Shown: positions 1 through 64,000 of the stretch, in pieces | Position numbering within the stretch: the stretch's first letter is position 1 | How the letters are laid out: each line of letters begins with the position of its first letter | Source: Pavona decussata | Lineage: Eukaryota | NCBI GenBank assembly: GCA_977016875.1 | Contig: CDRNST010000020.1 | Location: 5,332,001 to 5,396,000 of the forward strand | Direction: 5' to 3' | DNA length: 64,000 nt | Translations under genes and position numbers: made by a program | Notes under the pieces: model-generated | Databases searched by the model: none | What the model was told of the DNA's origin: nothing | The model's input: the letters and a program-made list of their open reading frames with translations, nothing else

Positions 1-851
1 GGAAAACATATGCAAATCGAGGAGGAAATTACGCGGAAGTTATCACTTGCCCGTCAAAGCGCAAAGAATTGATGGAAATTCTGTTATATAAACAAGTATT
101 GCTATCTGAGAGACTAATAAAGCGAAATTATCCGTCCAATAATAATAAAAAAGCTATTCTGGGGCGGGAGGGCTAAGGGTCATGAAATCGGGTCGGATGA
201 ACTAGCGCGGATGGTTCCGAGGTAAAAAAAAAATCAATCATTTTAATTCCAAACGCTTCTAAAGAAGCTTTCAAAATGCACCATGGAGCAAACAAACAAT
301 GTCAGTAAAAGTAGATATTTTGAGGCATGATAGAAATTAACCATAAAATGTATAAAGTTTATTTTTAGAATATAAAGAAATGACAGAGGCTATTACGGGC
401 CATCGACTATTCCATTTTAAATGGTCCGTCCCTTGGCTATGCTACGCGATATTAATTCCAAAACGTAACAAGATACAACAAAATAAATCAGAGTTTAAAA
501 TAATCTTAGAAAAGTATAGTACTCACTTGGGAATTAGATTTCCCGCATCGCAAATTTCTAATTATATACATTTTAGAATTGTTTACTCACTGACCAGTAT
601 GTCGTGTTCCGTGTTCCAAGTTTGCGCAGTTCTCACTAGAGTAAAACCCTCCGTCTTGTTTAAACATGTCATAAAAAAGACTAACTTATTTGTTCATTAG
701 AGCTATTTGTAGATAGGGAGTAAATAATCCTCACATAAACACAGAAAACGAAGAAGCCACTTCATCTTGTTTATTTTGGTGTTGTGTTACCTGTCACATT
801 TTTCAAGTCACGTGTTGCTGTACACGGTATTGTAAAAATGAATTATAACAT

Positions 852-1236
852 GTTCTTTAGTTATTTCCTTTAGGGTAGTCGCCAGCAAAACATCGCAAAA
901 TCGTCACTAAATAAAGGAGGACTGTGCAATCAGAACTAAAAGAATCTCCTAGTGCACCTTCGCCATCTCCGTTTATATCTAAATAAGCAAAATATTACTT
1001 CTCTCCAGAAATGAATAGGGATGCCAATCGCGCCCATGTCGGAGTTCTTTAGTTATTTCCTTTAGGGTAGTCGCCAGCAAAACATCGCAAAATCGTCACT
1101 AAATAAAGGAGGACTGTGCAATCAGAACTAAAAGAATCTCCTAGTGCACCTTCGCCATCTCCGTTTATATCTAAATAAGCAAAATATCACTTCTCTCCAG
1201 AAATGAATATGGATGCCAATCACACCTGTGTCGGAG
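852..1236. repeat. ~192-bp tandem duplication inside Sola3 (also at ~42666-43050)
   Basis: gttctttagttatttcctttagggtagtcgccagc... occurs at 852 and again at ~1044, near-identical. Confidence 0.9.
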
Positions 1237-1468
1237 CCCTCAAGCCCCTTTCCAGGGTTATTCTTCTTCTCATCCCTGGAGTTAAAGAGACAGAAAGGGA
1301 AGTAAGAGGAAGAGACTCCAAGAGTCATGAGAGCTTTGGCGGTACTTTTCAATGACTTTAAGACCATTGATCCGAAAACAAATGAGAAATGCTTGTACCT
1401 CTTCCAGTGTTTTGTAAATTTCTGCCACGCGCTGCGCAATTTTTATAGGGAAATATCCCCCGGCTCTA

Positions 1469-1675
1469 GGGACAGACCATTAGAAAGGTTCTGGGGTGGG
1501 GACGAAGTACAAAAAAATAAATATTTTTGTGCAAGGGAAAATCTTATGAAAAAAACTCATGCACGCCGAGTAGCCTTAAAAATACTCTCGCATTGGCCTA
1601 AAGGGAAATGTTAACGAAAAAATTCATGCCGCTCTAAAATTCCCCACCCCCATAACTTTCGTAATGGTCCGTCCC
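1469..1675. mobile_element. MITE with GGGAC..GTCCC TIRs (Harbinger-like ends) nested in Sola3 (also 43283-43489)
   Basis: gggacagaccattagaaag ... ctttcgtaatggtccgtccc inverted ends; flanks cta/tta resemble a 3-bp TWA target. Confidence 0.65.
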
Positions 1676-4295
1676 TTACAACTGAAGTATTTGAGATTTT
1701 GGTAGGCTCAATTACCAGCAGCTGTTTAGGAAATGAGCCTGCGCTCCTCCCCTGAAAGTCTCTTCTCGGGATCGAACCAGAGAGAGCGGCGAAAACCTCC
1801 ACTTATTTTTCTTTACTTACATAAAATATTACTTAAAGAAATGATCGACAGATTGGTGGAAGTAAAAAAGGAGGTCTCCTTCTCGATGTTAAGGGACAGG
1901 ACTTGCTAGAGTCACCTCTTCAGTAGTCGATTTCTTGGCTTTGGCAACTACAATCACTGATGGCTTCTTTAAGCAACTTCAGGTATGGAGCTTTACGGCG
2001 AATTGGTGGATTAGGGATGTCGAGATTGAGGCCTTGGCAAATCACCTGCAGCAACGAAACCTTCAAGCTCTTCAATGTGTCTTCTTCTGCCATGGCACAG
2101 ATGTTGTATTGGTCAAACAGTATTGGATGCTGGAGGGTGACAGTAGCCATCGCTTTGTCTCTGGCCGCAGAAAAGTTTATTTCTTCTTCAATAGCTATAA
2201 TGTCGACTTCATGGGTCTGCTGGCGAGTTGTCGCAGAAAGACGGGAGAAATATGAAGATATCTACTGAGAGGTCAGAAACTCAGTTGATTTAAAAAGCCA
2301 CTCGCCATTCGAACTATGGGCACGTCTCATATCACGTGCTACAAGACTTGCGTCGACTTTCCGTCCACTGGACTGACCAATGGTGAATTTAGCAGTGAGA
2401 TAGGCCTTCTGCTTTTCACTAAAACGATATCCCTTCTTAGCTGGTCGTAACGCCCATCCCTCTGCTAAACGTTCCCTGGATTGTTTGCTTGCAACACTGC
2501 TGGTTCTTAAGGTTGGCACAACACCGACGCCCTCTTCTAAAACCTGCTGATAGCCAAGCTTGGCAAGGTCCATAAGAGTGTGTTTTTCCAGGGACCGTAT
2601 GCATTTCTCAGAGGATAGATGTTTCGTCAATGCCGAATGTCTCTGGAAAACCCTTGTACATCCACTCTCTGGGCAAGTGTATACACCATGCTTGGTCTGA
2701 CTCTCCTGAATGTCACTGGAACTCTCTTCTGTTTTGGGAGACTCGTCGTCATCAACATGCTTTTTGTCTTTATGGCCGAGAGACTTGAATTTCCCCGGAG
2801 AAAATGTAGATTCTAACCACCTGTTTTCGGATTCTGTAAATAGGGAAATTAAAAGTGTCAAAACGATGGGTAAACGAATAAATTCAGTGTATTGTGTTCT
2901 AGTTTTAAAAGAGCTTTGTATATTGCTATACTTGGTATTATTTTTCCATTGCTCTTATTAGTTTTGAGTTGATCTTACCGATTACGTAGTGGGCGTGGTA
3001 GGCTCGCGCTTCGCGCGCGAGAATTCGCGCATTCACACACACAAATAAAAACGACTGTTTTGCAGTCTAAGGTTTTCTTAGCCATCCTTAATTTTTCTTA
3101 AAGAACATTTTAAAATAGTCCAGGGTCCCAAATGCAAACAACAACAACAAAAACTTCAAGACTGAATGTTACCTGTTGTCAAGGTATCGGCTTTGATTCC
3201 TTTTCCTCTGCCAATGTCATATGCCCTCCATGCTTTGATACCACCTTCTGTAAACTCAAAGTTGTTGAGTTTACTGACATTTTGGATCTTCGCTGTTTCG
3301 CTGATTGGTAATGCCGTTGTGATTGCATCCAGACACGCTACGCGAACACCATCAATTCCTCCATGTGAGACAAGAGCGTCTTTTAATTGAGTGGCATTCG
3401 TGACATCATGGCCTTCATTGATGAAACTGCGCATGTGAGCCTTACATGTGGCTGCAAGACGATCTGCAGCTCCCTTGCCGCCCTGTGGATCACTGAAATC
3501 AATGCGTCTGATTTGGACTCCAGTAGAATTCGAAACTACAGGGCACGCAAGGATCGTTGCGGACGAATGATAGCATCCAGCGTTGTCCTGCCGAAAATAG
3601 GCCTTCGTTACGTTTGGATACTCGGCTTTGACAGAGCGAAGCACATCCTGCATAATTGATATCACGGAGGTACTGTCCTGACTACATGACTGGATGACGT
3701 GAATATATCCTTGCCACTGTAACTGACTGTCAGATCTTCTATAGACCACGGAAATGTGCCAGGATATGCCACGCTTCCCGAACCAGTCAGACTGCGATTC
3801 TCGGTACCTCTGCGGTAGAAACTTCATTGCCCAGTCGTTGACAATGAGTAATGTCTCATTGTCAAGAAGGTCAAGACAATCCAGTCGCGCTTGGTCTTGG
3901 TTAAAGGATCGTAATATGTGGCCCTGCCATGAACGGATGGCAAGCTTCGATGACTGCATGATGTAAATCGCTTCATCACGCTCCGCGTCATCAGATGAAA
4001 AATGGCAACGGTTTATACGATTTTCAATTTCCCTTAAAGTTTCGTTTAGCGCTTCACACTGCTCACAGGTACCTTCGTGATTGTGTTGACACTTCTCCCG
4101 GTAGTCTGGATCGGTAGCATCGCTCAATGAAAACGCTACACAGTGATCTGGCATGCTAGCTTCTTTCTCTAAATGTACCTGCAAAGAAGTCGATCATTGT
4201 ATAAGCAATAAGCCTCATTTAATCAACTTATTTCGGCGATCGGCTACACACAACGACAGTGAAAGTCAAAAATTTGTCATCCCAGTTAATATTTT

Positions 4296-5044
4296 TTGCG
4301 CTTCTATGTACTTGCTACCCAAGTTATACGCCTTTCACACAAATGTTTTCCCACATGGGATCAAGATATAGCAATACTCACGCTTACGTCACCTATTGAT
4401 ATTAATGTGCCAACACGAAGTGCATTACCCTGGGTCCAGACGTTTTTTTTTTCGCGTGCTGCGGCCGGCGGGAATCTTCGGCTGAAGCCGCGAGAAAAAC
4501 GCGGCTCACTATAAAGACTTGACAAAAACCGAAAACTGGGCAATAAAAGTCTCTGGAACCCAGAGAAGAGGCGCATTGGTTCTCGTAACAAAAGATTCTT
4601 TTTTTTTTTTTTCACTCGTTGCAAATTTGAATTACAACAAGAGCCATAATGGCTCTTGATTACAAAAACAATGCGCTTCTATGTACTTGCTACCCAAGTT
4701 ATACGCCTTTCACACAAATGTTTTCGTACATGGGATCAAGATATAGCGATACTCACGCTTACGTCACCTATTGATATTAATGTGCCAACACGAAGTGCAT
4801 TACCCTGGGTCCAGACGTTTTTTTTCGCGTGCTGCGGCCGGCGGGAATCTTCGGCCGAAGCCGCGAGAAAAACACGGCTCACTATAAAGACTTGACAAAA
4901 ACCGAAATACGGGCAATAAAAGTCTCTGGAACCCAGAGAAGAGGCGCATTGGTTCTTGTAACAAAAGATTCTTTTTTTTTTTTCACTCGTTGCAAATTTG
5001 AATTACAACAAGAGCCATAATGGCTCTTGATTACAAAAACAATG
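4296..5044. repeat. ~375-bp tandem duplication in a Sola3 intron, each unit containing a small TIR element (ccctgggtccaga...tctggaacccagag); also ~46110-46858
   Basis: tgcgcttctatgtacttgctacc... repeats at ~4297 and ~4672; both units end ...ttgattacaaaaacaatg. Confidence 0.9.
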
Positions 5045-7440
5045 GTGGTAAACAGTGATGTCTTCTAGTATCCTATAGGATACTAACGATCAGGCGGGAA
5101 CTGAGGTGAAATGTACCCATGTTTATTAATGCATTAACCATCAAATTTTTGGTTTGCTAAAACATACCTTGTAGTCAAGCTTAGCAGCTTTGAGCGACTC
5201 GATCATTCGTGTTTCCCAATCCATGTCACTTTCCACTTCGTTTATTTTACGCACCAGTGATATCAGGTCATCAAATGCTCGTGTACCCTCCGCGGCATAG
5301 TAATCGAGTCCCTGAAGAGACTTTCTTACTGACGCACTGCATTCAGACAAAATGCGTAACACCGTGCTTTCACTAAAAGGCTGAAAGCCAGTCTCTTCAC
5401 AGTACTGAGTATATTGACGCACGATTCGCTGAGGTATCATGGTTCTTATCACGTTGGGAACTTTAATGACTTCACCCGTCGAAAGAGTCAAATGTTTCTG
5501 TCCGAACGGAAGATCTTGCACTAGCTGTGGGCTTGTAATAAAGCACAGAAAATGATCTAACCGTTTTAGATCTACTTTTATTCTTGTTGACACCTGAAGA
5601 GGTACAGGTGCTCCTCGACCAAACTGAAGGCGGTGCAAATTTGCCATAGTGTACCGGTACGTTGTTAGCCCTGGAATGAAAGTGGCTAACATTTTATAAC
5701 CAGCAACACCAGTCATTTCAGAAAGGATTTGGCGGCGGGTATCCCAGCTATCGGCGTTATTGTACGCTTCTGTCAAGGCTTCTAGGTAACGCTGATCTGC
5801 TTGTGAGATTTCTTCAATACCAAGCAACTTGTTCATGGCAGCTGTTGACGTCATGGCTCTCCAAATAAGGCCAGCATTTTGGGGGGAAATGGTTTTTAGC
5901 ACTGCAGCTACGATGTCGCTTGATCTTCTTGTATACCTTTGTTTAGTGGATTCACTGCAACTGCTAAAGTCCAACCATTTTCTTTGAAGCGGCGGGATAT
6001 TCCAAGCCACCAAGAACTCATTCAGAAGGCTACGCTGCATTTCTGCGGCTGTTGCTTGAGAGGGAAGAATTTCATCGCTTTGAGTAGACGTTGTGCTCCT
6101 GGTTTCAGGGCTTAAAAGGGTCTCATCGGCAATTTCTAGCTTGCTTAATGCACCAAGGACAGCACTAGATACATCACTGTCTGCAGATATTGATTCCTCG
6201 GTTTCCTACACATTTGAAATAAATAACAAATTAGAAAATCCTTATGATACCCATTACAGTTTAATCCGGGTTGCTGCATTTTTCACAAAAGCGCGCTGTA
6301 TTGTCCGATTTTGTACGGATAAGAGGATATGCGGTTGGGTACGCCACTTCTCTAAATAAACAGCTACCTTAATTTGATTTTTTTTAAAATCAGCTGAACA
6401 AAAGCAGTGAAGGCGCAAGTAAACAATTTGCTCGTCCGATGGTAGTTTATTCACAGTTTTTTGCTTCGTTAAGTTTGATTGGGTTGAAGTTCAGCCTTTC
6501 AGCCTCGGCGGATCTCGCGCTACTCGATCTGCCTAAATTTATTTCTTTTGGTGCTTCATGTTACAGAAACTGAGTTATGCTTAGTGGCAACCTCGACCCC
6601 AGCAATTCTCGATTGCCTTCTCTTTTTATGGCCTCTTCCCTGTGATATTGACATCATTTTTCAGATACCACAATCGCCGTCAACGTTTGCTGTTTATAAA
6701 GAATTATCCGGGGCTTTTGAACCAATCATTAACGGAGAAATATTTTGAGTACTAAATAACTTATTTTATGGGCTTATGAACATACCAGCCTTGTATGACC
6801 AGTTTCCATGAGTCCTTCTAAATTCTTTTCTTCATCCCTACTTTCCATAGATCCTTCTAACTTCTCCTCTTCCACTTTAGCTTCCCTAGGTCCTTCTAAT
6901 CCCTTCTCTATAGCTCCAGCACCCGTTACATGTGTTTCCTCTTCCCTCGTCAAATGTGCAGAACAAGTGAAGCAAATAGCAAATGCAAAATAATAGTATG
7001 TTAGTGTAACAATTGTATACCTCTTCATCCACGAGAAAAAAAGTGAAGTAGTCTTACTTTTTCTAGTCCTCAACATTGAGGTAGTTTTGTTAAACTCCTA
7101 ACAGTTGAAATATTTGCAAAACACATTGCAGCTTATCCCAAAAAAAGGGGGAGGGGGAGGGGGGGAAGGAGCAAGTGTTCCTGTCCAGTTTTTGGCAATT
7201 CGAAGCATATCATGGTTAAGACCGGTTAAGCTCATGAGAGAACGGGGATAACTAATGTCTACACACATTTTCGCCATTTTTTTTGCAACTTTATTTGACA
7301 GCTTCTGTCGCCATCTCTTGTTTGTGTCTTACTTCTCTGGGCCCCTCGGTAATAACACAAAAAAGTTCGCGAAAAAAAGTCGCGAACACTGGCAAAAACC
7401 AGATCTCTCAAGGACAGAGTGAGATCTGGGTACGAGATTA

Positions 7441-7798
7441 GGGACCATACGGGTGTGCGCCGCTGAACAGCGTATAGTTTTTGCTTTTGAGTCTTAAACA
7501 GGGTGTCTCTTTAAAAGAGTGTCAAGGTTAGTGATGGAGGGTCTACATTTGTGGTTACCAACAATTTTTTTTTTTTGGAAAAATCCTAATTCCATTATGT
7601 TAGTTTGAAAAATTACTCAATTTTTTATGCAAAGTGAAACAAATAATCAGGGCCATAAATTTAGGTCAAATGTCTTAAACTGGATAGCGAAAAGACAAAT
7701 TTTGTCTTAAACTTAACTAAGTCAGGGTTTGAAGGCCTCGGCGGGTGGCGGCACACTCCTACCCAAACTTCCCTTGAGTGCCCTCCCCCCACCCCGGG
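7441..7798. mobile_element. Non-autonomous element/MITE in a Sola3 intron (also ~49255-49612)
   Basis: Internal gtcttaaac repeats, end ...cccttgagtgccctccccccaccccggg; resembles the fragment at 20341-20480. Confidence 0.45.
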
Positions 7799-9309
7799 TT
7801 CCATCACTTCAGTAAAAAAAATTCCTTACAGGGCTCCTATGGATTACGTCTGGAACCACTATTGCCGGTTACCTGTTGTCAAAAGAATGCACGATATCGA
7901 GCTAAGGAATTGTGAAGAGATATATTTTTAGGTGATCTTTCCTTAGATGAAGGCAAAATTTCTGTAGGCCTCCTGGTTTTGAATATTTCGAAATTGGTAA
8001 CGTCACGTGACAACCAAGAATTTGTTACTACCAGGGCCGTTCTATCAATCTCTCATGAGAACTTCAGTAAAAATTACAAGACATTACGTAAAAATCACTT
8101 ACGCGATCCAACAGCAATTAGCTGGCCTGTTTCCTTCAAAATAAGTGAAGATAGTTGACTGTTTATTCTGCGTGTTCCTTTCACTGTTGCTGACTTATGT
8201 GCGATCATTGGGCTTGGAACCGAACACCTAGTTTTCCCTGTTCTCCATCTTATACCATATTCCGCCCGATGACGGGGACATATAGTTATGAGTTCATGAG
8301 ACACATCAGGTGAAAAAATTCCTGATTAAAAGAAGAGAACTTTCGTAATAGTACTCTCACGCAATAATCACGCAACAAAATTAAAAACAAAGTAAAAATT
8401 AAACCAAATGTCGTTTACCTGCACGAGCTAGTAGCAGTTTCATTTCACTTTCCAATGATGGATCTTCACTAAGGCCATACATTTCCAGATGTCTCGTGAT
8501 GTCTCGTTCACATTTAAGAAGAGGTATACATTCGTATTGACCAGGATATTCCTGGCTAACATCGCATTTAAAATTTCCATCAACCAGAGTCGAAAAACTG
8601 CACAACATTTTTTCTTTCCACACACAGCGTTATAAACGCTGTAGATTATACCATGTGTCGCTTATGCAATGTAGTTTGTTTGGATTTCGAAATACTGTAC
8701 AGAATTAGGTGATTACGTGTACACGAGGAATGTTGCGTGAGGGGCTGTGCACAGGGTAATTTATTCAAATCACTGACCATACATGTAACTTGACACCAAA
8801 TTAAAGAACCAACATTTGGCGCCGAAACCTTTGTACGGACGTATGTTACAATTTCAGTTACTCGCTAGTTTTTAAGTCATTTCATTCAGGTAAGCTACAA
8901 AGCCTTACATCACGAGAAAGATGATGAACACTTGCTAAGACTGTGACTGGGTGGAGGGTATTAGTTTCTAAAAAATCCTGGACGAACATCGAAAACCAAT
9001 TCTTTCGTAAGAGTATCTCAAAGCTTGGAGGCGATGGACGTCCGTAGAAGGCCCTGCCTGGAAGGTGTGTTCATCATTATTGTAAATGTTTGCTTTGATA
9101 TACTTGCATCTTGTGCTTTTTGGCTTTGAGCACAAACAATTATTGTTTATTTTATTTGGGATACAATTAATACGGTCCGTTTTGTTTCATAGTTCATTTT
9201 TATCTAAGTAAATTTATTATCTGTTGGCGAAGCTAATAAAATAAAAAAATAAACATAGTTTGCCGATGGGGTTTTGAAGTTGAAATGATTGATAGACCGA
9301 ACGCCTGTT

Positions 9310-10141
9310 ACTTCAGAACCGGGGATTCACCCGACCAGATTTCGTGACCGTGCAAAGCCAATCGCTGTTCTTTTTAATACTTTGTTTTAGTATTTTTCCT
9401 TGTTTTAGATTATTCGACGAACAATTTCGCTTTATTAGCTTCCCAGATAGCAATACTTGCTTAGATAACAGAATTTTCATCAATTCCTTGCGCTTTGACG
9501 GGCTAGTTATAACTTCTGTGTGATTTTCTCCTCGATTTGCATATATTTTCCTTTGTTTACATTCCACGTTCTTGTCGCGCACGGCGACTTGGGGGGCTCA
9601 AGTTAAAATTTTATTACTCGCAAACGTTTTAATTTGCAGAGCTAAAACTTCGGGTGTAATTAATAAAATAACAGTTCTTTCGTTTAGTATAATACGTTTT
9701 TCAATTTGTGACATACCAGGGTCGACTTTTGGCGGTTGAAGTTGGGCGTTATTTTGACTGCCAAAACAACACTCAATCGGGGTGCACACAATAAAAGCCA
9801 GAAACTATATTACAATAGTTATTTTGCAAAACCTTTTTATGAAGTCTTAAAGCCCTTGATGTCTTCTAAATACATGAGTAATATCAAGTCAATAGGAACT
9901 TTTGCGCTCTTGTACTGTTTCGATGAAAATTGTTAAAATTTGCACCCATTTCCCGAATAAAAAAAATGTATTTTTAGCGAATTTTCGAACTTTTCTAAAA
10001 TTCTCAAAATGTAAAGCGCTTGGGGATTTCTTAATATCATTTCTTGAAATAGTTCACCCACAGGGATGTTTGGGTGGTATCAGCAAAAATTCGAATTTTT
10101 AGAACTGATTTGAGATTCTCGATATTTTCCGACATTGGCTC
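9310..10141. repeat. Sola3 right TIR, copy 1
   Basis: Reverse complement of 41226-~42040; its inner part is also the reverse complement of window positions 1-~225. Confidence 0.92.
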
Positions 10142-10530
10142 TTAAATACTTGTCATTATAATTACATCGAAGCAGGAAATTTAGACCTCCATGTTTGTTA
10201 AAAATGTAGTCTGGTATTTTTTTCCAATTGCAGTTATCTCTAAAAAGAAGTCTTTTGATCCATGCAAGTCTGAGCGATTTACTGGTAAGTTTCATGTCAA
10301 CCATCTGTAAACCTCCTGTGGAAAGATTTTGGTACATACTAGTACGTTTTATTTTGTCCTTCTTATTTTTCCAAAGGAAACGAAACATCTTCTCTTTTAC
10401 CATAGGCACTATATCCTTAGGGACATTAACATTTGAAATTGAATATATTAAGTTAGACGGCCCCAAAGATTTAATGATTAGTTCCTTTCCATAGAATGTT
10501 AATCCTCTCGATTTCCAAAAGCATTAAGAC
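10142..10530 (-). mobile_element. L1/Tx1-type LINE ORF2 fragment (5'-truncated end), copy 1
   Basis: WKSRGLTFYGKELIIKSL..FLWKNKKDKIKR..GGLQMVD..LRLAWIKRL motifs, typical of the region after the RT domain in L1/Tx1 ORF2. Confidence 0.85.
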
Positions 10531-10678
10531 TTATATTATTTGGAGAATACAACTCAGATTACCTGTTTGATATTTGAAATTCAAAATTAGAAAGAAGGCC
10601 GAATAAATCAGATGAAAATGTTCATATAAGCTTATATAATGTTCATACAGCCACAAGGTAACATGTATGATTTAAGAG

Positions 10679-11168
10679 TGTGGCAGGCCAAAGCCGCCGT
10701 CGCCACAAACACAAAAATAAAATGCCACAGCTTGAATGCACTTTCAAAGTTTAATGAAGATGAAAAAGGGGAAATACGAAGATAACGTATAACCCAAAAC
10801 AAGTGTGCTAGTGAGTGATTCGACTGAAATAAAATAAAACGGGAATTATTAATTACAAACTGAAAAAAGCAACAAGAACTACGCAAAATAAACAAACCGA
10901 AATATACAAGCAAACAACTAAGAAAAATACTTACAAAACTGTGGCCATAAAAAACTTGAAAATAAAAATGAAATGCAAAGAACGCTTCCCAGCTGAGAAA
11001 TATGCCCGCTCGCAGAACACAACGCAATACAAACTTGAGACGGAAAGGAAAATAACCTAGCTGGAAAACATTAGCTTATATACTGACGCAGTATGTAAAT
11101 GTTTATGTAACACACTGAAATAATTCCGAGCAAACTCCTTAGGGATAAATTGAATTCTAGGCGCAACA
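10679..11168 (-). repeat. BEL-A 3' LTR, copy 1
   Basis: tgtggcagg...gcgcaaca; ~97% identical to 59645-60134. Confidence 0.95.
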
Positions 11169-11344
11169 TTCCGGCCCCTGAACTTAAAGCGTTAAGTTCA
11201 CTTAAACTGTTAAGCGTCTAAAAAAGTAACGGAAAATAAATAAACAAATAAATGTTCTGTTTTAAGGACATTTGAAAGTTCAAGTTCACAAAAAGTGATC
11301 GGTGTTTCCTTGAAAAGTCCTCCTTTAATGACAGTTCTCATTTA

Positions 11345-14300
11345 AGGTCCTGCTCGAGAAAGCACAGCTTCGTTAGCGGTCTTGTCAAAGTACATTTCTT
11401 GGTTGCAATCTTTGCTGATCTAACGAGACTGTCTCTTCCACTATGCACTTCAATAATCCGACCCTAAGGCCATTGTCCACGTGGAACTCTTTCATCAACA
11501 ACCAAAACCAAGTCGCCAACACAAAAATTCCGTAACGGTCTTGTCCATTTTTGGCGTTCTTGAAGGGGAGGTAGATAACTTGAGAGCCATCTTTTCCAAA
11601 GTACATCCGCTGAGTACTGAATTTGTCTCCAACGGTGCTTGCAATACAGAAAAAACACCTGGTGGCATGCTACCCTCCGGTTGCAGGAGCAATAAATGGT
11701 TGGGTGTCAAAGCTTCAAAATCTGCAGGGTTGTCGCTATTAGGCGTTAAAGGACGACTGTTCAAAACACTTTCCACTTCAGTCATAATGGTGCCAAGAGC
11801 CTCTCCAGAACCAGCTGATCCCTCAACAAACTTCCAAGGACCTTGCGCGCAGACCGGATTACACACTCCCAAACCCCGCCCATATGGGAACCTCCTGGAG
11901 GATTAAATCTCCACTCAATATTCCTTTGCTGAAGAAACTTCTCGATTTTCCGATGGTTCCAATCATTTATGGCTTCTCGAATTTCTCTCCTGCACATAAA
12001 TTGGTGCCGTTGTCACTTCTTATGATCTTTGGATGACCTCTGCAATTAATAAATCTCCCAAGTGCATTAACAAACGAATCTGTATCCAAAGACTCGGTCA
12101 CCTCTATGTGAGCGGCTCTCATGGTCAAGCATGTAAAAAGGCATCCATAGTGCTTTACAATACTCCTACGCTGTTTGACGTACTATGGCCCGAAGAAATC
12201 AATACCAACGGAAGCGAACGGTGGCTGATCAGGGGTCAGCCGATCTTTGGGTAAACTCGCCATCAATTGTTGTCCACAAACAGCATTCTGTCTTCGACGA
12301 GTAAGGCATCTCCCAATCACTCTTCGAACAGTAGCACGACCCTTAACAATCCAGAATCTTTGATGCAAGCTCGCCAACACGTATTCCTGGCCAAAATGCC
12401 CAACAAGCTCATAATGTTCCATGATGATAAGGCTGGACAAGTGATGGTTGCTTGGTAACAAAATCTGATGCTTTGCTTGGACGTTTATTGGAGCATATTC
12501 AAGTCTGCCTCCAACTCTAAGAATACCCCTCTGATCCAGTCAAGGCCTCAACTTGTAAATTGAGCCACTCGAGCCTGAACATCTCAGTACATGCTTCTGC
12601 CGAACCAAAGAACTTGACCTCTTTTGAGCGTCTAAAACTTGAGGAAATGGCTCTCTCTGCACGTATTTGATTAGCTCAACTTCTGTGGTCCTTATGTCTT
12701 CCAAAGAAAGTTCGTTGGGTAGCAGACGGGTGTCCGAGGGATTACTTAGTCCCCTACGTGAATAAAGCTTGTTCTTTATGAATTCTTTGAAGCGGATGAG
12801 CCAAGCGACACCCCTCTTCAGCTTGTACTAGTAAGAATAACGTTGGATCATCGAATTCAATGTTGTTCCTGGAAAAGCCAAAAGACGAACTTGTATTTCC
12901 TTCCTGATTTCCGGATCCTCATCTAAAGTCTTGTGTAAGGGTTCTGGGAAAGTAGGCCAGAAATGTTCATCTTTCCACAGGAATTCTGAACCGCTGAACC
13001 ACTGAGTGTTATGAATCATTTCATCTGCAGTTGCTCCTCTGCTAATTAAATCTGCTGGGTTATCGGAAGCTGGCACGTACCTCCACTGGGCAGGCTGAGA
13101 ACCATCATGTGTGACTGCAAGTCTATTGGCGACGAAGGTATGAAACCTCTTCTCCACATTCCTAATATATTGCAGCACAGCAGTAGAATCTGACCAGAAA
13201 ATTGACTTGTCGATCGCAAACTCCAACTCTTCACGAAGTACTCGGTCAATCTTGACTGCGAGGACAGCTGCCGACAGCTCCAGCCTCGGTATGGTCATCG
13301 GTTTTACATGGGCTAGACGAGATTTTGCCACAAGAAAGTTGCAATGAACCAGGCCGTCCACATTTTCAAATCTTGCATATGCAACTGCGCCAAATGCCAC
13401 TTGGGATGCATCGGCAAAGTGGTGAGGCTGAGAAGACAATATCTCTCCAAAGTTTCCTGGCTTAGGATGCCGTGACACGATGACTTGAGAAAGCTTAGGC
13501 AGGTTTGCGAGCCATGTCTTCCAGCACATAGCTTCCTCTGATGCAATTACATCATCCCATCCTAATTTCTTTCGACAAAGGTCTTGCAAAAGCTTCTTGG
13601 CAGACACGACAACAGGTGACACCAGCCCAAGAGGATCATAAACCGAGCTTGTTACGGATAAAATCCCTCTTTGAGGGAAAGGTTTGTCCTTTGGTACAAC
13701 CTTGAAAGTGAATGTGTCAGTGCCCACATTCCATTGAACTCCAAGTGTTCTCTCGAGGGGAAGATTGTCGTTAAACAAATCCAAATCCAACACTGACAGA
13801 GCTCTATCGTACTTCGGAATAGTCTGTAGCACATCTCTATCATTACTCAGCCACTTGGTTAATCGAAAACCACCTCTGGACAACAAACCACAAAGCTCAA
13901 CTCTGAAGCGCACAGCAACAGCCCTTGAAGAAACCGACTTAAGACAATTGTCAACGTAAAAATTCTTGAGCGCAGTATCGATCACTTCATATCAAAAATC
14001 GCCATAGTTATCTTGGGCAGTCCTCCTTAAAGCAAAACTCGCGACCCTAGGCGAAGAGGTGCTACCAAAAAGATGAACCTCTATTCTATACTCGACTGGT
14101 TGCTGTCTCACATCGTCACCAGGCCACCACAAGAAACGAAGAGCGTCGTGATCCCTTGGGTCGACTCTCACTTGATGAAACATGGCCTCGATATCCGAGA
14201 CAAAGGCAATCGATTCTTGACGAAATCTGTTGAGGACATCAAACAGGTTGTTGGTCAAATCAGGACCATGTAACAGCTGATCATTCGATGACATTCCTCT

Positions 14301-17300
14301 AAACTTTGCTGCACAGTCGAACACCACTCTCAGCTTATCTGGTTTGTGGGGGTGGAAAACTGCATGATGCGGAAGATACCATAGAGGCTTGCCAGTGGGG
14401 TTGAGTTCCTTATGAGGCACCCGATGGGCATACCCCTTGGTGATGTAATCGTTGATTGTCCCCTTGTATTCTTAAAAGAATTCTTCAACACACAGAAACC
14501 ATTTCCTCAACAACTGCAACCTCTGCTCGGCCGCCAATCGATTGTTTGAAAGATAAGGTGGCTGATTTCTTCAAGGAAGAGCTACTTGGTAGTGGGCAGA
14601 GACGATCTTAACTGAATCCTCCATCGTTTTTAGTGCCTTCTGATCTTCCACGGACATAGCCACTTTAGAACTGCATAACGCATCAACGAAATCTGTCCTC
14701 CAAAACTTTTCTACTTGCTGCAATAAAGCCTCATCATGATCACCTCTACCGCTCTCCAGACGTACAAAGTTCACATTGAAATTGGAATCTCCACTAAACC
14801 TCTCAACAGGTCCCATCAAAGTCCAACCAAGTAATGATCGAACAGCTACAGGTTCTCCCCTTGCACCACGTCTCTCTTCCAACTCCCAAAAAGCCTCTGG
14901 AGCATTGCATCCAATGAGCAGCCTAACATCTTTGCCTTGTATCTCTGGAAGCTCAATGTCGCTCAGATGAGGCCATCCTTTCACATCTTCAGGCACTGGA
15001 ATACTTTGACTTGAGATAGTTAAGCAATCAACGGACCACACTCTTCGTATTTCCAATGTTGAATCACCATCCAAAGAACTATTCTTAGTTTCCCTTTTTA
15101 TCATATTTTTTATATCTTCATTTACTGTACCTAGTTTTATACGTACTTTTTATCTATTTTATTAATTGTAAATACGCAATTCAGTCATGTATTGATTGTT
15201 AAACTATCTATCCATCCATCCATCTATCCATCCATCCATCCATCCATCCATCCATTCATCCATCCAAATGGTAAGCTTCAGCTCCAAGCCGGACTTAGCA
15301 CTGTCCTTCTTCTCTTGTGTGGTCAGGAAGAAATCTCGCCGTTTACCTTGAAGACCTAACTCCTTCACCAGCTCAGAATCACAGAGAGAAACATCTGATC
15401 CGTTATCCAGGAGAGCATACGACCAGACAAACTGTCACGTACTTTGACCGGAACAACTCTGAGGTGTATTCTCTTCTCAGTTGACTGGCAACGGTTGTTT
15501 TGGTTTCTTTGATTTCTTGCACCAACCCCAATTGCATAACTCTGAGTAACATGACCTCCACAAGAACTTGTGTGACCTTGGATATCGCGATGTGTACCGG
15601 AAGCTGAACCAATGCCAGTCATGTGACTCTGCGTGACACGATCTCCACCGGAAGTTATATCAGGCATAGTTGCGTGACTCAGGAAATCGCGGTATGGTCC
15701 GGAAGTTGTACCAGCCCTAAAGGCGTGACGCTGAGTGACACCATCACCACCGGAAGTTGCACCGATTGTCATTGTGTGACTCTGGTTAACACGATCTTCA
15801 ACTAAGCGCAGACGAAGGACTCCTTCACGAAAGCAATTGACCTAAATGTTGCGGTTCGCAGACAGCTCCGTGGGGGGGGTGGATCACCGTCATATGCTTC
15901 CTGTTACAACCTTCGACATAACAGGCACTCTTTTGCAGGCATCCCCTGGCTTTGTGTCCCATCTTGAAGCAATTGTCACACAATCTGTGTTCTCGCAAAG
16001 TGTTTATGCGATCGGCATACGATTTTCTTTTGAACTCCTCACAGTTCCATAACTGATGTAGGCCTGCACATACAACGCACTTCCCGGACCCAGCACCAAT
16101 ACCTTGGTTCACAGCAGAACGGCTGTTATCATTAAATGCGCTACTCTTCACATTGGAGGAAACAGGCTTGACTGAGCCCACTTGAGCCGCGAATGTGGTT
16201 CCCCTTGATGAGCTGCTGGGCTTGTTAGTCTTTTTGGTCTTCTCTCTGTCACCAGCAATAATGTTTCCACACACAGAATCGCTCACTGCTCGGGCTCTCT
16301 TGGACACAAACTTGGAGATGTGGTGAATTCTAGGTCTCAATCCCGACTCTTGCAAACGATCAGCAACCTCTAGCCACTTGATTCTTAGATAAAACGGAAG
16401 TCTTTCCGCGACGCTCCTCAGGTTCTCGGCGCTATTGATCTCGTTCAGGTATCCAATGGATTCCAAGACGTTTTGACAGTCTCTTAATTGATCCGCAAAG
16501 GTCAGTAAACCATGCTGGTCATAAGGCTTTAACGGAGGGCCTCGAACTACCCTATTGAGGTGTGCAGTAGCAATCTTGTATGGATGTCCAAACGTTCCTC
16601 AAGCAACACTCTAGCTGTCTGATATCCAACCGCAGGCTCGAAAGCCGAACAGCTGCTAATGGCGTCCTTTGCAGTCCCTGTGCAGAACTGCAACAAATAC
16701 GAGAGGCGCTCGCTATCATCCGATGCATTTCTTGTGATGCTGTTCTCAAACAAGCGAAAAAAATTCCAGTAATCGAGTGGATTTCCGTCAAACTTGCTAA
16801 TGTCAGGTTTTGGTAAGGAGAATCCTTGCTTAATCGTGGACGCCATTGACTGGAAGGTCTTCTGTTGAAGTCCAATCATTTGTTGCTGCTGATGCAATAA
16901 TTGTTCAAGGTTTTCATGGTAAGGAGGATTTCCACGGTCAAGGCTAGCTTTAGGCTCACCGTAAGCGGGTTTGCACTTCCATTGAGAAACAGGATCTAAA
17001 TCGGAACGCACGTGTAATGTGTTCGTCTCGAGTCTCGATGGCAAAGGTGCGTGTGTAAGTGCAGACTTCGCCGTAAAACCGGTGTCCAGGAAATTAACAG
17101 TTCGCGGGTCGTCGCCCTTGGCTCGTGGAACATCGGACGTCGGGGGTGGATCGAAGGAATACGCAAAATGATCCTTGTAACCTTCTCCTTCCTCTAAAAT
17201 TTGCACTCTAAGACACGCTTGTTCAATTTTATTTTCGACCTCCAATAACTCCTCGCGCTTTACTACCACACGTCTTTGCTGCAAATCGAATTTCTTCTTG

Positions 17301-17809
17301 AGTTGCTGCATTTTTAACTCAGCGAGAGCCTCTTCTACCTTGGCCTCTTTGACCTTCACCGTTAAATGCGAAATTGCTTTAGAAACCGAACTCCGAGATT
17401 TTCTGAACACCGAAGAAGAGCCATACTGGCTGGCTGAATCATTCGCATCCACCGAAGGCAACCTCTGAGAGCCATCAAGCCACTTCTGAATGCGCTGCAC
17501 AAACCGGCGATTCTCGTCGCTTAGATCTTCGAACCAAGTTGTTGCTTCAAAAATTTCTTCCGGATCATCAAGACACTGTACATAAGCTTCATGAGCACGC
17601 CGAAAGTTCGTGAATGCTGGTTCCAGGTTAGCTAGCTTGCTTCGAACACATTCATACTCTCGCGAAACCATCAACGCTTCAATCTCATTTCGAATCCTTG
17701 TTACGTGACCCTTATATCCGTTCCGTGAAGTTTTCAAATTTTGTTTCAACTCTAAGCGAGGAGTGCCACTCCCGGAGCGGTCGTCGACTCGACGGTCCTG
17801 TGAGAGCAT
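11345..17809 (-). pseudogene. BEL-A gag-pol, fragmented by frameshifts, stops and an insertion
   Basis: Gag LPKPDISKFDGNPLDYW, Cys-His knuckles (CVVCAGLHQLWNC, CDNCFKMGH..C, CYVEGCNRKH), [30 protein letters not shown], RNase H FADAS..IPRLEL..WSDS, integrase GIDFFGP, GGVWE, LTPNHLL. Confidence 0.93.
15082..15266 (+). mobile_element. Short AT-rich insertion ending in an (ATCC)n tail within BEL-A pol (probable LINE/SINE 3' end)
   Basis: Interrupts the pol frame between ..LELKLTI and SSLDGDS..; ends in ctatccatccatcc...; tail is one 4-bp unit shorter in copy 2 (~56896-57076). Confidence 0.7.
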
Positions 17810-17865
17810 GTGGCCAAAACCAACTGGGTTGCTGACATAAACTTCCACACAGTTTTTCAAATAAA

Positions 17866-18227
17866 TGTGGCAGGCCAAAGCCGCCGCCGCCATGAACACA
17901 AAAATAAAATACCACAGCTTGAATGCACTTCCAAAGTTTAATGAAGATGAAAAAGGGGAAATACGAAGATAACGTATAACCCAAAACAAGTGTGCTAGTG
18001 AGTGATTCGACTGAAATAAAATAAAACGGGAATTATAAATTACAAACTGAAAAAAGCAACAAGAACCACGCGAAATAAACAAACCGAAATATACAACCAA
18101 ACAACAAAGAAAAATACTTACAAAACTGTGGCCATAAAAAACTTGAAAATAAAAATGAAATGCAAAGAATGCTTCCCAGCTGAGAAATATGCCCGCTCGC
18201 AGAACACAACGCAATACAAACTTGAGA
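17866..18227 (-). repeat. BEL-A 5' LTR, copy 1, truncated (362 of 490 bp)
   Basis: Matches 59645-60006, then switches to unrelated RT sequence. Confidence 0.93.
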
Positions 18228-18445
18228 AGCAGTTGGAGCCGAGCTTCACTTGTTGCTTGCGGTCGGCGAGAAAATCGATAATCCAGAACAGAATAGCCTC
18301 AGGGAGATCATAGTTGTGCAGTTTATTGATCAATATGTGATGGTCAATAAGATCGAAGGCTTTCTTGAAGTCGAACAGGACTGCCCTTACCGGGCTCCAG
18401 TACTGTGGTTGCACTGTTCCGTTCGTGAATCATGCTGATAAGCGC
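18228..18445 (-). mobile_element. CR1/L2-clade LINE reverse transcriptase fragment
   Basis: VRAVLFDFKKAFDLIDHHILINKL..WIIDFLADRKQQVKLG..CFS, a classic non-LTR RT segment. Confidence 0.88.
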
Positions 18446-18673
18446 TTCAGTTGTACTGCCACATTGGTGCCCATGCGCATAAGCACCAATGTGGCGGCCA
18501 GAAACCAAAGAAAACACCTGCCAATCACTTCTGCTATTCAGGCGACTGCTCTTTCCTTACGAGATTGTATACAGCTTTTTCAATTAACGTTGTCGGATCA
18601 AAGCAAAAAGCTAAAAGACAAGACCGCAAGGTTATTTGGGATTTTTTTATGAATAAATTAATCAAAATCAGCT

Positions 18674-19422
18674 ATGCCTCGCCCATACAGTGAAGATCTA
18701 CGGTGGCGAGCCATTTGGATGAATGAAATTTTAGGATATGAAGTGGATGAGGTGGCAGCCGCTTTGAGGATGTCACCAAGAAATATCGAGCGATATGTCT
18801 CAAAAGTTTTAAACCATGTGGAAGTAAAAGCAAATACCATCGGAAGACCGATAAACAGTGTGGCCATGCACCCGCACGTGGAATTTTTGATTATGGAAAC
18901 AGTGCTTGGACACCCCGAAAAGACACTGTCAGAAATTGCGCACGATGTGTATACTGAGACGGGATCAGATTTTGCATTAGCAAGTATTTTCTATTATCTG
19001 AAACGAAATCGTTTCAGTCTAAAAAAGGTTAGCTGAATTTTTCTGCTTTGTAATCGATTTTTTTTACGGCTTATGAAACGTTTAATTAACCTGGACTTTT
19101 CTCTATTTCATAATCAGCTCAACAAAATTGCGCTTCAAAGATCTGAAGAAGCAAGAGTGGTCTTCCGAGCAGATGTTTGTGTTCATAGATGAAAGCGGAT
19201 TCGTAAGTGTTCAGTTCTTATTTTACCTGTTAGGTTTAAATTCATTCCATTCTTTTAATTGTAAAATTGATTTTTGTGTCATGTTTATAGGACAAAAGAA
19301 TTTCTCCAACCTCTGGACACAACCTTATTGGAAAAAGAGCAGTGGTAAAACAATTTAAGCAGAACTGGGGACCGCGTATTACTGCCATTCCCGTCCTTTG
19401 CACTGAGGGAATCATTATTTGA
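18674..19422 (+). pseudogene. IS630/Tc1-like transposase, spliced (18674-19027, 19118-19202, 19291-19422), truncated after first catalytic Asp
   Basis: MPRPYSEDLRWRAIW HTH start, winged HTH (PEKTLSEIA), FVFIDESGF; GT-AG introns; second D and E absent. Confidence 0.85.
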
Positions 19423-19499
19423 AGAAAAATATTGACGAACATTAAGAATAATCCAACACCCTCATTACTGGAATGATAATGTTTGACATGGGCAAGCGG

Positions 19500-20147
19500 A
19501 AAATTTAAAGTTCCTTACCAACATCCTGGCCCAACAATGCAGTTTAAACTCTGGCAGTTTATGGTGCTCTCGCAACCTTGACAGGCATGCTTCATAACGT
19601 GACGGCACTTCTTCTTCATCACAGTCATCTCAGAACTGGGTCCGGGGTTAGCTACACAAAACAATAAGTTGCTGAAAACAACTTCCTGATCATCACAAGC
19701 AGAATTGAAGAAGCTTGAATGACAGCCGTCTTCTTGAGTTACACTTTCTCCTGAGTATGCAACCTGAGGAGACAGGGATGATATTCAAAATAAAATTACT
19801 ATACCTTTTCTTTCCTTCCCCAATGTTGAAGAGAGTGATTTTTTGGCTTTAGTTAAGTGTGGATCGACCCACAACGTAACCATTCCCTTTTTCACTAATG
19901 AAAGCGCCTCGGCAAGTTGAATTTCCGAAGTAATGGTGAACTTCTTGTTTCCTTCACCGCTGTATCCAAAAGTAAAGTCACAATCTGTTGCTGGCCGGAG
20001 TTCCTCTGTGCACCTCTCCAATAGGTAGGCTTTTAATCTAGTCACACTGTCAAAGAGAGGCACGTTTCGAACGGAATACGAATCGTGCGAATTCTTGTTT
20101 TTTGCTTTTAAAACGCGCAGACAAATGTTAACAGTGTTTTCTTCCAT
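19500..20147 (-). pseudogene. Second, convergent ORF of unknown function within the Tc1-like element
   Basis: ATG at 20147 just inside the right TIR; 114 open codons to a GT donor at ~19804, then a Cys-rich continuation. Confidence 0.5.
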
Positions 20148-20340
20148 CCTACTTGTCACGCCTCTGCGAAAAAAAAATTAAGAACTACCCATGTTACCTT
20201 GCGGTCTTGTCTTTTAGCTTTTTGCTTTTATCCAACAACCTTAATTGAAATAGCTGTATAAACGTATAAACATCTTTCCCAATACTTGAACTGTTTGAAT
20301 TTCAGAAATCTTAGCAAAAGACCTTTTTACAAGGCTTGAG

Positions 20341-20480
20341 GGAGGGGGGAACTCTCATATATGGGCTATTTAGGTATGTGCCACGAGATAGGGTAGGGTT
20401 TTGAAGGTTCTCGATCGTTAAATAGGGTATCATTTTTGCCCCTGTTGGCACTGTGTTCCTTAGATCGGGTACCTAAATTG
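20341..20480. mobile_element. MITE-like fragment
   Basis: ggggggaactctcatatatgggctatttaggtatgtgcc...agggtagggttttg, similar in style to 7441-7798. Confidence 0.4.
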
Positions 20481-21041
20481 TATCAGTTAAAATTAAATGC
20501 CCAGCTAAACAAAAAACAAAACAAATGATCTGTTAAAACTGAACTGCCCATTAGAGTATTAGTAAAGCGATTTTATATAGAATTAGAGGATATATGTTTT
20601 TACTTACCCATCATTGGTCTCTGCCTTCCACTTTCTGCCTTTAGTACGTTCCTTCTCGGGCGGTGTTTTGTGAGGCCATAACTTCGCTCACTAAACAAGA
20701 GTTCAAGCATTCGCAAGTATCAATTCCCTCTCCGCAAAACCCACACCTGTTTGAATAATCGATAAGTGTGTGACCATCCAAGCCACACACCCTACACTTT
20801 CTTACTCTTGTATCATCCATAACAAATAGATCGTCAGGAGTTACTTGTTCGTCGGTAATCTTCTAAACCTTACTCCAACTAGCATTGAATTCTTCAAAGT
20901 TATGCTAATTTAAACAATCCTTGGAAGACGTCACGTCGTGAGGAAAATCTGACAATTGCCAGGGACCCTTTTAAATTTTTTTCTTCCGGAATGTCAACAT
21001 TTTCTTTTGACGCTGTGACTGGCATAAGAAACCCAAGAAGG

Positions 21042-21830
21042 ACTGCTCTGCTTGATGAAATGCTTATAAAAAGTCCTGTTCCCGTTTTCGCTGGTATTAG
21101 GGTCTATTAGGTTAATCGCAAGTCCTTAACATGAACACGCGGCAATCTGCTTTGTTCTTTCGGCTCACCTGGAAGATTGGGCTGATGGCCAAGAGGAACA
21201 AATGACAAGATGTCGGCGTTCCACTTCTCACAATGGATCGGGATATAATGATTTAATGATTCAATGATTCAATGATTTAACACCAGCGGCCTCATGCTAT
21301 CTTCACACCGGGGGTTTTTGTTCTTTCGACACAAATTGTACATGGAACAGTACGACCACACGGGAAGAGTTCAATGATGTACCATGTAAAGTTCCAGGTA
21401 TGCCTAATACACCTTGTTCCAGGACTTTTTTGTGGCATGTGGATTGCAGGACTTCTTAAATAAGAAAACAAAGACTGCTCTGCTTGATTAAACGCTTAAT
21501 TTTTCGATCATATTAGGTTAATCCCGTGATATTAACATGAACACGTGGCGATCACCCTTGTTCTTTCTGCTCACCTGGAAGAATGGGCCGATGGCCAAGA
21601 GGAAAAGATGCCAAGATGTCGGCGTTCCTCTTCTCACAATGGATCGGCATCTAATGATTTAATGATTTAACACCAGCAGCCTCATGCTATCTTCACACCC
21701 GGCATTTTTTGTTCTTTCAACACAAATCGTACATAGAACAGTACGACCACACCTGAAGAGCTTAATCATGTACCATGTATTAAAGATGAGTTCCAAGTAT
21801 GCTTAATACTTATTTTAGGACTTTTGAACG
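21042..21830. repeat. ~430-bp diverged tandem duplication
   Basis: gactgctctgcttgat..., gctcacctggaaga..., aacagtacgaccacac recur at ~21042 and ~21473. Confidence 0.85.
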
Positions 21831-22019
21831 CGCTAAATGAAATGCCCAACTTTTTTCGTGAAGAACTTGGTCCTCCTATATTTGCAAATGATATGGGAAA
21901 CAAACTTTGACTTATAAACAGGTTGCAAAGAAAGAGACTTCTGAAAAGAAATGTTAACTGCACAAACTGTAGAAATGCAATGCACCTTATTCGCCAGCCG
22001 CAAAAAAATGTTTTAAACA

Positions 22020-23850
22020 TTTTTTTTTTATTTTCACTTAAAGCACAAATACTAGAGTAATACAAACAAATACAAAGTTAATTACACTAACGCTAATTTA
22101 TAAAATAACATTACATTACATTCACAGTCAGGTAGATTTAATTTATGGTGTGGTTATATAATAATATAAACCTATATAATAATTTGTACAAATACTTATA
22201 CATCAATTTTTTTTTTTGGTAGAATGTCCGTGTATACAATTGCATATATAACTATTAATACCAGATGCCCATCTATTGAGATGTTATTACGATAACATGT
22301 TTTCCCATTTTTTATAATAAATAGATCCTATTTTATTCTTTTTTGCAATTAAAAATTCAAGTTTCCGAGTTTCAGATGTTTTAGTCTTCAGTAAGGATAC
22401 AGGCGGCTTGATATTTTTACAAAAACATGAATAAATGGTATATTTCCCAAGAATGATTATGTGATTTAACAAACAGTTCCCAGGGTTATTATCGGAAATA
22501 CCAAAGAGGATTGTTACCTCATCAAGCTTATCAATTTTCATATTGTAAGTATTTAACCAAGAAATAACCGAAAGCCAAAAGTTTTTTAGTGTAGGTACAG
22601 CTGATTAGAAGATGCTCAAGAGTTTCTTCGTGATCTCCACAAAAGATGCACACCGAAGAAGGAACCAAATTCATTTTATATAGGATTTTATTGGTGTAGA
22701 GAATACGATTTAGGATTTTGTATTGAAAGGCTCTCGTTCTGGTATCAAGAGTGACTCGACCCGGCAATAGATAAATATTTTTCCAGTCTATAGTACCTGA
22801 AGTATTATATACGGAATTAAACTTAGATTGGGCAGTCGGAGAAATCTGGATTCGTTTGACCAGGGTGGAATAGATTGATTTTGAAGTCATTCTAGTTATA
22901 TCTTGAACACCGTCTGAAACAGTTTTGTCAATTCGGTTGTTATTATTCTCTCCATCTTTGAGGAGCAGTTTCCAGTTTGGCGGAATGGCGGCAAAAATGC
23001 CTTGTAGGAGTAATTAATCTGACAAGGAGAGATTTTTCTCTCTAAAAGCATCCCACCTTTTTAATTTTGAGTCGTTTGAGAGAATATTTCCAAGTTTCAC
23101 AAAACCTGCTTCTTTTATTCTCTTGTTGTATGTTGATTTCTTGTTCATCAAGAGGTTCTGGTTGTTCCAGATAATCACATTTAAAACGTCCTGTTTTGTA
23201 GCTATTATATCGTGACTGCCATTAAAGTCAGATCAAACTTCAAGACATTCTTTATAAAAAAAGTTAGTTTACAGGGTAGGTGCAATGGATTGAAATTGGA
23301 CTGAAGCAGAAAACTGGTTCCTACATTCTTAAGATAGTGAGAAAAGAAAACTACTATTATCATCTAAATACCTCGCAAGAAACACAATTCTTTGAGTTTT
23401 AATTAAAGATTCAGGGTGAGGCATTTTGAGGCCACCGTCGTCGTATTCACTAATTAAGGCCAATCTTTTGATTTTGTCTTTGCCTCTCCACACAAAATTG
23501 AATATCACAGAATTTATGCTTTTAATTATATCCTTATCAAAAGAGATAAAGGAGGCTCGATACATAAACTTAGGCATAGCAAATGTTTTGACTAATTGAA
23601 TTTTACCAATTAATGTTAAGTTTCTCCATTGCTAGCAACTTAAAAGGTCGAAGTTAAGCTCTCTACTTTTACGCTGATCATAAGTGAAAAATATACGTAG
23701 TATTTTAATTGGCTCATTCACCTTATTAATATCGAAAGCTTCGTGATTTCGATAGGAACTTCCTAACCAGTAGGCTTCTTTTTTGTCCGTATTAAGTTTA
23801 AGCCCTGAACATTCACCATATGTGTTCAATAAGGAACTAAGAGAGTCATG
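22020..23850 (-). mobile_element. 5'-truncated L1/Tx1-type LINE (ORF2 C-terminal part, 3' UTR, A-tail)
   Basis: GLKLN..K, FVWRGKDKIKR..GGLKMP, zf-RVT FQYKILNRILYTN..CIFCGDHEETLEHLLISC; T-runs at 22020-22029 and ~22206-22218. Confidence 0.88.
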
Positions 23851-23859
23851 AGATACCTT

Positions 23860-25000
23860 CCAAGCATGGTTGACCAAAGGTCGCTGCAACAGCAAATCTG
23901 TAGAAAAGCGATCGGTGACACAGGTCCCCAAATAAACAGGATGCGTAATATAAAGTGTTAAATAAAACATGAGACAAAAACCACTAGCTACCAATAAAGA
24001 AAAGTAATAGGGGTGAGTGGGGAAGTACCAAAGGACAAACGCAAACACCGTAAATTTACTTAGCAAGCATTGTTTAAGCCTTAATGATGGTGCCTCGATA
24101 GCTGCGATACAGCCAATACTGGTCCACGGAATTCACGTGAATGCCATCGGGCAAATATGGATCAGAGCTGGGTTCGCAATTACTGACATGGCGCCAACAG
24201 AAAATGCTATCTTGCTTACCCAAAACAACTCTCAGGTAATTGTTTAAAATCGGCACCGCCTCGTTGAAATCCAACCCATGTGGATAAGTTGTTCCACGAG
24301 GGAGGACCTCACAGACGCCAATGATTTTCACTGCAAAGGAACAGCAAAGGAAACGAACAAAATCATCAATAGCGGAACCTACGACCTCGGCTGCACTGAC
24401 ACTTAAAAATCATTGGTTCCAATTTCTAGAAAAGCAATGTCTGGGGCAAACTCAGTAGTGACGCCCAGGTCATATTTAATCAATTTCTGGACCGTGCATC
24501 CGCCATGTTAATGCACGTGGACTTGACCCTGTAGGTTAAAAGTCTTGGAGGTTCGCGGATCGAAATTGTTCTTAAGGTCATAAGTTAATCGATGTACGAA
24601 AGAATGACCTGAAAGGAGAACTTTTGGAGAAAGTGTAGTTTCCATCTCGCCAACAGAAAAATTGATTAGCCGCACACAGTCCGGAAATAAAGCAAGGCAA
24701 AACAAAACAAATGTGGGAACAAATGGTACATAAACGTAATGAAGGGAAACGTAATCCCAAAAAAAGAAAATTCAGAACACAATAAAGAGTAATAGAGGGG
24801 AAAAACCAGGAACCTGTAGATTATATAGCCTCACCTTGAAAGAACCAAAGCACGTCTTAATCCGCTGCTGAACTGAGATGAATGACTATGGTATGATAAT
24901 ATTGATCATATGACTGATGCAAGCACCTTACTTCCTCCCCAAGACCGAGGACCACTCGGACCAATTAATTTCTAACAAAGGCGGGAAAAGGCATAAAAAT
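23860..25000 (-). mobile_element. SGNH/GDSL hydrolase-encoding retroelement fragment (Ngaro/DIRS-like or LINE ORF1 esterase)
   Basis: Frameshifted pieces PKVLLSGHSFVHRL, EIGTND, PDGIHVN..LYRSYRG (SGNH blocks I, III, V). Confidence 0.65.
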
Positions 25001-25444
25001 TCTATTTTACGGGCAAATATTTTATTTATTACAAGAAGTTAACTACCCTTTCTCAACGTTTCTCCTTGTGAATACAATGTCTTGCTTTAAAATCTTAACT
25101 TCTCCGATGTGATGTAAATTTACAATAATGCCCTGCCACATGTTGCAGAGTTTTTATATTATTTGCTGTACTGATAATTATATTTCACTTATTCTCATAG
25201 TAATTTATTGTGGCATCTTTTTCCATGTTGCCCAGCTTCTTTATATTAATTTGCTGTTCTCTGGAAAAACTGTCCTTTTCTTTAAACTTAGGTTTCAATT
25301 CTGAATGTGATATGAATTTACAGTAATAAATTTCTTGTTTGACATGGCAAAGCTTTATGTATCTGATGAAGTCTTAGCTCAGAAAAAAAACATTTTCTTG
25401 AAACTTGCGTTTACAAGATACTCAGACCTTCATAAGCTTACAAG

Positions 25445-27720
25445 CTATTCAGACCTTAAAATGGCTATCTCATTCATTTTTGAAATAATTTCAGGCTTTC
25501 TTGATTTGTTTGGAAGACTGAGTTGATGCCCTGTGAGATCTGCAAGGAGTTGCACTGGGTCAGTAATTTTTAACTTCTTCAAGTCATTGGCTGACTGTGT
25601 TATGGTTTTCGTCTGCTGAGGATATCCAGCTTCATCAGGGGCTTTTGCAACTTCATATTTTTCTTGCTCCAAAGCTGAAATGTATGGTACTTTCCTTTCC
25701 GAGTCTTGTTTCCTTCTTTCGTACCAAAAACTGGAATTCCTTTTGACGTATTGACGGGGTTGTCTTTCGCAGGATCTTAGTGCCTCATGGCGCTTTTCAA
25801 CTAAAAGGAGACTGGTGCAGGCATCCCATCGATTTATCTTGCGATGGAAACATCATCTAAAATCATAATTCTTTTTTACGATTCCTAGTAAGAGAAGACA
25901 AATAAATTATAGGTAAGAGGCACACAAAGTTTTGTTTCAATTTTTATTCTAACTATAGTAAGGCTTTTGTATCAGTACATGGTTACAATATTCAAGGAAC
26001 AAGGCTAACATACCCACATTGTTGGTACAGTAACAGACAACTTCTCTAACTCAGTTCAATTATACAATGACAAAGAAAAAGATGACCTTGACCACTGAAG
26101 TGCATTAGTGAAGCATGGTTGGGTGGGGACATGGTAAACGATGGTATGTATGTAAGAAGTGATTATGGTTTCTGTGGTGTAGCCTGGTCCACTTCCAGCC
26201 ATTCGTGACAGGTAACCTCCCCAGTTCCTAGCCTGTTGAATAGAAATGAATTTAAATTGCACTGTTTGTAGCAAAGAGGGTGGTAAATGTTTTTGCTTTT
26301 GTAATTTGAAGTACTGATTTGTCGTTTTTGTAGGTGATCTCAGATGTAATAGTTTGTTAAGCAGCCTTAAGCCAGGATTATTGAATACCCCCACAGACCT
26401 TGTCTTGTAATTGTCCACATTTTCATCAGTGTGTCTCCTTGTTTATAACGTCAAGTATCTCCTGAAAATCCTGAAAAAAAGTTTTGATTTAAGCATTTGA
26501 GCAAATTTTCTATGTTTATCTAACAAGTTTAGCTGACAAACAGAAGTTGTCTGTTCAACGTGACATGCATTATAAGCAGTATTTTAGTCACTGTCCACAG
26601 CGTTTTGAAACACTGGTGCTCTTTCTGGTGGTAAAAGCTTTGTAAAATGACATGGAAGCTTTCTGAGAAGCAGCCGCTTCTCTCTGCCAAGTAGGGATGT
26701 CCACTCAAGTTTCTTTGCAGAATCCTTTGGCCTCCACACATTAAGGGACATTCCCAGTGAGCGCACTGTGGCGAGGAGAGCATCCAGATAGGTAGACTTC
26801 CTTGCTGAGGGGGTTTTACTTTGTTTTCTGTTTGACTTGAAAAGATGTAAATATATCAAACTACTGTTTTTAATTGGACAAATAAAATACCTTTTACTCA
26901 GAATGACGTTAGTTGAAAAAGTGAAAAACATACCTCATCTCTATCTAGAACTTCAAAAATAAGGCCAATTTCTAGGCGGTCCATCACTCTCAGCATTAAA
27001 TGTAGCTCATCAATCATGACATTGTCTAGAGGGATGTTGAAAATTGGCTGATGCTGGCATCCAGGCTGCTTGTACCAATCTGGACCCAGTTTTCTTTTCC
27101 TGTTGGATGTTTCATAATTAGTGCAGGAAACATCCATGTCGCACCTTAAGTTGAAAACATTGACATTATAAATCAGAATAAGGTGTCATACGTGTATTTT
27201 TTCTAATAACATAGCCAAGTCACCCCACAAATTGATGACTACTTCAAGATAGTACCTGTCTTTTTTGTGAATCAAGCACCAGATGCATGACTTGTTCGAT
27301 ATGGCTCCTTACATGCCCATTGCGAGAAGTAGAAACTATTGAAAAAAAAATATTCAAGGAAAGATGACCTGCATTCCTGGGATGATCTTTCAGTTATTGG
27401 ATATGTAATCTCATACTGTTTACATCTATTCAATAAGTTATTTTTTGCTCACATGTTCCCGTATTTTCTGCTTAAGTAAATCTTCTAGCGGTAACTCGGC
27501 TCCTGGTTGGTCACCTGGGGTTTTACTTATGCTCCATGATACATTCAATGTTGCTTGACAACCTTCCACCAGGTATGATCTGGGCAATGCCTTGTCCTGT
27601 TGGGTAAGCTTATGTAAGCTTCCCATGTAATGCAAAACTTATCCATGATGAACAAGATTGCTCTGATTTTTTCTTTGTCACCTTCAGGCAGCCTTTCATA
27701 TGCACACATTTTCTTGGTTA
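25445..27720 (-). pseudogene. Decayed multi-exon RAG1/Transib-like (RNase H-fold) transposase
   Basis: Ordered motifs CIWC, IDELHLMLR, WTSLLGREK, TSYIHTIVYHVP, FSGQG|IVKKN parallel RAG1 CTLC, IDALH, TNYFHKTLAHVP, ASEGNE; stops and frameshifts present. Confidence 0.7.
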
Positions 27721-27774
27721 TTGAGAGAAGGAAACAAATAATTTTTCAATTACAAATCATGTTTACTACACGTA

Positions 27775-28435
27775 ATCAGTTGAGAGTTGCTTTGATCTGA
27801 AATGAGGGAAAAATGTTTTACCCAACCACTTGTATGTCTTGAAGGTTACTGTTATAGTGGTTTGAAACTTACACCCACTTGTGAATTTCAAGTGTTGCTC
27901 ATATCATCCATGTTCCTTTCAGGATTGCTGTCCTACAGTAGTTATATTATTTGTTCACCCTTGCAGCTCTCTCCTTCATTTGTGTCATTCTGGCAGTCCC
28001 TCAGTGTAGTTAAACTCTCTTATCTTGGAGCAGGGTTTTCTTTTTCAGCATCATTTGTCAAGTAAGAAAAAATATGGCATTGATATTATAGTTTGCTACA
28101 AGTAACCAGTTGAAAGTTGTTTTGATCTGAAATGGGAGAAAATGTTTTTTCCCAACCACTTGTAAATCTTGAAGGTAAGAATTATAGTGGTTTGAAAGTT
28201 ACACCCACTTGTGAATTTTAGGTGTTGCTCATATCATCCATGTTCCTGTCAGGATGACTGTCCAAGTTGTATGATTTGTTTAATTATTTATTTATATATA
28301 CAGCTCACCCTTGCAACTCTCTCCTTAATTCATGTCATTCTGGCAGTCCCTCCGTGTAGTTGAATTCTCTTGACTTGTGGCAATGTTTTCTTTTTCAGCA
28401 TCATCCGTTAGGTCAGAAAAATATGGCATTGATAC
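27775..28435. repeat. ~330-bp diverged tandem duplication
   Basis: cagttga.agttg.tttgatctgaaatg...cccaaccacttgta...catatcatccatgttcct...aaaatatggcattgat occurs twice. Confidence 0.85.
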
Positions 28436-29169
28436 TAGAAATAACCAATGGTTAGGAAGTGCAGGCTAGAACACTTTTGAGTCGAGGATTTTCAATAAAA
28501 CTTTTGTTGAGCATTGAAATTGGTTGGCCATCGCATTGGGTAGTTACATTAAAAAATCTGCATGGCTCTGTTGAAGATGATTTCCAGTCTGTATAGCGTA
28601 CTGCGCAATCTTGTCATTTACATCCGGGATTCGATGGGTTGAAATGTTTCCCTGGTTCCTTGCCGAATTCTACCGTAAACGTTGTACGTTTTTTAAATGA
28701 GGAAATGCTTTTTCTGAAGTTTTCATTCGAAAGATTCAAGTACAATCAAGTATAATCTTGCGCAGCGAAGATATCTCAGAAGCGATCGTGTTACATTCCA
28801 CGAAAAAGCCGCAATCTTGGGTCAATCTTGTCCACGTGCTCCGGCGTAAGAGTCGATCGATTGGAAGGCTGCTCTGAATCGAATTTATAAAGCCAAACAT
28901 GCATATCTTATTCTGTGGCAAAATCGTAGGTACAAGTATGTAAACACTTACACTTTGGAATCCAGTGATATTACTGTTGTAAACCGTCGCAGAAAAATGC
29001 AAAATAAGCTGAGAATTTTAATGGCTGCTGAACAGCGAAGAAGGCAAGTGTTACTGGTGCTGACATTGGTTACATCCACTGTACACTTTGACGCCGATGT
29101 TCATCCAGTTCGAGTGTGATCTCTTCCACAACCTCAAGGGTGGTTTAATCTAATGTTAAACGTGCTCAT

Positions 29170-29860
29170 TCACAGCTACGACCCTTATTGGCACGAGCAC
29201 TCCAGAATGTCTTGACGAACATTTCAGCTTGTAGGGATACTCGATTCAGGGAAGCAGTTAGCATAGAGAAACGACTCGCAGTGGCATTGTGGCGTCTTGC
29301 CAGCGGGAATCCGTACAGAACTGTTGCCTCCACGTTTGGAATTGGGAAGTCTACTGCTGTCAAGATCATAAACAGTTTTATTGACGTCTTAAATGAACTT
29401 TATGAAGATTGGATTACATTTCCTGCATCAGTGCAAGAGACCTTTGAAGCCATTCAGCAATTCTCTGATAACACTCTGCTCAACATACCACAGATTTTAG
29501 GTGCAATTGATGGATCACACATCCCCATAAAGGTTCCTAAGCACAATAAAGAGAGCTATTTCAACCAAAAGCATTTTTACTCTATGAATCTCCAAGCAGT
29601 TGTGGCCTTCGATGGTCCGTTTTTAGATATATCAGCAGGTTTTCCAGGTAGCATTCACGACGCCAGGATACTGTGAATGCGTGGACTTTATGGTAGAGTA
29701 CTAAGGAACGACATTCTCCAAGGCCCTTACATAAATTTAACCGGTGTTTCTGTTGGCCCTTTAATTGTAGGTTATAGCGTCTACCCAATTTTCCCTTGGC
29801 TTTTTAAACCTTACCAGAATGTGCGTAAGTTAGACCCAACAAAAGTTCAATTTAACACCA
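29170..29860 (+). pseudogene. PIF/Harbinger (HARBI1-like, DDE_Tnp_4) transposase fragment
   Basis: RLAVALWRLASG..FGIGKSTA, GAIDGSHIPI, YFN.KHFYSMNLQAVV, PGSIHDARIL; stop at 29674-29676; C-terminus missing. Confidence 0.9.
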
Positions 29861-30507
29861 TTTACCCCATGGCGTATCAAGAAACTTTGTTAACCCTTAG
29901 CAAACACAATAAAGGAGACAATTGTTTATGAGAGAAGAATAAACTTTAATACATGAATGAATATACAGTAGCATGCAGTGAAAAAGAAATAAAAACCTTG
30001 CAAAATATCTATAGAAAAACTTTGAAATTTTTTTATATAATAACAATAAATAGGAAAATTTGTATACAAAATTTGAAAACTTTAAAAGCACGAAAAGGAA
30101 ATATTAAAAACGATACAAGATACGTACTAATTTTAAATGAAAAAATAATATTTATTTAATTTATGGGTATAAGTAACACAACGGTAGCAAGTATAATTAT
30201 TGCAGGAACAGTCCACTAAACTTTAAAACAAACTAAAAAATTTCTTCTTTTTGAAAGACACTCTGTGCCTTATAAAAATACGCACAAATTACGCACGTGT
30301 CGACGATTTCATCACCTGGGTGGGTGACAGTACAAACCTAAAAGGAAAAAAAATTGCTCAGGTTTAATTTACGTGTCGAAAGTAGAACCTGCATGTGCAA
30401 AGAACAATCATTACTTATACGCACACAGCTATAGGTTCGGGTTAATTCATTGGATTGCTTAAGTACTTAAGATTCGCTTTAACTACGCTTAGTTTCAGTT
30501 TTCACTT

Positions 30508-30750
30508 TCACTCTATAAGTACAATACTTACAAGTCCTTTACATTCCTGCATATATGTTGTCATTTCCCTTTCGTACGACGCACTGCAAGGTGCTGGAAA
30601 TTCCTGCAGGCAATGTGGACATCTGTTGCAGCTCCTAATGAGTGTTCTCATCCACCTTTTCATGCATTTCTTATGGTAATGCTGTCCGCAGCAATCTGTC
30701 TTGGGTAAATTCCAGCTCTCCTCCAAGCAAATGAAGCAAGTGCACAAAAT
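30508..30750 (-). pseudogene. RING-H2 zinc-finger fragment
   Basis: CFICL-x-CCGQHYHKKCMKRW-x-CPHC spacing. Confidence 0.6.
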
Positions 30751-31189
30751 CTGAAAAATATTTCGGAAAGAAGTATTGCTACCTTGAACATCAAAGGACC
30801 ACCTTTAAGAGCCGTCCATGCTCTCTTGAAACAGCGCTATCTTTTCTGTGCGCGCTCTTTGAAACCGCACAATCATAGAAACAACAAAAAGTTTTATGCA
30901 CTTGGAAAAATATGATTTAAACACAAACACTTTCAAACTAGCACAGGTAGAACTCAACGGTGAATGTAAACGAAGAGTAAGCACATGGACTTTAATTACG
31001 AGTCTGTAACTGCAGGCTAGCTTGTAGCTGTCCAGACTGTTGCAAAATTATCGCATCAGTACGTGGTTGTGCACTTGCAACTGCAATATGCCAGTGAAAT
31101 TCCCTGTGACACTACTCCTTTAATAGCCAGGGCATATTAAGTAAATTAATATTAAATAAATATAAGTAAATACCTCGATATGTTTCAAT

Positions 31190-32090
31190 TCAGTCAGCTC
31201 TAGAGATATTCAATGTAATTCTTTGGTTCTCTTCATTGATGTTGACTCGAGACCACAGTACATCTGTGTAGTACGGATGTGGCATTCTGTCACTTTCCTT
31301 AAGAAGTAGAAGGAGATCTTTAGTCAGTGCAGACTTGGTTGCCCTGGTGGTGACCTTCATGCCATAAGCCCTGCACAGAGACTGCAACTGATTCTTTGTG
31401 AAAACTTTGGTAAATGCCTTTTCACCAAATTTCTCTGCATACTGTTGTAGCTTCACATGGCTGGTGACTTTGCCAGGAGATCTGTCGCTTGCAATCTCAG
31501 GAAAAGGTACAGACGCCTTTCTTTTTTCCATTACTTGCTTCCTCTGAAGTACAATTTTCCTATGCTCTGCTGTCTTCTTCAATCTGTATAGTGTACGTCA
31601 TGTATTTAACAATTATTTCTCGGCTTGAATCTGTGTGTTTCTTGCAGGGATTAGTTTACAAAAATAACATTTTCAGCTCCCAGCCCACATTTTCAGTACC
31701 GCATCCAATCAGAATGGAGCAGTCAAAGTTTCTGTTTCTGCAACTAAGCATTGTCCTTGACTTGTTTTGTCGATTCTTTGTCCTTACATGTCTTATGTAA
31801 TGACCTTGTGATCCGCTTTTAGTTTTAATATTTTTTAACTGCACATACAATTTTAAGCCATTCTCTCTTTTTATTATCATTGTTAGTTTTATGTATTTTC
31901 GTGGTATGTCTGTAAAGTAGCTGATTAGCTAAGAACATTTACCTTGTAAAATAAAGGTATTGTTGTTATTGTACTCCTTTGCTTAGGTTTGAAGAAATTT
32001 ATTTCCATGACGTGGTTGTTGTAGGCATGAACAGCCAAATGTCTGCTGCCAATTTCTGCTTTGCACGATGTCCTCCATTAGTTTCATTAA
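31190..32090 (-). pseudogene. 3' exons of an unidentified (probably TE-derived) gene with SAP-like C-terminus
   Basis: 130-codon ORF 31190-31582 (FTKNQLQSLCRAYG..TKSALTKDLL) after an AG acceptor; short upstream coding-like stretch near 31975-32090. Confidence 0.4.
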
Positions 32091-32410
32091 AGCTGGTTCC
32101 TCAGGAAGATGAAGTAAATATTCACTTCGACAGAGTTCATAGGCTATCATTGCGTCAAGCGTCTTCTAACTCCCCGAATGTCAAACCACGTCCTATCATT
32201 GTCAAACTCTCCGACTTTCACAACAAACAGTTTATCAAGTCCTTCATCAAAAATCTTACCAAAGGCTGCAACTTTGGAATTTCTGATGACTTTCCTAGAG
32301 AGGTGCAAGAAATCCGGAAAAAGTTATATCCTGTGCTGAAAGCCGCCAAATGAGAGAAGCAAATTGCGTATTTTAAAGTAGAAAAACTCATTATTGATAG
32401 ATCGGTTTAA
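32090..32410 (+). mobile_element. LINE (L1/Tx1-like) ORF1 C-terminal fragment
   Basis: IHFDRVHRL..PRPIIVKL..GISDDFPREVQEIRKKLYP..AYFKVEKLII. Confidence 0.75.
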
Positions 32411-32451
32411 TCCCTGAAAAAGATGGGAAATATCAAGACAAGCAATAAGAC

Positions 32452-33378
32452 TTTTTTTTTCAATATTTATTTAAAGTAACACATCTTTAACAAATTACAC
32501 GTATAACAAATTACACACTGCAACGACAAAGTACTCTACTATGGCCTCCGATATTACAATAAACATTGCTTATTTACACCAGGTGTTACATACATTAGGA
32601 AAATGAATATAATAAAATAATAAATTAATTCTGAATATAACGAAACAAAAACAAAACAAAACACACAAAAAAACGAAAAAAGGTTAATAGCATGAGGATG
32701 GGGGAGAAGGAACGATTTCTGATCTTAATTTAATACAGTAGTCTGTAAAGTTTATGAGGAGCATAATCACGTTGCTAGTTTTTCTTAGGTGTTAAATTAC
32801 AAATTTTCAACTTTGTATTTATAATTGATTCTAGTAATAAATTCGTTTAGTACAAGTGAATTGTTCTTTAGTTTACTTTCATACACATAGAATTTCATGA
32901 AGAGGAGGGTGCAGTTGAATTTTCTCACTAGCTTCTTGTATGTTGGGTGCTTAAAGGTGGCAAAAAGCATTTCCTTTGTATCTGGTTGAAAGTTAGAAAC
33001 ATTCTGATTATTAAACCAATAAATGACTTTGTTTGTAAAGGTTTTTGTAAATTCGCAGTCTACAATAGTGTGATTTATGGAATCTGGCTCACCGCAGTAA
33101 ATGCAGTCACTGTTTGTATTTATCCCATATCTAAAGAGTTCTTTCTTTGTGATGACAATCCTATGAATAAATTTGAATTGAAATTCTCTCAACTTATTTT
33201 CTTTGCATATTTTTGAAGCCATTTTAAAAACATCTGTCCAATTCTCTGTGTGTATTGAAATATCTCTTTTCCATCTTTCTGGGCCAGTGTGAGGCGATTG
33301 GTGTTTCTTAACGAGAAGTAGGCGATAATAGTCTCTTGCCCTATACGTTTCAAAATTGATTTGACTAGTTTCGCTCAG
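32452..33378 (-). mobile_element. L1/Tx1 LINE, piece 3 (3' end)
   Basis: zf-RVT FQFKFIHRIV..CIYCGEPDSINHTIVDC, stop at 32797, AATAAA then A-tail at 32452-32460. Confidence 0.9.
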
Positions 33379-33772
33379 TGTAACGGCCTCTCAACCGTTT
33401 AGGCATTGCGTTACGCAACGAGACACATCATGTGTCATGACATCTTTTCATACGGGACTGTTAAAGCTCCAAGTGGAGCTGAGACGTCGCTAAACGTCTT
33501 GACTAGGTTTTAGCTTCGCTCGAAGCGACAGTAATTTCTCACGCAACCCGTGCAGATTAGTAGCCTTACAGTCTTTGACGGTCTTGTATGCGGTTCAACA
33601 GTAGGACTACCTCAAGCTGTATGTATGTTTGTTGATTTTCTGCCTTTCGGTGATCGCCTGATCTCAGTTAGTGACTTAAAATAAACAGAGCCGATACGGA
33701 TTATGTTAGACTTTTGGCCTTTGTAATCGTCGTTTCCGCGCGCCCTTCTTAGAAAGAAAAGCGGTCGCCACA
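33379..33772 (+). repeat. BEL-B 5' LTR
   Basis: tgtaacgg...gtcgccaca; AATAAA at 33680-33685. Confidence 0.96.
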
Positions 33773-33783
33773 GTCAAAGACTG
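33773..33783 (+). promoter_or_regulatory. Non-tRNA primer-binding site, complementary to LTR 33569-33579
   Basis: GTCAAAGACTG abuts the LTR end and is the exact reverse complement of CAGTCTTTGAC in the LTR. Confidence 0.7.
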
Positions 33784-33807
33784 GAAATTCCTCACGGATA
33801 AAAAAAC

Positions 33808-36800
33808 ATGGATTCACAAAAACATTACCAAGATCAACAAAGTGACCCTGGAATTGGACTAACACCAGATGAATTCCTCATCAAACCAAGCAACCTTAGA
33901 GACATGCCAAATACAACATGGAAAGAAAATGTCGCCTTAACAGGAACAGAGGTTAGTGATGTGCCCTTTATTTCGTTGGAAGATGCGTCGCCGCGTCCAA
34001 AAATAATTGAAATTTCGTCGAGTAAAATTACTGACATTACGGGAAAAAACACTAGGTCCAGGACTCTCACGGCTAAAGGCCGGGAGTATCAAAGTGGCTT
34101 GAAGAAAACCGCCGCGTTATCCAAAGATCACGAATTACACGCAAGACTGAGTAGCTTCGAAGAATTAGTACACTCTGGTCAAGACACAAGTAAAATTAAA
34201 ACTGAAATCACCGTTGTTACAAAGGAAGTAAATGATGCATTACGATTATTTGACGAGTGGATAGAGCTTTCAGAATGACCCAACTGAAATTCAGCGTGCT
34301 ACCGAAAAGCAAGCCTATTTGCTGGATACATGGAAGTCCATTCGTGCTACAGCTGTAAATGAAATTAAGAGGGTTCGAGAGGACAATGACTCTGTTTTCT
34401 CTCAAAAATCTCGTCACTCGCGAAAGTCAAGTCTATCAAGCGGAAGTTCACACAGGGACACACTGATAAACGTAAGAGCTAAAAGAGTGGCCTTGGAAGA
34501 GAAACTGAAGTTTTCAACAGTCATCGCAGAGCAAGAGAAAAGGTTAGGGCAGCTAAAAATTCAAAAGAAACTTGGAGAAGTCTGAGCGCAAGAGGCCATG
34601 TACCAGAAAACTGTGGAAGAAGAGGACAAAGCAGACGATTTTCAATCTCCCTTGCTGCCAACCAAACAGTACGATCCTATACCCGCCTTCCTGAGGGACA
34701 ATAATGAAGGGCTTACGTTAACACCAGAAGTTGTTCCTTCAGTACCGCGGAATTTTCAAGCATTTCCAACTGCAAGTGCCTCACCAATGTTTACGTCTCC
34801 CACCAGTAACACAGTTTATTCTAGTACACACACTAGATTCAGCCTTGGAACACAGGTCCCCCTAACTCAGAACACAACGTCCTCTTCATGCAAAACGGTC
34901 TATACCAGTACAAACACGAGAGCTAGCTTTGGATCTAATGTCCCAACAACCTTTGCCACACCCCACACGGACAGACCAGGTCTCACCTCTTCAAGAGGCT
35001 TTTGTGGAAATCCACCAGTTTTTATTCCATCACCCGATCCAGTTCAAACCCTTCCACCACAAGATTACCTGCTAGATTTCAGTGACACTTTAACCAGATT
35101 GACACAGCTACAACGGCTACCGCAGGCTAAACCGGATGTGTTTAAGGGAGATGAGCAAGACCAAACAAAGTTCTTCCTGTGGGAGAACGCGTTCGACAGC
35201 TTAATCAATTCAATACCTATCACAGCCCAGCAGAAACTGCACTTATTATACCAATATCTGGATGGTAAAGCCAAAAGGGTTATCGAACAACTGCAGTACC
35301 TTGTTCAAGACCCAGACAGCGCATACAAGCAAGCACGTACAATTCTCAAGGAACGGTTTGGTCATCCTGCGATTATTAGTACCAGTTTTGAGAAAAGATT
35401 GGCGAACTGGCCAAAGATTCCTCCATATGACGCTGCTGCTTTAGAGGAATTTAGTGACTTTCTGTACCAAGTTCAGATAGCAAGTCAGCACATGAGCGGC
35501 CTAGGAGTTCTCAATAACCCGTCACAGATCCAAAGCCTCGTTGAAAAACTTCCTGCTTGGTTCAAGAACAAGTGGTCAGACAAGGTGCTAAAGCTTCAGA
35601 AAAGCCATGGCAAAGATGCTTTCCCCTCCTTTAAAGACTTTGTGCTGGAAGTACGTTATCATGCTGAACGGACAAACATTCCTCAGATCACTCTCACTTC
35701 AGGAGCGAGCAGCTCAACACAGTCAGACCGCTCTAAGAACTCCAACCGTACACCTGGTAAACGATCTGCAGGCAGTGCTTTAACCAGCACCGTGGCACAG
35801 AACTTGATAGTGAAGTAACCTCTCCAGTCGAGTTAAACCAAACATCGAATGTTTTTGCAACTCAGAAACCAGACCCTAGCACCCCTGCGGAACTTAACAC
35901 TTATTGCTTCTATCACAAGATGAAATCTCATGCTATGAATGACTGTGAACAGTTTCAGAAACTGAGCTATGAGGAGCGCAAAGATTTCTTGTTGAAAAAC
36001 AGGATCTGCCTAAAATGTGTCAGCTCTAACGAACATGTCTCGAAGGACTGCAAAAGAGACAAGTTAGAATGTAAGATTTGCAAGCAGATGCACGCTACTA
36101 TACTGCATGACCCGACCAGACAAAAGAAAAAGGACACCAGTCAAACTAACTCCGCCTGTTCTCAAGTTTGCGGGCAAGGACGGCCAGCACGATCCTGTGC
36201 TCGAATAGTCCTGATCGAAGTCTTCCACCAAGACAATCCCTCGGCAAAGGTACCCACCTATGCAGTGCTGGACGATCAGTCAACAGATGTCTTTATCACT
36301 GAACCCCTTCTCGAGAAGCTTAAGGTCGAAGGCCAAGAAGTGAACCTTGAAATCAATACGATCACAGGCTTGAACAGTGTCCGCACCAAGAAAGTCAATG
36401 GTCTAGAATCCAAGACACCGAAAATCGTCACAAGTCCATCAAGATTCCTTTTGCTTATTCACAATAGAATATTCCAGCTAGTCAAAGAGACATTGCGACA
36501 CCAGAAATAGCCAGATCTTGGAAGCATTTGGAAGAAATCGCCTGTCACATTCATTACCATCCCAATGTGGAGATAGGCTTATTAATTGGCGGTAACATTC
36601 CTTCAGCATTCCAGCCACTGCGCATTATTTATGGCAGCGATAATGAACCTTGGGCTGAAGAATACAAGTTCGGCTGGACGATCATTGGTCCAGTGTGCGT
36701 CGACAAAGAAGAAGAAACATTGAACTGTACCTCAGTAAACTGCATCACAGTACAAAGTGAATGCCCTCAGAATGTTTTCACTGTGCCAACAAGCAACCGT

Positions 36801-39800
36801 TTCAAAGAAGAGTCCATAGTGTCCTTCGCCACAAGACAGCACCTTAAAGACGTTACCTCGCCTCAGCAAATAAGAGAGATGATGCAGTTGGATTATAGTG
36901 AACTCTATCATGCCCGAAACATCCCAGGCACTGAGAAAGGTGAAAGCGTAGAAGACAAGCGCTTCAGTGAAATCCTTACCACTGGCATACACAAAAATGA
37001 TTTGGGAAACTGGGAGATGCCGTTGCCTTTTAAAACAGATACTGTTTCTCTGCCAAATAATTGTGAACAATGTTTGAAGAGATTACTAGGCATCAAGAGA
37101 AAGTTCCTAAGAAATGGAGAACTATGGAACCACTACACCGAATTTATGCAAAACCTCTTCGACAGAAATCACGCCAGTGCCGTCCCATCAGAGGAACTTA
37201 AGACCGAAGCAGGCAAAGTCTGGTTTCTTCCGCATTTTGATATCTACCATCCGAAGAAACCTGACTAAATTCGGATAGTCTTCGATTGCAGTGCTGTCTT
37301 CGACAATCAGTCTCTCAAACTCCTCCTGCAAGGACCTGACATGATGAATACTCTCATTGGTGTACTGTCACGATTTCGGAAAGAAGAAATAGCAGTGACA
37401 TGCGACATAGAAAAGATGTTCCATAGTTTCTACGTAAACCCTGAACACAGAGACTACCTGAGATTCCTGTGGTTCAACGATAACAACCTGGACGGCCAAA
37501 TCATTGAGTATCGCATGAATGTCCATCTATTTGGGGCCGTCTCTTCGCCGGGCGTTGCCAACTTTCGTCTTAGAATGACAGCTGAAGCTGGGTGACAAGA
37601 GTTTGGTCCGGAAGCAGCGAATTTCCTACGAGATGATTTCTATGTGGACGATGGACTAAAGTCTTTTGACACGCCTGAAGGTCAAGGTGCCATCAAGGTT
37701 ATCAAGAAAACTCAAGCCATGTGTGCAACCGTCAATGTGCGCTTACACAAGTTTGCAAGTAATAGTAAGACAGTGTTGGAAGCTCTACCTGTTGAAGATC
37801 GCTCAAAAGACCTAAAGGATCTGGATCTCCGGCATGATATTCTGCCTGTCCTACACTCACTGGGTACCTACTCGTGCATAGAGTTTGACACGATTGGATG
37901 CTGTATTCAGCTTAAAGACAAACCTCTCACTCGCCGAGGGATTCTATCATCCGTAAGCTCAGTATACGATCCATTAGGCATTGTGGCGCCAGTGATTTTA
38001 GTGGGGAAACAGTTACTCCAGGAACTGTGCCGTGATGGCATCGATTGGGATGATCCTGTACCAGACCACATTCATTCATGATGGGAAAAGTGGAGATCAG
38101 AGTTACCCCTTCTAGAGAATATCAAGATCCCAAGATGTGTCAAACCCAGCAATTTTGGTGAACCAGTCACCACAGAACTGCATAGCTTCTCCGACGTCAG
38201 TTTCGTAGGCCTGGGTCAAGTAACCTATTTGCGCCTTGTAAACAATGCGAATCAAGTACATGTCAGCCTCCTTATGGGTAAAGCCAGAGTAGCACCACTA
38301 AAGTCTATTTCAATTCCACGTCGTGAACTCACTGCAGCCGTGATTTCAGTCAATGTGGCGTCAATGCTTAGCAGAGATTTAAACTACTTCGATCTAGTGA
38401 AGGTGTTTTATACTGACTCCTCCGTCGTTCTGGGTTATATACGCAACGAAGCAAGACGCTACCATACGTATGTCTCAAACCGCATGCAGCAAATCCGTGA
38501 CAGCTCAGATCCGACACAATGGCTTTACGTCTCCAGCTCTGACAACCCCGCTGATATTGCGTCAAGAGGCATAACTGCCAAACAACTCTCGGAAAATGAA
38601 GTGTGGTTCAAAGGTCCCGACTTCCTCTGGAAGAATCATTTGTCGGTGGTGAACCATGACCCTGCTCCTGATTTGAATCCTGAAGACCCAGAGGTAAAGA
38701 AATGCAAAGCAACGGCTCTCATTGCGAACCACGAAGTTACCAAGTGGAAAGAAGAGAAACTCTTCCCCAAAGTTCTAGAACTAGAATGCTTCAACCATTC
38801 TTCAGCGCTCGACCGCCTGAAAAGAAGCATCAGCTTTATCCAGAGAATGATTGAAAAGATTCGACCTAACAAGCAGTACAATAAACGACCAGTAGCTGGC
38901 CCGCCAACGGTGGAAGAAATGCACTTAGCAGAAGAAGTTATTCTCAAGTCAGTGCAGTTACGTTACTTCGAGAAAGAGATCCTGGTTCTCCAAAAGCTAA
39001 ATAAGGGTGACCACATGTTCCAGAACCGCAACAGCGCCCGCGTCAGAAGCGAAAAGTTGAAACAGACAAGCACACTGTTCAGACTGGATCCCTTTCTTGA
39101 CCAAAAAGGGTTACTCAGAGTGGGGGGTCGACTCAAGAAAGCTGCCTTAGCCTTTGAAGTGAAACATAGTAGAGACCAGCACCACCAGGGCCGTGGAATG
39201 ACCCACAATGCACTTCGCCAAGCCGGTTACTGGATAATCAATGGTTGTTCTTCTATCTCCTATCTGCCTCAGAGATGTGTTACTTGCCGCAAGTTATGCG
39301 GATCTGCTCAAGTCCAAAAGATGGCTAACCTTCCTGAAGAACGGCTTACTCCTGCCCCGTTTTTCACGTATACAGGCATGGATGTTTTCGGCCCTTGGTA
39401 CATCAAAGAGGGTCGAAAAGAACTAAAGCGTTGGGGTATAATCTTTACATGCCTATCATCTCGAGCCATTCATTTGGAAACGTTAAACACAATGGAAACA
39501 GATTCATTTATCAATGCTCTCAGACGCTTCGTCAATCGAAGAGGCAAAGTTAGGGAACTGAGATGCGACAGAGGAACAAACTTTGTGGGAGGCAAAAACG
39601 AGCTCAGTGCTGTTTTGAAAGAAGTCAATACTGATGCAATTAAGAACTTTCTCCTGACACAAGATTGCGATCTGATCGAGTTCAGAATGAACGTGCCAAC
39701 TGCATCCCATATGGGCGGCATATGGGAGCGACTTATTCGCACCGTACGTGCAGTTCTCTCAAGCCTTTTGCAAGACCATGCCCAGCAATTAGATGATGAA

Positions 39801-40307
39801 GCTCTACGAACTCTGTTCACAGAAGCAGAAAACATCGTAAATAGTCGCCCACTTACGATCGACAATTTGTCAGATCCAGATGCGCCTGAACCAATCACAC
39901 CGAACCACCTGCTCACCTTTAAAGCTAAAGTGGTGTTACCACCTCCAGGAAACTTCTCGCGGCCAGATCTTTACACGAAGAAATGGTGGCGCAGAGTGCA
40001 GTACCTGACGGAACAGTTTTGGGGTCGCTGGCAACGAGAATATTGCATGCTGCAGCAAAAACGCCAGAAATGGAACGAAACCAGCCCTAACAGTGAAGTT
40101 CGTGATGTCATCTTGATCCGTGACGAAACATGCCCCAGAAACCAGTGGCCACTTGCGAAAGTTACCGAAGTTTTGCCCAGCGATGATGGCCTGGTTCGTA
40201 AAGTCCGTCTGCTTGTCACTCGATCCGGTACCAGAAAGGTGTTTGACAGACCTATCCACAAGTTGATCCTGATTTACCGACAAGATGAAGATAGAAGTAA
40301 CGGTTGA
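33808..40307 (+). pseudogene. BEL-B gag-pol with multiple stops and frameshifts
   Basis: Gag LPQAKPDVFKGD, Zn knuckles, protease YAVLDDQS, RT WFLPHF..DIEKMFH..YVDDG, RNase H, integrase GMDVFGP..DRGTNF..GGIWE. Confidence 0.94.
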
Positions 40308-40464
40308 TTTGGAGTAGACCTTAATGACCAGAGTACGACCCCGTCGGTGAGCCAGAACAATTCTCAGGAAGAGAGACATTTATTTAGTGAACTCTGAGAA
40401 CATTTAGTTTTATTCATATTTGTTTACTGTAATTTCATACATTTTACCATGTCTGGGGGAGCCA

Positions 40465-40857
40465 TGTAACGGGCTCTCAACCGTTTAGGCATTGCGTTAC
40501 GCAACGAGACACATCACGTGTCATGACGTCTTTTCATACGGGACTGTTAAAGCTCCACGTGGAGCTGAGACGTCGCTGAACGTCTTGACTAGGTTTAAGC
40601 TTCGCTCGAAGCGACAGTTATTTCTCACGCAACCCGTGCAGATTAGTAGCCTTACAGTCTTTGACGATCTTGTTTGCGGTTCAACAGTAGGACTACCTCA
40701 AGCTGTATGTATGTTTGTTGATTTTCTGCCTTTCGGTGATCGCCTGATCTCAGTTAGTGACTTAAATAAACAGAGCCGATACGGATTATGTTAGACTTTT
40801 GGCCTTTGTAATCGTCGTTTCCGCACGCCCTTCTTCGAAAGAAAAGCGGTCGCCACA
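40465..40857 (+). repeat. BEL-B 3' LTR
   Basis: About 12 differences from the 5' LTR; preceded by a polypurine tract. Confidence 0.96.
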
Positions 40858-41225
40858 CTCAGTAAGAAAGATTCCCAGTTTTCTCTGTAATTGAAGATCA
40901 CGTTTTACCCTAGGACTTGCGCTGTGTTCTTCAAACGCACAGGAATTGCACTCAAGATTTGATAGAACTGGAGAAAGTTTGTGTTGCAATGATATTTAGC
41001 TTGAAATTCTTGAAAAGTTAGATATTGACCGTTTTCATTAAAAAGTTGTTGGATTGTATGGATACCCTTGGTAAACCATTCCTTTATAAATAGCGGTTTC
41101 CCATCAACTAAGATGTCTTTGTTATTGAAGAGAATGGTGTCAGTTCCTTGATCATAATTGTACAGAGTCTTCATTTCATCAAATGCAATAAGTATGTCTC
41201 TATAAAGTGTCGGAATGTGCCTTGA
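40858..41225 (-). mobile_element. L1/Tx1 LINE, piece 2
   Basis: HIPTLYRDIL..ILFNNKDI..LFIKEWFTKGI..FLQFYQILSAIP; joins pieces 1 and 3 in frame once the insertions are removed. Confidence 0.9.
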
Positions 41226-42040
41226 GAGCCAATGTCGGAAAATATCGAGAATCTCAAATCAGTTCTAAAAATTCGAATTTTTGCTGATACCACCCAAACA
41301 TCCCTGTGGGTGAACTATTTCAAGAAATGATATTAAGAAATCCCCAAGCGCTTTACATTTTGAGAATTTTAGAAAAGTTCGAAAATTCGCTAAAAATACA
41401 TTTTTTTATTCGGGAAATGGGTGCAAATTTTAACAATTTTCATCGAAACAGTACAAGCGCGCAAAAGCTCCTATTGACTTGATATTACTCATGTGTTTAG
41501 CAGACATCCAAAGCTTTAAGACCTCATAAAAAGGTTTGGCAAAATAACTATTGTAATATAGTTTCTGTCTTTTATTGTGTGCACCCTGATTGTGTGTTGT
41601 TTTGGCAAACAAAATAACGCCCAACTTCAATCGCCAAAAGTCGATCCTGGTATGTCATAGATTGAAAAAAATACTATACTAAACAAAAGAACTGTTATTT
41701 TATTAATTATACCTGAAGTTTCAGCTCTGCAAGTTAAAATGCTTGCGAGTAATAAAATTTTAACTTGAGCCCCCCAAGTCGCCGTGCGCGACAAGAACGT
41801 GGAATGTAAACAAAGGAAAACATATGCAAATCGAGGAGGAAATTATGCGGAAGTTATCACTTGCCCGTCAAAGCGCAAAGAATTGATGGAAATTCTGTTA
41901 TATAAACAAGTATTGCTATCTGAGAGACTAATAAAGCGAAATTATCCGTCCAATAATAATAAAAAAGCTATTCTGGGGCGGGAGGGCTAAGGGTCATGAA
42001 ATCGGGTCGGATGAACTAGCGCGGATGGTTCCGAGGTAAA
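41226..42040. repeat. Sola3 left TIR
   Basis: Reverse complement of ~51124-51955. Confidence 0.92.
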
Positions 42041-43733
42041 AAAAAAATCAATCATTTTAATTCCAAACGCTTCTAAAGAAGCTTTCAAAATGCACCATGG
42101 AGCAAACAAACAATGTCAGTAAAAGTAGATATTTTGAGGCATGATAGAAATTAACCATAAAATGTATAAAGTTTATTTTTAGAATATAAAGAAATGACAG
42201 AGGCTATTACGGGCCATCGACTATTCCATTTTAAATGGTCCGTCCCTTGGCTATGCTACGCGATATTAATTCCAAAACGTAACAAGATACAACAAAATAA
42301 ATCAGAGTTTAAAATAATCTTAGAAAAGTATAGTACTCACTTGGGAATTAGATTTCCCGCATCGCAAATTTCTAATTATATACATTTTAGAATTGTTTAC
42401 TCACTGACCAGTATGTCGTGTTCCGTGTTCCAAGTTTGCGCAGTTCTAACTAGAGTAAAACCCTCCGTCTTGTTTAAACATGTCATAAAAAAGACTAACT
42501 TATTTGTTCATTAGAACTATTTGTAGATAGGGAGTAAATAATCCTCACATAAACACAGAAAACGAAGAAGCCACTTCATCTTGTTTATTTTGGTGTTGTG
42601 TTACCTGTCACATTTTTCAAGTCACGTGTTGCTGTACACGGTATTGTAAAAATGAATTATAACATGTTCTTTAGTTATTTCCTTTAGGGTAGTCGCCAGC
42701 AAAACATCGCAAAATCGTCACTAAATAAAGGAGGACTGTGCAATCAGAACTAAAAGAATCTCCTAGTGCACCTTCGCCATCTCCGTTTATATCTAAATAA
42801 GCAAAATATTACTTCTCTCCAGAAATGAATAGGGATGCCAATCGCGCCCATGTCGGAGTTCTTTAGTTATTTCCTTTAGGGTAGTCGCCAGCAAAACATC
42901 GCAAAATCGTCACTAAATAAAGGAGGACTGTGCAATCAGAACTAAAAGAATCTCCTAGTGCACCTTCGCCATCTCCGTTTATATCTAAATAAGCAAAATA
43001 TCACTTCTCTCCAGAAATGAATATGGATGCCAATCACACCTGTGTCGGAGCCCTCAAGCCCCTTTCCAGGGTTATTCTTCTTCTCATCCCTGGAGTTAAA
43101 GAGACAGAAAGGGAAGTAAGAGGAAGAGACTCCAAGAGTCATGAGAGCTTTGGCGGTACTTTTCAATGACTTTAAGACCATTGATCCGAAAACAAATGAG
43201 AAATGCTTGTACCTCTTCCAGTGTTTTGTAAATTTCTGCCACGCGCTGCGCAATTTTTATAGGGAAATATCCCCCGGCTCTAGGGACAGACCATTAGAAA
43301 GGTTCTGGGGTGGGGACGAAGTACAAAAAAATAAATATTTTTGTGCAAAGGAAAATCTTATGAAAAAAATTCATGCACGCCGAGTAGCCTTAAAAATACT
43401 CCCGCATTGGCCTAAAGGGAAATGTTAACGAAAAAATTCATGCCACTCTAAAGTTCCCCACCCCCATAACTTTCGTAATGGTCCGTCCCTTACAACTGAA
43501 GTATTTGAGATTTTGGTAGGCTCAATTACCAGCAGCTGTTTAGGAAATGAGCCTGCGCTCCTCCCCCGAAAGTCTCTTCTCGGGATCGAACCAGAGAGAG
43601 CGGCGAAAACCTCCACTTATTTTTCTTTACTTACATAAAATATTACTTAAAGAAATGATCGACAGATTGGTGGAAGTAAAAAGGGAGGTCTCCTTCTCGA
43701 TGTTAAGGGACAGGACTTGCTAGAGTCACCTCT

Positions 43734-46700
43734 TCAGTAGTCGATTTCTTGGCTTTGGCAACTACAATCACTGATGGCTTCTTTAAGCAACTTCAGGTAT
43801 GGAGCTTTACGGCGAATTGGTGGATTAGGGATGTCGAGATTGAGGCCTTGGCAAATCACCTGCAGCAACGAAACCTTCAAGCTCTTCAATGTGTCTTCTT
43901 CTGCCATGGCACAGATGTTGTATTGGTCAAACAGTATTGGATGCTGGAGGGTGACAGTAGCCATCGCTTTGTCTCTGGCCGCAGAAAAGTTTATTTCTTC
44001 TTCAATAGCTATAATGTCGACTTCATGGGTCTGCTGGCGAGTTGTCGCAGAAAGACGGGAGAAATATGAAGATATCTACTGAGAGGTCAGAAACTCAGTT
44101 GATTTAAAAAGCCGCTCGCCATTCGAACTATGGGCACGTCTCATATCACGTGCTACAAGACTTGCGTCGACTTTCCGTCCAGTGGACTGACCAATGGTGA
44201 ATTTAGCAGTGAGATAGGCCTTCTGCTTTTCACTAAAACGATATGCCTTCTTAGCTGGTCGTAACGCCCATCCCTCTGCTAAATGTTCCCTGGATTGTTT
44301 GCTTGCAACACTGCTGGTTCTTAAGGTTGGCACAACACCGACGCCCTCTTCTAAAACCTGCTGATAGCCAAGCTTGGCAAGGTCCATAAGAGTGTGTTTT
44401 TCCAGGGACCGTATGCATTTCTCAGAGGATAGATGTTTCGTCAATGCCGAATGTCTCTGGAAAACCCTTGTACATCCACTCTCTGGGCAAGTGTATACAC
44501 CATGCTTGGTCTGACTCTCCTGAATGTCACTGGAACTCTCTTCTGTTTTGGGAGACTCGTCGTCATCAACATGCTTTTTGTCTTTATGGCCGAGAGACTT
44601 GAATTTCCCCGGAGAAAATGTAGATTCTAACCACCTGTTTTCGGATTCTGTAAATAGGGAAATTAAAAGTGTCAAAACGATGGGTAAACGAATAAATTCA
44701 GTGTATTGTGTTCTAGTTTTAAAAGAGCTTTGTATATTGCTATAGTTGGTATTATTTTTCCATTCCTCTTATTAGTTTTGAGTTGATCTTACCGATTACA
44801 TAGTGGGCGTGGTAGGCTCGCGCTTCGCGCGCGAGAATTCGCGCATTCACACACACAAATAAAAACGACTGTTTTGCAGTCTAAGGTTTTCTTAGCCATC
44901 CTTAATTTTTCTTAAAGAACATTTTAAAATAGTCCAGGGTCCCAAATGCAAACAACAACAACAAAAACTTCAAGACTGAATGTTACCTGTTGTCAAGGTA
45001 TCGGCTTTGATTCCTTTTCCTCTGCCAATGTCATATGCCCTCCATGCTTTGATACCACCTTCTGTAAACTCAAAGTTGTTGAGTTTACTGACATTTTGGA
45101 TCTTCGCTGTTTCGCTGATTGGTAATGCCGTTGTGATTGCATCCAGACACGCTACGCGAACGCCATCAATTCCTCCATGTGAGACAAGAGCGTCTTTTAA
45201 TTGAGTGGCATTCGTGACATCATGGCCTTCATTGATGAAACTGCGCATGTGAGCCTTACATGTGGCTGCAAGACGATCTGCAGCTCCCTTGCCGCCCTGT
45301 GGATCACTGAAATCAATGCGTCTGATTTGGACTCCAGTAGAATTCGAAACTACAGGGCACGCAAGGATCGTTGCGGACAAATGATAGCATCCAGCGTTGT
45401 CCTGCCGAAAATAGGCCTTCGTTACGTTTGGATACTCGGCTTTGACAGAGCGAAGCACATGCTGCATAATTGATATCACGGAGGTACTGTCCTGACTACA
45501 TGACTGGATGACGTGAATATATCCTTGCCACTGTAACTGACTGTCAGATCTTCTATAGACCACGGAAATGTGCCAGGATATGCCACGCTTCCCGAACCAG
45601 TCAGACTGCGATTCTCGGTACCTCTGCGGTAGAAACTTCATTGCCCAGTCGTTGACAATGAGTAATGTCTCATTGTCAAGAAGGTCAAGACAATCCAGTC
45701 GCGCTTGGTCTTGGTTAAAGGATCGTAATATGTGGCCCTGCCATGAACGGATGGCAAGCTTCGATGACTGCATGATGTAAATCGCTTCATCACGCTCCGC
45801 GTCATCAGATGAAAAATGGCAACGGTTTATACGATTTTCAATTTCCCTTAAAGTTTCGTTTAGCGCTTCACACTGCTCACAGGTACCTTCGTGATTGTGT
45901 TGACACTTCTCCCGGTAGTCTGGATCGGTAGCATCGCTCAATGAAAACGCTACACAGTGATCTGGCATGCTAGCTTCTTTCTCTAAATGTACCTGCAAAG
46001 AAGTCGATCATTGTATAAGCAATAAGCCTCATTTAATCAACTTATTTCGGCGATCGGCTACACACAACGACAGTGAAAGTCAAAAATTTGTCATCCCAGT
46101 TAATATTATTGCGCTTCTATGTACTTGCTACCCAAGTTATACGCCTTTCACACAAATGTTTTCCCACATGGGATCAAGATATAGCAATACTCACGCTTAC
46201 GTCACCTATTGATATTAATGTGCCAACACGAAGTGCATTACCCTGGGTCCAGACGTTTTTTTTTTCGCGTGCTGCGGCCGGCGGGAATCTTCGGCTGAAG
46301 CCGCGAGAAAAACGCGGCTCACTATAAAGACTTGACAAAAACCGAAAACTGGGCAATAAAAGTCTCTGGAACCCAGAGAAGAGGCGCATTGGTTCTCGTA
46401 ACAAAAGATTCTTTTTTTTTTTTTTTCACTCGTTGCAAATTTGAATTACAACAAGAGCCATAATGGCTCTTGATTACAAAAACAATGCGCTTCTATGTAC
46501 TTGCTACCCAAGTTATACGCCTTTCACACAAATGTTTTCGTACATGGGATCAAGATATAGCGATACTCACGCTTACGTCACCTATTGATATTAATGTGCC
46601 AACACGAAGTGCATTACCCTGGGTCCAGACGTTTTTTTTCGCGTGCTGCGGCCGGCGGGAATCTTCGGCCGAAGCCGCGAGAAAAACACGGCTCACTATA

Positions 46701-49700
46701 AAGACTTGACAAAAACCGAAATACGGGCAATAAAAGTCTCTGGAACCCAGAGAAGAGGCGCATTGGTTCTTGTAACAAAAGATTCTTTTTTTTTTTTCAC
46801 TCGTTGCAAATTTGAATTACAACAAGAGCCATAATGGCTCTTGATTACAAAAACAATGGTGGTAAACAGTGATGTCTTCTAGTATCCTATAGGATACTAA
46901 CGATCAGGCGGGAACTGAGGTGAAATGTACCCATGTTTATTAATGCATTAACCATCAAATTTTTGGTTTGCTAAAACATACCTTGTAGTCAAGCTTAGCA
47001 GCTTTGAGCGACTCGATCATTCGTGTTTCCCAATCCATGTCACTTTCCACTTCGTTTATTTTACGCACCAGTGATATCAGGTCATCAAATGCTCGTGTAC
47101 CCTCCGCGGCATAGTAATCGAGTCCCTGAAGAGACTTTCTTACTGACGCACTGCATTCAGACAAAATGCGTAACACCGTGCTTTCACTAAAAGGCTGAAA
47201 GCCAGTCTCTTCACAGTACTGAGTATATTGACGCACGATTCGCTGAGGTATCATGGTTCTTATCACGTTGGGAACTTTAATGACTTCACCCGTCGAAAGA
47301 GTCAAATGTTTCTGTCCGAACGGAAGATCTTGCACTAGCTGTGGGCTTGTAATAAAGCACAGAAAATGATCTAACCGTTTTAGATCTACTTTTATTCTTG
47401 TTGACACCTGAAGAGGTACAGGTGCTCCTCGACCAAACTGAAGGCGGTGCAAATTTGCCATAGTGTACCGGTACGTTGTTAGCCCTGGAATGAAAGTGGC
47501 TAACATTTTATAACCAGCAACACCAGTCATTTCAGAAAGGATTTGGCGGCGGGTATCCCAGCTATCGGCGTTATTGTACGCTTCTGTCAAGGCTTCTAGG
47601 TAACGCTGATCTGCTTGTGAGATTTCTTCAATACCAAGCAACTTGTTCATGGCAGCTGTTGACGTCATGGCTCTCCAAATAAGGCCAGCATTTTGGGGGG
47701 AAATGGTTTTTAGCACTGCAGCTACGATGTCGCTTGATCTTCTTGTATACCTTTGTTTAGTGGATTCACTGCAACTGCTAAAGTCCAACCATTTTCTTTG
47801 AAGCGGCGGGATATTCCAAGCCACCAAGAACTCATTCAGAAGGCTACGCTGCATTTCTGCGGCTGTTGCTTGAGAGGGAAGAATTTCATCGCTTTGAGTA
47901 GACGTTGTGCTCCTGGTTTCAGGGCTTAAAAGGGTCTCATCGGCAATTTCTAGCTTGCTTAATGCACCAAGGACAGCACTAGATACATCACTGTCTGCAG
48001 ATATTGATTCCTCGGTTTCCTACACATTTGAAATAAATAACAAATTAGAAAATCCTTATGATACCCATTACAGTTTAATCCGGGTTGCTGCATTTTTCAC
48101 AAAAGCGCGCTGTATTGTCCGATTTTGTACGGATAAGAGGATATGCGGTTGGGTACGCCACTTCTCTAAATAAACAGCTACCTTAATTTGATTTTTTTTA
48201 AAATCAGCTGAACAAAAGCAGTGAAGGCGCAAGTAAACAATTTGCTCGTCCGATGGTAGTTTATTCACAGTTTTTTGCTTCGTTAAGTTTGATTGGGTTG
48301 AAGTTCAGCCTTTCAGCCTCGGCGGATCTCGCGCTACTCGATCTGCCTAAATTTATTTCTTTTGGTGCTTCATGTTACAGAAACTGAGTTATGCTTAGTG
48401 GCAACCTCGACCCCAGCAATTCTCGATTGCCTTCTCTTTTTATGGCCTCTTCCCTGTGATATTGACATCATTTTTCAGATACCACAATTGCCGTCAACGT
48501 TTGCTGTTTATAAAGAATTATCCAGGGCTTTTGAGCCAATCATTAACGGAGAAATATTTTGAGTACTAAATAACTTATTTTATGGGCTTATGAACATACC
48601 AGCCTTGTATGACCAGTTTCCATGAGTCCTTCTAAATTCTTTTCTTCATCCCTACTTTCCATAGATCCTTCTAACTTCTCCTCTTCCACTTTAGCTTCCC
48701 TAGGTCCTTCTAATCCCTTCTCTATAGCTCCAGCACCCGTTACATGTGTTTCCTCTTCCCTTGTCAAATGTGCAGAACAAGTGAAGCAAATAGCAAATGC
48801 AAAATAATAGTATGTTAGTGTAACAATTGTATACCTCTTCATCCACGAGAAAAAAAGTGAAGTAGTCTTACTTTTTCTAGTCCTCAACATTGAGGTAGTT
48901 TTGTTAAACTCCTAACAGTTGAAATATTTGCAAAACACATTGCAGCTTATCCCAAAAAAAGGGGGAGGGGGAGGGGGGGAAGGAGCAAGTGTTCCTGTCC
49001 AGTTTTTGGCAATTCGAAGCATATCATGGTTAAGACCGGTTAAGCTCATGAGAGAACGGGGATAACTAATGTCTACACACATTTTCGCCATTTTTTTTGC
49101 AACTTTATTTGACAGCTTCTGTCGCCATCTCTTGTTTGTGTCTTACTTCTCTGGGCCCCTCGGTAATAACACAAAAAAGTTCGCGAAAAAAAGTCGCGAA
49201 CACTGGCAAAAACCAGATCTCTCAAGGACAGAGTGAGATCTGGGTACGAGATTAGGGACCATACGGGTGTGCGCCGCTGAACAGCGTATAGTTTTTGCTT
49301 TTGAGTCTTAAACAGGGTGTCTCTTTAAAAGAGTGTCAAGGTAAGTGATGGAGGGTCTACATTTGTGGTTACCAACAATTTTTTTTTTTTGGAAAAATCC
49401 TAATTCCAGTATGTTAGTTTGAAAAATTACTCAATTTTTTATGCAAAGTGAAACAAATAATCAGGGCCATAAATTTAGGTCAAATGTCTTAAACTGGATA
49501 GCGAAAAGACAAATTTTGTCTTAAACTTAACTAAGTCAGGGTTTGAAGGCCTCGGCGGGTGGCGGCACACTCCTACCCAAACTTCCCTTGAGTGCCCTCC
49601 CCCCACCCCGGGTTCCATCACTTCAGTAAAAAAAATTCCTTACAGGGCTCCTATGGATTACGTCTGGAACCACTATTGCCGGTTACCTGTTGTCAAAAGA

Positions 49701-50422
49701 ATGCACGATATCGAGCTAAGGAATTGTGAAGAGATATATTTTTAGGTGATCTTTCCTTAGATGAAGGCAAAATTTCTGTAGGCCTCCTGGTTTTGAATAT
49801 TTCGAAATTGGTAACGTCACGTGACAACCAAGAATTTGTTACTACCAGGGCCGTTCTATCAATCTCTCATGAGAACTTCAGTAAAAATTACAAGACATTA
49901 CGTAAAAATCACTTACGCGATCCAACAGCAATTAGCTGGCCTGTTTCCTTCAAAATAAGTGAAGATAGTTGACTGTTTATTCTGCGTGTTCCTTTCACTG
50001 TTGCTGACTTATGTGCGATCATTGGGCTTGGAACCGAACACCTAGTTTTCCCTGTTCTCCATCTTATACCATATTCCGCCCGATGACGGGGACATATAGT
50101 TATGAGTTCATGAGACACATCAGGTGAAAAAATTCCTGATTAAAAGAAGAGAACTTTCGTAATAGTACTCTCACGCAATAATCACGCAACAAAATTAAAA
50201 ACAAAGTAAAAATTAAACCAAATGTCGTTTACCTGCACGAGCTAGTAGCAGTTTCATTTCACTTTCCAATGATGGATCTTCACTAAGGCCATACATTTCC
50301 AGATGTCTCGTGATGTCTCGTTCACATTTAAGAAGAGGTATACATTCGTATTGACCAGGATATTCCTGGCTAACATCGCATTTAAAATTTCCATCAACCA
50401 GAGTCGAAAAACTGCACAACAT
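43734..50422 (-). pseudogene. Sola3 transposase, copy 2 (same exon structure; premature stop at 44076-44078)
   Basis: Same motifs as copy 1 with a few substitutions. Confidence 0.85.
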
Positions 50423-51123
50423 TTTTTCTTTCCACACACAGCGTTATAAACGCTGTAGATTATACCATGTGTCGCTTATGCAATGTAGTTTGTTTGGATT
50501 TCGAAATACTGTACAGAATTAGGTGATTACGTGTACACGAGGAATGTTGCGTGAGGGGCTGTGCACAGGGTAATTTATTCAAATCACTGACCATACATGT
50601 AACTTGACACCAAATTAAAGAACCAACATTTGGCGCCGAAACCTTTGTACGGACGTATGTTACAATTTCAGTTACTCGCTAGTTTTTAAGTCATTTCATT
50701 CAGGTAAGCTACAAAGCCTTACATCACGAGAAAGATGATGAACACTTGCTAAGACTGTGACTGGGTGGAGGGTATTAGTTTCTAAAAAATCCTGGACGAA
50801 CATCGAAAACCAATTCTTTCGTAAGAGTATCTCAAAGCTTGGAGGCGATGGACGTCCGTAGAAGGCCCTGCCTGGAAGGTGTGTTCATCATTATTGTAAA
50901 TGTTTGCTTTGATATACTTGCATCTTGTGCTTTTTGGCTTTGAGCACAAACAATTATTGTTTATTTTATTTGGGATACAATTAATACGGTCCGTTTTGTT
51001 TCATAGTTCATTTTTATCTAAGTAAATTTATTATCTGTTGGCGAAGCTAATAAAATAAAAAAATAAACATAGTTTGCCGATGGGGTTTTGAAGTTGAAAT
51101 GATTGATAGACCGAACGCCTGTT

Positions 51124-51955
51124 ACTTCAGAACCGGGGATTCACCCGACCAGATTTCGTGACCGTGCAAAGCCAATCGCTGTTCTTTTTAATACTTTGTT
51201 TTAGTATTTTTCCTTGTTTTAGATTATTCGACGAACAATTTCGCTTTATTAGCTTCCCAGATAGCAATACTTGCTTAGATAACAGAATTTTCATCAATTC
51301 CTTGCGCTTTGACGGGCTAGTTATAACTTCTGTGTGATTTTCTCCTCGATTTGCATATATTTTCCTTTGTTTACATTCCACGTTCTTGTCGCGCACGGCG
51401 ACTTGGGGGGCTCAAGTTAAAATTTTATTACTCGCAAACGTTTTAATTTGCAGAGCTAAAACTTCGGGTGTAATTAATAAAATAACAGTTCTTTCGTTTA
51501 GTATAATACGTTTTTCAATTTGTGACATACCAGGGTCGACTTTTGGCGGTTGAAGTTGGGCGTTATTTTGACTGCCAAAACAACACTCAATCGGGGTGCA
51601 CACAATAAAAGCCAGAAACTATATTACAATAGTTATTTTGCAAAACCTTTTTATGAAGTCTTAAAGCCCTTGATGTCTTCTAAATACATGAGTAATATCA
51701 AGTCAATAGGAACTTTTGCGCTCTTGTACTGTTTCGATGAAAATTGTTAAAATTTGCACCCATTTCCCGAATAAAAAAAATGTATTTTTAGCGAATTTTC
51801 GAACTTTTCTAAAATTCTCAAAATGTAAAGCGCTTGGGGATTTCTTAATATCATTTCTTGAAATAGTTCACCCACAGGGATGTTTGGGTGGTATCAGCAA
51901 AAATTCGAATTTTTAGAACTGATTTGAGATTCTCGATATTTTCCGACATTGGCTC
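51124..51955. repeat. Sola3 right TIR, copy 2
   Basis: Inverted copy of 41226-42040. Confidence 0.92.
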
Positions 51956-52345
51956 TTAAATACTTGTCATTATAATTACATCGAAGCAGGAAATTTAGAC
52001 CTCCATGTTTGTTAAAAATGTAGTCTGGTATTTTTTTCCAATTGCAGTTATCTCTAAAAAGAAGTCTTTTGATCCATGCAAGTCTGAGCGATTTACTGGT
52101 AAGTTTCATGTCAACCATCTGTAAACCTCCTGTGGAAAGATTTTGGTACATACTAGTACGTTTTATTTTGTCCTTCTTATTTTTCCAAAGGAAACGAAAC
52201 ATCTTCTCTTTTACCATAGGCACTATATCCTTAGGGACATTAACATTTGAAATTGAATATATTAAGTTAGACGGCCCCAAAGATTTAATGATTAGTTCCT
52301 TTCCATAGAATGTTAATCCTCTCGATTTCCAAAAGCATTAAGACT
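51956..52345 (-). mobile_element. L1/Tx1 LINE, piece 1 (5'-truncated start)
   Basis: ..GGLNFLLRCNYNDKYL continues as RHIPTLY.. at 41221 after Sola3 is removed. Confidence 0.9.
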
Positions 52346-53158
52346 TATATTATTTGGAGAATACAACTCAGATTACCTGTTTGATATTTGAAATTCAAAA
52401 TTAGAAAGAAGGCCGAATAAATCAGATGAAAATGTTCATATAAGCTTATATAATGTTCATACAGCCACAAGGTAACATGTATGATTTAAGAGTGTGGCAG
52501 GCCAAAGCCGCCGTCGCCACAAACACAAAAATAAAATGCCACAGCTTGAATGCACTTTCAAAGTTTAATGAAGATGAAAAAGGGGAAATACGAAGATAAC
52601 GTATAACCCAAAACAAGTGTGCTAGTGAGTGATTCGACTGAAATAAAATAAAACGGGAATTATTAATTACAAACTGAAAAAAGCAACAAGAACTACGCAA
52701 AATAAACAAACCGAAATATACAAGCAAACAACTAAGAAAAATACTTACAAAACTGTGGCCATAAAAAACTTGAAAATAAAAATGAAATGCAAAGAACGCT
52801 TCCCAGCTGAGAAATATGCCCGCTCGCAGAACACAACGCAATACAAACTTGAGACGGAAAGGAAAATAACCTAGCTGGAAAACATTAGCTTATATACTGA
52901 CGCAGTATGTAAATGTTTATGTAACACACTGAAATAATTCCGAGCAAACTCCTTAGGGATAAATTGAATTCTAGGCGCAACATTCCGGCCCCTGAACTTA
53001 AAGCGTTAAGTTCACTTAAACTGTTAAGCGTCTAAAAAAGTAACGGAAAATAAATAAACAAATAAATGTTCTGTTTTAAGGACATTTGAAAGTTCAAGTT
53101 CACAAAAAGTGATCGGTGTTTCCTTGAAAAGTCCTCCTTTAATGACAGTTCTCATTTA

Positions 53159-56100
53159 AGGTCCTGCTCGAGAAAGCACAGCTTCGTTAGCGGTCTTGTC
53201 AAAGTACATTTCTTGGTTGCAATCTTTGCTGATCTAACGAGACTGTCTCTTCCACTATGCACTTCAATAATCCGACCCTAAGGCCATTGTCCACGTGGAA
53301 CTCTTTCATCAACAACCAAAACCAAGTCGCCAACACAAAAATTCCGTAACGGTCTTGTCCATTTTTGGCGTTCTTGAAGGGGAGGTAGATAACTTGAGAG
53401 CCATCTTTTCCAAAGTACATCCGCTGAGTACTGAATTTGTCTCCAACGGTGCTTGCAATACAGAAAAAACACCTGGTGGCATGCTACCCTCCGGTTGCAG
53501 GAGCAATAAATGGTTGGGCGTCAAAGCTTCAAAATCTGCAGGGTTGTCGCTATTAGGCGTTAAAGGACGACTGTTCAAAACACTTTCCACTTCAGTCATA
53601 ATGGTGCCAAGAGCCTCTCCAGAACCAGCTGATCCCTCAACAAACTTCCAAGGACCTTGCGCGCAGACCGGATTACACACTCCCAAACCCCGCCCATATG
53701 GGAACCTCCTGGAGGATTAAATCTCCACTCAATATTCCTTTGCTGAAGAAACTTCTCGATTTTCCGATGGTTCCAATCATTTATGGCTTCTCGAATTTCT
53801 CTCCTGCACATAAATTGGTGCCGTTGTCACTTCTTATGATCTTTGGATGACCTCTGCAATTAATAAATCTCCCAAGTGCATTAACAAACGAATCTGTATC
53901 CAAAGACTCGGTCACCTCTATGTGAGCGGCTCTCATGGTCAAGCATGTAAAAAGGCATCCATAGTGCTTTACAATACTCCTACGCTGTTTGACGTACTAT
54001 GGCCCGAAGAAATCAATACCAACGGAAGCGAACGGTGGCTGATCAGGGGTCAGCCGATCTTTGGGTAAACTCGCCATCAATTGTTGTCCACAAACAGCAT
54101 TCTGTCTTCGACGAGTAAGGCATCTCCCAATCACTCTTCGAACAGTAGCACGACCCTTAACAATCCAGAATCTTTGATGCAAGCTCGCCAACACGTATTC
54201 CTGGCCAAAATGCCCAACAAGCTCATAATGTTCCATGATGATAAGGCTGGACAAGTGATGGTTGCTTGGTAACAAAATCTGATGCTTTGCTTGGACGTTT
54301 ATTGGAGCATATTCAAGTCTGCCTCCAACTCTAAGAATACCCCTCTGATCCAGTCAAGGCCTCAACTTGTAAATTGAGCCACTCGAGCCTGAACATCTCA
54401 GTACATGCTTCTGCCGAACCAAAGAACTTGACCTCTTTTGAGCGTCTAAAACTTGAGGAAATGGCTCTCTCTGCACGTATTTGATTAGCTCAACTTCTGT
54501 GGTCCTTATGTCTTCCAAAGAAAGTTCGTTGGGTAGCAGACGGGTGTCCGAGGGATTACTTAGTCCCCTACGTGAATAAAGCTTGTTCTTTATGAATTCT
54601 TTGAAGCGGATGAGCCAAGCGACACCCCTCTTCAGCTTGTACTAGTAAGAATAACGTTGGATCATCGAATTCAATGTTGTTCCTGGAAAAGCCAAAAGAC
54701 GAACTTGTATTTCCTTCCTGATTTCCGGATCCTCATCTAAAGTCTTGTGTAAGGGTTCTGGGAAAGTAGGCCAGAAATGTTCAACTTTCCACAGGAATTC
54801 TGAACCGCTGAACCACTGAGTGTTATGAATCATTTCATCTGCAGTTGCTCCTCTGCTAATTAAATCTGCTGGGTTATCGGAAGCTGGCACGTACCTCCAC
54901 TGGGCAGGCTGAGAACCATCATGTGTGACTGCAAGTCTATTGGCGACGAAGGTATGAAACCTCTTCTCCACATTCCTAATATATTGCAGCACAGCAGTAG
55001 AATCTGACCAGAAAATTGACTTGTCGATCGCAAACTCCAACTCTTCACGAAGTACTCGGTCAATCTTGACTGCGAGGACAGCTGCCGACAGCTCCAGCCT
55101 CGGTATGGTCATCGGTTTTACATGGGCTAGACGAGATTTTGCCACAAGAAAGTTGCAATGAACCAGGCCGTCCACATTTTCAAATCTTGCATATGCAACT
55201 GCGCCAAATGCCACTTGGGATGCATCGGCAAAGTGGTGAGGCTGAGAAGACAATATCTCTCCAAAGTTTCCTGGCTTAGGATGCCGTGACACGATGACTT
55301 GAGAAAGCTTAGGCAGGTTTGCGAGCCATGTCTTCCAGCGCATAGCTTCCTCTGATGCAATTACATCATCCCATCCTAATTTCTTTCGACAAAGGTCTTG
55401 CAAAAGCTTCTTGGCAGACACGACAACAGGTGACACCAGCCCAAGAGGATCATAAACCGAGCTTGTTACGGATAAAATCCCTCTTTGAGGGAAAGGTTTG
55501 TCCTTTGGTACAACCTTGAAAGTGAATGTGTCAGTGCCCACATTCCATTGAACTCCAAGTGTTCTCTCGAGGGGAAGATTGTTGTTAAATAAATCCAAAT
55601 CCAACACTGACAGAGCTCTATCGTACTTCGGAATAGTCTGTAGCACATCTCTATCATTACTCAGCCACTTGGTTAATCGAAAACCACCTCTGGACAACAA
55701 ACCACAAAGCTCAACTCTTAAGCGCACAGCAACAGCCCTTGAAGAAACCGACTTAAGACAATTGTCAACGTAAAAATTCTTGAGCGCAGTATCGATCACT
55801 TCATATCAAAAATCGCCATAGTTATCTTGGGCAGTCCTCCTTAAAGCAAAACTCGCGACCCTAGGCGAAGAGGTGCTACCAAAAAGATGAACCTCTATTC
55901 TATACTCGACTGGTTGCTGTCTCACATCGTCACCAGGCCACCACAAGAAACGAAGAGCGTCGTGATCCCTTGGGTCGACTCTCACTTGATGAAACATGGC
56001 CTCGATATCCGAGACAAAGGCAATCGATTCTTGACGAAATCTGTTGAGGACATCAAACAGGTTGTTGGTCAAATCAGGACCATGTAACAGCTGATCATTC

Positions 56101-59100
56101 GATGACATTCCTCTAAACTTTGCTGCACAGTCGAACACCACTCTCAGCTTATCTGGTTTGTGGGGGTGGAAAACTGCATGATGCGGAAGATACCATAGAG
56201 GCTTGCCAGTGGGGTTGAGTTCCTTATGAGGCACCCGATGGGCATACCCCTTGGTGATGTAATCGTTGATTGTCCCCTTGTATTCTTAAAAGAATTCTTC
56301 AACACACAGAAACCATTTCCTCAACAACTGCAACCTCTGCTCGGCCGCCAATCGATTGTTTGAAAGATAAGGTGGCTGATTTCTTCAAGGAAGAGCTACT
56401 TGGTAGTGGGCAGAGACGATCTTAACTGAATCCTCCATCGTTTTTAGTGCCTTCTGATCTTCCACGGACATAGCCACTTTAGAACTGCATAACGCATCAA
56501 CGAAATCTGTCCTCCAAAACTTTTCTACTTGCTGCAATAAAGCCTCATCATGATCACCTCTACCGCTCTCCAGACGTACAAAGTTCACATTGAAATTGGA
56601 ATCTCCACTAAACCTCTCAACAGGTCCCATCAAAGTCCAACCAAGTAATGATCGAACAGCTACAGGTTCTCCCCTTGCACCACGTCTCTCTTCCAACTCC
56701 CAAAAAGCCTCTGGAGCATTGCATCCAATGAGCAGCCTAACATCTTTGCCTTGTATCTCTGGAAGCTCAATGTCGCTCAGATGAGGCCATCCTTTCACAT
56801 CTTCAGGCACTGGAATACTTTGACTTGAGATAGTTAAGCAATCAACGGACCACACTCTTCGTATTTCCAATGTTGAATCACCATCCAAAGAACTATTCTT
56901 AGTTTCCCTTTTTATCATATTTTTTATATCTTCATTTACTGTACCTAGTTTTATACGTACTTTTTATCTATTTTATTAATTGTAAATACGCAATTCAGTC
57001 ATGTATTGATTGTTAAACTATCTATCCATCCATCCATCTATCCATCCATCCATCCATCCATCCATTCATCCATCCAAATGGTAAGCTTCAGCTCCAAGCC
57101 GGACTTAGCACTGTCCTTCTTCTCTTGTGTGGTCAGGAAGAAATCTCGCCGTTTACCTTGAAGACCTAACTCCTTCACCAGCTCAGAATCACAGAGAGAA
57201 ACATCTGATCCGTTATCCAGGAGAGCATACGACCAGACAAACTGTCACGTACTTTGACCGGAACAACTCTGAGGTGTATTCTCTTCTCAGTTGACTGGCA
57301 ACGGTTGTTTTGGTTTCTTTGATTTCTTGCACCAACCCCAATTGCATAACTCTGAGTAACATGACCTCCACAAGAACTTGTGTGACCTTGGATATCGCGA
57401 TGTGTACCGGAAGCTGAACCAATGCCAGTCATGTGACTCTGCGTGACACGATCTCCACCGGAAGTTATATCAGGCATAGTTGCGTGACTCAGGAAATCGC
57501 GGTATGGTCCGGAAGTTGTACCAGCCCTAAAGGCGTGACGCTGAGTGACACCATCACCACCGGAAGTTGCACCGATTGTCATTGTGTGACTCTGGTTAAC
57601 ACGATCTTCAACTAAGCGCAGACGAAGGACTCCTTCACGAAAGCAATTGACCTAAATGTTGCGGTTCGCAGACAGCTCCGTGGGGGGGGTGGATCACCGT
57701 CATATGCTTCCTGTTACAACCTTCGACATAACAGGCACTCTTTTGCAGGCATCCCCTGGCTTTGTGTCCCATCTTGAAGCAATTGTCACACAATCTGTGT
57801 TCTCGCAAAGTGTTTATGCGATCGGCATACGATTTTCTTTTGAACTCCTCACAGTTCCATAACTGATGTAGGCCTGCACATACAACGCACTTCCCGGACC
57901 CAGCACCAATACCTTGGTTCACAGCAGAACGGCTGTTATCATTAAATGCGCTACTCTTCACATTGGAGGAAACAGGCTTGACTGAGCCCACTTGAGCCGC
58001 GAATGTGGTTCCCCTTGATGAGCTGCTGGGCTTGTTAGTCTTTTTGGTCTTCTCTCTGTCACCAGCAATAATGTTTCCACACACAGAATCGCTCACTGCT
58101 CGGGCTCTCTTGGACACAAACTTGGAGATGTGGTGAATTCTAGGTCTCAATCCCGACTCTTGCAAACGATCAGCAACCTCTAGCCACTTGATTCTTAGAT
58201 AAAACGGAAGTCTTTCCGCGACGCTCCTCAGGTTCTCGGCGCTATTGATCTCGTTCAGGTATCCAATGGATTCCAAGACGTTTTGACAGTCTCTTAATTG
58301 ATCCGCAAAGGTCAGTAAACCATGCTGGTCATAAGGCTTTAACGGAGGGCCTCGAACTACCCTATTGAGGTGTGCAGTAGCAATCTTGTATGGATGTCCA
58401 AACGTTCCTCAAGCAACACTCTAGCTGTCTGATATCCAACCGCAGGCTCGAAAGCCGAACAGCTGCTAATGGCGTCCTTTGCAGTCCCTGTGCAGAACTG
58501 CAACAAATACGAGAGGCGCTCGCTATCATCCGATGCATTTCTTGTGATGCTGTTCTCAAACAAGCGAAAAAAATTCCAGTAATCGAGTGGATTTCCGTCA
58601 AACTTGCTAATGTCAGGTTTTGGTAAGGAGAATCCTTGCTTAATCGTGGACGCCATTGACTGGAAGGTCTTCTGTTGAAGTCCAATCATTTGTTGCTGCT
58701 GATGCAATAATTGTTCAAGGTTTTCATGGTAAGGAGGATTTCCACGGTCAAGGCTAGCTTTAGGCTCACCGTAAGCGGGTTTGCACTTCCATTGAGAAAC
58801 AGGATCTAAATCGGAACGCACGTGTAAGTGTGTGTAAGTGCAGACTTCGCCGTAAAACCGGTGTCCAGGAAATTAACAGTTCGCGGGTCGTCGCCCTTGG
58901 CTCGTGGAACATCGGACGTCGGGGGTGGATCGAAGGAATACGCAAAATGATCCTTGTAACCTTCTCCTTCCTCTAAAATTTGCACTCTAAGACACGCTTG
59001 TTCAATTTTATTTTCGACCTCCAATAACTCCTCGCGCTTTACTACCACACGTCTTTGCTGCAAATCGAATTTCTTCTTGAGTTGCTGCATTTTTAACTCA

Positions 59101-59588
59101 GCGAGAGCCTCTTCTACCTTGGCCTCTTTGACCTTCACCGTTAAATGCGAAATTGCTTTAGAAACCGAACTCCGAGATTTTCTGAACACCGAAGAAGAGC
59201 CATACTGGCTGGCTGAATCATTCGCATCCACCGAAGGCAACCTCTGAGAGCCATCAAGCCACTTCTGAATGCGCTGCACAAACCGGCGATTCTCGTCGCT
59301 TAGATCTTCGAACCAAGTTGTTGCTTCAAAAATTTCTTCCGGATCATCAAGACACTGTACATAAGCTTCATGAGCACGCCGAAAGTTCGTGAATGCTGGT
59401 TCCAGGTTAGCTAGCTTGCTTCGAACACATTCATACTCTCACGAAACCATCAACGCTTCAATCTCATTTCGAATCCTTGTTACGTGACCCTTATATCCGT
59501 TCCGTGAAGTTTTCAAATTTTGTTTCAACTCTAAGCGAGGAGTGCCACTCCCGGAGCGGTCGTCGACTCGACGGTCCTGTGAGAGCAT
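53159..59588 (-). pseudogene. BEL-A gag-pol, copy 2 (additional gag stop at 59439 and a 31-bp deletion near 58828)
   Basis: Same domains as copy 1; CGA>TGA change; net 31-bp loss relative to ~17028-17060. Confidence 0.92.
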
Positions 59589-59644
59589 GTGGCCAAAACC
59601 AACTGGGTTGCTGACATAAACTTCCACACAGTTTTTCAAATAAA

Positions 59645-60134
59645 TGTGGCAGGCCAAAGCCGCCGCCGCCATGAACACAAAAATAAAATACCACAGCTTG
59701 AATGCACTTCCAAAGTTTAATGAAGATGAAAAAGGGGAAATACGAAGATAACGTATAACCCAAAACAAGTGTGCTAGTGAGTGATTCGACTGAAATAAAA
59801 TAAAACGGGAATTATAAATTACAAACTGAAAAAAGCAACAAGAACCACGCGAAATAAACAAACCGAAATATACAACCAAACAACAAAGAAAAATACTTAC
59901 AAAACTGTGGCCATAAAAAACTTGAAAATAAAAATGAAATGCAAAGAACGCTTCCCAGCTGAGAAATATGCCCGCTCGCAGAACACAACGCAATACAAAC
60001 TTGAGACGGAAAGAAAAATAACGTAGCTGGAAAACATTAGCTTATATACTGATGCAGTATGTAAATGTTTATGTAACACACTGAAATAATTCCGTGCAAA
60101 CTCCTTAGGGATAAATTGAATTCTATGCGCAACA
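59645..60134 (-). repeat. BEL-A 5' LTR, copy 2 (complete, 490 bp)
   Basis: tgtggcagg...atgcgcaaca; about 15 differences from the 3' LTR. Confidence 0.95.
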
Positions 60135-60984
60135 AACAGGATTTATATAAAGTTCTTACCTCACTACCACATATGCATGTATTTTTGTATTCAGTCACAA
60201 ACCACATTGTCCATTTCCTCGTCTGTGTTTTCAGTAGGGGAATATCATCTTTGTCAGCAAAACGAAATTCTTCATTATTTTCACCTTTTCCAGAGTCAAA
60301 GTCGAGCACAGAATAATCTCTTCCAGCCACTATTTTTAACTCACTGTTTTGGATTCGTGAAGCGTAAGAAAAAGTCTCAAAATTGAACCAAAACAGCCGA
60401 AGTTTGCCAAATTGCGCCAAATTGCAAACTGGTTACACAGTAGTTACCAGTCCCTAATATCGCTCTGAGAGACAATGCAATGGGAGAAGCCCAAGGACCA
60501 AATCCCAGACAAGTTGCGAGAGTTTGAGTGACATTTCGCATTTGTAAAAAAAAAAAAAAAGAAATGAAAAGAAAAAAAATCATTTCTCAGCCGAAAGCTA
60601 TTCCAAAAAGATATATTTTTTTTACAGTTGTTGAATAAATTCTCCCCTTTTTTGCTTTGGGTGGTAAAGGGTATTCTCATGAGTGGTGATCAGCTTTTGG
60701 TTTGTTGTTCTTGTTGTTGTTGTTTTTTTCGCCAAAACAAAAAGCAAGTAAATTCTGATAAATAAATTAATAAATTTCAGTTTTCTACAGAAGTTCGACA
60801 GTTGCACTCACAACCACAGCCATAGGTTACAGCATTGCAGGGGGAAATTTTGTATTCAGACCATGTGGGGACTCTGAACAGCTGTCTGAAAAGAAGTTGC
60901 TATATCCACCAAATCGTACCTCCATTCGATTCAAATGCAGTAAAATGGTAAGCTTTTCAGTACACCATACCATACCATTCCATA

Positions 60985-61835
60985 CCTTGTAGTCACTTTT
61001 TAGGTAGCGCTTAGCAGACACCAGGCGTTCCCGCTGTTCTTTAGCCCACGTCATCCCCATTAAATGGTCTCCCAAGCGCTCTGCCACATTGATAAGATCT
61101 TCAAAAGCCTGAGCTCCAGCCGAACCTATATAGTCCAGACCTTGCAACGACTTTCTAGTAGAGGCTGTACAAACGGAAAGGATGTTTAACAGAGTTCTGC
61201 GGCTGAGAGGGGTAAAATTGGACTCCACTGCATGTGCAAGATATTGCTTTACAATGGTTTCAGGGATTAACATTTGGATAACATTAGGGACTGTCACGAC
61301 ATTATTTCTTGACAACTTGATAGTCTTCTCTCCGAATGGCAAATCCTGGATGACGTGAGGACTCGTTATGAAATCCAAGAAGTGGTTGACCTGTGCAGGT
61401 GACATGAACATTTTATTCTGGGACGACTGTTGCAGTGGAAAAACCTCTTCCATGAAGGATTGTATGCTTTCTTGCAATACTGAATCTGTACCGGGTTCGG
61501 AAAGTTGCCTTGTCTGCCATTATCGAAAGTATTTGACGCTGTATGTCCCAGGTGCTTGCATTACTGTAGCACTCCGTCAGAGCGTTCATGAGTTTGTTAT
61601 CCACCTCCTCACCCTCGCTTTCGCTGTCACTAGAGAATTGTTGGTTCAACGATGGACCAAGCGAATGCCACAACGTTTCTGATTGATTGGGTGCTACTTC
61701 ATCTAAGACAGCACTCACTCCCTGTTTTACTTTTTGAAGATGGCAACGAAACGTTCTTTCGCTCGATTCATTCCATGGTAACATTACAGTATGCCTCACT
61801 GGGCTGACATCCTTACTTTCTAAGAATTCGTTCCA
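60985..61835 (-). pseudogene. Transposase exon from a second, divergent Sola3 family
   Basis: ALTECYSNASTWD..RQILS, HFLDFITSPHVIQDLPFGEK, RKSLQGLDY, YLKSDYK|GT align with exon 4 of the main Sola3 transposase, including the intron position. Confidence 0.85.
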
Positions 61836-61842
61836 TTTCCCG

Positions 61843-61926
61843 TCCGGGGATCATTTGCAGTTCAATTTGAGGATCATTTCCAGTCCGGGGATCATTTGCG
61901 GGCCGGGATCATTTGCAGGCCTGTAC
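61843..61926. repeat. GGGATCATTTGC minisatellite-like repeat (4 units)
   Basis: ggggatcatttgcag / gaggatcatttccag / ggggatcatttgcgg / cgggatcatttgcag. Confidence 0.8.
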
Positions 61927-62876
61927 ATACCGCTTGTAAGCCACCGCCGCCCCAGAACCCCACGTCCCCACCTCACCTCCCCGATATATAAGCTACCCAA
62001 GTTATTCGACTGTGCCCAAAACACGGTATTAAGTTGTATTGCAACCGGTATACAATATTTCACTGAACACAAACCTACTAAATTCGCCACCAAATCATAA
62101 GGACAGATGAAATTAATGTGATCTTCCAAACTTCACTTTATCGGTATGCGTGACAATGTCATACTCGAGCGTCACGCATTACTAACAATAACTGGTGACG
62201 ATTGACCAAACATTTTTTCGCTTTCAACGAAGTTACCTTTCGTTTCTGAAAACGACGCATCACATGGACCATTGCTGGAGCACACTCTGAAGTAAGTCGG
62301 CCTTTTTAAGTATGAAGCACGAGTTTAGATTCATAATTTCAATCAAAACCTGAGTTTTCGGCTTTAATAAGTGATTACAGTCGCTTTGCATATTAAGGAC
62401 ATGACAATATGCTAATGAGCTCACATTTCAGTCAAACTACTCAGATTTCGATGGCGTTTTATGAAGCCCTCGCTAAATAACCCAAATCAATTTTTATATG
62501 CTGTGTAAGACGAGTTCTTTGCACACTTTATAGCTATAAAATTAACCCGATTGGAGAGTGGCCACATATCGAAAACTCAGTTTGTAATTATAAGGTCAAA
62601 CTTGCTTTACCAAAGCTGTTATTAGATCTATATCAAAGAATGTGTTTTTTCGCATTAAGAAATATCATCTACATTCGAAAAACAAACTGATATTTAGTGA
62701 CAAATAATTCTTTGTTTAAGTTCAGTACCAACTTTTCGATGATATAGCCTCAGCGATTATCACGAGAGCGTTTTTCCGAATGCTAATTTTTGCTAATTTA
62801 TTCCGACAATTTTTGGCCAGCGAGAGCGCGAAATCGATTTTCTCATATATTTCTAAAATTCGGCCGTATTTTTGAA

Positions 62877-63029
62877 AATAAACCTTGAAACCTTTTAAAA
62901 CTCACTAATACCTCGCTACAAACTCCAAATGAAGGTAGATTAAATTTTAAATTTTAATAAACCTTGAAACCTTTCAAAACTCACTAATACCTCGCTACAA
63001 ACTCCAAATGAAGGTAGATTAAATTTTAA
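62877..63029. repeat. ~79-bp near-perfect tandem duplication
   Basis: aataaaccttgaaacctttyaaaactcactaatacctcgctacaaactccaaatgaaggtagattaaattttaa occurs twice. Confidence 0.9.
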
Positions 63030-64000
63030 GCATGGCCGCGCTTTGATCAATATTTTTGTGCATTTGCTCTTAAAGCTTAAAGTCCTTTTTTTAACCATGA
63101 ATTTCAGAGGCGTGCAGACATACCCAAAAACCAAACAATAACGGTCTGATTTTGTAAAACAACACTCAAGCAATTATAAATTTTCACTAGAAAGTGAGGA
63201 TGGAAAACGTGGCTTGGATGGAAGTGGATTTCAAATGATTATTAGTTTGGATTTTAAAAACGTGACATATGACAGCTAATTTTTTTTTCAATATTTTCTT
63301 GTCTCAGTTTAATAGAAAAATGTAAAAAGATCAAAACAGACTTGACTGACTAGCAGGGGAACTTATATTCACAATGGCAACGTCCAGTACATTCAAGGTT
63401 TTGTTTCGCGTTATTAAAAAAATATCTGCAACAGCTGAAAAGTTGATGTCCAGCTGCACAACGATGACAACATTTTCGTTTGCATGCACAAGAAAGGCGA
63501 AAACGTGAAATCTAACCCAAAGGCTTTAAGTCCCCACGACTGTAATGTGATAAAAACAAAAGTACAACCTACCTCTATTTGCCAGCATTAACAGTTTTTC
63601 AGTAATGCGGCGAAGTGTTGCCTTCGCAGACGTGTTTGCGTTATCCGCCATCACTGCTTCACCTGCGCCTGGCCCTGCACGCCTTGCAAACTATTGAGTT
63701 CACGAGTTTTGCACAACGGCTTACCATCTCAACGTCGGTTCACTCAAACGAGAAGTTTAATGTCCAAACAAGAATGTTGCATTGCGCTGCAAGCATATCG
63801 CACTCCGCACCATAATCACACACACGGAACATCAAGGTCGCAGTGAAATACACGAATGTCACAAGTAAAGGAAGGAAAGTTGAATTTAAAATATGACTTT
63901 TGGTTTGTGAAGAAGGAAAACAAGAATGTTGGATTGTGATGCACACGTATCACGCCATAGGTAGAACACACAAACGAATGTCGCATGTGAATGGTATTTG

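Follow-up and report, generated by a model that had tools for sequence, protein, structure and literature searches.

The window, a 64,000-nucleotide stretch of DNA, contains a BEL/Pao retrotransposon, element B, on the plus strand at positions 33379–40857, recognized from a pair of LTRs, a target-site duplication (TSD) and Pfam domains. The 5′ LTR (33379–33772) is 394 nt long, begins with TGTAAC and ends with GCCACA. The 3′ LTR (40465–40857) has a length of 393 nt and is 96.7% identical to its partner. The pentamer CTCAG precedes the element at 33374–33378 and follows it, in identical form, at 40858–40862. Because this 5-bp TSD flanks both LTRs, their ends are fixed to the base. The internal region (33784–40454, plus strand) encodes a decayed gag (DUF1759), a Pao-type protease and RT (Peptidase_A17), RNase H, an integrase (rve) and DUF5641. 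The presence of DUF1759, Peptidase_A17, rve and DUF5641 identifies element B as a member of BEL/Pao. Its LTRs of the TG...CA type and its TSD, the length of which lies within 4–6 bp, agree with this assignment, and all homologous proteins are of the BEL/Pao type. The copy in the window is decayed, with many stops and broken internal ORFs. A polypurine-tract-like sequence, GGGGGAGCCA, adjoins the 3′ LTR at 40455–40464.

The polypurine motif GGGGAGCCA recurs in relatives of element B from three phyla. The junction between the polypurine tract and the LTR start, (T)TAGGGGAGCCA^TGT(A/T)A (here and below, the caret marks a boundary), is almost invariant in element B and in L034, L036, L037, L040, L042, L049, L050 and L062, the LTRs of which are otherwise unalignable. 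The families with this junction span cnidarians, a shrimp (Penaeus) and a sea star (Patiria).

Element B is located in a region of tandem segmental duplication, the period of which is about 41.8 kb (1–22186 and 41815–64000). A second retrotransposon, element A, is present twice, at 10679–18218 and 52493–59997. A 99.8% identical copy of the 5′ end of element B lies 41.8 kb upstream, outside the window (G000:C20:5323577, L002).

The 5′ LTR of element B is directly followed by the PBS GTCAAAGACTG (33773–33783), which starts at the first base after the terminal CA of the LTR. The PBS is perfectly complementary over 11 nt, with zero spacer, to the 11-mer CAGTCTTTGAC inside the LTR (33569–33579, plus strand), as the sequence-only reading had described. 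In the 64-kb window CAGTCTTTGAC occurs only at 33569 and 40655, once per LTR, the copy in the 3′ LTR spanning 40655–40665. The 11-mer, which is the proposed self-primer and 5′ end of R, has an initiator-like start, ACAGTC, and is followed by GG. Its position upstream of the AATAAA polyadenylation signal (33680–33685), also noted before, was verified; the signal lies 111 nt 3′ of the 11-mer, a spacing that implies a putative R of about 130 nt. No TGG occurs within the first 9 nt after the 5′ LTR, in agreement with the earlier claim that a tRNA-type PBS is absent. When the internal positions of element B were slid against its own LTR, none of the 6,636 had a complement of 11 nt or more, and the maximum was 10 nt. 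In a pooled control of 66,028 positions from 10 elements, the probability per position was 1.4e-3 for a complement of at least 9 nt and 4.5e-5 for one of at least 11 nt. The latter value agrees with the chance estimate of about 1e-4 made from the sequence alone. The LTR/PBS complementarity of element B is real and far beyond chance.

The host assembly (602 Mb) contains at least 40 LTR copies of the element B family and 19 full 5′ ends, which are 94–100% identical. Uninterrupted frames of about 2,188 aa are preserved in some copies. The 11-mer is kept in 29 of the 30 LTR copies examined, and nearly all copies have an unaltered PBS. Three private changes, each in a single copy, affect the PBS (L008 and L017) or the LTR site (L015). 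Because the copies are 94–100% identical, the family is too young for within-family co-variation to be visible. The host genome is very rich in BEL/Pao elements: it has 1,400 first-look candidates for the Pao domain, and many of the 150 that were scored have stop-free open frames of 1,700–2,200 aa.

Relatives in the host genome were identified by tblastn with the RNase H–integrase ORF of element B and share 43–60% amino-acid identity with it upon tblastn re-scoring (45–66% as first scored). Elements from other species were taken from Penaeus chinensis, Patiria miniata, Diadema antillarum, Actinostola sp., Oculina patagonica, Dendronephthya gigantea, Nematostella vectensis and one further ENA assembly. 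LTR pairs were determined by self-blastn in 10-kb stretches, and LTR ends were set by TG...CA termini together with a 5-bp TSD. Each element was given a single fixed score, the longest exact complement in its own LTR of the sequence starting at the first base after the LTR. The LTR pairs of L032 and L051 were not found within the stretch retrieved. L052, the LTR end of which was set by pattern, was left out of the counts despite a pair of 8 nt.

The complementarity is retained in related families, with exact pairing of 8–13 nt at offset 0 in 15 of 20. The pairing families originate from the host genome, Nematostella, Actinostola, Oculina, Patiria, Diadema, Penaeus and the further ENA assembly. 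Among them are at least nine different PBS/LTR-site sequence pairs, and the LTR ends are verified by TSDs. The PBS core of element B (11 nt, GTCAAAGACTG) is also that of L065 (10 nt), and GTCAAAGACT is the PBS/LTR-site entry for both. L033 pairs over 12 nt with the PBS GTCGAATTTCTG and forms the GTCGAATTTCTG(T) group with L061 from Nematostella, the PBS of which, GTCGAATTTCTGT, pairs over 13 nt. The PBS of L035 is ATAACAACTCA (11 nt). The 9-nt pair with the PBS ATAACAATC is common to L042, L050 from Patiria and L060 from Diadema, and another 9-nt pair, with the PBS GTAAAAACT, is found in L036/L046 and L038. L040, with the 11-nt PBS GTAAAAACTCG, belongs to the GTAAAAACT(CG) group. The remaining PBSs are GTAAAACT in L059 from Actinostola (8 nt), GTTAAACT in L049 from Penaeus (8 nt), GTGAGAACT in L043 (9 nt) and CTAAAATA in L062 from Oculina (8 nt). 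Within the family of L037–L039, L038 has a perfect 9-mer, L037 differs by a one-base slip in a T-run, and the same LTR position has T instead of C in L039.

The LTRs of L033 (G000:C2:3476974-3486973) and L061 (Nematostella vectensis OW051988.1:1146053-1161272) align over their full length and have in common the TATA region, the LTR site, the poly(A) region and the U5 hairpin. In each of the two elements the LTR pair is 100% identical. The likeness of the L033 and L061 LTRs reflects either unusually strong conservation or recent horizontal transfer. L038 (G000:C50:159736-169735) lies within a long 27-bp satellite array that extends on both flanks, with a unit like ACCAAGTGTGAGAGTACTAGGGTGTAT.

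A matrix of PBSs against LTRs is block-diagonal, as each PBS matches only its own LTR or the LTRs of its own PBS group. Pairing of at least 8 nt with the element's own LTR is present in 15 of 20 families, whereas random re-pairing gives 1.8 families on average and at most 8, and none of 20,000 permutations reaches 15. The LTR sites of element B and of L033/L061 occupy homologous positions and have the same CAG...GAC GG flanks. Their central 5–6 bases differ (TCTTTG versus AAATTCG), and the PBSs differ complementarily. Element B and L065 share their pair, at positions 191 and 197, respectively, of LTRs of about 394 nt, and blastn shows no similarity between the two LTRs besides the pair. The PBS and LTR-site changes are thus matched between families and the pair is kept in element B and L065; therefore, both compensatory change and selective conservation are seen. 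These sequence comparisons indicate that the pairing is under selection in a BEL/Pao clade that spans at least three animal phyla.

A match arisen by chance, or a functionless inverted repeat that was passively inherited, could produce complementarity of this kind, and it would be favored by the shortness of the pairing, only 8–9 nt in many families, and by the relatedness of the families, which makes pairs shared within a PBS group non-independent. Yet 15 of 20 families pair at the single position tested, and the control probabilities per position are 1.4e-3 for at least 9 nt and 4.5e-5 for at least 11 nt. Furthermore, both sides of the pair changed together between groups, and the pair of element B and L065 has outlasted a divergence of the LTRs beyond detection by blastn. 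Chance would also call for mis-set LTR ends, which are fixed by the 5-bp TSDs. We consider this explanation extremely improbable.

A mature tRNA ends with CCA-3′, so that a PBS complementary to it must begin with TGG. The PBS of element B lacks a TGG start and therefore cannot pair with the 3′ end of a tRNA. The PBSs of the clade begin with GTC, GTA, GTT, GTG, ATA or CTA, and never with TGG. An 18-nt tRNA-complementary PBS of the type described by the ICTV is absent from element B. A host tRNA match to the PBS was looked for with T-loop patterns in the whole genome, ARAGORN and Rfam, and none was found, in line with the sequence-only reading. The pattern searches required a canonical T-loop. 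The 11-mer positioned 5–35 nt upstream of a T-loop gave one match in 602 Mb, which equals the control count (1) and is not tRNA-like. ARAGORN detected no tRNA in the window, and Rfam returned nothing in 33300–34000. A second sequence, TGGAAATTCCTC, starts 9 nt after the LTR of element B; TGGAAA is present in element B and L061 and missing from L033. The search for a T-loop with a 3′ end matching TGGAAATTCCTC provided two matches with tRNA-like spacing, and in neither of them did ARAGORN find a tRNA. The match on contig C146 agrees with TGGAAATTCCTC at 15 of 16 positions, but lacks a T-stem.

The PBS might nevertheless complement a fragment of a host tRNA or another host RNA, as in copia, with the LTR match being incidental or derived from that RNA. 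For element B, the host RNA would have to end with ...GTCTTTGAC-3′. Priming by half-tRNAs exists in Ty1/copia (PMC6317226), and the same PBS core can recur across phyla, as does ATAACAATC in the coral-like host and two echinoderms. However, at least nine PBS sequences match the LTRs of their own elements, which one host RNA cannot explain and for which nine host RNAs are not credible. Together with the genome T-loop search, which gave no more than the control count, and the negative Rfam and ARAGORN results, this makes a host RNA of matching sequence very improbable as the primer.

Five of the 20 families are without offset-0 pairing; thus, not every family has the trait, and another primer must serve in some relatives. 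L034, L041 and L044/L045 have no complement at offset 0, even when G:U pairs or one mismatch are allowed. L048 pairs over 7 nt at offset 0, and L058 from Dendronephthya has 8 nt, at offset 3 instead. The non-pairing relatives carry a conserved non-tRNA sequence directly after the LTR. The sequence TTCGTTGAAACGTTA is common to two families with different LTRs (among L041, L044 and L045: G000 C214, C126 and C20:5620587-5630586). The corresponding sequence is GTCAACAACGAGG in L034 (C198) and GTAAAATATCGT in L047/L048 (C166, C104).

The unpaired relatives bear on the possibility that the pairing is a leader structure that closes R-U5, with a role in packaging, dimerization or translation control, while another host RNA primes at the same or a nearby site. 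Stems of U5 and leader surround the PBS in retroviruses, and the conserved non-tRNA sequence after the LTR in the five unpaired relatives, such as TTCGTTGAAACGTTA in two families, hints at primers other than the element's own RNA. On the other hand, a primer has to be located at offset 0, and this is where the paired segment starts. There is also no conserved downstream site of the TGG/CCA type, as shown by the uneven distribution of TGGAAA, and a match to a tRNA-like gene was not found. A purely structural role of the pairing is, in our view, quite unlikely.

The phylogenetic relationships were estimated from a quick maximum-likelihood tree of the RNase H–integrase region with 25 rows, in which stops in tblastn hits were read as X. 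The pairing families and their close relatives form one clade of 23 rows (SH-aLRT 99). The outgroup sample consists of L031 and element A only. In L031, a TGG-type PBS comes after a spacer of 4 nt, and an LTR complement is absent. L041/L045, which do not pair, branch first in the clade, and the other 21 rows comprise all carriers of the pairing as well as L034, L047/L048 and L058. PBS groups track subclades. The ATAACAA group, with a support of 100, mixes elements of the host genome with those of two echinoderms.

Element A (17866–18218 on the minus strand, and 59645–59997) is a BEL/Pao element positioned outside the element B clade and without a TGG PBS. A 9-nt sequence, AAAACTGTG, which begins 9 nt past the end of its 5′ LTR, complements CACAGTTTT; the latter is found at LTR position 89, ahead of the poly(A) signal. 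Such a complement is expected by chance with a probability of about 3% over 25 offsets, and as a feature of a single element it is weakly suggestive.

The LTR site is located 93–331 nt from the LTR end in the pairing families, and always upstream, by 22–161 nt, of the next AATAAA or ATTAAA where one is present. A site in this position lies where R is expected to start. The complement has its first base exactly at the A of an initiator-like Y^AGT(T/C) in many families, and in element B it starts one base earlier (tta^CAGTC). Seven families have GG immediately 3′ of the LTR site (AC^GG), and this edge is where a cut would fall by analogy with Tf1. TATA-like boxes are present upstream of the LTR site in L061 (TATAAA, 36 nt), L033 (TATAC, 38 nt) and L049 from Penaeus (TATATG, about 39 nt), and their spacings predict a transcription start at the LTR site or 5–8 nt before it. 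No TATA box was found in element B or L065. Several other families have an A/T-rich motif just 6–12 nt upstream of the LTR site; if this motif were the TATA box, transcription would start downstream of the LTR site. The initiator-like and TATA motifs and the position relative to the poly(A) signal suggest that the 11-mer may form the very 5′ end of the RNA.

The A/T-rich motifs allow for another arrangement, in which the pairing is selected, but the LTR site belongs to U3 and the transcription start is downstream. Only the copy of the site at the 3′ end of the RNA would then pair with the PBS, circularizing the genome or bridging two packaged RNAs, and the pairing would serve priming in an unusual geometry or aid strand transfer. 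The TATA-like motif 6–12 nt upstream of the LTR site in several families would place the start about 18 nt downstream of the site. However, cutting the 3′ copy would separate R and poly(A) from U3 and block the completion of the minus strand on that RNA. The TATA-like boxes of L033, L061 and L049, 36–39 nt upstream, fit a start at or just before the LTR site, and the complement often begins exactly at the initiator-like Y^AGT. We regard a location of the LTR site in U3 as unlikely.

In minimum free energy folds of the RNA from the LTR site to the PBS, the full closing helix is kept in 13 of 15 pairing families. A hairpin in U5 is predicted just 5′ of the PBS, ending 8–10 nt before the LTR end. 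The sequence of the hairpin varies between families, with predicted stems of UUCUU/AAGAA in element B (33745–33758, plus strand, about 15 nt before the LTR end), CUCCG/CGGAG in L033/L061 and CCUCCCG/CGGGAGG in L042. It resembles the U5 stem-loop that, according to Lin and Levin, is reportedly needed by Tf1. The whole 232-nt fold of element B is not more stable than those of shuffled sequences (z = -0.42).

The four sequencing runs compared with the element consist of assembled Logan contigs. Two coral metatranscriptomes contain a related gag with 90–95% identity and some LTR. Runs X1 and X5 (over 33100–39000) probably represent DNA, since they cover unique flank and many LTR/flank junctions. 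An anthozoan is suggested as host by the organisms from which the runs derive and by the likeness of the LTRs to Nematostella. One BEL/Pao element (L052–L054; ERR13868499, ERR13868517 and ERR13868443) was assembled in three runs, each time in another rotation, into a contig of 7,346 nt, the ends of which overlap by 30 nt. The contigs of L052–L054 form a closed cycle of one LTR and the internal region, which is expected from RNA, one-LTR circles or collapsed genomic copies.

We hypothesize that elements of the element B clade prime the synthesis of minus-strand DNA with their own RNA, in a manner similar to Tf1, and we consider this likely. Transcription would start at the LTR 11-mer (33569) or a few bases upstream. 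The 5′ segment of the RNA would fold back and pair with the 11-nt PBS adjoining U5, and the pairing would close an R-U5 domain of about 200 nt with a small U5 hairpin beside the PBS. The conserved AC^GG, immediately after the segment that pairs, might then be the point at which the RNA is cut, and the freed 3′-OH could be extended through U5 and R to produce strong-stop cDNA. The PBS would be regenerated in every cycle when the primer is copied during plus-strand synthesis, which would keep both sites complementary. For the element B clade, we infer the position of the transcription start, the cleavage of the RNA and the priming itself. Self-priming of the Tf1 type is the simplest explanation, because it accounts at once for a PBS at offset 0 without a tRNA site, for where the LTR site lies and for the compensatory changes. 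The self-priming proposed in the sequence-only reading has gained support, as most related families keep the complementarity and no host tRNA match to the PBS was found by T-loop patterns, ARAGORN and Rfam.

The observations have a broader implication, which we put forward as reasonably probable. An old and widespread clade of Belpaoviridae, present at least in Cnidaria, Echinodermata and Crustacea, may replicate without a host tRNA, using as primer the 5′ end of its RNA cut at AC^GG. Self-priming would thereby have originated independently a third time in LTR retroelements, and for the first time in BEL/Pao, and the members of this clade would escape host control exerted via the tRNA primer or tRNA-derived small RNAs.

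The statement that BEL/Pao elements are described as tRNA-primed is correct according to the ICTV profile of Belpaoviridae, in which a host tRNA primes replication and the PBS, 18 nt long, complements tRNA-Arg or tRNA-Gly (PMC8742986). The BEL/Pao element Achilles uses tRNA-Tyr (PMC4580426). Self-priming has been described for the Tf1/sushi group and predicted for the Tcn1 clade and the TAR lineage of Ty1/copia (PMC6317226; PMC6934838). It has been demonstrated for Tf1 only, and is inferred for a few lineages of Ty3/gypsy and Ty1/copia (PMC6317226). A large survey of BEL/Pao elements does not discuss PBSs (PMC3118150). We found no report of self-priming in BEL/Pao in the open-access literature, and an earlier description is possible.

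Host tRNA priming counts as a hallmark of LTR retroelements and is part of the ICTV description of Belpaoviridae (PMC8742986). If the element B clade is self-primed, a third superfamily of LTR retrotransposons would have the mechanism, in metazoans, and the tRNA-free solution would have arisen repeatedly. The clade would offer many natural variants of primer and PBS sequences for study, and self-priming would explain the failure of annotation tools based on tRNA PBSs on these elements. Dependence on tRNA exposes retroelements to silencing by 3′-tRNA fragments (PMC7472051); self-primed elements would be outside the reach of such silencing. As a simple rule, elements of the clade can be annotated by searching their own LTR for a sequence exactly complementary to the bases that follow the LTR.

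The mechanism that we propose is a known one, self-priming, which would be new in BEL/Pao, and not a new kind of mechanism. As in the Tf1/sushi group of Ty3/gypsy (Metaviridae; PMC6317226, PMC5445492), the PBS of element B adjoins U5 and is matched by a complement of about 11 nt in the LTR of the same element, where R presumably starts. The two also have in common the absence of a tRNA PBS, a predicted U5 stem-loop beside the PBS duplex, and pairing that is maintained across related families. In contrast to the Tf1/sushi elements, which have a Ty3/gypsy-type pol and, in most cases, a chromodomain integrase, element B is not a chromovirus and contains Peptidase_A17 (Pao), DUF1759 and DUF5641. 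The pairing in the element B clade varies from 8 to 13 nt, and its transcription start and RNase H cut are proposed from sequence. The hosts differ as well: marine animals for the element B clade, and fungi or vertebrates for Tf1/sushi.

The element B clade resembles the Tcn1-clade chromoviruses and the TAR lineage of plant Ty1/copia elements (Houba, Osr-1), for which self-priming is likewise inferred from sequence only and is specific to a lineage within the superfamily (PMC6317226). Those lineages belong to Ty3/gypsy and Ty1/copia, whereas the element B clade is BEL/Pao and metazoan. The PBSs of copia and element B both lack a TGG start. Copia is primed by half of a host tRNA, from the interior of tRNA-Met, whereas the PBS of the element B clade matches the element's own LTR in each pairing family, and no tRNA-like gene carries the sequence. 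Element B shares with the canonical BEL/Pao elements Tas, Pao, BEL and Achilles the gene content and order, LTRs of the TG...CA type, a 5-bp TSD and a polypurine tract before the 3′ LTR. Unlike these elements and L031, the element B clade has neither a tRNA PBS nor a spacer followed by a TGG-type PBS.
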